A stretch of DNA of 49,941 bases from Candidatus Blautia intestinipullorum (GCA_019120475.1 DWVA01000175.1:1-49941), one strand, 5' to 3'. Positions 1-49,941 are shown, counted from the first letter of the stretch. Made by a program: numbers and translations. Notes: generated by a model from the letters alone, not told the origin.

Positions 1-1
1 A

Positions 2-286
2 TATAAAGATGATATTTTTCCATTCCACGAACAGACCAGAGGGAAAACGATCACCTTTATTATTCAGATGGATGATGAACCGGGATTATTGTCCGGCGTG
101 CTGCAGACGATCGCGCGCTTTCACGGAAATATCCTGACGATCCATCAGAGTATCCCTATTAACGGAATTGCGACCCTGACCCTTAGCGTGGATATTCTTC
201 CGGGAGAGGGAAATGCGGAAGCAATGGTAGAAGAGATTGAACAGAGGGAAGGAATCCATTATCTGAAGATCCTGGGAAAAGAGTGA
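2..286 (+). CDS. thrR: ACT-domain protein, PheB/ThrR (UPF0735) family; 5' end lies outside the window
   Basis: Frame is open from base 2 (YKDDIFPFHEQTRGKTITF...DEPGLLS...NILTIHQSIPING), typical of the family, and the gene sits directly upstream of hom. Confidence 0.8.
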   Translation, partial: YKDDIFPFHEQTRGKTITFIIQMDDEPGLLSGVLQTIARFHGNILTIHQSIPINGIATLTLSVDILPGEGNAEAMVEEIEQREGIHYLKILGKE

Positions 287-336
287 AAATGGATTTCTGC
301 CGGAAATCAAAATAAGAGACAACAGTGGAGGGAAAT

Positions 337-1551
337 ATGGTAAATATTGCGGTATTAGGCTATGGTACAGTAGGAAGCGGCGTAGTGGAGGTGATCAACA
401 CCAACCATAAAAGCATCAATAAGCGCGCCGGTGCGGAAATTAATATCAAATATGTTCTGGATCTGCGGGATTTTCCGGGAGATCCTGTGCAGGAGATCCT
501 GGTGCATGATTATGAGATCATTGCCAATGATCCGGAAGTAGATATCGTTGTAGAGGTCATGGGAGGGATCGAACCGGCTTATACTTTTGTAAAGCGGGCT
601 CTGGAGTCCGGAAAAAGTGTCTGCACCTCCAATAAGGCCCTGGTAGCAAAACATGGTCCGGAACTTATGGAGATTGCCAGAGAAAAGGATATCAACTTCT
701 TATTTGAGGCAAGCTGCGGAGGCGGAATCCCTATCATCCGTGCGCTGAACTCCTCGCTGACAGCAGACGAGATCGACGAGATCACCGGAATCTTAAACGG
801 AACTACCAACTATATGCTTTATAAGATGAGCACGGAAGGTTCGGATTTTGACACTGTTCTGAAAGAGGCTCAGGAGAAGGGGTATGCGGAGGCTGACCCC
901 ACTGCGGATGTGGAAGGATACGATGCCTGCAGAAAGATTGCCATATTGTCCTCTCTTGCATATGGAAAATTCCTGAATTACGAAAATATTTATACAGAAG
1001 GAATCACAAAGATCACACCGGAGGATATGGCTTACGCTTCTGAACTGGGAATGTCGATAAAGCTTCTGGCAACCAGCCGTAAAATAGGCGGCGATTCCTT
1101 CTATGCAATGGTGGCGCCTTTCCTGGTCGGCAAGGAAAGCCCTCTTTACAGTGTAAACGATGTATTCAACGCTGTTTTTGTACATGGAAATGTTCTCGGA
1201 GACGCTATGTTTTACGGAAGCGGAGCCGGCAAGCTTCCTACAGCCAGCGCAGTTGTGGCGGATGTTGTGGATGAGGCAAAGCATCTTCACAGAAACATTA
1301 TGACGAACTGGACGAGCCGCCCGCTGGAGCTTATGGACTTAAGCCAGGTAGAAGGAAGGTTTTTCGTGAGAGTAAAAGGGGCTACCGTGGAACAGGTGGA
1401 AGAGATTTTTGAATCTCCGCAGATCGTAAACCTGAAGCAGTTCCCGGGAGAGTTTGCCTTTATCACATCCTGTATGAAGCAGGGAGAATACCAGGAAAAA
1501 GTGAAAAAGCTTAATGGAAAAGTAATTGCCATGATTCGTGTGAAGGACTGA
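337..1551 (+). CDS. hom: Homoserine dehydrogenase
   Basis: GYGTVGSG Rossmann motif, FEASCGGGIP, GILNGTTNY, AEADPTADVEG; GGAGG RBS before ATG 337. Confidence 0.97.
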   Translation: MVNIAVLGYGTVGSGVVEVINTNHKSINKRAGAEINIKYVLDLRDFPGDPVQEILVHDYEIIANDPEVDIVVEVMGGIEPAYTFVKRALESGKSVCTSNKALVAKHGPELMEIAREKDINFLFEASCGGGIPIIRALNSSLTADEIDEITGILNGTTNYMLYKMSTEGSDFDTVLKEAQEKGYAEADPTADVEGYDACRKIAILSSLAYGKFLNYENIYTEGITKITPEDMAYASELGMSIKLLATSRKIGGDSFYAMVAPFLVGKESPLYSVNDVFNAVFVHGNVLGDAMFYGSGAGKLPTASAVVADVVDEAKHLHRNIMTNWTSRPLELMDLSQVEGRFFVRVKGATVEQVEEIFESPQIVNLKQFPGEFAFITSCMKQGEYQEKVKKLNGKVIAMIRVKD

Positions 1552-1579
1552 AGTCCGTCAGAGAAGGAGTGAGATTATT

Positions 1580-2779
1580 ATGAAATATGTAGTGGTTTTG
1601 GGCGATGGAATGGCTGACTGGCCGCTGGAGAGCCTGAACGGCGGAACGCCTCTTTCCTGTGCGGAAACTCCGGCAATGGACGAGCTGGCGAAAATGTCAG
1701 AAATCGGTATGGTCGCAACTATTCCGGAAGGAATGGCGCCGGGAAGCGATACGGCCAATCTGTCTGTAATGGGATACGATCCCAGAAAATATTATACCGG
1801 CAGATCCCCTTTGGAAGCTCTGAGCATCGGGGTGGATATGAAGGACAGTGATGTGGTGTACCGCTGTAATCTTGTCACCCTGACAGAAGAGGATGCGCCA
1901 TACGAAGAGCAGACGATTCTTGATCACAGTTCCGATGAGATCAGCACCGAAGATGCGGAAATCCTGCTGAGAGATGTATGCAGAGAGCTTGAAAACGAAA
2001 CATATCGTTTTTATACAGGGACAAGTTACCGCCACTGCCTTGTATGGGATAAAGGGCAGGTACTGGAATTGACGCCGCCCCATGATATTCTTACCAGGAA
2101 GATCGGGGAATATCTCCCGGAGGATGAAACTCTCCGATATATGCAGAAGAGAAGCTATGAGATCCTGAAGGATCATCCTCTGAACAAAAAAAGGAAAGAG
2201 CAGGGACTGAATCCCGCCAACAGCTTCTGGTTCTGGGGTGCGGGAACGAAACCGATCCTTACCTCCTTTGAGAACATTTATCATAAAAGAGGTGTAATGA
2301 TCTCCGCTGTGGATCTCCTCAAGGGAATTGCCGTAGGAGCGGAAATGGACCGTATTGAGGTGGAAGGAGCAAACGGAGGTCTTCATACCAATTATGAGGG
2401 TAAGGCAAAAGCCGCTGTGAAGGCTCTTACGGAGCAGGGATATGATTTTGCCTATATTCATGTGGAAGCTCCTGATGAGATGGGACACCAGGGAAGTGTG
2501 GAAAAGAAAATACAGGCAATTGAATATCTGGATCAGAGACTCATCCGTCTGGTAAAAGAGGGACTGGACGCCTTCGGGGAGGATTACCGGATGCTGATCC
2601 TGCCGGATCATCCCACGCCTATCAAAGTCCGTACGCATGTGGCGGAGCCGGTTCCTTATCTTCTTTACGACAGTACTAAGCCCCAGGAACATACCTGGCA
2701 TTATAATGAAAAAGAAGCCGCAGAAAGCGGGAATAAAGTGACCCATGGATGGGACATGATGAAGTATCTGTTTTCATGA
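1580..2779 (+). CDS. Cofactor-independent phosphoglycerate mutase-like (ApgM/AlkP superfamily) protein, proposed homoserine kinase subfamily
   Basis: DGMAD, PGSDTAN (catalytic Ser), HVEAPDEMGH and DHPTP motifs; lies between hom and aspartokinase. Confidence 0.85.
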   Translation: MKYVVVLGDGMADWPLESLNGGTPLSCAETPAMDELAKMSEIGMVATIPEGMAPGSDTANLSVMGYDPRKYYTGRSPLEALSIGVDMKDSDVVYRCNLVTLTEEDAPYEEQTILDHSSDEISTEDAEILLRDVCRELENETYRFYTGTSYRHCLVWDKGQVLELTPPHDILTRKIGEYLPEDETLRYMQKRSYEILKDHPLNKKRKEQGLNPANSFWFWGAGTKPILTSFENIYHKRGVMISAVDLLKGIAVGAEMDRIEVEGANGGLHTNYEGKAKAAVKALTEQGYDFAYIHVEAPDEMGHQGSVEKKIQAIEYLDQRLIRLVKEGLDAFGEDYRMLILPDHPTPIKVRTHVAEPVPYLLYDSTKPQEHTWHYNEKEAAESGNKVTHGWDMMKYLFS

Positions 2780-2807
2780 GGTATGAAAGCAGATTCGGGA
2801 GGAAACT

Positions 2808-4016
2808 ATGTTAATTGTGAAGAAATTCGGCGGAACTTCCGTGGCAAATAAAGAGAGGATCTTTCATGTTGCAGGAAGATGCGCGGAAGAATACAAAAAA
2901 GGAAACGACGTGGTGGTTGTTCTTTCCGCCATGGGAAAATATACAGATGAGCTGATCGCTATGGCGGAGGATATCAATGCCAAACCCCCGAAGAGGGAGA
3001 TGGACATGCTGTTTACTATAGGAGAGCAGATGTCTGTAGCATTAATGAGCATGGCTCTGGACAGTATGGGAATCCCGGCAGTTTCCCTCAATGCTTTTCA
3101 GGTGGCGATGCACACCACAAGCGTTCACGGCAATGCCCGTCTGAAGCGGATTGATACAGAACGTATCCGCAGAGAACTGGAAAGCCGCAGGATCGTAGTG
3201 GTTACCGGATTCCAGGGAATCAATAAATATGACGATTATACGACTCTCGGAAGAGGGGGATCCGATACGACTGCGGTGGCTCTCGCGGCGGCGCTCCATG
3301 CGGATGCCTGCGAAATTTATACGGATGTGGACGGCGTTTACACCGCAGATCCTAGAAAAGTGCCAAATGCCAGAAAACTTAAAGAGATCACTTATGACGA
3401 AATGCTGGATCTGGCGACTCTGGGAGCAGGGGTGCTTCATAACCGTTCCGTGGAGATGGCGAAAAAGTACGGAGTGCCGCTGGTGGTGCGCTCCAGTCTG
3501 AATGACAGTGAGGGAACTGTGGTAAAGGAGGAAGTTACAGTGGAAAGAATGCTGATCAGCGGAGTGGCTCTTGATACGGACGCCGTGAGGATCGCGGTAA
3601 TCGGCCTGAAGGATGTGCCTGGAATGGCATTTAAATTATTTGATGTTCTGGCCAGAAAGCATATCAATGTGGATGTGATCCTGCAGTCCATTGGACGTGC
3701 CGGCACAAAGGATATTTCTTTTACCGTAGATAAAAAAGATCTGGACGACGCGGTAGCGGCCCTTGAAGAAAATCAGGCAAGGCTGGGATATAAGGAGCTT
3801 CATTCAGAGAGAAACATTGCCAAGCTTTCCATCGTAGGAGCGGGAATGATGAGCAATCCGGGCGTGGCTGCAAAAATGTTTGAGAGTCTTTATAACGAAG
3901 GGGTCAACATTAATATGATCTCTACTTCAGAGATCCGCGTAACCGTTCTCATAGATGAAAACGACGGTGTCCGCGCCATGAACGCAGTGCATGACGCTTT
4001 TAATCTGGCGGATTGA
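2808..4016 (+). CDS. lysC: Aspartate kinase with two ACT domains
   Basis: KFGGTS, VVVLSAMG, TLGRGGSDTTA, TDVDGVYTADP, ISTSEI. Confidence 0.97.
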   Translation: MLIVKKFGGTSVANKERIFHVAGRCAEEYKKGNDVVVVLSAMGKYTDELIAMAEDINAKPPKREMDMLFTIGEQMSVALMSMALDSMGIPAVSLNAFQVAMHTTSVHGNARLKRIDTERIRRELESRRIVVVTGFQGINKYDDYTTLGRGGSDTTAVALAAALHADACEIYTDVDGVYTADPRKVPNARKLKEITYDEMLDLATLGAGVLHNRSVEMAKKYGVPLVVRSSLNDSEGTVVKEEVTVERMLISGVALDTDAVRIAVIGLKDVPGMAFKLFDVLARKHINVDVILQSIGRAGTKDISFTVDKKDLDDAVAALEENQARLGYKELHSERNIAKLSIVGAGMMSNPGVAAKMFESLYNEGVNINMISTSEIRVTVLIDENDGVRAMNAVHDAFNLAD

Positions 4017-4039
4017 AAAGGTGAGAAAGAAAAGTAATG

Positions 4040-4067
4040 CAGACTGTCAAATGACAGTCTGTTTTTT
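4040..4067 (+). terminator. Intrinsic terminator after lysC
   Basis: CAGACTGTCA/TGACAGTCTG stem followed by T6. Confidence 0.8.
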
Positions 4068-4204
4068 CTCTTTTACCCAATGAGCCTGGTACATGATCGT
4101 TATATCTGACCGAACAGATATTTACCGGAAATGAATCAAAAAATTATGGAATTGCAGGGGGAATTCCGATATAATAAATAAAAAGGTCAGGAGGTAAAGA
4201 TAAT

Positions 4205-5413
4205 ATGAAAAAGAAATTATTAATATGGATGCTTGCGGGATGTATGGCAGCTGCCATGCCCGCCACTGTGCTGGCTGCGGAAAATGTGGAGGAATCCGGA
4301 ACAGAGACGGAAGCGGGAACGGCAGAACTTGGAGATGATATTTACAGTTTTCAGGTGATGTTTGACGGAGATCTGCTGAAGCTGCCCATGAGCTGTGATG
4401 AACTTATTTCTATGGGCTGGCAGGCTGAGAATCCTGAAGATCTGGATACTATGGTGCAGACCAATTCTTACATAACGGGCGTAAGATTTGTAAAAGGGAA
4501 TTATTATATTTCGGCGGATATACTGAACCTGGGAATCAATGAAGAACCGGCCAGCAAGTGTCTGATTGGCGGCATCGAGGTTGACGCTAGCGGAGCTGTC
4601 CATGAAAATATCGGACAGAAGATCGAACCCGGCATCGCAATGCTTCCGGGAAATATTGAAGTAGGAACAGCGACAATAGAGGATATCAAAGCTGCCTACG
4701 GAGAACCCACCGATACGCACGAAGATGAAGTATATACAGTGCTTACCTATGATAAAGACAGTTTTCAGGATATCACTCTGACTGTCTATCAGGAAACAGG
4801 AACTCTTCTTGAAGTGGACATGCAGAATTTCGTGGAACCGGAAGATTTCGATCCGGGAACAGTCAGCGGGGAAACTCCGTCCATTGTGTCAGATTATAAG
4901 GAGCCTTCTGCTCTGGGTGATGATCTTATGGATCCCACAGTGGAATTCATGGGTGATCTCTATCAGCTTCCGGCGCCAGTTTCTGCCTTTGAGGCCAACG
5001 GCTGGGTGATCCAGGATGCGGAAGAAGGCGCCTATGTGGAAGGTGGCGGACTGGAGTTTATCGATATGATGAAGGAGAACCAGACAGTACGATTCTCTGT
5101 ATATAATTTTACAGAGAATGCCGTTGCCCTGTCAGACTGCTTTGTCCAGGAGCTATCTTTTGCAACTTATGATCCGGAGATCATCGACATGAAGCTGGGC
5201 GGCGGTGTGACTCTGGGAGTATCCAAAGATGATCTGAAGACTATGGCTGAAGCGAAGGGATACGTGTACGAGGCGGAAGGAGATTACGTCAATATTTATA
5301 AGAATGAAAATTCCGGACTTGACGATTATCTCAGCTTCTGGTTTAATAGTGACGAAGATCCTGATAAGGCGTCAGGCATTACCGTTCATCATGAAGTTCT
5401 GAAGAATTCCTGA
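4205..5413 (+). CDS. Secreted acidic protein of unknown function with an internal two-domain duplication
   Basis: Signal peptide, AGGAGG RBS, repeated GDD..(V)xF.GDL..LP......GW motif. Confidence 0.8.
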   Translation: MKKKLLIWMLAGCMAAAMPATVLAAENVEESGTETEAGTAELGDDIYSFQVMFDGDLLKLPMSCDELISMGWQAENPEDLDTMVQTNSYITGVRFVKGNYYISADILNLGINEEPASKCLIGGIEVDASGAVHENIGQKIEPGIAMLPGNIEVGTATIEDIKAAYGEPTDTHEDEVYTVLTYDKDSFQDITLTVYQETGTLLEVDMQNFVEPEDFDPGTVSGETPSIVSDYKEPSALGDDLMDPTVEFMGDLYQLPAPVSAFEANGWVIQDAEEGAYVEGGGLEFIDMMKENQTVRFSVYNFTENAVALSDCFVQELSFATYDPEIIDMKLGGGVTLGVSKDDLKTMAEAKGYVYEAEGDYVNIYKNENSGLDDYLSFWFNSDEDPDKASGITVHHEVLKNS

Positions 5414-5550
5414 TATTCAGGGCAGAACCTGCGGGCATATTTTGCATCGTCTGCAGCGGAGAGATTTTCCTTATCAGATAAGAAACGTATAAAAATCAGA
5501 AGGACCGGCCGTGATACAGATGGCCGGTCCGAACAGGACTGGAGACGAGA

Positions 5551-6351
5551 ATGAGTAAAAACAGGAAATACTGGAAACTGCATGCAAAGGAAAGTTTAAG
5601 AGGAAACTGGGGATTGGCCATAGGAGGAATGCTTCTCTCATCGGCAGTAAATCTGATAGGAAATTATATGGCTTCCGGGCTGTTTCCCGGGGAGACGATT
5701 CCGGCACTTTTGATGAGCCAGGCATTCCTGTTTATTGTGTCTCTGATCGGGATGATCTTTTCCACAGGGTACAGTTATATGCTTTTGAATATGTCCAGGG
5801 GCAGGAGATTCGGGCTTGGGGATCTGCTCTATATGTTCCGGAACCAGCCGGACAGGGTGCTGGTAGCGGGTCTTGTGCTGTCGCTGATTGATACGATTCT
5901 GATGCTGCCCCTTAATTACTGGACGATCATGACAAGTCCTGAAGCCCAGACTTTAGACGCGCAGGTGTCCTGGCTGCAGACGGCCATGGCGCTTCTTGTT
6001 TTGGGAATGGTTCTGGGCGTGATCTTTAAGATTCCGCTGGTTCTGACATTTTATCTCCTGGCGGATAATGGAGAAATGGGCGGTCTGGAAGCGCTGAAAA
6101 CCAGCGTTCGTCTCATGCGGGGAAAGAAGTGGAAATACTTTGTTCTTGAACTTAGTTTCCTGCCTCTGATCATTTTATCCGCTTTTACGCTTTATATCGC
6201 TTTTTTGTGGCTGCTGCCCTATATGCAGGCGGTGGAGACAGCTTTTTATATGGACGCATTAGGAGAATTTGACAGACCGCAGCCAGAGGAATACCCGGAA
6301 AACAGCCTTCCGGAAATCCATCTGGAAGACGATTATAACGCAGAGGCATAA
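5551..6351 (+). CDS. DUF975-family integral membrane protein
   Basis: N-terminal K..AKESLRGNWG, several TM helices, ALKTSVRLMRGKKWKYFVLELSF, LWLLPY motifs. Confidence 0.85.
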   Translation: MSKNRKYWKLHAKESLRGNWGLAIGGMLLSSAVNLIGNYMASGLFPGETIPALLMSQAFLFIVSLIGMIFSTGYSYMLLNMSRGRRFGLGDLLYMFRNQPDRVLVAGLVLSLIDTILMLPLNYWTIMTSPEAQTLDAQVSWLQTAMALLVLGMVLGVIFKIPLVLTFYLLADNGEMGGLEALKTSVRLMRGKKWKYFVLELSFLPLIILSAFTLYIAFLWLLPYMQAVETAFYMDALGEFDRPQPEEYPENSLPEIHLEDDYNAEA

Positions 6352-6372
6352 CAAATCTACTTGGAGGAAGAC

Positions 6373-8526
6373 ATGGATATTATTCTGGAAATTACAAAGG
6401 AGCTGTCTGTAGAGCGCTGGCAGGTGGAAGCAGCGGTAAAACTGATCGACGAAGGATGTACGATCCCGTTTATTTCCCGTTACCGAAAGGAGGCCACAGG
6501 CTCTCTGAATGACGAACAGCTCCGTGCTCTTCATGAACGGCTCCTGTATCTTCGCAATCTGGAAGAGAAGAAGGCGCAGGTTCTTGGCAGCATTGAGGAA
6601 CAGGGCAAACTGACGGAAGAGTTGAAAAAGCAGATCATGGAAGCCCGAACACTGGTAGTTGTAGAGGACTTATACCGTCCTTACCGGCCAAAACGCCGGA
6701 CCCGCGCCACGATCGCGAAGGAAAAGGGACTTGGGCCTCTGGCGGATATCCTGATGCTCCAGATGACAAAAAAATCCATGCAGGAGGAGGCAAAAGCCTT
6801 TTTGTCTGCGGAAAAAGGCGTAGAGACAGAAGAAGACGCCATAAACGGCGCCAAGGATATTCTGGCAGAGTACATTTCCGACGAGGCGGATTACAGAATA
6901 TATATCCGGAAGCTGACATCAAAAAAAGGAACGGTGGTCTCAGCGGCGAAGAAGCCGGAAGAAGCTTCTGTGTACGAAATGTACTATGAATTTGAGGAGC
7001 CTGTCAGAAAACTGGCGGGGCATCGTGTTCTTGCCCTGAACCGCGGGGAGAAAGAAAAGATTCTTACCGTAAAGATTACTGCTCCGGAAGAGGAAATCCT
7101 CGGATGGCTCTGCCGTCAGGTGATCAAAAAGGATAATCCCAACACGACGCCTGTTCTGAAGGAAGTAGTGGAGGACAGCTATAAACGTCTGATCGCTCCC
7201 GCCATTGAGAGAGAGATCAGAAATGACCTTACAGAAAAGGCGGAAGACGGAGCGATCCGTGTATTCGGCAAAAATCTGGAACAGCTTCTGATGCAGCCTC
7301 CTATCGCGGGAAGAGTAGTTCTGGGATGGGATCCCGCGTTTCGTACCGGATGCAAGCTGGCAGTGGTGGATCCTACCGGAAAAGTGCTGGATACCACTGT
7401 TATTTATCCTACGGCGCCTACTTCTGAGGCTAAGATCCGCGCGGCAAAGGATACTCTGAAAAAGCTGATAAAGAAATACAACATTTCACTGATCTCTCTT
7501 GGAAACGGCACAGCCTCAAGAGAATCCGAACAGATCATTGTAGAGCTTCTGAAGGAGATTCCCGAGAAGGTTTCCTATGTGATCACAAATGAGGCCGGCG
7601 CATCTGTATATTCTGCCAGCAAACTGGCTACAGAGGAATTTCCGAACTTTGACGTGGGACAGAGAAGCGCCGCGTCTATTGCCAGAAGGGTTCAGGATCC
7701 TCTGGCGGAGCTGGTCAAAATTGATCCCAAGTCTATCGGCGTGGGACAGTACCAGCATGATATGAAACAGAAAAAACTGGGCGAAGCTCTTACAGGAGTT
7801 GTCGAAGACTGTGTGAATAAAGTAGGAGTGGATCTGAATACTGCGTCTGCCTCCCTTCTGGAGTATATTTCCGGAATAAGCAAAGCCATTGCGAAAAACA
7901 TTGTTCTTTACCGGGAGGAAAACGGAAGGTTTGAAAGCAGGCAGGAGCTTCTTAAAGTGGCGAAACTGGGACCAAAGGCCTTCCAGCAGTGCGCCGGCTT
8001 TATGAGGATCACCGGGGGCAAAAACCCTCTGGATTCCACCAGCGTACATCCGGAAACCTATGAGGCGGCCACAAATCTTCTGACAAAACTTGGCTTCACA
8101 CCAAAGGATGTGGAAGAGAGAAAACTTTCCGGTATTTCCAGTCAGATCAGGGACTATAAGAAGACGGCGGAAGAGCTGGGAATCGGGGAGATCACTCTCC
8201 GGGATATCGCAAAAGAGCTGGAAAAGCCTGCCAGAGATCCCAGAGACGAAATGCCAAAGCCTGTACTCCGCACAGACGTGCTGGATATGAAGGATCTCAA
8301 AGAGGGTATGATCCTGAAAGGGACAGTGAGGAATGTGATCGACTTCGGCGCTTTTGTGGATATCGGCGTTCACCAGGATGGCCTTGTCCATATTTCTGAG
8401 ATCAGCGACAAGTTTATCAAACATCCTCTGGAAGCGGTAAGCGTAGGGGATGTAGTCGATGTCCGTGTTCTGGGCGTGGATCTGAAGAAAAAGAGAATCA
8501 GCCTTTCCATGAAAGGAATTAAATAA
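6373..8526 (+). CDS. tex: Tex-family RNA-binding transcription accessory protein
   Basis: TIPFISRYRKEATG, DPAFRTGCK, NEAGASVYSAS, IGVGQYQHD, C-terminal S1 domain; GGAGG RBS before ATG 6373. Confidence 0.95.
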   Translation: MDIILEITKELSVERWQVEAAVKLIDEGCTIPFISRYRKEATGSLNDEQLRALHERLLYLRNLEEKKAQVLGSIEEQGKLTEELKKQIMEARTLVVVEDLYRPYRPKRRTRATIAKEKGLGPLADILMLQMTKKSMQEEAKAFLSAEKGVETEEDAINGAKDILAEYISDEADYRIYIRKLTSKKGTVVSAAKKPEEASVYEMYYEFEEPVRKLAGHRVLALNRGEKEKILTVKITAPEEEILGWLCRQVIKKDNPNTTPVLKEVVEDSYKRLIAPAIEREIRNDLTEKAEDGAIRVFGKNLEQLLMQPPIAGRVVLGWDPAFRTGCKLAVVDPTGKVLDTTVIYPTAPTSEAKIRAAKDTLKKLIKKYNISLISLGNGTASRESEQIIVELLKEIPEKVSYVITNEAGASVYSASKLATEEFPNFDVGQRSAASIARRVQDPLAELVKIDPKSIGVGQYQHDMKQKKLGEALTGVVEDCVNKVGVDLNTASASLLEYISGISKAIAKNIVLYREENGRFESRQELLKVAKLGPKAFQQCAGFMRITGGKNPLDSTSVHPETYEAATNLLTKLGFTPKDVEERKLSGISSQIRDYKKTAEELGIGEITLRDIAKELEKPARDPRDEMPKPVLRTDVLDMKDLKEGMILKGTVRNVIDFGAFVDIGVHQDGLVHISEISDKFIKHPLEAVSVGDVVDVRVLGVDLKKKRISLSMKGIK

Positions 8527-8552
8527 CAGGCAGCGCGGGGCTGTCAAAAACA

Positions 8553-8622
8553 AAAACCCTGCCGTATTTCATTTTCATCCTTTTTCAAAAACAGATGTTC
8601 TGAAATGCGGCAGGGTTTTCTT
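8553..8622. terminator. Bidirectional terminator between convergent tex and ABC operon
   Basis: AAAACCCTGCCGTATTTCA ... TGAAATGCGGCAGGGTTTT inverted repeat. Confidence 0.75.
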
Positions 8623-8646
8623 CTGTTCTGTATTTGCCGGGTTATA

Positions 8647-9441
8647 TCAGCTTAACAGCGCAGCATCGTTGGAAAATTCCTGGCCGCTGGCTTTTTCAAA
8701 CTGATCCAGAAGGTTGCGTACAGTCAGCTTTTTCTTTTCTTCGCCCTCGATATCAAGAATGATCTTTCCCTCCATCATCATGATCAGACGGTTGCCGTGT
8801 ACGATGGCGTCGTGCATATTGTGGGTGATCATCAATGTGGTGAGGTGATCGCGATTTACGATCTTCTCAGTGATATCAAGTACTTTGGCCGCTGTCTTGG
8901 GGTCCAGGGCAGCCGTGTGTTCGTCCAGAAGCAGAAGCTTCGGTTTTTTCAATGTTGCCATAAGGAGAGTCAGCGCCTGACGCTGGCCGCCGGAAAGAAG
9001 TCCTACTTTAGAAGTGAGGCGGTCCTCCAGCCCAAGATCCAGGATCTTCAGAAGTTCTCTGTATTCGTCACGTTCCTTCCTGGTGATGCCGGCGCGCAGG
9101 GAACGGAATTTTCCCCGGCGTTTGGCAAGGGCAAGATTTTCTTCGATTTCCATGGTAGCCGCTGTGCCGGTCATGGGATCCTGGAACACACGTCCAAGAT
9201 AGGCAGCTCTTTTATGTTCAGAAAGCTTGGTGACATCGTTTCCATCGATGACGATCTTTCCTTCATCTACCAGCCATGTTCCGGCCACCGCGTTCAGCAT
9301 GGTGGATTTGCCTGCTCCGTTTCCGCCGATAACGGTAACGAAATCTCCCTCCTTCAGTGTCAGGGAAAGACCGTTTAAGGCGACTTTTTCGTTGATCGTT
9401 CCGGGATTAAAAGTTTTGTATATGTTTTTCAGCTCAAGCAT
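8647..9441 (-). CDS. ABC transporter ATP-binding protein (TrpXYZ-type putative amino-acid importer)
   Basis: Walker A GGNGAGKS, LSGGQRQ signature, LLLDEHTAALDP. Confidence 0.92.
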   Translation of the reverse strand: MLELKNIYKTFNPGTINEKVALNGLSLTLKEGDFVTVIGGNGAGKSTMLNAVAGTWLVDEGKIVIDGNDVTKLSEHKRAAYLGRVFQDPMTGTAATMEIEENLALAKRRGKFRSLRAGITRKERDEYRELLKILDLGLEDRLTSKVGLLSGGQRQALTLLMATLKKPKLLLLDEHTAALDPKTAAKVLDITEKIVNRDHLTTLMITHNMHDAIVHGNRLIMMMEGKIILDIEGEEKKKLTVRNLLDQFEKASGQEFSNDAALLS

Positions 9442-10360
9442 TCTTGTTTCCTCCCCGTTTGATTGGTTTTGAGAAGTATTTCGCTTTCCAGTAGGGAACC
9501 GCCAGGAAGACGGCTACAACGATAGCGGAGAGCATCTTGAGAAGATCCGTGTCGATACCCATCCAGATAACCGCCTGGAGAACCAGATAGTAAAGGATCG
9601 AACCGATTACCACGCTTACAAGACGCAGGGCGAAATTCCGGAAGATACGGCCGAAAATGGCTTCTCCTATAATGACTGCCGCAAGGCCGATAACGATGGC
9701 GCCCCTTCCCATATTAACGTCCGCAAATCCCTGGTATTGGGCGAGAAGCGCGCTTGAAAGTGCAACAAGCCCGTTGGAGAGCATAAGGCCGAGAACCTTG
9801 CTCACGTCAGTATTGATTCCCTGTGCCCTGGACATGTTGGGATTGCATCCGGTAGCGCGCAGGGAACAGCCAAGCTCCGTACCGAAAAACCAGTAGAGAA
9901 GGGCGATCAGCACAACGATAAAAATCGCCACGATCAGAATGGTGTTCTGATAAAACGGAACATCCTTGATATAGCGCAGAGAAACAAGGAGATCATATTT
10001 GTTTACATTGACAGCCTGATTCGCCTTTCCCATGATCTTCAGGTTTACAGAGTAGAGAGAAAGCTGTGTCAGGATTCCGGCCAGGATAGCGGGGATCCCC
10101 ATGACTGTGTGAAAGATCCCGGTGGCCAGTCCGGCCAGCATTCCGGCTCCTGTAGCCGCCAGCATGGAGATCCAGATGTTATGTCCGCTCATCAGCATCA
10201 TGATGCAGACAGCGCCTCCGGTACACATGGTTCCATCCACGGTAAGGTCGGCGATATCCAGGATGCGGAAGGTAAGATAGACGCCGATCGCCATAATGCC
10301 CCAGATAAGCCCCTGGGCGGCGGCTCCCGGCAGCGCGTTTATTAAGCTCATAATTTCCAT
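9434..10360 (-). CDS. ABC transporter permease (BPD_transp_2 type)
   Basis: DLTVDG, LRATGCN, QYQGFADVNMG motifs; multiple TM helices. Confidence 0.9.
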   Translation of the reverse strand: MEIMSLINALPGAAAQGLIWGIMAIGVYLTFRILDIADLTVDGTMCTGGAVCIMMLMSGHNIWISMLAATGAGMLAGLATGIFHTVMGIPAILAGILTQLSLYSVNLKIMGKANQAVNVNKYDLLVSLRYIKDVPFYQNTILIVAIFIVVLIALLYWFFGTELGCSLRATGCNPNMSRAQGINTDVSKVLGLMLSNGLVALSSALLAQYQGFADVNMGRGAIVIGLAAVIIGEAIFGRIFRNFALRLVSVVIGSILYYLVLQAVIWMGIDTDLLKMLSAIVVAVFLAVPYWKAKYFSKPIKRGGNKNA

Positions 10361-10489
10361 AGGGATGTCCTCCTGTATGAACGCACAGACAGCGAGAAAG
10401 GAAAATCCCTTCTCGCTGAGAGTGTTTATATGTTTTCATATCTTATTTCTTTTATTGTCTGACAATAACGGTTTCTGTAAGCACACAGG

Positions 10490-11581
10490 TCATTCAGCGG
10501 CCTCGGCTGTATCCTCAGCGGCGCCTTCATCTGCAGCTTCTTCTGTATCCGCAGTATCTGCGGTTTCTTCTGTCTCTGCAGTATCGGCTGTATCCTCAGC
10601 GGCAGCGTCGTCAGCTTCCGCTTCCTCGCCGATCGCCACATAATCGTCCGGTACCTCTACGCCAAGCTCTTCACAAAGCTCAGGATTATATTTCTTGGTA
10701 AAGTTCGGAGCGTATTCAATAGGCATGGTGGAAATATCTTCACCGTCCTGAAGGATGCGGACAGCCATTTTTCCTGTGGCAACACCAAGATCATAATAAT
10801 CAATGGAAAGAGTTGCAACGCCGCAGCCCTCGCAGATGCCTTCCTCACCGGCAATGATGGGAACTCCTGCAGGAGCGCAGATATTGTTGATGATCTCTGT
10901 GTTGGAAGCTGCTGTGTTGTCCGTAGGCACATAGATCACATCGCTTTCAGAAGATGCTGTCGTCACAACAGAAGAAAGGTCGTTGGAATCTGAGAACGCA
11001 TAGTATTCACAGGTATAGCCTAATTCTTCCAGAGCAGCCTTCACGGTATCCACCTGATACTGAGAGTTGGCTTCCGCGGAACAGTAAAGAAGTCCTACAT
11101 TCTTGGCGTCCGGAAACAGCTCGTTCAGCATAGCTGCCTGCTGATCCAGAGGAGCCAGGTCGGAGGTACCGGAAACATTCCCGCCTACTGTGCCGTCAAA
11201 GTCATCCAGATCCAGAGCAACTCCATATTCCGTTACGGAAGTTCCGAGAATAGGAATATCGCTGGTTCCCGCAACTGCCGCCTGAAGAGCAGCCGTGGCG
11301 TTGGCAAGGATCAGATCCACATCGTCGGAAACAAAATCATTGATAATAGTAGAACAGGTATTGGAATCTCCCTGGGCGTTCTGTTCATCAAAGGTAACCT
11401 TATCGCCGAGGGCTTCCGTTACGGCGTCCTTAAACCCCGTAGTGGCAGCGTCCAGCGCTTCATGCTGTACAAGCTGGCAGATACCGATGGTATATGTATC
11501 ATCTGCAGCATAAACGCTGACACCGCTTAATCCTGCAGCCATGGAAGCGGATAATGCCACTGCTAAAATTTGCTTTTTCAT
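10490..11581 (-). CDS. ABC substrate-binding protein (ABC_sub_bind/TrpX-like) with acidic repetitive tail
   Basis: IGICQLVQHEALDAA, NAQGD, NVSGTSD, YVPTDN; signal peptide. Confidence 0.9.
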   Translation of the reverse strand: MKKQILAVALSASMAAGLSGVSVYAADDTYTIGICQLVQHEALDAATTGFKDAVTEALGDKVTFDEQNAQGDSNTCSTIINDFVSDDVDLILANATAALQAAVAGTSDIPILGTSVTEYGVALDLDDFDGTVGGNVSGTSDLAPLDQQAAMLNELFPDAKNVGLLYCSAEANSQYQVDTVKAALEELGYTCEYYAFSDSNDLSSVVTTASSESDVIYVPTDNTAASNTEIINNICAPAGVPIIAGEEGICEGCGVATLSIDYYDLGVATGKMAVRILQDGEDISTMPIEYAPNFTKKYNPELCEELGVEVPDDYVAIGEEAEADDAAAEDTADTAETEETADTADTEEAADEGAAEDTAEAAE

Positions 11582-11651
11582 TCTGAAATCCTCCTCTTTT
11601 ATACCTTTTATGCCTTACATATAAAATATAAGGAATGGTTCTGATTTTTGT

Positions 11652-11680
11652 AGTATAACGCTTTAAAGCTCAAAAGTCAA
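11652..11680 (-). promoter_or_regulatory. SigA promoter of the ABC operon with a palindrome in the spacer
   Basis: Minus strand TTGACT-17-TATACT; spacer contains GCTTTAAAGC. Confidence 0.65.
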
Positions 11681-11745
11681 GGCGGAAAGAAGAACTACAA
11701 AAAAAATTAGCTATGCTTAAAAATAGTAAGAATCTTCTAATTATA

Positions 11746-11774
11746 TTGACAATTTTTGCTGTTTTCGGTATGAT
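11746..11774 (+). promoter_or_regulatory. SigA promoter of the BMP/nucleoside ABC operon
   Basis: TTGACA-17-TATGAT. Confidence 0.75.
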
Positions 11775-11787
11775 AAAAGTACTTACA

Positions 11788-11826
11788 AAGAGGCGTAACG
11801 CGGTGGGTGTTGGGCCTCTTTTGTTT
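11788..11826 (+). terminator. Leader (attenuator-like) terminator
   Basis: AAGAGGC...GCCTCTT stem plus TTGTTT immediately after the promoter. Confidence 0.55.
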
Positions 11827-11983
11827 CCCTGGTTCTCTGACGGGGCGATTCGCGCGAAAGAATGGAGCTTTTCCTTTCTGCAGAGCCGCGGGCTTCCGGA
11901 GATAGAGCAGGGATGAAGTATTGAAGCGGAAAGACCCGCTTTGTTCTTATCTAAAAACACCCGGAAAGAAGGAGGAAAGAAGG

Positions 11984-13162
11984 ATGAAGAAATTATTAGC
12001 AATTGGTCTTGCCGCAGCCATGGCTGTGACAATGGCAGCACCTGTGTACGCATCTGAGGGAGAGGGCATTGCCAAGGAGGATCTGAAGATCGGAATCATC
12101 TACATCGGAGATGAAAATGAGGGATACAGTGCGGCCCATATGGCAGGTATCGATGAGATGGTGGAGACTCTGGGACTGGATGATTCTCAGGTTATCGAGA
12201 AAACACTGATCGGTGAAAATGAAGCCTGCTATGACGCGGCCTGCGACCTGGCTGACCAGGGGGCGCAGATTGTCTTTGCGAACAGTTTTGGACATGAGAC
12301 TTATATTCTGCAGGCAGCGGCGGAATATCCGGAAGTACAGTTCTGCCACGCAACAGGAACACAGGCTGCATCCAGCGGACTGTCCAATATGCACAACTAT
12401 TTTACAAACATTTATGAATCACGTTATGTTTCCGGCGTAGTAGCCGGCCTGAAGCTCAATGAAATGATCGAGGATGGAACGATCACGGAAGACACTGCGA
12501 AAATAGGTTATGTAGGAGCATTCCCGTATGCAGAGGTTATTTCCGGCTACACCTCTTTCTATCTGGGAGCCAAGAGCGTATGCCCGTCTGTGACAATGGA
12601 AGTAAAATATACCAACAGCTGGGCAAGCTTTGACCTTGAAAAAGAATGTGCGGACGCTCTGATCTCCGACGGCTGCGTACTCATCAGCCAGCATGCGGAT
12701 ACTACAGGAGCTCCTACTGCATGTGAAGCGGCAGGCGTACCCTGCGTTGGATACAACATTGACATGACCTCTGTTGCTCCGAATACTGCTCTGACTTCCG
12801 CGTCTATCGACTGGGGCGTATATTATACCTATGCGGTACAGTGCATGATCGACGGAACTCCTATCGACGTTGACTGGTGTAAAGGCTTTGCAGAAGGCGC
12901 AGACAAGCTGACTCCTCTCAATGAAGCAGTTGTTGCAGAAGGCACCGCAGAGAAGGTTGAAGAAGTAGAGAACGCGATCATCGACGGATCTCTTCATGTA
13001 TTTGATACTTCTACATTTACTGTGGATGGAAAAGAAGTTACCACATATGAGAAGAACGGCATCGAATACATTTCCGACGGATATTTCCATGAATCCGAGT
13101 ACGGTTCCGCTCCGGCATTTGATCTTGCCATCGACGGAATCACTTCTATCGTAGAAGAATAA
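11984..13162 (+). CDS. BMP-family (PnrA-like) purine/nucleoside ABC substrate-binding protein
   Basis: FANSFGH, KIGYVGAFP, SQHADT motifs; GGAGG RBS; upstream of nucleoside-type ABC genes. Confidence 0.9.
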   Translation: MKKLLAIGLAAAMAVTMAAPVYASEGEGIAKEDLKIGIIYIGDENEGYSAAHMAGIDEMVETLGLDDSQVIEKTLIGENEACYDAACDLADQGAQIVFANSFGHETYILQAAAEYPEVQFCHATGTQAASSGLSNMHNYFTNIYESRYVSGVVAGLKLNEMIEDGTITEDTAKIGYVGAFPYAEVISGYTSFYLGAKSVCPSVTMEVKYTNSWASFDLEKECADALISDGCVLISQHADTTGAPTACEAAGVPCVGYNIDMTSVAPNTALTSASIDWGVYYTYAVQCMIDGTPIDVDWCKGFAEGADKLTPLNEAVVAEGTAEKVEEVENAIIDGSLHVFDTSTFTVDGKEVTTYEKNGIEYISDGYFHESEYGSAPAFDLAIDGITSIVEE

Positions 13163-13175
13163 GCATAAAAATGGG

Positions 13176-13204
13176 CGGAGCTGCTTGCCAGCAGCTCCGT
13201 TTTT
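13176..13204 (+). terminator. Intra-operon hairpin/terminator after the SBP gene
   Basis: CGGAGCTGCT/AGCAGCTCCG plus T5. Confidence 0.75.
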
Positions 13205-13345
13205 CTGATAAAATTCAAATATCAGAGGCTTTCGGAAAAGAAGGCTTTTGATCTTTGGATTCTATCCTGTTTTCGATAGGAGTTCTGCCAATAATAGAAT
13301 ACCGGACAGTGCAAAGCGCACTGCAGGAATACACAGAAGGAGGGA

Positions 13346-14884
13346 ATGGAAGTGGGAGACAATTATGCTCTTGAACTGAAACAGATCACAAAGCGTTTTG
13401 GTTCTGTGCTGGCGAACGACCATGTGGATCTCACTCTGAAGAAATCAGAGATTCTCGCGATCTTGGGAGAGAACGGAAGCGGCAAGACAACGCTGATGAA
13501 TATGATCTACGGAATTTATTATCCGGATTCCGGGCATATTCTGGTAGACGGCAAAGAGGTGACGATCCGTTCTCCGAAGGATTCGTTTGCTCTTGGGATC
13601 GGTATGGTACATCAGCATTTTAAACTGGTGGACGTGCTGACAGCGGCAGAAAATATTATTCTCGGCCTTCCGGGAAAACAGATGCTGAATATGAAGAAGG
13701 TGACAGAGGAGATCCAGGTGCTTCTGGACAAATACGGATTCGATCTGAACCTGTCTGAAAAAATCTACCAGATGTCGGTTTCCCAGAAGCAGACGGTGGA
13801 AATTGTAAAGATGCTTTACAGAGGAGCCCGTATCCTGATCCTGGACGAGCCTACCGCTGTGCTGACGCCGCAGGAAGCGGACCGCCTTTTTGATATTCTG
13901 CGCAATATGAAAAAAGACGGCTGCTCCATTATTATCATCACGCACAAACTCCAGGAGGTGCTGGCTCTTTCCGACAGAGTGGCAATTCTCAGAAAGGGAC
14001 GTTACATAGACACAGTGGAGACTGCCAAAACAAATGTACAGAGCCTTTCCGAGATGATGGTAGGAGCAAAAGTGGATCTGGACATTGAACGGCCGGAGCC
14101 GGAAAATATGAAGAAGCGTCTGGAGATCAAGGGCCTTACCTGCAAGGACAAAGAGGGGGTCAAGACTCTGGATGATGTGGACGTTACTGTAAACAGCGGA
14201 GAGATCCTGGGTATCGCAGGTATTTCCGGAAGCGGCCAGAAGGAGCTTCTGGAGGCTGTAGCCGGCCTGCAGGGGTCAGAAAGCGGGCAGATTCTCTTCT
14301 ATGACGACGACGGAAGCCAGAAGGATCTGGCAAAGATGAATTCCGTAGAGATCCATGAGCTGGGCGTAAGCCTTGCCTTTGTGCCGGAGGACCGTATCGG
14401 TATGGGACTTGTAGGCGATATGGATATGACGGACAATATGATGCTCAGAAGCTACCATGACGGAAAGGGAGCTCTTCTGGACCGGAAGGGTCCCAGGAAG
14501 CTGGCGGCAGAGATCAAAGACCAGCTTGAGATCATGACTCCCAGCATTTCTTCTCCGGTCCGCCAGATGTCAGGAGGAAATGTTCAGAAGGTCCTTGTAG
14601 GAAGAGAGATCGCACAGAATCCCAAAGTCCTTATGGTTGCCTATCCTACCAGGGGCATTGACATTAATTCTTCCCACACTATATACCGGCTTCTGAACGA
14701 GCAGAAAAAGCATGGCGTGGCGGTGATCTGCGTGATCGAGGATCTTGACGTTCTTCTTGCTCTCTGCGACAGGATCGCGGTGCTTTGCGGCGGCAGAGTC
14801 AGCGGAGTGGTGGACGGAAGGACAGCTACAAAAGAGGGAATCGGACTTCTGATGACGAAACATGAAAAAGGAGGGGAAGAGTAA
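13346..14884 (+). CDS. Nucleoside/sugar (CUT2) ABC ATP-binding protein with two ABC domains
   Basis: GENGSGKT, GMVHQHF, LDEPTAVLTPQE, MSGGNVQK, PTRGID. Confidence 0.92.
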   Translation: MEVGDNYALELKQITKRFGSVLANDHVDLTLKKSEILAILGENGSGKTTLMNMIYGIYYPDSGHILVDGKEVTIRSPKDSFALGIGMVHQHFKLVDVLTAAENIILGLPGKQMLNMKKVTEEIQVLLDKYGFDLNLSEKIYQMSVSQKQTVEIVKMLYRGARILILDEPTAVLTPQEADRLFDILRNMKKDGCSIIIITHKLQEVLALSDRVAILRKGRYIDTVETAKTNVQSLSEMMVGAKVDLDIERPEPENMKKRLEIKGLTCKDKEGVKTLDDVDVTVNSGEILGIAGISGSGQKELLEAVAGLQGSESGQILFYDDDGSQKDLAKMNSVEIHELGVSLAFVPEDRIGMGLVGDMDMTDNMMLRSYHDGKGALLDRKGPRKLAAEIKDQLEIMTPSISSPVRQMSGGNVQKVLVGREIAQNPKVLMVAYPTRGIDINSSHTIYRLLNEQKKHGVAVICVIEDLDVLLALCDRIAVLCGGRVSGVVDGRTATKEGIGLLMTKHEKGGEE

Positions 14885-15960
14885 TGCATAAAGAACCTTT
14901 CTTAAAAATGTCCAAGCGTGATCACATTGGCTGGCAGAAACGGCTTCTGATCCGCATTATCGCCCTGGTCCTGGCGCTGATCGTCTGTGCGGGCGTGATA
15001 TTTGCTCTGGTAAAGATGAACCCCATGGACGTATACAAAGCCATCTGGGACGGCGCCCTGGGTTCCGAGCGCCGGGTATGGCAGACACTTCGTGATACGA
15101 TGGTGCTTTTGTGTATTTCCATCGGTTTGGCTCCTGCTTTTAAGATGCGCTTCTGGAATATCGGAGCGGAGGGACAGATCCTGATCGGAGGCGCCTGTGC
15201 CGCTGCAGCTATGATCTATGCGGGAGACGCCATGTCTCCGGTGCTGCTTCTGATCGTAATGTTTATTGCCAGTATGATAGGCGGTATGATCTGGGGAATT
15301 ATCCCGGCAGTGTTTAAGGCATACTGGAATACAAACGAAACGCTGTTCACCCTGATGCTGAACTATGTAGCCATGCAGGTAGTGACTTACTGTATCGTAT
15401 TCTGGGAGAATCCCAAGGGTTCCAACACGGTGGGGATCATCAACCAGGCTACTCAGGCGGGATGGCTTCCGGAGTTGTTCGGACAGAAATACGGGTGGAA
15501 CCTGCTGATCGTACTTGTTCTTACGGTAGTAATGTTTATTTATCTGAAGTACAGCAAACAGGGATATGAGATCGCCGTTGTAGGCGAGAGCGAGAACACG
15601 GCCAGATATGCGGGCATCCATGTAAAAAGAGTCATTATCCGCACCATGGCTATTTCCGGCGCGATCTGCGGAATCGCCGGCTTTGTTATCGTCAGCGGCG
15701 CCAGCCATACGATCTCCACTATGACTGCGGACGGAAGAGGATTCACAGCGATCATCGTTGCCTGGCTGTCCAAATTCAATACGTTTATCATGCTGGCGGT
15801 ATCCTTTGGTATTGTATTCATGCAGCAGGGAGCTGTTCAGATCGCTTCTCAGTACGGGCTGAACGAGAACGCCTCGGACGTTATTCTGGGAATCATTCTG
15901 TTTTTCCTGATCGGCGCGGAATTCTTTATCAACTATAAACTGGAGCGTACAAAGAAATAG
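14884..15960 (+). CDS. Nucleoside ABC permease 1
   Basis: WNIGAEGQ, NETLFTLMLNY, ARYAGI; start overlaps the upstream stop (TAATG). Confidence 0.9.
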   Translation: MHKEPFLKMSKRDHIGWQKRLLIRIIALVLALIVCAGVIFALVKMNPMDVYKAIWDGALGSERRVWQTLRDTMVLLCISIGLAPAFKMRFWNIGAEGQILIGGACAAAAMIYAGDAMSPVLLLIVMFIASMIGGMIWGIIPAVFKAYWNTNETLFTLMLNYVAMQVVTYCIVFWENPKGSNTVGIINQATQAGWLPELFGQKYGWNLLIVLVLTVVMFIYLKYSKQGYEIAVVGESENTARYAGIHVKRVIIRTMAISGAICGIAGFVIVSGASHTISTMTADGRGFTAIIVAWLSKFNTFIMLAVSFGIVFMQQGAVQIASQYGLNENASDVILGIILFFLIGAEFFINYKLERTKK

Positions 15961-15972
15961 GAGGAAGATGCG

Positions 15973-16953
15973 ATGAGTGTACTTATTATCTTTATTCAGA
16001 AAGCCATTGTGCAGGGCATCTGTATCCTGTATGGTGCGCTGGGAGAGATCATGACGGAGAAATCCGGAAACCTGAACCTTGGTATCCCGGGAATCATGTA
16101 TATGGGCGGCATTGCCGGACTGATGGGAGCTTTTCTCTACGAAAAAGACAACCCGGATCCCAATGCTCTTGTAGGCGTTCTGATCTCATTTTTATGTGCT
16201 TTTATCTGCGCGGCCATCGGCGGCCTTATCTATAGTGTGCTGACGATCACGCTTCGCGTAAACCAGAACGTAACCGGTCTTGCGCTGACGATATTCGGTA
16301 CCGGCTTCGGAAACTTCTTCGGCGGTTCCATTTCCAAGTTGGCAGGCGGCGTAGGACAGATTTCTGTAAAAGTAACAGGAAGCGCTTACACGGCGAAGAT
16401 TCCCGGGCTTTCCAAGATCCCGGTGCTGGGGGATCTGCTTTTCAGCTACGGTTTTATGACTTATCTCTGCATTATTGCGGCGGTGGTGCTTTCCGTTTTC
16501 CTGTTCCGTACAAGATACGGGCTGAATCTTAGAGCTATTGGCGAAAGTCCGGCCACAGCAGACGCCGCGGGCATCAACGTGACCAAGTATAAGTATCTTG
16601 CGACCTGCATCGGCGCAGGTCTTGCAGGTCTTGGCGGACTGTACTTCGTTATGGAGTATTCAGGCGGGACATGGACGGACAACGGTTTCGGAGACCGCGG
16701 ATGGCTGGCGGTAGCTCTTGTTATCTTTGCTCTCTGGAAACCATTGAACGCAGTCTGGGGCGCTTTCCTTTTCGGCGCGCTGTATATTCTTTATCTGTAT
16801 ATTCCGGGTCTGGGAAGAAGTATGCAGGAAGTTTTCAAGGCGCTGCCTTATGTGGTTACCATCATCGTTCTTGTGATCACCAGCTTCCGTAAGAAGAAGG
16901 AGCACCAGCCTCCGGCGGGACTGGGACTTCCGTACTTCCGTGAGGAGCGATAA
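15973..16953 (+). CDS. Nucleoside ABC permease 2
   Basis: EKSGNLNLG, NQNVTGLAL, LRAIGESP..AD AAGI, GWLAVALV, LPY, PAGLGLPY. Confidence 0.9.
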   Translation: MSVLIIFIQKAIVQGICILYGALGEIMTEKSGNLNLGIPGIMYMGGIAGLMGAFLYEKDNPDPNALVGVLISFLCAFICAAIGGLIYSVLTITLRVNQNVTGLALTIFGTGFGNFFGGSISKLAGGVGQISVKVTGSAYTAKIPGLSKIPVLGDLLFSYGFMTYLCIIAAVVLSVFLFRTRYGLNLRAIGESPATADAAGINVTKYKYLATCIGAGLAGLGGLYFVMEYSGGTWTDNGFGDRGWLAVALVIFALWKPLNAVWGAFLFGALYILYLYIPGLGRSMQEVFKALPYVVTIIVLVITSFRKKKEHQPPAGLGLPYFREER

Positions 16954-16976
16954 AAAAATACTTTGTATGTGCAGAC

Positions 16977-17013
16977 AGAAGCCTGCGGGATGATCTCCCG
17001 CAGGTTTTCTTTT
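16977..17013 (+). terminator. Intrinsic terminator
   Basis: GCCTGCGGGA/TCCCGCAGGT stem plus T-rich tail. Confidence 0.75.
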
Positions 17014-17083
17014 GGACTGACAGGAGATCGGGCGCTGTTTTTTGCATTACTTTCCTTTTGTATGAGGATTCAGATATAAAACA

Positions 17084-17138
17084 AATGTCAACCATATAAA
17101 ATAAATAAGTTGACAATTGCGGGCGCATATGTTATTCT
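17084..17138 (+). promoter_or_regulatory. BirA operator overlapping a SigA promoter
   Basis: aaTGTCAAC-N16-GTTGACAat fits the BirA box wwTGTtAAC-N15/16-GTTaACAww; right half contains the -35 TTGACA, with TATTCT 17 nt downstream; precedes bioB-bioY. Confidence 0.85.
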
Positions 17139-17163
17139 TTGGCCATTGGAGGCGAAAGGATCA

Positions 17164-17939
17164 ATGTATAATTTACAGGCAGATAAAAATTCTATAGAGA
17201 AACTGACGGAAAAAATCCTTGACGGATACCGTATGGGGCGGAAGGATGATTTTGGGGTTCTTCTGACCGCCCCGCTGGAGGCCGTATGTGAAGGAGCAGA
17301 CGCCATCCGTCGGAAATTCTGCGGGAATAAGGCGGATCTGTGCACCATTGTCAACGGCCGCAGCGGACGCTGCAGTGAAGACTGCCGTTTCTGCGCCCAG
17401 TCCTGCCGGTATCCTACCAGCGCACGGGAGTATCCTTTTCTTGATCCGGGGGAAATCCTTGCGGAAGGGAAGCGAAACGAGGCTGCCGGTGTGCACCGTT
17501 ATTCCATTGTGACTTCAGGACGCGGGATCCATGGGGAGGAACTGGAAAAAGCGCTGGCCGCCTACCGGCTTCTCCGCCGGGAAACAGGGCTGAGATTATG
17601 CGCTTCCCACGGACTACAGACAACGGAAGAATTCCGGAGACTGAAAGAAGCAGGCGCGGAGCGGTATCACTGTAACCTGGAGGCGTCAGAAAGATACTTT
17701 CCCCAGGTATGCACCACCCATACGTTTGAGGATAAAGTGGAAAATATCAGACGGGCACAGGAGGCCGGCCTGGAAGTCTGTTCCGGAGGGATCCTGGGCG
17801 CGGGCAGTTTCCCCGGGGCGGGGCAGAACTGTTCCGGGCGGGAGCGAATTCTGCCATCACGGGCGATATGCTGACCACTACGGGGACAGGTATTGCGGAA
17901 GATATAAAAATGCTGGAGCAGCTTGGCTACGAGCTGTGA
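17164..17939 (+). pseudogene. bioB: Biotin synthase with a frameshifting internal deletion
   Basis: CSEDCRFC radical-SAM motif, YHCNLE and VCSGGILG; the C-terminus (GRGQ...GANSAITGDMLTTTG...LGYEL*) continues in another frame from ~17796. Confidence 0.85.
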
Positions 17940-17962
17940 GCAGAAAGAAAGGAAAGAGTAAA

Positions 17963-18523
17963 ATGTACGAGACTGCAACAAATATAAATGAGGGCAGGAA
18001 GAGCAGGATTTATATTCTGTGCGTAACTGCCGTGATGACGGCGGTGACCTGTGTTCTGGCGCCTTTTTCCATTCCCATCGGACCGGTGCCCATTTCCCTT
18101 ACCAATCTGGTGATCTATATTTCCCTGTATCTTCTTGGGTGGAAGATGGCTACAGTAAGTTATATAGTATATATCCTCATCGGCCTGGCAGGACTGCCTG
18201 TGTTTTCCGGATTTTCCGGCGGTCCGGCAAAACTGGCCGGACCTACCGGAGGCTATATCGTTGGATTTATTCCCATGGCAATCATCGCCGGACTGACGAT
18301 CCGTTATTTTAAAAACCGGTTTGTTCAGTTTGTGGGAATGGTTGTGGGAACGGCTGTCTGCTATGTTTTTGGAACCGCCTGGTTCTGCGTGCTGATGGAT
18401 TCCACCGTGGCAGCCGCGCTGAGTACCTGCGTGATTCCCTTTATTCCGGGAGATATCCTGAAAATGATTGCGGCTCTGGCGGTAGGGCCTGCTGTAAAAA
18501 AATCCTTGAAATCTGCTTTTTAA
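17963..18523 (+). CDS. bioY: Biotin ECF S-component BioY
   Basis: PVPISL, GLPVFSGFSGG, GPTGGYIVGF, PFIPGDILK; downstream of the BirA box. Confidence 0.93.
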   Translation: MYETATNINEGRKSRIYILCVTAVMTAVTCVLAPFSIPIGPVPISLTNLVIYISLYLLGWKMATVSYIVYILIGLAGLPVFSGFSGGPAKLAGPTGGYIVGFIPMAIIAGLTIRYFKNRFVQFVGMVVGTAVCYVFGTAWFCVLMDSTVAAALSTCVIPFIPGDILKMIAALAVGPAVKKSLKSAF

Positions 18524-18574
18524 GGAGCTATGATCCAGTTTTCGATACTTAAAAGAACCAAAAAATTTTTTTGA

Positions 18575-18608
18575 TCGGCAGACGAATGTTTTCGTCTGCC
18601 GGTTTTTT
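18575..18608 (+). terminator. Intrinsic terminator after bioY
   Basis: CGGCAGACGAA/TTCGTCTGCCG plus T6. Confidence 0.8.
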
Positions 18609-18628
18609 CGTGAAGCCCGGTATATTTC

Positions 18629-18657
18629 TTGCGTGGAAACCGGGAATGTTTTATACT
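18629..18657 (+). promoter_or_regulatory. SigA promoter
   Basis: TTGCGT-17-TATACT. Confidence 0.5.
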
Positions 18658-18703
18658 TTATTACAGAAGGAATTCAATAAGAATATACCGGAGGAGAACA
18701 GTT

Positions 18704-19087
18704 ATGAATTTATCTCGAATACATCATATCGCGATCATCGTATCAGATTATGAAGCGTCAAAGGATTTTTATGTGAATAAGCTGGGATTTCAGATCGTCC
18801 GGGAAAATTTCCGGCCGGAACGGAAGGACTGGAAGCTGGATCTGAAAATAAACGAGACCACAGAACTGGAGATTTTCGGGGTGGAAAATCCTCCGGCGCG
18901 TGTGACCAGGCCGGAAGCGGCGGGCCTTCGTCATCTGGCGTTTTTTACGGATAATATTGAGGAAACAGTGGCGGAACTGAAAGAGAAAGGGATTGTAACG
19001 GAACCAATCCGCGTTGATGAGTTTTCGGGGAAAAAGTTTACTTTTTTCGCAGATCCCGACGGGCTTCCCATCGAGCTTCATGAATAG
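18704..19087 (+). CDS. VOC/glyoxalase-like protein (YwkD/YaeR family)
   Basis: IHHIAII, SKDFYV..LG, LRHLAF, FFADPDGLPIELHE. Confidence 0.9.
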   Translation: MNLSRIHHIAIIVSDYEASKDFYVNKLGFQIVRENFRPERKDWKLDLKINETTELEIFGVENPPARVTRPEAAGLRHLAFFTDNIEETVAELKEKGIVTEPIRVDEFSGKKFTFFADPDGLPIELHE

Positions 19088-19185
19088 GGAGCGTCAGAGA
19101 ACCGGCCAGTCTGGTGATCAGCAGTCATGAACACAAGGAGTACAATGACAGAGAATTAAGGCAGAGAATAAAGGATGGAAATCAT

Positions 19186-19926
19186 ATGGCATTATACGCG
19201 CTCGGCGATCTGCATCTCAGCTTCCAGGCTGACAAAACCATGGATGTTTTCGGGAGAGTCTGGAGACATCATGAAAGAAAGATTGAAAAGTATGTAAACA
19301 AAATCGTAAAGCCGGAGGACACCCTTGTGCTTACCGGCGATCACTCCTGGGGAAGAAAACTGGAAGAGTGCCGGGAAGATCTTGCGTTTATCCAGAACCT
19401 TCCAGGAAGAAAGATTCTGCTCAGGGGAAATCATGACATGTTCTGGGACGCGAAAAAAACAAAGTATCTGAATGAAGAATACAGGGACAGACTGTTTTTC
19501 CTTCAGAATAATTTTGCCGTCTATAAGGATTACGCCCTTGTGGGAACGAAGGGATTTACATTTGAAGGTCCGTTTTATCTGAACAGAAGAGGAGAGATCA
19601 TCGGCTGGGATGAGGAGAAAGAAGCCCATGCCCGTAAACTGGTGGCAAGAGAAACGGAACGGCTGCGGGACTCTTTCGATCAGGCGGAGAAGGCCGGTTT
19701 CTGTAAATTCATCATGTTTCTCCATTATCCGCCGACCAGTATACTGGAAGAAACCTCGCCATTTACAGAAATTGCGAAAGAATACGGCGCCGAAGCAGTG
19801 GTATATTCCCACTGCCACGGGGAAAGCCGTTTCGGCGACAGCATCCGGGGCGATTTTCAGGGAATCAGGTACATGCTGGTATCAGGAGATTATCTGAATT
19901 TCCGTCCCGCGTTGGTGATGGAATAG
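19186..19926 (+). CDS. Calcineurin-like metallophosphoesterase
   Basis: DLH, GD, GNHD, HYPP, HCH motifs. Confidence 0.88.
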   Translation: MALYALGDLHLSFQADKTMDVFGRVWRHHERKIEKYVNKIVKPEDTLVLTGDHSWGRKLEECREDLAFIQNLPGRKILLRGNHDMFWDAKKTKYLNEEYRDRLFFLQNNFAVYKDYALVGTKGFTFEGPFYLNRRGEIIGWDEEKEAHARKLVARETERLRDSFDQAEKAGFCKFIMFLHYPPTSILEETSPFTEIAKEYGAEAVVYSHCHGESRFGDSIRGDFQGIRYMLVSGDYLNFRPALVME

Positions 19927-19957
19927 AATATGGAACGAAGAAAGACCGGGTGATGAT

Positions 19958-20188
19958 ATGTTTTCTGTATTCAAAAGGAAAAGAAAAAATGAAGAGCGGA
20001 CGGTGAAATATAACCCGGAGAAGCAGAAGGCGGTCTTACGCTGCAGCATCTGCACCGGAGAACAGGTCGCCGGTTTCATGGATGTGGAAACAGGAAAATT
20101 CGAAGAAGTGATGCTGATCCGGAATGAAACGGACCTGGAACGGTTCAGACAGCAGTATGGAATTGCGGAAATAACAAAAATATATTAA
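19958..20188 (+). CDS. Small conserved protein of unknown function with CxxC motif
   Basis: LRCSICTGEQVAGF; operon position. Confidence 0.7.
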   Translation: MFSVFKRKRKNEERTVKYNPEKQKAVLRCSICTGEQVAGFMDVETGKFEEVMLIRNETDLERFRQQYGIAEITKIY

Positions 20189-20266
20189 AATATTAGCGTG
20201 ATGTACAAGAGAGTATGGATTCTTGCACATTACTCTAATTAAATACGATATCGGAGGAATCAGATA

Positions 20267-21115
20267 ATGAAAATCGCAGTAACTTATGACAACGGAAACA
20301 TCTTTCAGCATTTTGGAAAGACAGAGTATTTCAAGGTGTATGAGGTTGAGGATAATAAAGTGGTTTCCAGTGAAGTGATCGGATCCAACGGCACAGGACA
20401 CGGCGCGCTGGCAGGACTTCTTGCAGACCAGTCTGTGGACGTGCTGATCTGCGGAGGTATCGGCGGAGGAGCCCAGAGCGCCCTTGCGGAAGCCGGCGTT
20501 GAGCTTTGTTCCGGCGCGCAGGGTGACGCTGATCAGGCGGTGGAAGCATATTTGAAAGGCGAGCTGGTATCAACAGGGGCAAACTGTGATCATCACCATG
20601 AAGAAGGACACTCCTGCGGAGATCATGGAGACGGACATTCCTGCGGCGGCAACTGCGGAGGGGGATGCGGAGCGGCTCCGGCCCTCAAGGGACGCAATGT
20701 AGGAAAAACCTGCCGCACACATTACAGAGGCACCTTTAATGACGGAACACAGTTCGATTCTTCCTATGACCGCGGCGAACCGCTGGAGTTTATCTGCGGC
20801 GCAGGCATGATGATCAGAGGATTTGACGCGGCGGTGGCAGATCTGGAAGTGGGCCAGATCGTGGATATCCATCTGACCCCGGAAGAGGCGTATGGCCAGC
20901 CTGATCCCAACGCCATTTTTACGATTGAAACCGCGCAGCTTCCCGGTTCCGAGGATCTGGAAGTGGGCCAGCAGGTATATCTTTCCAATCAGATGGGACA
21001 GCCTTTCCCGGTTAAAGTCACAGCAAAAGAGGGAAGCACCATCACATTTGACGCCAACCATGAAATGGCGGGCAAGGAACTGAACTTCAGAATCGAACTG
21101 GTTGAAGTGAAATAA
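20267..21115 (+). CDS. NifB/NifX-like domain fused through a His/Cys/Gly-rich linker to an SlyD-type FKBP peptidyl-prolyl isomerase
   Basis: N-terminal KIAV..QHFG..LICGGIG; linker CDHHHEEGHSCGDHGDGHSCGGNCGGGCG; C-terminal HYRGT..FDSS..PLEF..PEEAYG..DANHEMAGKELNF. Confidence 0.88.
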   Translation: MKIAVTYDNGNIFQHFGKTEYFKVYEVEDNKVVSSEVIGSNGTGHGALAGLLADQSVDVLICGGIGGGAQSALAEAGVELCSGAQGDADQAVEAYLKGELVSTGANCDHHHEEGHSCGDHGDGHSCGGNCGGGCGAAPALKGRNVGKTCRTHYRGTFNDGTQFDSSYDRGEPLEFICGAGMMIRGFDAAVADLEVGQIVDIHLTPEEAYGQPDPNAIFTIETAQLPGSEDLEVGQQVYLSNQMGQPFPVKVTAKEGSTITFDANHEMAGKELNFRIELVEVK

Positions 21116-21175
21116 TTATTCAAATTCATCTTTTGCCGTTTCTGTATCAAACGTCATTCAGAGAAAGGATTTTTT

Positions 21176-21510
21176 ATGAAAAGGATGTTTTATACGGAAG
21201 CGGCATATTTTATTGGACTGGTCACGCTTTTTTATTTATAACGGCTTTTATCCATGGAAACGTGCTTGATATTATGATAAAAGTGGTTGGCCTGGTCCCG
21301 GGAACCGGGATTTTCCCAGGAACAGTGTGTTACGTTACAGGGCTTATAACCTGCGCAATTGGAGTATCTTTTCTGTTCCATACATATATTTCACCGGAGG
21401 CGTACGAATTATTTGTAAAAGAAATATCTGCAAGATTTAATATTGACAGCAGATTTTTTGAGAAACACTTTGATTTCGTGGATGGATTGAGGTTAAGAAA
21501 GTTTTTCTGA
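21176..21510 (+). pseudogene. Degraded YczE/DUF6198-like membrane protein gene
   Basis: The RBS-led frame MKRMFYTEAAYFIGLVTLFYL stops early; another frame continues ...GVSFLFHTYISPEAYELFVKEIS...FFEKHFDF; about half the expected length. Confidence 0.55.
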
Positions 21511-21632
21511 GGGTAAGTGCTGTAATAATGGAATAACCGGAAACGGATGAAAAATCAATCGCAAAAATTTGCAGTTGATTGAAAGAGCAGCATATAAAAT
21601 TCAGATTCTTATGATTTAAGGAGGAACAGGCT

Positions 21633-22163
21633 ATGAGTTTTCATATTCAGACAGTACTGGGGGATATCACAAAGGTTGATGATCTGGAAGCCATTGTAAA
21701 TGCGGCAAATAACAGCCTGCTTGGCGGAGGTGGAGTTGATGGCGCCATCCACAGAGCGGCAGGACCGGAACTTCTGGCGGAATGCCGTACTCTGCATGGA
21801 TGTGAAACAGGGGAAGCGAAGATTACGAAGGCATATCGTCTGCCCTGTAAATACGTGATTCACACCGTTGGCCCGGTCTGGCGCGGTGGGGATCATGGAG
21901 AGCCACAGCTCCTGGCAAATGCTTACAGAAATTCGCTGCAGTGCGCTGTGGATCATGGGATTAAAACAATTGCTTTTCCGTCGATTTCTACAGGGGTTTA
22001 CCGCTACCCGCTGAAGCAGGCGGCTTCGATTGCTGTGAAAACGGTGAGAGATTTTTGTGCGCAGAATCCAGGAAAGATTGAGACGGTACGTTTTGTGCTG
22101 TTCAGCGACGATGCGCTGGCTGCGTATGAAAAAGCAGTTGGGGAGATTCCTGATAGAATATAA
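21633..22163 (+). CDS. Macro-domain O-acetyl-ADP-ribose deacetylase (YmdB/MacroD type)
   Basis: [41 protein letters not shown]. Confidence 0.93.
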
Positions 22164-22173
22164 GAAAAAAATC

Positions 22174-22202
22174 TTGAAATTAACGTTGTAAAGCTTTATA
22201 AT
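22174..22202 (+). promoter_or_regulatory. SigA promoter of the FMN-riboswitch transcript
   Basis: TTGAAA-17-TATAAT about 20 nt upstream of the aptamer. Confidence 0.7.
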
Positions 22203-22221
22203 ACATAGCAGGTAAAAGAAA

Positions 22222-22393
22222 ATTCTTCGGGGCAGGGTGACTGCAGGCTGTGAAGATGCGCAGCAGGTGGAATTCCCTACCGGCGGTAAAGTCCGCGACC
22301 CGCGTAATGCGGCTGATCTGGTGACCGGAAAGACTGCAGAAGCAGTATGGATGGAATTCCAGAACCGACAGTATAGTCTGGATGAGAGAAGAA
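22222..22393 (+). ncRNA. FMN riboswitch (RFN element) with two loop insertions
   Basis: TCTTCGGGGCAGGGTG..AATTCCCTACCGGCGGTAAAGTCCGCGA..GATCTGGTG..AATTCCAGAACCGACAGTATAGTCTGGATGAGAGAAGA upstream of ribU. Confidence 0.92.
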
Positions 22394-22417
22394 CACGAAA
22401 TATTTTAAGTGCTCAGT

Positions 22418-22450
22418 TCCCCGGGAGTATTCCCGGGGATTTTCCTTTTG
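22418..22450 (+). terminator. Riboswitch expression-platform terminator
   Basis: TCCCCGGGA/TCCCGGGGA stem followed by TTTTCCTTTT. Confidence 0.7.
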
Positions 22451-22499
22451 CAGGAATTTTCTTTTATACGGAAATTTTTCAAAAAAGGAGAGGACAATT

Positions 22500-23135
22500 A
22501 TGAGTGAACAGGTATTAAGAAGTGGAAATGCAATGGATAGGAGCCGGACGAGGACCATTACCCAGGTGGCTATGCTGGGAGCGGTGGCCGGCGTACTGAT
22601 GAATCTGGAGTTCCCTATTCCCTTCCTGGCTCCGTCCTTCTATCAGCTGGATTTCTCGGAGATTCCGGTGCTTGTAGGAAGTTTTGCCATGGGACCGCTG
22701 GCAGGAGTGATTATTGAGCTGGTAAAGATTCTGGTGCATCTGGTGACGAAGGGAACATTAACTGCTGGCGTGGGAGATCTGGCCAACTTTATCTTCGGCT
22801 GTACTTTTGTGGTTCCGGCAGGGCTACTGTACCGCCTGCATCATGTAAAAAGCAGGAGACACGCAGTAGAAGGAATGGCTGTAGGTACGGTTCTTACAAC
22901 GGCGGCAGCCTGCCTGATGAATGCGTTTGTTCTGCTTCCGGCTTACGGCAGGGCTTTCGGAATGCCGATCGAGGCTTTCATCGAGATGGGATCCGCGGTG
23001 CATTCCTCTGTTGACAGCCTGCTTGGATTCGTGGCGCTGATCATCGTGCCCTTTAATCTGTTTAAATACACCCTGACTTCCGTGATCGTATTCTTTATTT
23101 ACAAGAGGATCCGCGTAGTCCTGAAGGGCGACTGA
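22500..23135 (+). CDS. ribU: Riboflavin ECF S-component
   Basis: LDFSEIPVL..SFAMGP, GVGDLANF, PFNLFK; downstream of FMN riboswitch. Confidence 0.9.
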   Translation: MSEQVLRSGNAMDRSRTRTITQVAMLGAVAGVLMNLEFPIPFLAPSFYQLDFSEIPVLVGSFAMGPLAGVIIELVKILVHLVTKGTLTAGVGDLANFIFGCTFVVPAGLLYRLHHVKSRRHAVEGMAVGTVLTTAAACLMNAFVLLPAYGRAFGMPIEAFIEMGSAVHSSVDSLLGFVALIIVPFNLFKYTLTSVIVFFIYKRIRVVLKGD

Positions 23136-23154
23136 GAAATACTGAGTTTATATG

Positions 23155-23197
23155 GCGTTATGGAGACTGGATCAGAAGTTTCCATAACGCTTTTTTT
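23155..23197 (+). terminator. Intrinsic terminator after ribU
   Basis: GCGTTATGGAGACT/AGTTTCCATAACGC plus T7. Confidence 0.85.
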
Positions 23198-23216
23198 ATG
23201 AAAAATTATGAGACAG

Positions 23217-23245
23217 GGAACCATTGGAACGTCAGAATGGTCTAA
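23217..23245 (+). promoter_or_regulatory. Putative ECF-sigma autoregulatory promoter
   Basis: GGAACC-17-GTCTAA directly upstream of the ECF sigma gene. Confidence 0.55.
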
Positions 23246-23287
23246 TATATAGATAAAACAGACAGAACAGCACAAAGGAGACTGTGT

Positions 23288-23794
23288 ATGGACAGGAAAG
23301 AATTCGGGAATCTGATCCTGGAGAATGAACGGCAGCTTTACCGGATCGCGAAATCCATTCTGAGAAGCGACGAGGACTGTGCGGACGCAGCCCAGGAGAC
23401 GGTGATGAAAGCGTTCGAGAAGCTACATACCCTGCGCGACGACAGATATGCGAAGACCTGGCTGATTCGGATCCTTATCAACGAGTGCTTCCGTATAGCA
23501 GATAAACAGAAACGGGAGCGGATGCTGGCAGATAAGGTAAAAAGCTGTGAAGAACAGGCGCATAAAGAACAGACGCCGGGAAATGTCCGGGAGGAAGAGT
23601 ACAGTGAACTTTATCAGGCGCTGGCGCAGCTGCCGCGGGAATTCCGCGTTATACTGGAACTTTATCATCTTGAAGAGTTTTCCGTAAAAGAAATATCGGA
23701 ACTTATGGGAATCCCGGAAGGCACGGTGAAAAGCCGGCTGGGAAGAGGGCGGGAAAAACTGAAACAGCGTTTATGTCAGAAGGAGGGGAAATAA
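23288..23794 (+). CDS. ECF RNA polymerase sigma factor (SigV-like)
   Basis: LYRIAKSIL, DAAQET, KTWLIRILINEC, EISELMGIPEGTVKSRL.R. Confidence 0.92.
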   Translation: MDRKEFGNLILENERQLYRIAKSILRSDEDCADAAQETVMKAFEKLHTLRDDRYAKTWLIRILINECFRIADKQKRERMLADKVKSCEEQAHKEQTPGNVREEEYSELYQALAQLPREFRVILELYHLEEFSVKEISELMGIPEGTVKSRLGRGREKLKQRLCQKEGK

Positions 23795-24924
23795 TGGATA
23801 AGAAAATCTGGGAAAATCAGTATCCGAAAATGCCGGAACTCTTCCATCTGGCAGTAGAACAGGCGGTGAACAGAGCGGTCGGGAACGAAACAGTATACAC
23901 CGGTCAGGGAACTGTGGAGAGGGAACGCTCCGACCAGAATATCCGTGGAGCCGCATCCTTAAATAAAAGGAAAAAATGGCGTCTGCTCATTCTTGCGGCG
24001 GTTCTCTGCGGCGGCCTGATATCTGCGGCGGCAGTTTCCGGACGGAAACCGGTGAGGACAGCGGAAGTGGATTTTCAGGAAAAACTGGGACTTGGAGAAA
24101 GGTCAGATCTTGAGGAAGTCTGGTTCGGAGACGTTGAGGTGAGCATAGCGGAAGAACCCCGATATGTAAATGAACTGCATCCGGAAATACTGGAGGATAT
24201 GAAAGACCTGAAAACAGACGGGCCGCTGATCACCATAGACCGGATAATGTACGACGGCCTTCAGCTTGCGGTATGCGCCTATCCCACAGAGGAGATAGAA
24301 GGATATACGATAGAATCCTGGTCCATGATTGTCAACGGGCAGAAGACCGGCCCAAATGAGATGGACGACAACATGGGAAAGCAGGATTACTTTATCTTTA
24401 CCGCGCAGCTTTATGATATGGAGCCCGCGGATCAGATGGAGGTTGTTCTTCCGCTGAGTGTATACAGAGATAATGAACGATACGAAAACCAGGAACTTCT
24501 TTTTACTGTAGAAGGAAAGGCGGCGGAACAGATCCCGGATCAGGAGTTTGATCTGGAGAGCTGCACGGTGAAGCTGACGGAAATGCGCAGGACACTGACG
24601 GCTTTTGCCGGAAGGATCCAGATCGAAAGGACGCCGGAACAGCAGAATACCTGTGAAGGAGAAGACAGAGAGATCGTGTCCATGGCCCTGGAAAGTGCAG
24701 ACGGAAGGCGGTGGCAGGATCTTCCATTAAGAGAAGATGTAACAACACTCTCAGCAGATGAAAATCATGAGGAAGGATATTTTTACTATGAGATCCCTGA
24801 AGACGGACAGACACAGGTGAATCTGCAGCTGATGAGCCGTCTTAAAAGCGAGAGATGGGAGAAGTGGGATTCCTCCGATCCGGCCAATCGGTACGGAGAA
24901 GTCCTGACTGTTGATCTGCAGTGA
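23794..24924 (+). CDS. Putative membrane-anchored anti-sigma factor
   Basis: TAATG translational coupling to the sigma gene, short cytoplasmic N-terminus, one TM helix, large acidic extracytoplasmic part. Confidence 0.7.
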   Translation: MDKKIWENQYPKMPELFHLAVEQAVNRAVGNETVYTGQGTVERERSDQNIRGAASLNKRKKWRLLILAAVLCGGLISAAAVSGRKPVRTAEVDFQEKLGLGERSDLEEVWFGDVEVSIAEEPRYVNELHPEILEDMKDLKTDGPLITIDRIMYDGLQLAVCAYPTEEIEGYTIESWSMIVNGQKTGPNEMDDNMGKQDYFIFTAQLYDMEPADQMEVVLPLSVYRDNERYENQELLFTVEGKAAEQIPDQEFDLESCTVKLTEMRRTLTAFAGRIQIERTPEQQNTCEGEDREIVSMALESADGRRWQDLPLREDVTTLSADENHEEGYFYYEIPEDGQTQVNLQLMSRLKSERWEKWDSSDPANRYGEVLTVDLQ

Positions 24925-25078
24925 CCGGATACAGAATGTAACAGCGAAGAGGGGCTGGTACATGGAATAGAGGGGGAGTCTGGTATATGGATGCTATACA
25001 AACAGCGGCAAATGGGATATAATCTGAATATATGACGGACAGCGCCGGGCGGCAGTACAGTCCGGCTCTTCTGTATGC

Positions 25079-25151
25079 GTAGCGCCAGTGTATAAGGGGC
25101 AACACGCCAGCCCTTTGTCGACCGTGTTGGCCCTCTGTACACTGACGCTAC
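25079..25151. repeat. Long imperfect inverted repeat (~28-bp stem) upstream of the Nudix gene
   Basis: GTAGCGCCAGTGTATAAGGGGCAACACG pairs with CGTGTTGGCCCTCTGTACACTGACGCTAC. Confidence 0.75.
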
Positions 25152-25179
25152 AAATTTAAAATATACGGGGGAAATATTC

Positions 25180-25794
25180 ATGGGAGAAATACATCATGTG
25201 GAAAAACTGACGGACAATCGTTTTGTAAACCTTTATCATGTGGACGCTACCAGCGTGCACAATACGCCGGTGTCCTACTATGTGGCTTCCCGGGCGAAGA
25301 GCGTAGAGGAGCTGAAACTGAAAACAGGAAAAAATACGCCGGACGGAGTGATCATTTACAGTATTTATGGAGAGAAAAGAGATAAAGTGGTTCTGATCCG
25401 CCAGTACCGCTATGCTCTGGGAAGATATATTTATGAGTTCCCCGCAGGGCTGGTGGAAGCGGGAGAAGATTTTCATCAGGCAGCGATTCGGGAGATGAAG
25501 GAAGAAACCGGGCTTGACCTGGAACCGCTGCAAGTGGATGAGGCTTATGAAAAACCGTATTTTACTACTATCGGAATGACGGACGAATCCTGCGCCACCG
25601 TATACGGATACGCCTCCGGCGAAATAAGTAAAGACGCCCAGGAGGCTTCCGAGGAAATAGAGATTGTCCTGGCGGACAGGGCGGAAGTCAGAAGGATACT
25701 GAAAGAAGAACGTGTGGCGATCATGTGCGCCTATATGCTGATGCATTTTCTGGAGGATGAGGAACCCTTCGGTTTTTTGAAGAAAGAATTGTAA
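25180..25794 (+). CDS. Nudix hydrolase (ADP-ribose pyrophosphatase-like)
   Basis: VLIRQYRY, EFPAGLVEAGEDFHQAAIREMKEETG Nudix box. Confidence 0.92.
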   Translation: MGEIHHVEKLTDNRFVNLYHVDATSVHNTPVSYYVASRAKSVEELKLKTGKNTPDGVIIYSIYGEKRDKVVLIRQYRYALGRYIYEFPAGLVEAGEDFHQAAIREMKEETGLDLEPLQVDEAYEKPYFTTIGMTDESCATVYGYASGEISKDAQEASEEIEIVLADRAEVRRILKEERVAIMCAYMLMHFLEDEEPFGFLKKEL

Positions 25795-25851
25795 AACAGC
25801 GTACTGCCTGCATTGTGAAACAAAATCAGAAAAAGAAAGGAACTGCGACAT

Positions 25852-26490
25852 ATGAATATGGTAAAAAGAAGAGACGCAGGCCTGGCCTATGTCTCAGATG
25901 AAAAAGTAATGGAAGAACAGGCGGCGGCCAGAAAAATCCTGCAGAAACTGAATTTTATGGACCGTTCTGATTTTGAAGGGATTGCCGGAGTGGTGAAAGA
26001 ACTTCTGGGAAAATCGGAGAACGCAATGATCAATCCGCCCTTTTACTGCGATTATGGAAGCCATATCGAAGTCGGGAAAAACTTTTTTGCAAATTACAAC
26101 TGCACAATTCTGGATGTGGCGAAGGTGAAAATAGGAGACAACTGCCAGATGGCGCCTAATGTGGCTGTCTATACGGCAGGCCATCCTGTTTATCCGGATA
26201 CCAGGAACACGGCCTATGAATATGGAAAAGAGGTTACGATCGGGGATAATTGCTGGATTGGCGGAAATACGGTGATCTGTCCGGGAGTCCATATCGGGGA
26301 CAATGTGGTGATCGGAGCAGGAAGCGTGGTGACGAAGGATATTCCGGACTGGAGCATTGCCGCCGGAAATCCCTGCCGTGTCATCCGGAAGATCACAGAA
26401 GCGGACAGACGGAAGCTTTTCCGCAACGAAGAAATTGACGCCGAAGCCTGGGAAGATATTCAGAGCCGTATTTCGCAGAATCGCGGCTGA
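25852..26490 (+). CDS. maa: Maltose/galactoside O-acetyltransferase (hexapeptide repeat)
   Basis: PPFYCDYG, YTAGHP, IGDNCWIGG, GAGSVVTKDIP, GNPCRVIR. Confidence 0.9.
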   Translation: MNMVKRRDAGLAYVSDEKVMEEQAAARKILQKLNFMDRSDFEGIAGVVKELLGKSENAMINPPFYCDYGSHIEVGKNFFANYNCTILDVAKVKIGDNCQMAPNVAVYTAGHPVYPDTRNTAYEYGKEVTIGDNCWIGGNTVICPGVHIGDNVVIGAGSVVTKDIPDWSIAAGNPCRVIRKITEADRRKLFRNEEIDAEAWEDIQSRISQNRG

Positions 26491-26528
26491 AAGCCGTTTT
26501 TGGGAAACCGTTTTTCTTTTTCCGCATC

Positions 26529-26558
26529 TTGACAAATATCTGTTGTTCATGTTATAGT
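26529..26558 (+). promoter_or_regulatory. SigA promoter of the PTS operon
   Basis: TTGACA-18-TATAGT with TG extended -10. Confidence 0.65.
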
Positions 26559-26570
26559 CGAGACAGTTGT

Positions 26571-26643
26571 AGTGTGTAACTCATAAGGAGGCATTAACTA
26601 TACATAACAAGGAGTGTTTATGTGTATTAGTGCCTCTTTTTTT
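26571..26643 (+). promoter_or_regulatory. RAT antiterminator element overlapping a leader terminator
   Basis: AGTGTGTAACTCATAAGGAGGCATTAACT resembles BglG/LicT/GlcT RATs and overlaps the GAGGCATTAA..TTAGTGCCTC-T7 terminator; a cognate PRD antiterminator is in the operon. Confidence 0.8.
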
Positions 26644-26722
26644 GTACAGAAACCGGTGAAAACGGGGTCTGATCACATAGCCTCTTCTTGGAATCTTAAG
26701 GAAAGAGAAGGAGTGAAGTTAC

Positions 26723-28894
26723 ATGAAAGACAGGATTTTCAGTGTCCTACAGAGAGTGGGACGGAGCTTTATGCTCCCAATTGCGATCCTTCCGGTAGCA
26801 GGTCTTCTGCTGGGAATCGGAAGTTCCTTTACAAATGCCACGACAATTGAGACATACGGTCTCACGGCGGTTCTCGGAGAGGGTACCATCCTTCACGCGC
26901 TGCTGGTGATCATGAACAAAGTAGGCAGCGCCGTATTCGACAATCTGCCGCTGATCTTTGCCGTGGGAGTCGCTATCGGTATGGCGAAAAAGGAGAAAGA
27001 AGTATCCGCGCTTTCGGCGGTTATTTCCTATTTTGTTATGAACACGGCGATCAACGCCATGCTTACGATCAACGGACAGATCCTGGATAATGGCGAGATC
27101 GCGGAATCCGTTCTGGAAGGAACGATTACATCTGTGTGCGGAATCCAGTCTCTGCAGATGGGTGTTTTCGGCGGTATTATCGTAGGACTGGGAGTGGCGG
27201 CTCTCCACAACCGGTTTTACAGGATCCAGCTTCCGAATGCCCTGTCCTTCTTCGGCGGGACAAGGTTTGTACCGATTATTTCCACTATTGTTTATATGTT
27301 TGTGGGAATCCTGATGTTTTTTGTATGGCCGGTGGTACAGAATGGTATTTACGCGCTGGGAGGTCTTGTCACAGGCTCCGGATATGTGGGAACCCTGATC
27401 TTCGGCCTTATTAAGAGAGCCCTGATTCCTTTCGGGCTTCATCATGTGTTCTATATGCCCTTCTGGCAGACTGCGGTGGGCGGAACCATGGAAGTAGCGG
27501 GACAGATGGTGCAGGGAGGACAGAATATCTTCTTTGCGCAGCTTGCGGACTCCGCGAATATCGCTCATTTCAGCGCGGACGCCACAAGATATTTTTCGGG
27601 TGAATTTATCTTTATGATCTTCGGACTTCCGGGCGCGGCCCTGGCCATGTACCAGTGCGCGAAACCGGAGAAGAAAAAAGCGGCGGGCGGTCTGCTTCTG
27701 TCCGCGGCGCTGGCATGTATGGCTACCGGCATTACGGAGCCTCTGGAATTTTCCTTCCTTTTTGTGGCTCCGGCTCTGTTTGCGGTACAGGTGGTTCTGG
27801 CGGGAAGCGCCTATATGATCGCCCATATACTGAATATCGCGGTAGGCCTGACCTTTTCCGGCGGCCTGCTGGACTTTTTCCTGTTTGGTATCCTCCAGGG
27901 AAACGAAAAGACCAGTTGGATGAGAGTTATTCCGGTGGGAATCATTTATTTCCTGCTGTATTACTTTATTTTTAAATTCATGATCAGAAAATTCAACTTC
28001 AAGACGCCGGGCCGGGAGGACGACGACGTGGAGACGAAACTTTACACCAAAGCGGACGTAAACGCGAGAAAAGAGGCACAGAAGACAGGAGAAGGGGCAG
28101 CCGGAGCAGAAGATCCTGTCAGCGAGGCCATTACCAGAGGTCTTGGAGGAAAGAAAAATATTTCCGATGTGGACTGCTGCGCCACAAGGCTTCGCTGTAC
28201 TGTGAAGGACGCTTCACTGGTAAACGACGGGGTGCTGAAAGCTACAGGCGCGTCCGGCGTGGTGCATAAAGGAAACGGCGTACAGGTGATTTACGGGCCA
28301 AATGTGACAGTGATCAAATCAAATCTGGAAGATTATCTGGAAACGGCGCCGGACACACTGGCGGAGGCGGAAGAAACGCCGGAAATCCTGGAAGAAGAGA
28401 AAAATTCGGAAAATACAGAGAAAAAAGTAGTCGGCACAGTTACGATTTCCAGCCCCATCACAGGTATGGCGGCGGATCTTTCCACGGCTCCTGACGAAGC
28501 ATTTGCCCAGAGAATGATGGGAGACGGCGCGGTGGTAACTCCGGAAGATCCCATTGTGAGAGCTCCGGAGGACGGAGAAGTAGCGTTTGTGTTCGACACG
28601 AAACATGCGGTCGGTTTTGTGACAGACTCAGGGATCAGTCTTCTGATCCATGTGGGAATCGATACGGTAAAACTGAATGGGGAAGGCTTTGAAGCTCTGG
28701 TAGAGAGCGGACAGACAGTGAAGAAGGGCGATCCGATGCTAAAACTGGATCTGGATTATCTGAAAGCCCACGCGCCTTCCGTCACCTCTCCGGTTCTCTG
28801 CACAGAACTGGAGGACAATCAGAGAATACACCTGCTGAAAGAAGGACCGGTAAAGGCAGGGGAAGCGCTTTTTGAAGTGGAAATTCTGGAGTAG
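26723..28894 (+). CDS. ptsG: PTS glucose-family EIICBA
   Basis: LQRVGRSFMLPIA, PFGLHH, TGITEPLEF, KTPGRED linker, EIIB DCCATRLR, EIIA LIHVGIDT; substrate inferred only. Confidence 0.88.
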   Translation: MKDRIFSVLQRVGRSFMLPIAILPVAGLLLGIGSSFTNATTIETYGLTAVLGEGTILHALLVIMNKVGSAVFDNLPLIFAVGVAIGMAKKEKEVSALSAVISYFVMNTAINAMLTINGQILDNGEIAESVLEGTITSVCGIQSLQMGVFGGIIVGLGVAALHNRFYRIQLPNALSFFGGTRFVPIISTIVYMFVGILMFFVWPVVQNGIYALGGLVTGSGYVGTLIFGLIKRALIPFGLHHVFYMPFWQTAVGGTMEVAGQMVQGGQNIFFAQLADSANIAHFSADATRYFSGEFIFMIFGLPGAALAMYQCAKPEKKKAAGGLLLSAALACMATGITEPLEFSFLFVAPALFAVQVVLAGSAYMIAHILNIAVGLTFSGGLLDFFLFGILQGNEKTSWMRVIPVGIIYFLLYYFIFKFMIRKFNFKTPGREDDDVETKLYTKADVNARKEAQKTGEGAAGAEDPVSEAITRGLGGKKNISDVDCCATRLRCTVKDASLVNDGVLKATGASGVVHKGNGVQVIYGPNVTVIKSNLEDYLETAPDTLAEAEETPEILEEEKNSENTEKKVVGTVTISSPITGMAADLSTAPDEAFAQRMMGDGAVVTPEDPIVRAPEDGEVAFVFDTKHAVGFVTDSGISLLIHVGIDTVKLNGEGFEALVESGQTVKKGDPMLKLDLDYLKAHAPSVTSPVLCTELEDNQRIHLLKEGPVKAGEALFEVEILE

Positions 28895-28923
28895 GATCCG
28901 GTCCGGATGGGGAAGAGATACGG

Positions 28924-29772
28924 ATGATTTTCAGGATAGCAAAAGTATTAAATCACAATTCATTTATTGGTATTGATGATGGAAAGACAACAGAATATCT
29001 TGTGATGGGAAAGGGCGTCGCTTTTGGCAAAAAGGTAAGCCAGACAGTGGAAACAGGCCAGGACGTAAGGGTATATTCTCTGAATGAGCTGACAGAACGG
29101 GGAGAGGCCCGGGACATTATCAGATCGGTGCCTCCGGAGTGCCTGGAGCTTGCCGGAGAGGTGCTGGACCGGGCGGAAAAAGAATTCGGAGAACTGGATC
29201 GTTCCATTCTCTTTCCCATGGCGGATCACATTGCTTTTGCCGTCCGCCGTATCCGGAACAAAGAACAGATCAGCAATCCTCTCACAGAGGATATCCGCGT
29301 TCTGTTCCATAAAGAATACAAGGTGGCGCAGTGCATGGAGGAGCTCCTCCGAGAGCGTTTTCACCTGGAAATCGACGAACACGAGGTGGGATACATTGCT
29401 CTTCATATCCATTCGGCCATTGTGGATGAAAAAGTTTCCCAGGCCATGCAGATGGCCCGGTCGGTGAGAGAGTGTATCTCCCTTGTGGAAAAAGAAACGG
29501 GAAAGAAGATAGACGTAATGTCGCTTTCCTACAACCGTCTTATGAATCATGTGCGCTACATGGTAGCAAGAGCCGTCAGCGGGGAAAAGCTGAAGGTGAA
29601 TATGAACGATTATATGGAGGTCAGATTTCCGGAGGCATACAAAGCCTCCCGGCAGATCTGCCGGGAAATGGAAAAGAATCTGAAGCTTCCTTTTAACGAG
29701 GTTGAAATCGGGTATCTGGCTATGCATCTGGAGAGGGTAATGGATACGGAACTTCAGGAAAAAAATGCATAG
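28924..29772 (+). CDS. BglG/LicT/GlcT-family PRD antiterminator
   Basis: CAT domain KVLNHN..VMGKGVAFGKK; PRDs with DHIAFA, YIALHI, NHVRY, YLAMHL. Confidence 0.92.
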   Translation: MIFRIAKVLNHNSFIGIDDGKTTEYLVMGKGVAFGKKVSQTVETGQDVRVYSLNELTERGEARDIIRSVPPECLELAGEVLDRAEKEFGELDRSILFPMADHIAFAVRRIRNKEQISNPLTEDIRVLFHKEYKVAQCMEELLRERFHLEIDEHEVGYIALHIHSAIVDEKVSQAMQMARSVRECISLVEKETGKKIDVMSLSYNRLMNHVRYMVARAVSGEKLKVNMNDYMEVRFPEAYKASRQICREMEKNLKLPFNEVEIGYLAMHLERVMDTELQEKNA

Positions 29773-29777
29773 AAGAA

Positions 29778-29806
29778 TTTACATACAGGGAAAAATGTAT
29801 TATTAT
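29778..29806 (+). promoter_or_regulatory. Internal promoter for ptsHI
   Basis: TTTACA-17-TATTAT. Confidence 0.5.
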
Positions 29807-29838
29807 TAGAATAATAAAAAGAAAAGGAGATTACTACT

Positions 29839-30096
29839 ATGAAAACATTTGACTACACCATTAAAGATGAGCTGGGAATCCATGCGAGACCTGCAGGTCT
29901 TCTGGTAAAAGAAGCGAAAAAATTCTCTTCCGAATGTACCATTACAAAAGATGGGAAGACAAAAAAACTGACTCAGTTAATGATGCTTATGTCACTTGGA
30001 GTAAAGAACGGCGATACGGTTACAATCTCAGCGGAAGGTGATGACGAAGATACTGCTATTGAAGCGCTGAAGGACTTCTTTGAAAAGAATCTGTAA
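29839..30096 (+). CDS. ptsH: Phosphocarrier protein HPr (His15 present, Gln at position 46)
   Basis: GIHARPA motif; 85 aa; adjacent to ptsI. Confidence 0.93.
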   Translation: MKTFDYTIKDELGIHARPAGLLVKEAKKFSSECTITKDGKTKKLTQLMMLMSLGVKNGDTVTISAEGDDEDTAIEALKDFFEKNL

Positions 30097-30114
30097 TTAC
30101 AGGAGGGATAAGGT

Positions 30115-31743
30115 ATGCAGTGTTTCCAGGGGAAATCCGTATATAAAGGGATTGTCCTGGGACCGGTAGTGGTTCTGCGGAAGAACGATTATCAGGTAAA
30201 GAGGACAAAAACAGAGGATCCGGAAGCAGAGATCGGGCTTGTGCAGAAAGCGATTGAGGATTCAAAGGAGCAGCTCCAGAAGCTGTATGACAAGGCTTTG
30301 AAGGAAGTAGGAGAGGCAAGCGCCGCAATCTTTGAGGTGCATCAGATGATGCTGGAGGACGATGATTATCTGGACGCCATCCAGAACATGATCCGCACAG
30401 AAAACATCAATGCGGAATACGCGGTAGCGGTAACAGGAGACAACTTCTCCGAAATGTTTGCCTCTATGGATGACGATTATATGAAAGCCCGCGCGGCGGA
30501 CATTAAAGATATTTCCGAGCGTATCGTACGAAACTTAAGCGGACAGGGCGATACAGATCTGAGTTCCATAGAACCGTCTGTGATCGTGGCGGATGATCTG
30601 ACGCCCAGCGAGACTGTCCAGATGGATAAGGAAAAGATACTTGCCTTTGTCACGGTTCATGGTTCCACCAACTCCCATACGGCGATCCTTGCCCGTATGA
30701 TGAATATTCCGGCGCTGATCGGCGTACCCATGGATCTGGAGCAGCTTGAGAACGGAATGACGGCTGTTGTGGACGGGTTCAAAGGCGAGGTGATCTTTGA
30801 TCCCGATGAGGAGACCCGTGAAGCCACTCTTAAGAGGATGCATGAAGAGGAGGAGAAACTGAAACTTCTTCAGGAGCTTAAGGGCAAGGAGAACGTTACC
30901 CTCGACGGACATAAGATCAATATTTACGCCAATATCGGAAGCGTCAGCGACATTGGCTATGTGCTTGAGAATGATGCGGGCGGCATCGGGCTTTTCCGCA
31001 GCGAATTCCTGTATCTGGGAAGAGATGACTTCCCTACAGAAGAAGAGCAGTTTCAGGCATACCGTCAGGCTGTGCAGATGATGGCCGGAAAGAAAGTGAT
31101 CATCCGTACTCTTGATATCGGTGCGGATAAACAGGTGGATTATTTCAATCTGGGTAAAGAGGACAATCCTGCTCTTGGCTATCGCGCGATCCGTATTTGC
31201 CTGAAACAGCCGGATATTTTTAAAACACAGCTTCGTGCGCTTCTGCGCGCCGCTGTCTATGGAAATCTTTCCATTATGTATCCGATGATCACTTCAGTGG
31301 AAGAGGTAAAACAGATCTACAAGATCGTAGGTGAAGTAGAGGCGGAATTAAAGGAGAAAGAGATCCAGTACAGGATTCCGGAACAGGGAATTATGATCGA
31401 GACTCCGGCTTCTGTAATGATCAGTGACCGTCTTGCTGAAATTGTAGACTTCTTCAGTATCGGAACAAACGATCTGACACAGTATACGCTTGCTATTGAC
31501 AGGCAGAATGAAAAGCTGGATGATTTCTACAATCCTCACCATGAAGCGATCCTGCGCATGATCCAGATGGTAACGGACAACGCCCACAAACATGGTAAAT
31601 GGGCTGGCATCTGCGGCGAACTCGGCGCGGATACAGAGCTTACGGAACAGTTTGTCCGCATGGGACTGGACGAGCTTTCCGTAGCGCCTTCTATGATTTT
31701 GAAACTGCGCAAGATCGTGCGTGAAATGAAGGTCGAAGAGTAA
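30115..31743 (+). CDS. ptsI: PTS enzyme I
   Basis: SHTAILAR, GIGLFRSEFL, RTLDIGADK, NPALGYRAIR, SIGTNDLTQY, GICGELG. Confidence 0.97.
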   Translation: MQCFQGKSVYKGIVLGPVVVLRKNDYQVKRTKTEDPEAEIGLVQKAIEDSKEQLQKLYDKALKEVGEASAAIFEVHQMMLEDDDYLDAIQNMIRTENINAEYAVAVTGDNFSEMFASMDDDYMKARAADIKDISERIVRNLSGQGDTDLSSIEPSVIVADDLTPSETVQMDKEKILAFVTVHGSTNSHTAILARMMNIPALIGVPMDLEQLENGMTAVVDGFKGEVIFDPDEETREATLKRMHEEEEKLKLLQELKGKENVTLDGHKINIYANIGSVSDIGYVLENDAGGIGLFRSEFLYLGRDDFPTEEEQFQAYRQAVQMMAGKKVIIRTLDIGADKQVDYFNLGKEDNPALGYRAIRICLKQPDIFKTQLRALLRAAVYGNLSIMYPMITSVEEVKQIYKIVGEVEAELKEKEIQYRIPEQGIMIETPASVMISDRLAEIVDFFSIGTNDLTQYTLAIDRQNEKLDDFYNPHHEAILRMIQMVTDNAHKHGKWAGICGELGADTELTEQFVRMGLDELSVAPSMILKLRKIVREMKVEE

Positions 31744-31767
31744 TTTTGTAAATTATATGATCAGGAT

Positions 31768-31806
31768 AAAAAACCTCCCGGAAGCGGTATGCTTTCCGGG
31801 AGGTTT
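31768..31806. terminator. Bidirectional terminator
   Basis: AAACCTCCCGGAA/TTCCGGGAGGTTT between convergent genes. Confidence 0.8.
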
Positions 31807-31822
31807 GGCGTATATAGAAATT

Positions 31823-33250
31823 TTATTTCTCGTCAACGTATGCGGACGGCGCGGGAGCAACTCCACGGCCCCACTCGATGAAGTTTACGATGAAGAATAC
31901 CACAACGCTGACCGCGCAGCCGAATACAACGGGCAGGATTCCGAACTTGAATCCGCCGCCGCTTAAGAACTGCCAGAAGCAGAAACCGATGGTTCCGCCG
32001 ATCAGTGAGATGATACCGGAGTTTCTGGTGGCTTTCGGTACGATCAGTCCCAGACCATAGGCGGCGAAAGGACCGGCGCAGCGGATACCGAAGGCGAAGG
32101 TGTTCATGGTTACGATAGGAACACCGGCCATGGAAATGATCATGGCGATCACAGCGGATACAACATTGCAGGCCCTGGTATATGTAATAACCTGCTTGTC
32201 GGTGAGTTTCTTTCCGCCGTATTTCAGGTACAGATCGTTCATGAGCATGGTGGACATGCACAGAAGATTGGAATCCGCAGAGGACATTGTTGCACAGATG
32301 ATCGCGGCGGAAATAATACCTACTACAAATCCGGGTGCGTGAGCGGAAGTAACAGCCATCATGGCATTGGCGCCGCCGTCTGCCAGATCCGGCATGGTCG
32401 CCAGTGCGGCAAGGCCCAGCAGCGTGGGGAAAATAGACATTGCAGCCATAAGAACTGCGGAGAGCCATGCTGCGCTTTTTGCTGTTTTTTCATCCTTGGC
32501 AGTTTCAAAACGTGATACCATTTCGGGACCTGCCAGGAAGGTACAGAAGTAATTGAATATGTAGCCGATGATCGTTACCCAGCCGATCTTTGTAAAGCTG
32601 AGCTGTACCGGCGGGAGCGCCGCGGAAATCGCGTCCCATCCTCCGCAGCCGTTAATAACGATAGGAGTGGCAACAGCCAGTCCTACCAGAATAATGGCGA
32701 ACTGAACAAGATCCGAAATCTGATCGGCGATCATTCCGCCGAAGGTAGTGTAAATAATGACAACGGCTCCGGCAATCACCAGGGCAACGTTTGTGGGGAT
32801 TCCTGTCAGACTCGCTACAACCGTACCGGACGCGGCGATCTGGGAGGAAGTCAGACAGAAAAGTGAAAGCACGCTTAAGATCGCTGTAAGGGTGCTGGAT
32901 ACGTGACCGAAACGGCGTCCTACGACCTCCGGGATAGTCACAGCCATGGTCTGGCGGATCTTCGGCGCGAAGTACGCCAGCGGTATCATTGCGATGGAAG
33001 CCGCGAGTACGTACCAGATGGCGCTCATTCCCCATTCACCGAAAGCCTTTTGCGCAAGGCCGGTGGTGGAACCGCCGCCGATATTGTTGGCGGAAAGGGA
33101 GAAGGCTACCATGAACAGGCCCATGCGGCGGCCTGCAAGCATATAGTCGCTGCTGTCCTTGATCTGGAGCTTGCCGACGATGAAACCGACAAGAAGCATA
33201 CCTACCAGATATGCGACTACAATGATAAGAGCTTGGGTTTGTAATACCAT
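31823..33250 (-). CDS. Sodium:solute symporter (SSS family), substrate unknown
   Basis: DYMLAGRRMG, TIPEVVGRRFG, YTTFGGM..SDLVQ, ATMSSADS; many TM helices; GGAGG RBS. Confidence 0.92.
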   Translation of the reverse strand: MVLQTQALIIVVAYLVGMLLVGFIVGKLQIKDSSDYMLAGRRMGLFMVAFSLSANNIGGGSTTGLAQKAFGEWGMSAIWYVLAASIAMIPLAYFAPKIRQTMAVTIPEVVGRRFGHVSSTLTAILSVLSLFCLTSSQIAASGTVVASLTGIPTNVALVIAGAVVIIYTTFGGMIADQISDLVQFAIILVGLAVATPIVINGCGGWDAISAALPPVQLSFTKIGWVTIIGYIFNYFCTFLAGPEMVSRFETAKDEKTAKSAAWLSAVLMAAMSIFPTLLGLAALATMPDLADGGANAMMAVTSAHAPGFVVGIISAAIICATMSSADSNLLCMSTMLMNDLYLKYGGKKLTDKQVITYTRACNVVSAVIAMIISMAGVPIVTMNTFAFGIRCAGPFAAYGLGLIVPKATRNSGIISLIGGTIGFCFWQFLSGGGFKFGILPVVFGCAVSVVVFFIVNFIEWGRGVAPAPSAYVDEK

Positions 33251-33275
33251 AAACCAGTCCTCCTTGAATTATAAA

Positions 33276-33290
33276 AATATTTTGAAAATT
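33276..33290. promoter_or_regulatory. Candidate CodY box
   Basis: AATATTTTGAAAATT, two mismatches to AATTTTCWGAAAATT, in an AT-rich leader (chance match possible). Confidence 0.35.
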
Positions 33291-33361
33291 ATAAAAAAAT
33301 TATAACTTATTTTAGAATAAAAGTAAATTGGTTTTTAAGTTTTGTACCTGTACAGATATTA

Positions 33362-33448
33362 ATAAAAAAGAAAGGATGCCGGAGTAACTGGAGCACTCCG
33401 ACATCCTTGTCTGATTCAGATGTTAACACATTAAAGTGTAAAATTCAA
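33362..33448 (-). promoter_or_regulatory. Promoter plus leader terminator with an ANTAR-like hexaloop, upstream of the SSS gene
   Basis: Minus strand TTGAAT-17-TAACAT, then GAC-AAGGAT-GTC overlapping the AAGGATGTCGGAGT..ACTCCGGCATCCTT-TCTTTTTT terminator. Confidence 0.6.
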
Positions 33449-33555
33449 GAGAAATATTCAAATTATGTCTGCTTTTATCATAGATTTATGAAAAGAGGAA
33501 GGCACCGGCGGCCGGTTTCGCATCAGGCTGCCAGGAAAAGATAGGAGGCGGACAT

Positions 33556-35304
33556 ATGGAAGACCAGAAAATGGATAATCTTCTGAATCTGGCGATAGAC
33601 TCCACGGAACGTGAGAGGCTGAAGTCGGGGAATCTGAACGTAGGATATACAGAAGAAACAAGAATGTGGGATATTGTGATAAAATACAGCGGAGAGATCG
33701 GGGCGCTGCTGGGAGAATGTGTGCAGGCAGCGCCTCTTCTGGGAGGATATGCGGTGGTAACTTTATCCGAGGCGCAGTTGGAAAGCTTTGTGTCGCAGCC
33801 CCAGATCGAGTTTGCGGAGATGCCGAAACGTCTCTATTTTCAGGTGGATCAGGGAGCGGAAGCAGGCTGTATCCGTTCGGTGCAGAGAGAGATGAACGGA
33901 GAGGCGGGGCTGTCCGGAGAGGGAGTGCTGATCGGGGTTGTGGATTCCGGAGTGGATTATCGTCATCCGGATTTCCGGAGGGAGGACGGAACGAGCCGGA
34001 TCCTGAAGCTGTGGGATCAAAGCGCGCCGGAAGAGAAGGGACGTCCGCCGGAAGGTTATTTTCTGGGAGCGGAATATGACGGGGAAGAAATTAACCGCGC
34101 CCTGGAACTTCCGGAAGAGGAGGGCAGTCTTTTGGTACCCCAGAGGGATCTCAGCGGCCATGGGACTGCGGTTCTGGGTATCGCCGCAGGAAATGGGCGG
34201 GCCTCTGGAGGCGTTTACCGGGGAGTGGCCTACAAAAGTGACATGATCGTGGTAAAGCTGGGGATACCGAGGGAAAATTCTTTCCCCAGAACAACCGAAC
34301 TGATGCAGGGAGTGGATTATCTGGTAAGACAGGCACTTGCTATGGGAAAGCCGATGGCAATTAATCTGAGCTTTGGGAATAATTATGGTTCCCACAGGGG
34401 AGATTCGCTTCTGGAAACCTATCTCAGTAATGTGTCGGATGTGGGACGTACGGTAATCTGTACAGGTACGGGAAATAACGGAAGCGACAGCCTTCATACC
34501 CAGGGGCGCCTGGGACAGGGAGAGACTGTGGAGATAGAATTCAGTGTCAGCGCCTATGAATCAGTATTAAATGTACAGTTGTGGAAGGGGTATACAGATG
34601 AGATGGAAATCTATCTGGAAGCCCCGTGGGGGCAGACGGCGGGACCTTTGTCCGAACAGCTCGGCGTTCAGAGATATATACTGGGAAATACGGAAATCCT
34701 GATTTATTACGGAAAACCGGGGCCGTTCCAGGTGACTCAGGAAATCTATTTTGATTTTATCCCACGGGAAACTTATATCGGAAGCGGGATATGGAAAATC
34801 CGTCTTCGGGGAAGAAGAATCAGAGAAGGCGGATTTTACCTGTGGATGCCGGGAGGCGGAGTGCTGAATCCGGGAACAGGATTTTATGTTCCGAAATCAG
34901 AAGAGACGCTGACGATCCCTTCTACCGCTGCAAAAGTGATCACAGCAGGCGCTTACGATTCCCGCCTGAATACCTTTGCGGATTTTTCCGGACAGGGCGG
35001 AGCGGGGCTGTCCTATCCCAAACCGGATCTGGCGGCGCCGGGAGTGGATATTACGGCTCCTGTACCCGGCGGAGGATACGGAAGTTTTACCGGAACTTCT
35101 TTCGCCGCGCCCTTTGTCACCGGGGCGGCGGCGCTTCTGATGGAGTGGGGGATCGTCCGGGAAAATGATCCGTTTCTCTGGGGAGAAAAGGTAAAGGCAT
35201 ATCTGAGGCGCGGCGCCCAGCCGTTGAGAGGGTTTGAGACATATCCAAACCCGGAGATCGGCTATGGGGTGCTGTGCGTGAAAGAGAGCATACCGAAAAT
35301 GTGA
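33556..35304 (+). CDS. S8 subtilisin-like protease, clostridial CspA/B/C (spore germination) type
   Basis: Intact triad VDSGVDY / GHGT / GTSFAAP, jelly-roll insertion, KPDLAAPG, C-terminal YPNPEIGYG. Confidence 0.88.
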   Translation: MEDQKMDNLLNLAIDSTERERLKSGNLNVGYTEETRMWDIVIKYSGEIGALLGECVQAAPLLGGYAVVTLSEAQLESFVSQPQIEFAEMPKRLYFQVDQGAEAGCIRSVQREMNGEAGLSGEGVLIGVVDSGVDYRHPDFRREDGTSRILKLWDQSAPEEKGRPPEGYFLGAEYDGEEINRALELPEEEGSLLVPQRDLSGHGTAVLGIAAGNGRASGGVYRGVAYKSDMIVVKLGIPRENSFPRTTELMQGVDYLVRQALAMGKPMAINLSFGNNYGSHRGDSLLETYLSNVSDVGRTVICTGTGNNGSDSLHTQGRLGQGETVEIEFSVSAYESVLNVQLWKGYTDEMEIYLEAPWGQTAGPLSEQLGVQRYILGNTEILIYYGKPGPFQVTQEIYFDFIPRETYIGSGIWKIRLRGRRIREGGFYLWMPGGGVLNPGTGFYVPKSEETLTIPSTAAKVITAGAYDSRLNTFADFSGQGGAGLSYPKPDLAAPGVDITAPVPGGGYGSFTGTSFAAPFVTGAAALLMEWGIVRENDPFLWGEKVKAYLRRGAQPLRGFETYPNPEIGYGVLCVKESIPKM

Positions 35305-35425
35305 AAAAAGAACGAACTTTCGCCCCTCTTTCTTGTAATTCCACAAAGAGAGTGCTACTCTTTTTAAGAGAATGTTACTGATTTTATAAAATTGTGTTAC
35401 AAAAGAGATCGGGGGAGAACGGCAG

Positions 35426-36439
35426 ATGATAATAAAGGACTCGGAAAACAAGGTTCACCGCTACAGCAATAAAACCAACTGGAAATCGAAACGCAGAAAT
35501 GAGATACTGAGACAGATCTTTCCAATGGCCGCTGTAGCAGCGGCTGCTGTGATCCTGGTCGCCCTGTCTTTTGTTCAAAAAAAAGAAACTGGCGAAACCA
35601 GCGCGGAACCCGCCATAGAATCAGAGACGGCTGAGGTGACAGAAGCACCGGAAGAACTGGTGGAAGAGCCTTTTGTAAATATTCTTGATAAAAACAATTA
35701 TGAGCTTTCTGTAACCTGGGACGGAGCAGTAAAAAAAGACGACTGGGAAGCGGTTCAGGCGGACCTGGAACAGGAAATCTCTGTGGTGGAGACAGCGGGG
35801 TATTCTGTGGCTTTTCTGCTGTATGATCTGGAAACAGGAGGAGGCATCAGCTATCACCCGGATGTGAAATATTACAGCGCCAGCGCTATCAAGGCTCCGT
35901 ACGTGGCATGGATGGTGCAGGCATATCCGGAAACAGCGGAAGAGTTTTATACGGAAATTGAAAACGCCATTGTCTGGTCCAGTAATGAAGATTATTTTAC
36001 CTTGATCAATAATTTCGGAAAAACAGAGTTTAATGACTGGGCAGCGGAAACGGCAGGCGAAGACGTATCGCTGTCGGAAGGCTCCTTCGGACCGATTGCC
36101 TGCAGGAATTTTACCAGGCTGTGGATAAATATTTACGACTATTTTACTTCTGGAAACGACACTGCGGAAATGATCCGCGATCTGTACAGCGGAACGGAGG
36201 AATCGGCTATTTACGAGACTCTTGGAACAAAATATACGGTATACTCGAAAGCCGGATGGTCTTTTGAGGGTGAGGACTCCTATTATACGGTGCAGAATGA
36301 CGCAGGGATCGTGATGAAGGGCTCCCATCCATATATTCTTACGATCTTAAGCGACGCATATGAGAAACTGGATCTTCTGGAATCGGTGGCAGAGGAGCTT
36401 GATATAGCTCATACAAAGCTGATAAGCCAGGAGAATTGA
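35426..36439 (+). CDS. Membrane-anchored serine hydrolase, class A beta-lactamase-like fold
   Basis: SxxK (SAIK), SxN (SSN), KAG, NDAGIV..PYILTIL; single N-terminal TM helix. Confidence 0.8.
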   Translation: MIIKDSENKVHRYSNKTNWKSKRRNEILRQIFPMAAVAAAAVILVALSFVQKKETGETSAEPAIESETAEVTEAPEELVEEPFVNILDKNNYELSVTWDGAVKKDDWEAVQADLEQEISVVETAGYSVAFLLYDLETGGGISYHPDVKYYSASAIKAPYVAWMVQAYPETAEEFYTEIENAIVWSSNEDYFTLINNFGKTEFNDWAAETAGEDVSLSEGSFGPIACRNFTRLWINIYDYFTSGNDTAEMIRDLYSGTEESAIYETLGTKYTVYSKAGWSFEGEDSYYTVQNDAGIVMKGSHPYILTILSDAYEKLDLLESVAEELDIAHTKLISQEN

Positions 36440-36463
36440 CAATTTTTTTTGAAAGGATCTTTC

Positions 36464-36520
36464 TGCCGGACGGCGCCGATGTCCATGACATGGCTCCATC
36501 CGGCAATTTGTCGTTTTTTG
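36464..36520 (+). terminator. Hairpin/terminator after the serine hydrolase gene
   Basis: TGCCGGA..TCCGGCA imperfect stem with a T-rich tail nearby. Confidence 0.5.
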
Positions 36521-36671
36521 GCGGGAAAAAGCCTACATTTTCCGGCTTAAAAAGAAGGGACGGCTGGCTTAAAATAGAAGCACAGCAAAGATATTTTGCA
36601 TGAGTCAGCTTTCAGAGGGGAAAGAAAGCGCAGACTTAAGAAACGGAAAATTTTATTGGGAGGTTATGATT

Positions 36672-36887
36672 ATGGCATTATCACTGGACAGCAAAATAAA
36701 GGATATATTAAGATCACCGGAGGGAAAAGCGGTTATGGAGAAATATGCTCCCGGTTCCACCAGCAATCCTTCTATGAAACTGGTCGGAGCGATGACATAT
36801 AGAAAGCTTTTGTCCTATCCGGAATCCGCAGATGTTGCAAAATTTGCGGATCAGATAGATGAAGATCTGAAAAAGTGTTCGAGATAA
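36672..36887 (+). CDS. Small (71 aa) helical protein of unknown function
   Basis: GGGAGG RBS; SLDSKIKDILRSPEGKAVMEKYAPG recalls C-terminal accessory domains of some glycoside hydrolases. Confidence 0.7.
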   Translation: MALSLDSKIKDILRSPEGKAVMEKYAPGSTSNPSMKLVGAMTYRKLLSYPESADVAKFADQIDEDLKKCSR

Positions 36888-36898
36888 AGAAGGAAAGA

Positions 36899-36954
36899 GC
36901 TGCAGCAGACGAAGATATTTTACTGCCCCCTTGCGTCTGCTGCGGCCTTTTTTT
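36899..36954. terminator. Terminator between convergent genes
   Basis: GCTGCAGCAGACG/CGTCTGCTGCGGC plus T7. Confidence 0.7.
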
Positions 36955-36956
36955 GC

Positions 36957-38498
36957 CTATTTTTCCGAACCTTTCAGGATTTCCCGCAATTCCAGGGCCT
37001 TCATGATAATCTGCAGATGAAGCCTTTCGTTATAATCCTTCAGATCAATTCCAAGTTCCCGTTCAATTCTGTTGATCCTGTCTACCAGTGTGCTCCGGTG
37101 AATATACAGGACTTCCGCCGTACTGGTATAGTTCATATTTTCTTCCAGAAATACCTTTAAAGTTTCAAAATAGCTTACAGGAGAATGTTCGTCATGGCGA
37201 AACAGATTTTTCAGTCCGTTGGAATAGAACATTTCCACAGGCATGCCTCCGGTTGAATTTGTGATCATTTCCATCAGAGCGAAGCTGGAGAAGTAGAAAC
37301 GGGAAGAAGAACTCATAGTAAGCTGGCCGTTTTCCAGGGCAATCTCTGCCTGAAGGTAATGCATCCGGACGTCATACAGATTGGAAAAATCGTTGCTGAT
37401 CCCGGCATAAAGTTTCAAAGACTTCAGCATGGGATCCAGCCGCAGGTTTAACTGTTCCTGGTATTTTCCGTCTCTGTCATAGAGCGGCTTGAGATCAATG
37501 AACGCGGCTACAGACTGGTTATGAGGAAAAGCCGCGCAGCCTGGAAAATTTTTTTCAAAGAGACTGCAGATATAGCTGGCCGGAATCTGGGAATACCTTG
37601 TAATGATGTGAGCGCTGACGCAGACATAGCGGGTTTTCATCTGGACGGCCTGGAGCATGGATTTATGGATGGGACGTATCGGACGCTCTTCAATGATTTC
37701 TCTTAAAATCTGGCGGATCGTATTTCGTTCATTAGACAGGAGAGCGGGATTACGCTCCAGAGATTTCTCCAGAAGAGAGCCCAGATAAGCAGCAAGAGCC
37801 GTATCGCCGCTGTGGAAGGGCCGTCCGTCTCCGGACATGAAAAAACAGCCGGCATATTGTCCTGCTCTGTCAAAAAGATTCACAGCCAGAGAAAAGTCCC
37901 CGCCAAGGTCAAGCAGCATTGGCTCCCGGATATCTGTAGACATTTCACCGTAAGTCAGGAACTCCGCCAGGTCAGCCTCAGACAGAGAATCTCCGGTTCT
38001 GCCGGTGTTTCTGCTTCGGTCGGAACCATTTCTGTATCCGGCAGCCAGGATATGGAAGCTGGAGTCCAGAACACAAACGGAACGTTCCATATACACAGCG
38101 CTCAGTTCGGCGATTTTCTGGATGTCCGCGTCCTGCTGGAAGATTTCGAAAAGAGCGTCGTTCCATTGATCATAGTGATCAAAAATTTTCTGTATGCTTT
38201 GGTAGACAGAGAAAAAGTCTTTTCTTCCCTGAATGATGATCAGAGTGATCCTGTCGGTATAATATTTCATTCGGACAGGCTCTCCGATGCAGACCAGAAC
38301 GGCGCCTTTTTCAAGATATGGTCTGGATGGAAGATGTTCCGCTGTGGCAAGATACAGGTGCCCTTCCAGAAAACGGGTATCGTCGTCCATGTGAAATTCA
38401 GGCCGTCTCAGGGACAGGGAGTTTTCCCTTTCACCGTATATTTTTACAGAATAATCCTCTTTCAGTTTTTCATAAATGATATCCGCGTTTAATTTCAT
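36957..38498 (-). CDS. PucR/CdaR-family transcriptional regulator
   Basis: C-terminal ETLKVFLEENMNYTSTAEVLYIHRSTLVDRINRIE HTH; AGISNDF degenerate GGDEF-like region. Confidence 0.9.
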   Translation of the reverse strand: MKLNADIIYEKLKEDYSVKIYGERENSLSLRRPEFHMDDDTRFLEGHLYLATAEHLPSRPYLEKGAVLVCIGEPVRMKYYTDRITLIIIQGRKDFFSVYQSIQKIFDHYDQWNDALFEIFQQDADIQKIAELSAVYMERSVCVLDSSFHILAAGYRNGSDRSRNTGRTGDSLSEADLAEFLTYGEMSTDIREPMLLDLGGDFSLAVNLFDRAGQYAGCFFMSGDGRPFHSGDTALAAYLGSLLEKSLERNPALLSNERNTIRQILREIIEERPIRPIHKSMLQAVQMKTRYVCVSAHIITRYSQIPASYICSLFEKNFPGCAAFPHNQSVAAFIDLKPLYDRDGKYQEQLNLRLDPMLKSLKLYAGISNDFSNLYDVRMHYLQAEIALENGQLTMSSSSRFYFSSFALMEMITNSTGGMPVEMFYSNGLKNLFRHDEHSPVSYFETLKVFLEENMNYTSTAEVLYIHRSTLVDRINRIERELGIDLKDYNERLHLQIIMKALELREILKGSEK

Positions 38499-38747
38499 AA
38501 AGGAACCGTCTCCTTTCAGCAAGCGTTTCCATAACCGGTAATTTAATGGCTGCTTTTATTATAATTCTGATTTTAATTGATTTCAATGGATAATACCGGC
38601 CGTTATTCTGTAGGGAAAAAGTTTTGAAAAACCTCTGTTCTGCTTATTTCTCAAAAAAAATACTTTTTCTATAATAAAGACATCGGATCCCCTCTGAATA
38701 CTGCTTTAAAAACAAAAAAATCTGATTGACGGAAAGGGGTTTTTATT

Positions 38748-39662
38748 ATGGGTTATGACGCAAACGAGGCTATGCGGCAGATGATGGCAGGATATATCAA
38801 ACAGGCGCGGCCTCTTCAGGAAATGCTTTTTGTAGAGGGAAAGACGGCCATCGTCACCGGAGGAACATCGGGACTGGGATTTAATATTGCCCTTCGGCTG
38901 CTTCAGGGCGGCGCCAATGTGGTAGTTGCTTCCGGTTCCGAAAAGAAAGGAGAAACCGCCGTCTCTCTGTTTCGGATGGAAGGATACGGAGAAGACCGGG
39001 TGAAGTATTGTAAAACTGACGTTTCGCAGGAAGAGGATGTGATCCGTCTGGTGGAATTTACAGACAAGTCCTTTGGATCTGTGGATATTCTGGTAAATTC
39101 GGTAGGTATTTGGAACTATGCGCATATTTATCATATGGCGAAGGAGGATTTTGACCATATTATGGAGGTAAATGTAACCGGACTGTTCCTGTGCATCAAG
39201 CATGTTTCCAGATATATGATCGATCATAAGATCGCCGGAAAGATCACGGCGGTTTCCTCAAACTGCCCGTGGATGCCTTATCCGGTATTCGGCGGATATC
39301 CTCACTATGCGGCGTCTAAAGGAGCGGTAAACGCTTTGATCGTAGAAGCCGCGAAAGAATTAAAGAGGTACAATATTATGGTAAACGCCGTGGCTCCGGG
39401 CGGGATGGCTACCCCGGGCGCATCCAGTAATCTGACGGCGAAAAATCTGACGGAAGAACAGTCGGATGAATTTTATGACGAATTGATGGTATGGTCTATT
39501 GACAGTACGCAGACAGTAGATTCGGTTGCGATCGTAGCTTATATGCTGTCCACGGCAGTGTCAGATGGAATCACAGGAGAAGTGGTGGTGGCCGATGCGG
39601 GAGCATCTCACAACATTGTACATCACCAGGTTGCGATCGAAGCTTATCCTCCGGAAGAATAA
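38748..39662 (+). CDS. SDR-family oxidoreductase
   Basis: TGGTSGLG, DILVNSVG, YAASKG, VNAVAPG. Confidence 0.93.
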   Translation: MGYDANEAMRQMMAGYIKQARPLQEMLFVEGKTAIVTGGTSGLGFNIALRLLQGGANVVVASGSEKKGETAVSLFRMEGYGEDRVKYCKTDVSQEEDVIRLVEFTDKSFGSVDILVNSVGIWNYAHIYHMAKEDFDHIMEVNVTGLFLCIKHVSRYMIDHKIAGKITAVSSNCPWMPYPVFGGYPHYAASKGAVNALIVEAAKELKRYNIMVNAVAPGGMATPGASSNLTAKNLTEEQSDEFYDELMVWSIDSTQTVDSVAIVAYMLSTAVSDGITGEVVVADAGASHNIVHHQVAIEAYPPEE

Positions 39663-39724
39663 CAGGAAGACGTGCAGCCGGAGGACTGTGTTCCGTATAG
39701 ATAAAGCGAAAGGAATGAAGGAAA

Positions 39725-40963
39725 ATGAGTAAAAAAATAGATGAAAGACTGCCGCAGGACAGCGGAAAAGGATCTGGACTGAAGGAATACTATGCAATCA
39801 AATCTCCCTGGGAAAAAATGTACGGTTATCGTGACGCCATGCACTATTCAAACCGTTTTGAGCAGGTCATCGGAGCCGCCTGTATGCAGGCGTACCGGAT
39901 CATGATTCCGGATTACAGAGAGAGGGCGCAGCTGATGTGTGAAGACGCTCTGGCCCGCCTGGTTGCCACCAACCGGATGTATGGAGAGAACGGAGACGAT
40001 ATGAATAATATGCATCCCTTTATGTGCGGCCAGTTTGTAGGCGCTCTCATCGGAGATCAGGGAGACGATGCGCTTCTTATGTGCGGACGCTGCCAGGATT
40101 TTGGAACTTACCGCGCAGAAAAGGAGCTGGATGTCTGCGACTGGGATATTGTGGGCTCAGAACTTTGCCGAGCCACTACCATGTCTCTTCAGGGATCCGC
40201 CATCGGTTCGGCAGAGCGGCGCCGTCCGGGTCCGACAATGGAATTTTGCATGGTGGAGGCAAAAGGGTGCGGAGACAGACACTGCAGGATCGTAGCGGAA
40301 AACCGTGACAAATATCCGATGCCGGAGCATGAGCTCTGGGAAAGCTTCGGACCGGTAGCTACAGCGGATCAGATCAAGTACACAGAGGAAGAGGACTGTG
40401 TAAAGGAGTCCATGGTATTCAGAGAGGAATGTAATTATACCTTTACAAACGGCACTCATCTTGAGCAGGACTCCTCCAGCGCTAATATGGTAACTCTTTC
40501 CACCTCCGCGTCCCTCTACATTCTTCCGGCGATCAATGAAGCTGTGCGCAGAGGCATCGTCACCCGAAAGATGGCGGATCACATTCTTCACTGCGTCTGC
40601 GAGGCAGCCGGAAAAGCCATGTTCGGAGAGCGTTATGCCATTAAAGCGGCCCGGGACTGGCTGGGAGTTCCTCCGGAAATCGGTGAAGACGGCCGTGTTA
40701 TGGGCGGTCTGCTGGAAATGCAGCTTCAGTCAATTCTCTGCAAGTATGAGGTGGAAGCCTTTAACGAAAAAGAATGTATCTATGTGATCGACCGCTCCGG
40801 TCTGGAGATTACAGGATGCAAAGAGCTTCCTCAGGTACATGTGGATTTCTGGTACGGAATGGTAAAGACGCTGGTCAATGCCCAGTGGTCTTTGTGGGAA
40901 GAGGATTCTCCTGCAGGGAAACTTCGGATAAAGATTGCAAAGAAAATCGATAAATTCTGTTGA
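39725..40963 (+). CDS. Cys-rich protein of unknown function, probably tandem V4R/ATC-hydrolase-like domains
   Basis: 412-aa ORF with about 18 Cys; C-x9-C...EAKGCGDRHCRI pattern resembles V4R; fold call is inference. Confidence 0.7.
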   Translation: MSKKIDERLPQDSGKGSGLKEYYAIKSPWEKMYGYRDAMHYSNRFEQVIGAACMQAYRIMIPDYRERAQLMCEDALARLVATNRMYGENGDDMNNMHPFMCGQFVGALIGDQGDDALLMCGRCQDFGTYRAEKELDVCDWDIVGSELCRATTMSLQGSAIGSAERRRPGPTMEFCMVEAKGCGDRHCRIVAENRDKYPMPEHELWESFGPVATADQIKYTEEEDCVKESMVFREECNYTFTNGTHLEQDSSSANMVTLSTSASLYILPAINEAVRRGIVTRKMADHILHCVCEAAGKAMFGERYAIKAARDWLGVPPEIGEDGRVMGGLLEMQLQSILCKYEVEAFNEKECIYVIDRSGLEITGCKELPQVHVDFWYGMVKTLVNAQWSLWEEDSPAGKLRIKIAKKIDKFC

Positions 40964-40979
40964 CAGGAGGATAAAGCGC

Positions 40980-42002
40980 ATGTACAAAAATATATTTAAA
41001 TATGACGAAATGAAACGCTCGGAGCATATGGCTGTCCGCCGGACAGTAGGATGGTACTACTGGACGCATCAGCTGATCGAGATCAGCGGGCCGGATGTAG
41101 TCAGTCTTTTGGAATATCTGTATCCCAATGATATTGGAAATATTAAGGTGGGACGGGACCGTTACACTACGATGCTGGATGAGAACGGGGAAATTATTGA
41201 CGATGTAGTGATCATGAGGATGGCGGAAGACAGGTTCTGGATTTCTACCCTGTTTCTTACATACACAGACGACTGGATTTATTATCATTCTGAAGGGTAT
41301 GATGTGGACTGGAACGACATTACCGATCAGTGGGATATGTTTGCGGTACAGGGGCCAAGATCTAAGGAAATGATAAATTCCATTGCGGAAAAGCCGGTGG
41401 ATGAGTTGAAATTTTTCAGCCATGAACCGAATAAGATCGGAGAAATAGATGTGATGATCAACCGGGGCGGCTTTACAGGAGAAAAGTTCGGCTATGAGAT
41501 TTACTGCCGAAGGGAGGACACGGACGCGCTGGAAAAGATCCTCAGGGATACCGCACCGAAATTCGACGGGAAACAGGTGACGGAGTTCCAGGTGATGGCC
41601 TGGACGCTGCCTACAGAAAGCGGTTTTTATTACATGCGGGATCTGGCTCATACAAATCCTTTGGAGGTAGGGCTTGACGCGAATATTGACTGGGAGAAAG
41701 ATTTTATTGGAAAAGAAGCGCTCCTGAAGGTAAAGGAAAACGGGCCGGAAAAGGAAATGGTAGGCTTTGAGGTTCCGGAGGCGGATATTTATATCAGATC
41801 GAAGCAGTACGGAGGCCCGGGAGAGGCTGTGTATATTGACAGCGAAGAGGAAGAAGTAGGACGCGTGTCAAAGATGGTCTACTCTTATGTGAAAGAGGTG
41901 AATAACGGATACATCCTTGCGAAAAAAGGAAAACTCCGGGTAGGCGATCATATCAAAATACACGGATACGATGCAGTGATCACAGAGAAGAAATGGATAT
42001 GA
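40980..42002 (+). CDS. GcvT/LigM/DmdA-superfamily folate-dependent aminomethyl/methyltransferase-like protein
   Basis: EHMAVR, IEISGPD, YTTMLDENGEIIDD, AVQGPRS, RGGFTGE.GYEI, KDFIGKEAL; AGGAGG RBS; no gcvH/gcvP nearby. Confidence 0.88.
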   Translation: MYKNIFKYDEMKRSEHMAVRRTVGWYYWTHQLIEISGPDVVSLLEYLYPNDIGNIKVGRDRYTTMLDENGEIIDDVVIMRMAEDRFWISTLFLTYTDDWIYYHSEGYDVDWNDITDQWDMFAVQGPRSKEMINSIAEKPVDELKFFSHEPNKIGEIDVMINRGGFTGEKFGYEIYCRREDTDALEKILRDTAPKFDGKQVTEFQVMAWTLPTESGFYYMRDLAHTNPLEVGLDANIDWEKDFIGKEALLKVKENGPEKEMVGFEVPEADIYIRSKQYGGPGEAVYIDSEEEEVGRVSKMVYSYVKEVNNGYILAKKGKLRVGDHIKIHGYDAVITEKKWI

Positions 42003-42281
42003 CACATTATACTACGGATTGCGGACTCTTTGGAGTCCGTTTTCTGTTTTTACACGGAAGATTGTATTGCCTCCCTGTACGAGGCTGTCTTTTACCTGGG
42101 AAAGGAAAAAACAGAGACACAGAGCGCCGCAGGTTTACTTGCATCCCCTCCGCAAATATAGTATGATGGTAGAGACATCTCCAGTATTTAGAGACCTTTG
42201 TTTTGGAATACTGCGAGGTGGTTTCAGCAGAAAATTACGAGAGGAAGCAGACCGGGACAGCCCGGGCTGCGGGGGAGAGAT

Positions 42282-43031
42282 ATGTTTAAAGAAATTGGGG
42301 AAGAAAGAGCATTCAACGGAATACTTGAACAGATCATTGATAATATACATAAGGGAAATCTGAAGGCGGGAGACGCGCTTCCGGCGGAGAGGACAATGGC
42401 GGAAACCATGAAGGTATCCCGCTCGGCAGTCAGAGAAGCCCTTCGGGCGCTGGAACTTCTGGGGATCATTGAAGCGGTTCCCGGAGGAGGCAATTATGTT
42501 ACCAGCGATCTGGATACCTGGCTGATCGGACCTCTGACGATCCTTTTCCGGCTGAATAACGGCTATGTGCGCCAGAACCAGCAGCTTCGCGCTGCTTTGG
42601 AAAGGCAGAATGCGATTCTGGCGGCAAAGAAATGTACGCCTCTTGATGCGGCGGAGCTGTGGATGATCCTGGCCAGACTGAACGCGGCGGAGGATGAGAA
42701 GGACAGAGGAAGCCTTGACAAAGAACTTCACGCAAAGATCGGAAAGATCGCGGATAATCCTATGATCTACAGCGTACTTGCCGCAGCCGACCAGCTTACA
42801 GAAAATATAATTTCCGGAACCAGGGATTATATTATGAAAAAAAATCAGACTGCATCTGTGGTGGACGAACAGCATCACCGTCTGGTAGAGGCCATTATCA
42901 ACGGAGATACCGAGGCGGCGGAGAAATGTATGTCAGAGCATATGGATACAGTAGAAGAATATATGGAACAGATGCTGGAAGAAAATACAGACGGCGGACA
43001 GAGTATAGAAAAAATGACACAGAAGAAGTGA
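42282..43031 (+). CDS. GntR/FadR-family regulator
   Basis: LKAGDALPAER..VSRSAVREALRAL..G.GNYV wHTH plus FCD domain. Confidence 0.92.
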   Translation: MFKEIGEERAFNGILEQIIDNIHKGNLKAGDALPAERTMAETMKVSRSAVREALRALELLGIIEAVPGGGNYVTSDLDTWLIGPLTILFRLNNGYVRQNQQLRAALERQNAILAAKKCTPLDAAELWMILARLNAAEDEKDRGSLDKELHAKIGKIADNPMIYSVLAAADQLTENIISGTRDYIMKKNQTASVVDEQHHRLVEAIINGDTEAAEKCMSEHMDTVEEYMEQMLEENTDGGQSIEKMTQKK

Positions 43032-43060
43032 AAATAGAGAAAGAAAATGAACATAGGCCC

Positions 43061-43133
43061 TTGTACTTTGGCCAGACCAGTGGTACAATCAGTTTATAAA
43101 ATTGGTTGCACCAAACATATAACTGGTCGACCG
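43061..43133 (+). promoter_or_regulatory. Promoter with three FadR-type operators
   Basis: TTGTAC-17-TACAAT; TGGCCAGACCA, TGGTTGCACCA and TGGTCGACCG fit TGGT-Nx-ACCA. Confidence 0.75.
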
Positions 43134-43150
43134 GAAAGAAGGGCAAGATT

Positions 43151-44281
43151 ATGGGATACGTAACATGGTCATATGAGACCCTGGACCGTTTCTGCGGAGA
43201 TGTGTTCAGAGCGTTTGGATTCAGTGAAGAGGAAAGCCGCGAGATCAAGGATGTTCTTCTGACGGCAGATCTTTATGGCATTGAAAGCCACGGTATGCAG
43301 AGGATGGTCCGTTATCACAAGGGAATTGAGAAAGGAACGATTCATCCGGAAGCAAAACCGGAAATCGTATTTGAGACCCCGGTTTCAGCGGTGATTGACG
43401 GACATAATGGAATGGGACAGCTTATCAGTGTCTTTGCCATGAAAAAAGCTATTGAAAAAGCAAAAAAGACAGGGGTAGGCATTGTCAGCGTCCGTGAGTC
43501 AAATCATTTCGGGATTGCCGGGTATTATGCAAAAATGGCCTGCGATGAGGGACTTCTTGGAATGGCATGCACCAATTCAGAGGCAATCATGGTGCCCACA
43601 TTCGGGAAAAAAGCAATGCTTGGTTCCAACCCTATTGCTGTGGCTATGCCTGCAGAACCTTATCCGTTTTTCTTTGACTGCTCCACTACAGTAGTGACGA
43701 GGGGAAAACTGGAAATGTACAACAAAATGGGAAAACCTCTTCCTGATGGATGGGCTCTGGACAAAAACGGACATCCCACTACAGACGCTCCTGATGTTCT
43801 GGCGAATATTGTGGCCAAGAAAGGCGGCGGGATCATGCCGCTCGGAGGCAGCGAGGAAGTCAGCGGCAGCCACAAGGGATATGGATACGGTATGGTATGC
43901 GAACTGTTCAGTTCTATTCTGTCTATGGGCGTCACTTCTGATAAATGCTGTACATTCCCGGACAAGACAGGGATATGCCACGGCTTCATGGCTGTGAACC
44001 CGGCTGTTTTCGGCGATCCGGAAGCGATTAAAAAGCATTTTTCCGAGTATCTTGAAGCATTGCGCGAGAGTCCTAAGGCGGACGGCAAAGAACGTATTTA
44101 TACTCATGGAGAGAAGGAAGTCTTTGCGGAAAGAGAAAGAAGAGAGAAAGGTATTCCGGTAAATGACAACACAATGGTGGAGCTGGCCAATCTGTGCGGA
44201 TATCTGAAGCTTGATTTCCATAAATATTTTGAAGGATATGAACTTCCCAAGGACAGTAAGTTCTTTACGGGAAACTATTAA
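43151..44281 (+). CDS. Ldh_2 (ComC/AllD/YiaK-like) 2-hydroxyacid dehydrogenase, possibly malate dehydrogenase
   Basis: ADLYGIESHG, NHFGIAGYY, LGSNPIA, HKGYG. Confidence 0.88.
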   Translation: MGYVTWSYETLDRFCGDVFRAFGFSEEESREIKDVLLTADLYGIESHGMQRMVRYHKGIEKGTIHPEAKPEIVFETPVSAVIDGHNGMGQLISVFAMKKAIEKAKKTGVGIVSVRESNHFGIAGYYAKMACDEGLLGMACTNSEAIMVPTFGKKAMLGSNPIAVAMPAEPYPFFFDCSTTVVTRGKLEMYNKMGKPLPDGWALDKNGHPTTDAPDVLANIVAKKGGGIMPLGGSEEVSGSHKGYGYGMVCELFSSILSMGVTSDKCCTFPDKTGICHGFMAVNPAVFGDPEAIKKHFSEYLEALRESPKADGKERIYTHGEKEVFAERERREKGIPVNDNTMVELANLCGYLKLDFHKYFEGYELPKDSKFFTGNY

Positions 44282-44304
44282 AAAATCCCAAGGAGGATAT
44301 ACAA

Positions 44305-45480
44305 ATGGATTATGCAAAAGAATCATTAAGACTGCATGGTGAATGGAAAGGAAAAATCGAGGTGGTGACAAGAGTTCCGGTGGAAACAAAGGACGATCTG
44401 TCTCTTGCGTATACTCCCGGAGTCGCCCAGCCCTGTCTGGAGATCCAGAAGGACGTAAACAAATCCTACGAACTCACCAGAAGATGGAACATGTGCCTGG
44501 TAGTAACGGACGGTTCAGCCGTTCTTGGCCTGGGCGATATCGGACCGGAGGCAGGCATGCCGGTTATGGAAGGAAAATGCGTTCTCTTTAAAGCATTTGG
44601 AGATGTGGACGCTTTTCCGCTCTGTATCAAGAGTCATGATGTAGACGAGATCGTCAACACTATTTATATGATCTCCGGCTCCTTCGGCGGAGTGAACCTG
44701 GAGGATATTTCCGCTCCCAGATGCTTTGAGATTGAGAAAAAACTGAAGGAAAAATGTGATATCCCGATCTTCCACGACGATCAGCATGGAACCGCGATCA
44801 TTACTCTTGCAGGACTTACAAACGCTCTCCGTGTTGTAGGAAAGAAAAAAGAGGATGTCCGCATTGTTATGAACGGAGCCGGCGCAGCCGCAATCTCCAT
44901 CGCGCGGCTGCTTCTGAAGGCGGGATGCCGGAATATCACGCTGTGTGACAGAAAAGGCGCCATCTATGAAGGCCGTCAGGAGGGAATGAACCCTGTAAAG
45001 GAAGAGATGAGCAAGGTGACGAACCGTGAGAAAAAGGCGGGTTCCCTTGCAGATATGCTGGTAGGCGCAGACGTATTCATCGGCGTTTCCGCTCCGGGCG
45101 CAGTAACTACAGAGATGGTAAAAACCATGGCGAAAGACGCTGTGATCTTTGCCTGCGCGAATCCTACTCCGGAGATCTTTCCGGAGGACGCCAAAGCAGG
45201 CGGCGCAAAGGTGATCGCTACAGGAAGAAGCGATTTCCCGAATCAGATCAACAATGTACTGGCCTTTCCGGGAGTATTCCGCGGCGCTTTTGACGTAAGA
45301 GCAAAGGACATTAACGATGAGATGAAGATCGCCGCGTCAGAAGCTCTTGCAGGACTGATCACAGATGAAGAGCTTTCGGCGGATTATATCATACCGAAAG
45401 CATTTGATAAGCGAGTAGGACCGGCGGTGGCAAAAGCCGTTGCCGAGGCTGCCAGAAAAACAGGAGTTGCAAGATTATAA
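44305..45480 (+). CDS. NAD(P)-dependent malic enzyme (short YtsJ-type)
   Basis: [49 protein letters not shown]. Confidence 0.95.
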
Positions 45481-45493
45481 AAAAAGAAACAGA

Positions 45494-45542
45494 AAATCCT
45501 CACTGCTGCGGAAAATTTCCGCGGCGGCGGGGATTTGTTTTT
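45494..45542 (+). terminator. Intrinsic terminator
   Basis: AAATCC..GCTGCGGAAA/TTTCCGCGGC..GGATTT plus T-tract. Confidence 0.7.
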
Positions 45543-45586
45543 GGGGAGTGCGGAAGATGGTAAAACAGGACTGTCCATAGAAATCT

Positions 45587-45615
45587 TTGACAAATCCGGC
45601 TTGGATCAGTAAAAT
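45587..45615 (+). promoter_or_regulatory. SigA promoter of hisC
   Basis: TTGACA-17-TAAAAT. Confidence 0.7.
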
Positions 45616-45718
45616 AGCAAATATATAAAAATGCAGTTATGAAAGCGCTTTGTAAGCGGAGAGCATATACTGCGGCAGAAAGGAGAAGTATGCGCAAAAG
45701 GCGTTACACAGGAAAAAT

Positions 45719-46798
45719 ATGAAAAACTGGGAAGCAAATGTCCGCAGAGTCACTCCCTACACACCAGGGGAGCAGCCTGACCAGCCGGACATGATCAAAC
45801 TGAATACAAATGAAAATCCGTATCCCCCGGCACCCGGCGTAAGAGAGGCGCTGAAAAATCTGGATATTGACGCCATGCGCCTTTATCCTGATCCGACGGC
45901 AGGCGAACTTGCTGCTGCCATAGCGGAATGTTACGGACTGGAAAAAGAGCAGGTTTTTGTAGGAGTAGGATCAGACGATGTTCTTGCCATGAGCTTTCTG
46001 ACCTTCTTCAACAGCGGCAGACCTATTCTGTTTCCGGATATCACTTATTCTTTTTACGACGTATGGGCGGAGCTTTTCCATATTCCATATGAGCGCCCGG
46101 CGCTGGATGAGAATTTCCATATCAGAAAGGAAGATTATTTCCGGGAAAACGGCGGTATTGTCTTTCCAAATCCAAACGCTCCCACGGGAGTGGAACTTCC
46201 TCTTGAGGAGATCGAGGAGATCGTCGCCCGCAACCAGGATGTGGTTGTGATCGTGGATGAGGCATATGTGGATTTTGGGGCCAGATCCGCTCTTCCTCTT
46301 CTGAAAAAGTATGAAAATCTTCTGGTAGTCCAGACCTTCAGTAAATCCCGCTCACTGGCAGGAATGAGGATTGGATTTGCCTGCGGAAATCAGAAGCTGA
46401 TCAAATATCTGAACGACGCGAAGTATTCTTTCAACTCCTATACTATGGACAGGACAGCTTTGGCCGCGGGAACAGCCGCAGTAAAGGATCAGGCGTATTT
46501 TCAGGAAACCTGCCGCAAGATCATAGAAACGCGGGAATGGACGAAAAAAGAACTGAAAGCACTGGGATTTTCCTTTGAGGATTCAAAAGCAAACTTTATT
46601 TTTGCCTCCCATAATGACTGCCCGGCACAGGAATTATTCCAGGCTTTGCGGAAAAGACATATCTATGTGAGATATTTTCCGAAAGGAAGAACGGCCGACT
46701 TCCTGCGGATCACTATAGGAACACAGAAGGAAATGGAAACTCTGACAGAGTTTCTCAGGGAGTATCTCAACGGAAGAGACAGCCGGACGGAAAAATAA
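45719..46798 (+). CDS. hisC: Histidinol-phosphate aminotransferase
   Basis: YTPGEQP, KLNTNENPYPP, PNPNAPTG, DEAYVDF, TFSKSRSLAGMRIG, LRITIG. Confidence 0.95.
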   Translation: MKNWEANVRRVTPYTPGEQPDQPDMIKLNTNENPYPPAPGVREALKNLDIDAMRLYPDPTAGELAAAIAECYGLEKEQVFVGVGSDDVLAMSFLTFFNSGRPILFPDITYSFYDVWAELFHIPYERPALDENFHIRKEDYFRENGGIVFPNPNAPTGVELPLEEIEEIVARNQDVVVIVDEAYVDFGARSALPLLKKYENLLVVQTFSKSRSLAGMRIGFACGNQKLIKYLNDAKYSFNSYTMDRTALAAGTAAVKDQAYFQETCRKIIETREWTKKELKALGFSFEDSKANFIFASHNDCPAQELFQALRKRHIYVRYFPKGRTADFLRITIGTQKEMETLTEFLREYLNGRDSRTEK

Positions 46799-46892
46799 AA
46801 AAGTAATATTTTTACATATCCCCGGGCGGATGCAGACAGCAAAGACCCGGGGATACGGTTTGGAGCGTACCGCCTCTTGTAAACTAACGCTA

Positions 46893-46921
46893 TGGACAGA
46901 CCGGGATAAATGTGGTAAGAT
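46893..46921 (+). promoter_or_regulatory. Putative rho promoter (long leader follows)
   Basis: TGGACA-17-TAAGAT with TG extended -10. Confidence 0.5.
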
Positions 46922-47135
46922 GATTTTCAGAAGAAATCATGCAGAACCTGAAAAGGAAAAGTGCAGATCTTTTAAAATGCAGGGCTTACGGCCTTAAGAG
47001 AAAGACGGTTCGGCCGGCGGAGATATACTTTTGCTGGCATTCTGATGTTCATGTCGATTCAGACAGAGTATCCCGTAGATAACAGATACAGATTATATAA
47101 AAGATTATATAAAATAGAAAAGACCGAGGTTTTTT

Positions 47136-48752
47136 ATGAGAGAAAAATACGAGTCGTTGTCGCTGGCAACATTGAAGGATCTGGCGAAAGCAAGAGGACT
47201 GAAAGGAATTTCCGCCCTCAGAAAGCCGGAGTTGATTGAACGTATGCTTCAGGAGGACGAAAAAGAGGCGCAGGAGAAGAAAACGGCATCCGCGGAGGAA
47301 GAGCCGGCAGTGAGGGATGCTCAGGTTTTTCCGGCGGAAACTGAGCCGGAGGAAGCGGATCAGGAAAAGAATGAGACTGCAAAGGCAAGACCGGAAATTT
47401 TCCATGCGGAAGAAAACAGAGCCTCCTATGAAGGGAGAAGACGGAACCATCCGGAAGAAAGCCGCAGGATTTCCGGACGGGAGGATACAAGGCGGATGCG
47501 CGGCATCCAGGAAGAGAACAGAAGAAATTTTTCCAGTCAGGAAAACAGGAAGGTCCACAGCGGCCAGGGAACTTATTCCGTTCAGGCGGACGATGGAAGG
47601 ATGCCTGCGGAAACTGCCCAGCTTGACAGCGGAGAAAAGGCAAACGGGATTCTGGAAGTGCTTCCGGACGGATACGGCTTTATCCGCTGTGAAAATTATC
47701 TGCCGGGAGAAAATGATATCTATGTATCTCCTTCTCAGATACGGAGATTTAATCTGAAAACCGGAGATATCCTTCAGGGAAGTATCCGGATCAAAACCCA
47801 GGGAGAGAAATTCAGCGCTCTCCTCTATGTGACCTCCATTAATGGATTTCCCCCCAGCGAAGGACAGCGGCGCTACAATTTTGAAGATATGACGCCCATA
47901 TTCCCGAATGAGCGCCTTAAGATGGAACGGCCCGGGGGAACTGTGGCCATGAGGATCGTAGACCTGATCAGTCCTATCGGAAAGGGACAGAGGGGAATGA
48001 TCGTCTCTCCGCCCAAGGCAGGAAAGACCACTCTTTTAAAGGATGTGGCAAAATCTATCTTAAAGAACAATCCGGAGATGCACCTGATCATTCTTCTGAT
48101 CGACGAGCGCCCGGAGGAAGTGACAGATATCAAAGAAGCGATCCAGGGTCCGAATGTGGAAGTGATCTATTCTACCTTTGACGAACTTCCGGAACATCAT
48201 AAACGAGTATCAGAAATGGTGATCGAGAGAGCACGCCGCCTGGTGGAACACAAAAAGGACGTTACCATTCTTCTGGATTCTATTACAAGACTGGCAAGAG
48301 CCTACAATCTCTGTGTCCCTCCAAGCGGAAGAACGCTTTCCGGCGGTCTTGATCCCGCGGCGCTCCATATGCCGAAGAGATTTTTCGGAGCGGCGCGCAA
48401 TATGCGGGAAGGAGGAAGCCTGACCATTCTTGCTACGGCCCTTGTGGAAACAGGAAGCAAAATGGACGATGTGATCTACGAGGAATTTAAGGGAACAGGA
48501 AATATGGAGCTTGTACTTGACCGCAGGCTCCAGGAAAAGAGAGTGTTCCCGGCCATTGATATCCAAAAATCCGGCACCCGCCGGGAGGATCTTCTGTTAA
48601 GCCGGGAGGAACAGGAAACAGTGTATAATATGAGGAAAGCCCTGAACAGCCTGAAAGCTGACGAAGCTGTGGAACAGATCCTCAATATGTTTTCCAGAAC
48701 CCGGACAAACGCGGAATTTGTGCAGATGGCGAAAAAACAGAAATTTTTATAA
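47136..48752 (+). CDS. rho: Transcription termination factor Rho with N-terminal insertion
   Basis: [60 protein letters not shown]. Confidence 0.97.
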
Positions 48753-48757
48753 ACAGC

Positions 48758-48786
48758 TTGCATTTTAAGGCTTGATATGCTATAAT
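48758..48786 (+). promoter_or_regulatory. SigA promoter of rpmE
   Basis: TTGCAT-17-TATAAT with TG extended -10. Confidence 0.75.
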
Positions 48787-48861
48787 CAGAAAGCTGCAAA
48801 ATAGTAGATTCGTCTAGTTATATACGAATAGAAAATAGAAGACTATAGAGAGGTGAAAATC

Positions 48862-49065
48862 ATGCGTGAAGGAATCCATCCGAACTATCAGCAGGCAACC
48901 GTAACCTGTAACTGTGGAAACACATTTGTAACTGGTTCTGTAAAGAAAGATATCCATGTGGAAATCTGTTCCAAATGCCATCCGTTCTACACAGGACAGC
49001 AGAAAGCTGCTCAGGCTCGCGGACGTATTGATAAGTTCAATAAGAAATACGGCTTAAACAAATAA
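48862..49065 (+). CDS. rpmE: 50S ribosomal protein L31, Zn-binding type A
   Basis: [28 protein letters not shown]. Confidence 0.97.
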
Positions 49066-49091
49066 TCAGACACAATATAGGAAAGAGAGAA

Positions 49092-49124
49092 CAGGTTGAG
49101 GTTGGGAAATCTCAACCTTTCTTT
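49092..49124 (+). terminator. Intrinsic terminator after rpmE
   Basis: AGGTTGAGGTT/AATCTCAACCT plus TTCTTT. Confidence 0.75.
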
Positions 49125-49148
49125 GCTTATAAGCAAGTGGAGACGAGA

Positions 49149-49941
49149 ATGAAATCATCAAATATCGGCGGTCAGGCGGTCATGGAAGGCATTATGATGA
49201 GACACAAGGATAAATATTCCGTTGGTGTCCGCCGGCCTGACGGTGAAATCGAATTAAAGATCGAAGATTATAAATGCACCTTTGGCAAAGCGAAATTTCT
49301 CCGCTGGCCTTTGATCCGGGGAGTAGTCAGCTTGGTGGACGGTCTTGTAATAGGAACAAAGTGCCTGATGTATTCCGCGGAGATCGCGGGAGATGAGGAG
49401 GACGAAGAAGAAGCCAGAAAGAACGCTTCTCTGTCTGAAGAAGAAAGAACTGCAAAGAAAGAAAAAGAAGACAGGCAGTTCAAATGGCTTCTGTATGTGA
49501 CGGTAGCGGTTTCCATCGTGGTTTCAGTCGCCGCATTCATGCTTCTTCCATATGCGCTTGCCAGCCTGATCCGGAAGGCGGGAGCTTCGGAATTCCTGGT
49601 AACGGTAGTGGAAGCCTTCGTGAAAATGGCGCTGTTCCTGGGATATATGTTCCTGATCTCCAGGATGAAGGATATCCAGAGAACCTTTATGTATCATGGG
49701 GCGGAGCATAAATGTATCAACTGCGTGGAGCATGGGCTACCCCTTACAGTGGAAAACGTGATGAAAAGCTCCAGACAGCATAAACGCTGCGGAACCAGCT
49801 TTTTGTTTCTGGTAATGCTGGTCAGCATCTGCCTTCATTTTATTTTTGTTCTTGTGCCGTTTTTCTGGCTTCGTCTTCTGGGACGTCTTCTGATGGTGCC
49901 TGTTGTGGCGGGAATTTCCTTTGAGATGATCCAGTGGGCCG
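49149..49941 (+). CDS. DUF1385 (YqhQ-like) membrane protein; 3' end lies outside the window
   Basis: Not in the ORF track because there is no stop in the window; MKSSNIGGQAVMEGIMMR, FMYHGAEHKCINC, HKRCGTSF; usual rho-rpmE-DUF1385 synteny. Confidence 0.9.
   Translation, partial: MKSSNIGGQAVMEGIMMRHKDKYSVGVRRPDGEIELKIEDYKCTFGKAKFLRWPLIRGVVSLVDGLVIGTKCLMYSAEIAGDEEDEEEARKNASLSEEERTAKKEKEDRQFKWLLYVTVAVSIVVSVAAFMLLPYALASLIRKAGASEFLVTVVEAFVKMALFLGYMFLISRMKDIQRTFMYHGAEHKCINCVEHGLPLTVENVMKSSRQHKRCGTSFLFLVMLVSICLHFIFVLVPFFWLRLLGRLLMVPVVAGISFEMIQWA

What the first reader, a model, noticed from the sequence alone, without database searches (positions are those of the whole stretch)
36957..42002. Uncharacterised catabolic unit: PucR regulator / SDR / Cys-rich V4R-like protein / orphan GcvT-like enzyme
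Seen: a divergent PucR-family regulator faces three co-oriented genes (SDR, a 412-aa Cys-rich unknown, a GcvT-fold protein). No gcvH, gcvP or flavin amine-oxidase partner is in the window, so this is not glycine cleavage or sarcosine oxidase. Known: stand-alone GcvT-fold enzymes (LigM, DesA, DmdA) are THF-dependent demethylases, and PucR/CdaR regulators activate catabolic genes. Inference: a corrinoid-independent route in a gut anaerobe that oxidises/reduces, cleaves and hands a C1 unit from a dietary or host small molecule to folate. I do not recognise this combination from any described pathway.
Basis: partly seen in the sequence, partly recalled or inferred. Interest (0 to 1): 0.75.

Follow-up and report, generated by a model that had tools for sequence, protein, structure and literature searches.

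The report
Gut zinc-folate hydroxymethyl-stripping enzyme pair
A five-gene cassette kept together in many gut and rumen bacteria encodes a dehydrogenase and two proteins predicted to form a zinc-and-folate enzyme that likely strips a one-carbon hydroxymethyl group from an unidentified dietary molecule, which would be an undescribed way for gut microbes to alter such compounds and gain energy.

Summary
The genes are real, and a fifth (71 aa, 36672-36887) was missed. The cassette recurs in Blautia, Oscillospiraceae, Erysipelotrichaceae, Mogibacterium and Coriobacteriia. The 412-aa orphan is directly followed by the GcvT-like gene in 102 of 102 copies. It folds as a tandem V4R protein, and only three of its 18 Cys (C138/C148/C187), plus D114 and E134, are invariant. 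It is predicted to bind the GcvT-like protein (score 0.91, best control 0.00). That protein keeps the folate-site acids, lacks GcvT and LigM catalytic motifs, and forms its own clade. folD/fchA/fhs lie in 23 of 80 loci, while metF is essentially absent, pointing to methylene-THF. The best clue: the sister clade of the cassette's SDR, and the small protein, recur beside divergent PanB-like hydroxymethyltransferases instead of V4R+GcvT (21 of 21 strong SDR hits in 136 genomes sit by one or the other). Best reading (0.55): the SDR oxidises a carbinol, the V4R-zinc/GcvT pair removes CH2OH by retro-aldol onto THF, and the carbon ends as formate plus ATP. Substrate and direction are untested. Ten literature searches found no description.

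The parts
36672..36887 (+). 71-aa small helical protein, DUF1858/YtfE-N-terminal-like fold; conserved part of the cassette, role unknown (assembly factor is a guess)
   Evidence: ORF; in 63 of 81 loci; model pLDDT 83; best matches 2k5e Z 6.5 (rmsd 2.5, 63 aligned), 2fi0 Z 6.1, 2k53 Z 5.9, YtfE 5fnn Z 5.5 (middling Z); homologs beside PanB-like genes
36957..38498 (-). PucR/CdaR-type regulator, 513 aa, divergent from the operon
   Evidence: HTH_30 over cut-off; in 74 of 81 loci
38558..38586 (-). sigma-70-like promoter match (11 of 12) upstream of the regulator
   Evidence: consensus match only (14 sites found, shuffles give 8.6 +/- 3.1)
38648..38675 (+). promoter-like site with a perfect TATAAT upstream of the operon
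   Evidence: RNA-library contigs of two studies begin at 38689 and 38693 (weak hint)
38748..39662 (+). classical SDR (TGGTSGLG, YxxxK) of a subfamily tied to V4R/GcvT modules; sister clade tied to PanB-like modules
39725..40963 (+). 412-aa tandem V4R-fold protein; N-half carries invariant C138/C148/C187, D114, E134 (predicted zinc site); predicted partner of the GcvT-like protein
   Evidence: model pLDDT 93.7; DmpR 6iy8 Z 9.4 and PoxR 5fru Z 9.1 over residues 43-206; N-half vs C-half hhalign 56%, E 1e-4; conservation; complex
40980..42002 (+). 340-aa GcvT-fold folate-binding subunit; keeps D74/D75 and E173, lacks the FDVSHM, VVNA and GARDT motifs of canonical GcvT
42021..42050 (+). intrinsic-terminator-like hairpin with T tract closing the operon

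Best explanation
The cassette encodes a PucR-type regulator, an SDR and a V4R-fold protein predicted to pair with a GcvT-fold folate-binding protein, and it likely works as a tetrahydrofolate-dependent dehydroxymethylation unit on an unidentified, probably hydrophobic dietary molecule. Step 1 (inferred): the SDR oxidises a carbinol next to a carbon bearing CH2OH, giving a beta-hydroxy-carbonyl. Step 2 (inferred): a zinc held by C138/C148/C187 of the V4R subunit, with D114/E134 as acid/base, would drive a retro-aldol cleavage. Step 3 (binding predicted, chemistry inferred): the formaldehyde equivalent would pass to THF in the docked GcvT-fold subunit, giving 5,10-methylene-THF. Step 4 (linkage shown, flux inferred): FolD/FchA and Fhs would turn it into formate plus ATP, with FocA as exporter, and the one-carbon-shorter product would be excreted, sometimes after re-reduction by a second SDR. 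Shown here: gene content, co-occurrence, folds, residue conservation, trees and the interchange with PanB-like modules. The substrate is not determined. My lean, from weak hints, is a plant phenylpropanoid/lignan-type aryl-propanediol (about one in three), then a 3-hydroxy-4-hydroxymethyl triterpenoid or steroid (about one in five).
For: (a) Pairing. The GcvT-like gene follows the V4R gene in 102 of 102 copies in 100 loci, a few fetched twice, while the SDR moves before or after the pair. Predicted complex: score 0.91 (runs 0.91, 0.84, 0.91), best of 3 controls 0.00; the mark was reached by 116 of 157 solved and 2 of 215 mismatched pairs (rough here: own alignments, zinc riding along); runs share at least 67% of contacts, partner pLDDT at least 85. 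The interface includes the conserved GcvT motifs 26-31, 91-94 and 201-206. (b) Methylene-level C1. folD/fchA/fhs occur in 23 of 80 loci in several lineages and gene orders, in the same run of genes in L272 and L273, with focA-, folT-, folC- and thyA-like genes nearby. MetF gives 1 marginal hit (E 8e-4) in 121 loci, whereas ligM lies in a ligM-metF-ligH operon (PMC11868366, passages). (c) Interchange. In a tree of 102 SDRs the window's clade (0.998) is sister to SDRs beside divergent PanB-like hydroxymethyltransferases (0.998), joint support 1.0; three other SDR clades also mix both module types. In 136 same-genus genomes, 18 of 18 hits to the window SDR lie by a V4R gene, and 21 of 21 hits to a PanB-side SDR lie by V4R (18) or PanB-like (3) genes. 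The small protein recurs in 5 PanB-like modules. PanB-like genes adjoin V4R modules in L045/L275 and L166 and occur in 4 of 23 V4R carriers vs 2 of 113 other genomes (odds ratio 11.7; kin are not independent). PanB catalyses THF-dependent aldol/retro-aldol hydroxymethyl transfer (established knowledge). (d) Precedent: TMAO demethylase joins a three-Cys zinc domain to a GcvT domain and releases formaldehyde (PMC12560246, passages).
Against: No activity, metal or substrate was measured. The window's own locus has no folate genes, and the assembly shows fhs and metF but no folD/fchA (83% complete; folD found in 3 of 5 close genomes). 57 of 80 loci have no folD/fchA/fhs within the DNA held. The closest solved V4R domains (PoxR, DmpR, MopR) are phenol sensors, not enzymes, and their zinc is structural (recalled), so catalysis by the V4R subunit is an extrapolation. 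The window SDR and a PanB-side SDR are only 36% identical; shared ancestry need not mean shared chemistry. The PanB-like proteins are themselves uncharacterised, below the PanB cut-off (86.5 vs 207.55 bits), and lack the canonical acidic motifs. Folate genes do not tell direction. PMC12560246 (passages) argues that THF use by Tdm's GcvT domain may be vestigial and names R223 as a THF contact, a residue this protein also lacks. The E-value cut-offs were my choice, and at most 16-17 candidates per genome were scored.
Confidence: 0.55

Rival explanations
1. SesA/BrdA-like demethylenase: the GcvT-fold subunit itself moves the methylene of a methylenedioxy ring (lignans, alkaloids, pterocarpans) to THF, and the V4R protein is a phenol-binding substrate-presenting subunit with structural zinc.
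For: It also yields methylene-THF, so the folD/fchA/fhs linkage and lack of metF fit. The V4R domain's best matches are phenol sensors. SesA and BrdA are GcvT-like and THF-dependent (PMC5547118, first quarter of text and passages). Some carrier genomes also hold LigM-like enzymes.
Against: BrdA works as a single purified protein (PMC5547118). This reading leaves the SDR, present in 79 of 81 loci, without a role, and does not explain why sister SDRs pair with PanB-like enzymes. SesA residues could not be compared because no SesA sequence was in hand.
Confidence: 0.14
2. Same chemistry, opposite direction: formate is taken up and reduced to methylene-THF, the pair adds a hydroxymethyl group to a ketone, and the SDR reduces it, as PanB plus ketopantoate reductase do in pantoate synthesis.
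For: Fhs, FchA, FolD and FocA are reversible (established knowledge), and the PanB analogy comes from a biosynthetic enzyme.
Against: Divergent PucR-type regulators, patchy distribution (23 of 136 genomes in the genus, 2 of 301 in the family sample), several paralogous cassettes per genome (L071, L067/L166, G402) and esterase/MATE/MFS neighbours look like inducible biotransformation.
Confidence: 0.1
3. Tdm-like or hydrolytic C1 release: the three-Cys metal site cleaves an N-methyl/N-oxide group or opens an N,S-, N,O- or O,O-methylene ring, and the GcvT subunit traps the formaldehyde.
For: Architectural parallel with TMAO demethylase (PMC12560246; PDB 9q59 hit). The protein-atlas search lists an ATC_hydrolase-bearing cluster at score 0.86 (28% of members; a lead only).
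Against: The metal domain has a V4R fold, not DUF1989. Profile comparison with 17 ATC-hydrolase-family proteins gave 0.2% probability. No amine transporter recurs in the loci. The PanB interchange is unexplained.
Confidence: 0.12
4. LigM/DesA/DmdA-like THF-dependent O- or S-demethylase giving methyl-THF.
For: GcvT fold without GcvH/GcvP; NCBIfam weak matches.
Against: Scores 52.5/580 (LigM), 65.7/800 (DesA), 118/410 (DmdA). Separate clade from LigM-like proteins of the same genomes. No Tyr in the segment matching LigM's AYPSNTLESG. No metF linkage.
Confidence: 0.05

Closest known systems
TMAO demethylase Tdm (DUF1989 zinc domain + GcvT domain), and GcvT-domain formaldehyde-capturing oxidases (dimethylglycine oxidase/dehydrogenase, sarcosine oxidase alpha)
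   Same: A catalytic module releases a formaldehyde equivalent next to a GcvT-fold folate domain; three invariant Cys in the partner; GcvT domain without R223.
   Different: The partner has a V4R fold rather than DUF1989 or a flavoprotein; two genes rather than a fusion; an SDR is part of the unit; there is no sign of an amine substrate.
PanB ketopantoate hydroxymethyltransferase with ketopantoate reductase
   Same: Logic of a reversible THF-linked hydroxymethyl transfer alpha to a carbonyl, coupled to a carbinol/ketone oxidoreductase; divergent PanB-like genes replace V4R+GcvT beside sister SDRs.
   Different: The window's enzymes are unrelated to PanB in fold; the PanB-like substitutes lack the canonical acidic motifs and fall below the PanB cut-off; the context looks catabolic.
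SesA / BrdA methylenedioxy demethylenases; LigM / DesA / DmdA demethylases
   Same: Orphan GcvT fold using THF, independent of glycine cleavage.
   Different: Those act alone. This one is 340 aa, always paired with a V4R protein, far below the LigM/DesA/DmdA cut-offs, without the LigM tyrosine motif or metF.
V4R phenol-sensing domains of PoxR / DmpR / MopR
   Same: Fold of residues 43-206 (Z 9.1-9.4) and a Cys/Glu motif near 148-187.
   Different: Tandem V4R with no ATPase or DNA-binding domain; an extra invariant Cys138 and acids D114/E134; encoded in an enzyme operon.

Membership tests
GcvT-fold (aminomethyltransferase folate-binding) superfamily | Pfam GCV_T over cut-off; conserved folate-site Asp and Glu | tested here: met
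   147.9 bits vs 25.6; D74, D75, E173 invariant in 50 sequences and aligned to the DD and GFE motifs of 1woo
Canonical glycine-cleavage T protein | TIGR00528 / PRK00389 cut-off | tested here: not met
   135.9 vs 235.85; 151.9 vs 300
Canonical glycine-cleavage T protein | FDVSHM, VVNA and GARDT motifs; clade with gcvP-linked gcvT | tested here: not met
   Replaced by YxxTH, (I/V)STL and xMAWTL; separate clade, support 0.955 vs 0.926
Canonical glycine-cleavage T protein | GcvH and GcvP in the genome | tested here: inconclusive
   Not found in the 83%-complete genome; GcvP over cut-off in 20 of 50 carrier genomes of unknown completeness
LigM / DesA O-demethylases | NCBIfam cut-offs; Tyr of the AYxxNTLESG motif (its catalytic role is recalled) | tested here: not met
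   52.5/580 and 65.7/800; segment 200-213 has no Tyr
LigM / DesA O-demethylases | linked metF (methyl-THF product) | tested here: not met
   1 marginal hit in 121 loci
DmdA | PRK12486 cut-off | tested here: not met
   118 vs 410
SesA / BrdA demethylenases | SesA proton-donor residues H82, R100, R179, H225 (PMC5547118) and THF-dependent ring cleavage | not testable with these tools
   No SesA or BrdA sequence was returned by any tool; activity needs the bench
TMAO demethylase (Tdm) | DUF1989 domain fused to GcvT; NCBIfam cut-off | tested here: not met
   108.4 vs 1100; the partner is a separate gene with a V4R fold
V4R / H-NOX / TRAPP-Bet3 fold | structural match over a whole domain | tested here: met
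   6iy8 Z 9.4, rmsd 3.5, 148 aligned; 5fru Z 9.1, rmsd 3.6, 147 aligned; 2cfh Z 8.2; the only PDB sequence hit of the profile is PoxR, E 0.078; Foldseek gave no match at E 0.001 or better
V4R / H-NOX / TRAPP-Bet3 fold | bound zinc | not tested
ATC hydrolase (PF14196) | profile similarity | tested here: not met
   No Pfam hit at E 0.1; hhalign 0.2% for each half against 17 family members
Classical SDR | TGxxxGxG and YxxxK, Pfam adh_short | tested here: met
   162.9 bits vs 26.6; motifs read from the translation; below the cut-off of each of the 25 best NCBIfam families shown
PucR/CdaR regulators | C-terminal HTH_30 after a GGDEF-like domain | tested here: met
   HTH_30 64.2 vs 27; GGDEF_2 19 vs 24.5, under cut-off
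PanB (for the substitute genes in related loci) | Pfam Pantoate_transf; TIGR00222 cut-off; LVGDS, GDMPF and KxEG motifs | tested here: not met
   Pfam met (120-139 bits) but TIGR00222 86.5 vs 207.55; acidic motifs lost, GH(I/V)G and the later Glu kept

The most novel reading that the evidence does not exclude
A new enzyme class and pathway: a V4R-fold zinc retro-aldolase docked on a GcvT-fold folate subunit. It is one of two unrelated, interchangeable solutions (the other being PanB-like enzymes stripped of their canonical acidic motifs) by which gut anaerobes dehydroxymethylate dietary natural products, conserve the carbon as formate plus ATP, and release undescribed 'nor-' metabolites into the host.
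Probability: 0.45. Interest if true: 0.88.

Novelty: new variant of a known kind. Interest (0 to 1): 0.74.

Why it matters
If right, it gives a catalytic role to a fold known mainly from sensors and trafficking proteins, and adds a C-C cleaving route to the short list of ways gut anaerobes harvest one-carbon units without corrinoids. It predicts a class of microbial metabolites (loss of CH2O after oxidation) from plant compounds in poultry, ruminant, rodent and human guts. It is directly testable: cultured carriers exist (records L012, Blautia schinkii DSM 10518, and L028, Fusibacillus kribbianus), the regulator gives a built-in inducer screen, and the expected mass shift is specific. It also flags a second uncharacterised family, the divergent PanB-like enzymes with their own GroEL paralog.

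Tried and rejected
Fusion search: the V4R alignment against proteins of 773-2205 aa gave 0 hits among 6119 candidates (weak evidence of no fusion). ATC-hydrolase kinship, suggested by the Cys pattern, was not supported. Foldseek gave no match at E 0.001 or better. Plasmid search: no match. The small protein had no significant PDB sequence match (best E 0.048, treated as chance). The metagenome scan with a distant member gave only 1 locus (L187), so the contexts of the most distant relatives (P0141, P0145, P0173, P0209) remain unseen. Neighbourhood clustering found no recurring transporter, kinase or downstream catabolic enzyme, so no substrate could be named; sugar substrates such as apiose were set aside for that reason. 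Weak labels on accessory genes (coniferyl-alcohol-dehydrogenase-like 142/242, chloramphenicol-hydrolase-like 142/500) are below cut-off and used only as hints. The V4R-GcvT distance correlation (Spearman 0.82, 0 of 2000 permutations) is expected for any adjacent genes and is not counted as evidence of binding. RNA runs: stretches without cover (for example 35170-36471 in X1) and small-share rows were not used. Phylum and Coriobacteriia samples: 3 of 401 and 4 of 351 genomes. Ten paper searches listed nothing that describes this cassette. The library lacks most subscription papers, and I read no supplements. PMC13081902 (passages) proved irrelevant. Four look-ups of earlier findings returned nothing.
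Full report
OBSERVATION. A terminator-like hairpin follows at 42021. A fifth gene of 71 aa (36672-36887) converges on the regulator and belongs to the unit. The orphan's closest relatives (97-98%) are in records titled Candidatus Blautia species, and RNA runs that hold the stretch include chicken-gut metatranscriptomes. The 83%-complete genome has no GcvH, no GcvP and no second GcvT hit. One RNA-library contig spans 38693-41264, and contigs of two studies start within 4 bases of each other just after the TATAAT box. This is a weak hint of expression; contigs do not show a single transcript, and RNA libraries can hold DNA.

CONSERVATION. The orphan has 501 homologs at E 0.001 or better. A genome scan found 150 relatives and kept the best 80, from Lachnospiraceae, Oscillospiraceae, Peptococcaceae, Erysipelotrichaceae, Anaerovoracaceae and Coriobacteriia. 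Among these 80 plus the window, GcvT-like is present in 81, SDR in 79, PucR in 74 and the small gene in 63; most misses are contig ends. With divergent subfamilies added, the GcvT-like gene directly follows the orphan in 102 of 102 copies in 100 loci, a few of which are the same stretch fetched twice, while the SDR changes position. The cassette is patchy: 23 of 136 genomes in the genus, 2 of 301 in a one-per-genus family sample, 3 of 401 in the phylum sample and 4 of 351 in the class around G345.

THE ORPHAN. Its model is confident (pLDDT 93.7). Residues 43-206 match the V4R phenol-sensing domains of DmpR (Z 9.4, rmsd 3.5, 148 aligned) and PoxR (Z 9.1). The C-half appears to be a degenerate repeat (hhalign 56%, E 1e-4). 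Of 18 cysteines only C138, C148 and C187 are invariant in 99 of 99 sequences, together with D114 and E134. I read this as a three-Cys metal site with catalytic acids; that is inference, since no metal or geometry was measured. Kinship with ATC hydrolases was tested and not supported.

THE GcvT-LIKE PROTEIN. It keeps D74/D75 and E173, which align with the folate-site acids of Thermotoga GcvT (residue roles recalled). It lacks about 25 N-terminal residues and the FDVSHM, VVNA and GARDT motifs, and has no tyrosine where LigM has AYPSNTLESG. It is below the cut-offs for GcvT, DmdA, DesA, LigM and Tdm. In a 43-sequence tree, V4R-linked proteins form one clade (0.955), apart from gcvP-linked GcvT (0.926) and LigM-like proteins (1.0) of the same genomes. 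GcvP passes its cut-off in 20 of 50 carrier genomes.

THE PAIR. The two proteins, folded together with zinc, scored 0.91 (0.91, 0.84, 0.91) against a best control of 0.00. The mark was reached by 116 of 157 solved and 2 of 215 mismatched pairs (only roughly applicable here: own alignments, a ligand riding along). Runs share at least 67% of contacts and partner pLDDT is at least 85. The model supports binding but does not show it. My PDB searches returned no solved V4R-GcvT complex, so a pass from memory seems unlikely. The interface uses conserved GcvT motifs (26-31, 91-94, 201-206) and V4R residues 92-130 and 214-245.

WHICH ONE-CARBON UNIT. folD, fchA or fhs lie in 23 of 80 loci, upstream in some lineages and downstream in others, and in the same run of genes in two Coriobacteriia-class loci. 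focA-, folT-, folC- and thyA-like genes recur. MetF gives one marginal hit in 121 loci, whereas ligM lies in a ligM-metF-ligH operon because its product is methyl-THF (PMC11868366, passages). This points to methylene-THF. Against it: 57 of 80 loci, and the window itself, have no such neighbour, and the assembly lacks folD/fchA, though 3 of 5 close genomes have folD.

THE CLUE TO THE CHEMISTRY. A Mogibacterium record carries a second cassette in an island with three PanB-like hydroxymethyltransferases, many SDRs, folD, fchA, fhs, focA and formyl-THF cyclo-ligase. These divergent PanB-like proteins occur strongly in 14 of 64 carrier genomes (16 with weak hits), and in 4 of 23 carriers vs 2 of 113 other genomes of the genus (kin are not independent). 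They sit in their own modules with an SDR, in 5 cases the same small protein, and once a PucR of the same type. In a tree of 102 SDRs (183 reduced at 80% identity; 42 near V4R, 11 near PanB-like, 49 others, two of the 'others' being distance-rule artefacts inside the clade), the window's clade is sister to the PanB-side clade with support 1.0, and three further clades mix both module types. An unbiased check in 136 genomes agrees: 18 of 18 hits to the window SDR lie by a V4R gene, and 21 of 21 hits to a PanB-side SDR lie by V4R (18) or PanB-like (3) genes. The cut-offs were mine, and not every candidate SDR was scored. So one family of SDRs uses either a PanB-like enzyme or the V4R+GcvT pair as its partner. 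PanB moves a hydroxymethyl group between THF and the carbon alpha to a carbonyl (established knowledge), which suggests the pair does the same.

MECHANISM. Most likely (0.55), the SDR oxidises a carbinol, the V4R zinc site drives a retro-aldol loss of the neighbouring CH2OH, the GcvT subunit captures it as methylene-THF, and FolD/FchA/Fhs yield formate and ATP. No transporter or downstream catabolic gene recurs, which suggests a membrane-permeant substrate and an excreted one-carbon-shorter product. Hints for plant aromatics are weak: the phenol-sensor fold, accessory SDRs resembling coniferyl-alcohol dehydrogenase below cut-off, and LigM-like genes in some carriers. Sapogenins with a 3-hydroxy-4-hydroxymethyl motif fit the chemistry as well (my knowledge). 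Rivals: methylenedioxy cleavage as in SesA/BrdA (0.14; PMC5547118, first of four parts and passages); Tdm-like or hydrolytic C1 release (0.12; PMC12560246, passages, which also warns that THF use by such a domain may be vestigial); the reverse, biosynthetic direction (0.10); LigM-like demethylation (0.05).

KNOWN AND NEW. It works like Tdm and the GcvT-domain oxidases (a C1-releasing module beside a folate trap) and like PanB plus a reductase. It is a member of none of these by the tests run. Ten searches of the held library (listings and abstract starts only) showed no description of the cassette; subscription papers and supplements were not seen. Earlier findings of this scan returned nothing.

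VERDICT. A real, conserved, apparently undescribed five-gene one-carbon-transfer cassette with a predicted V4R-GcvT heterodimer. It is a new variant of GcvT-coupled formaldehyde-capture systems, with a fair chance of being a new enzyme class. Interest 0.74.

Noticed in passing
L188-L201, L276, L277 (for example L191:7883-10602, L192:5849-10514): Divergent PanB-like genes travel with an SDR, a trigger-factor C-terminal-like protein (11 loci), a second GroEL (10 loci) and often a LuxR-type regulator: an uncharacterised family with its own chaperones.
   Followed up: partly
L166 and L200 (G343:C11:78000-117999), continuing L067: A roughly 50-kb island in a Mogibacterium record with two V4R/GcvT cassettes, four divergent and one weaker PanB-like gene, several SDRs and Zn-dehydrogenases, an esterase, a VOC protein and a full folate C1 set.
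   Followed up: partly
L157:5967-17071: An Atopobiaceae record has four LigM/DesA-like genes (444-458 aa; the two scanned score 176-243 bits, below cut-off) interleaved with three PucR-type regulators; similar genes in L159-L162. Candidate corrinoid-independent O-demethylases in gut anaerobes.
   Followed up: partly
L103:4914-12725: A distant V4R/GcvT subfamily is followed by two VOC-family genes, an acyl-CoA dehydrogenase and ETF subunits, suggesting a reductive step on the product.
   Followed up: no
L005 and L078: Two loci without PucR or the small gene have a LysR regulator, DASS transporters, an alkaline-phosphatase-superfamily protein and a VOC gene beside V4R/GcvT; perhaps a conjugated (sulfated) substrate.
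   Followed up: no
G000:C231:145-6588: The nearest PucR paralog in the window's genome sits amid what look like corrinoid methyltransferase genes (names recalled from the translations, not scanned).
   Followed up: no
window 42282-45480: GntR regulator, Ldh_2-family dehydrogenase and malic enzyme just downstream; seen only in the four closest Blautia loci, so treated as a separate unit.
   Followed up: partly
window 17110-18523: A short radical-SAM ORF overlaps a BioY ORF by about 150 bases; possibly a truncated biotin-synthase gene or a start-site artefact.
   Followed up: no
window 4205-5413 and 23773-24924: Two ORFs of 402 and 383 aa without a Pfam match at E 1e-8; the second follows an ECF-type sigma factor gene.
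   Followed up: no
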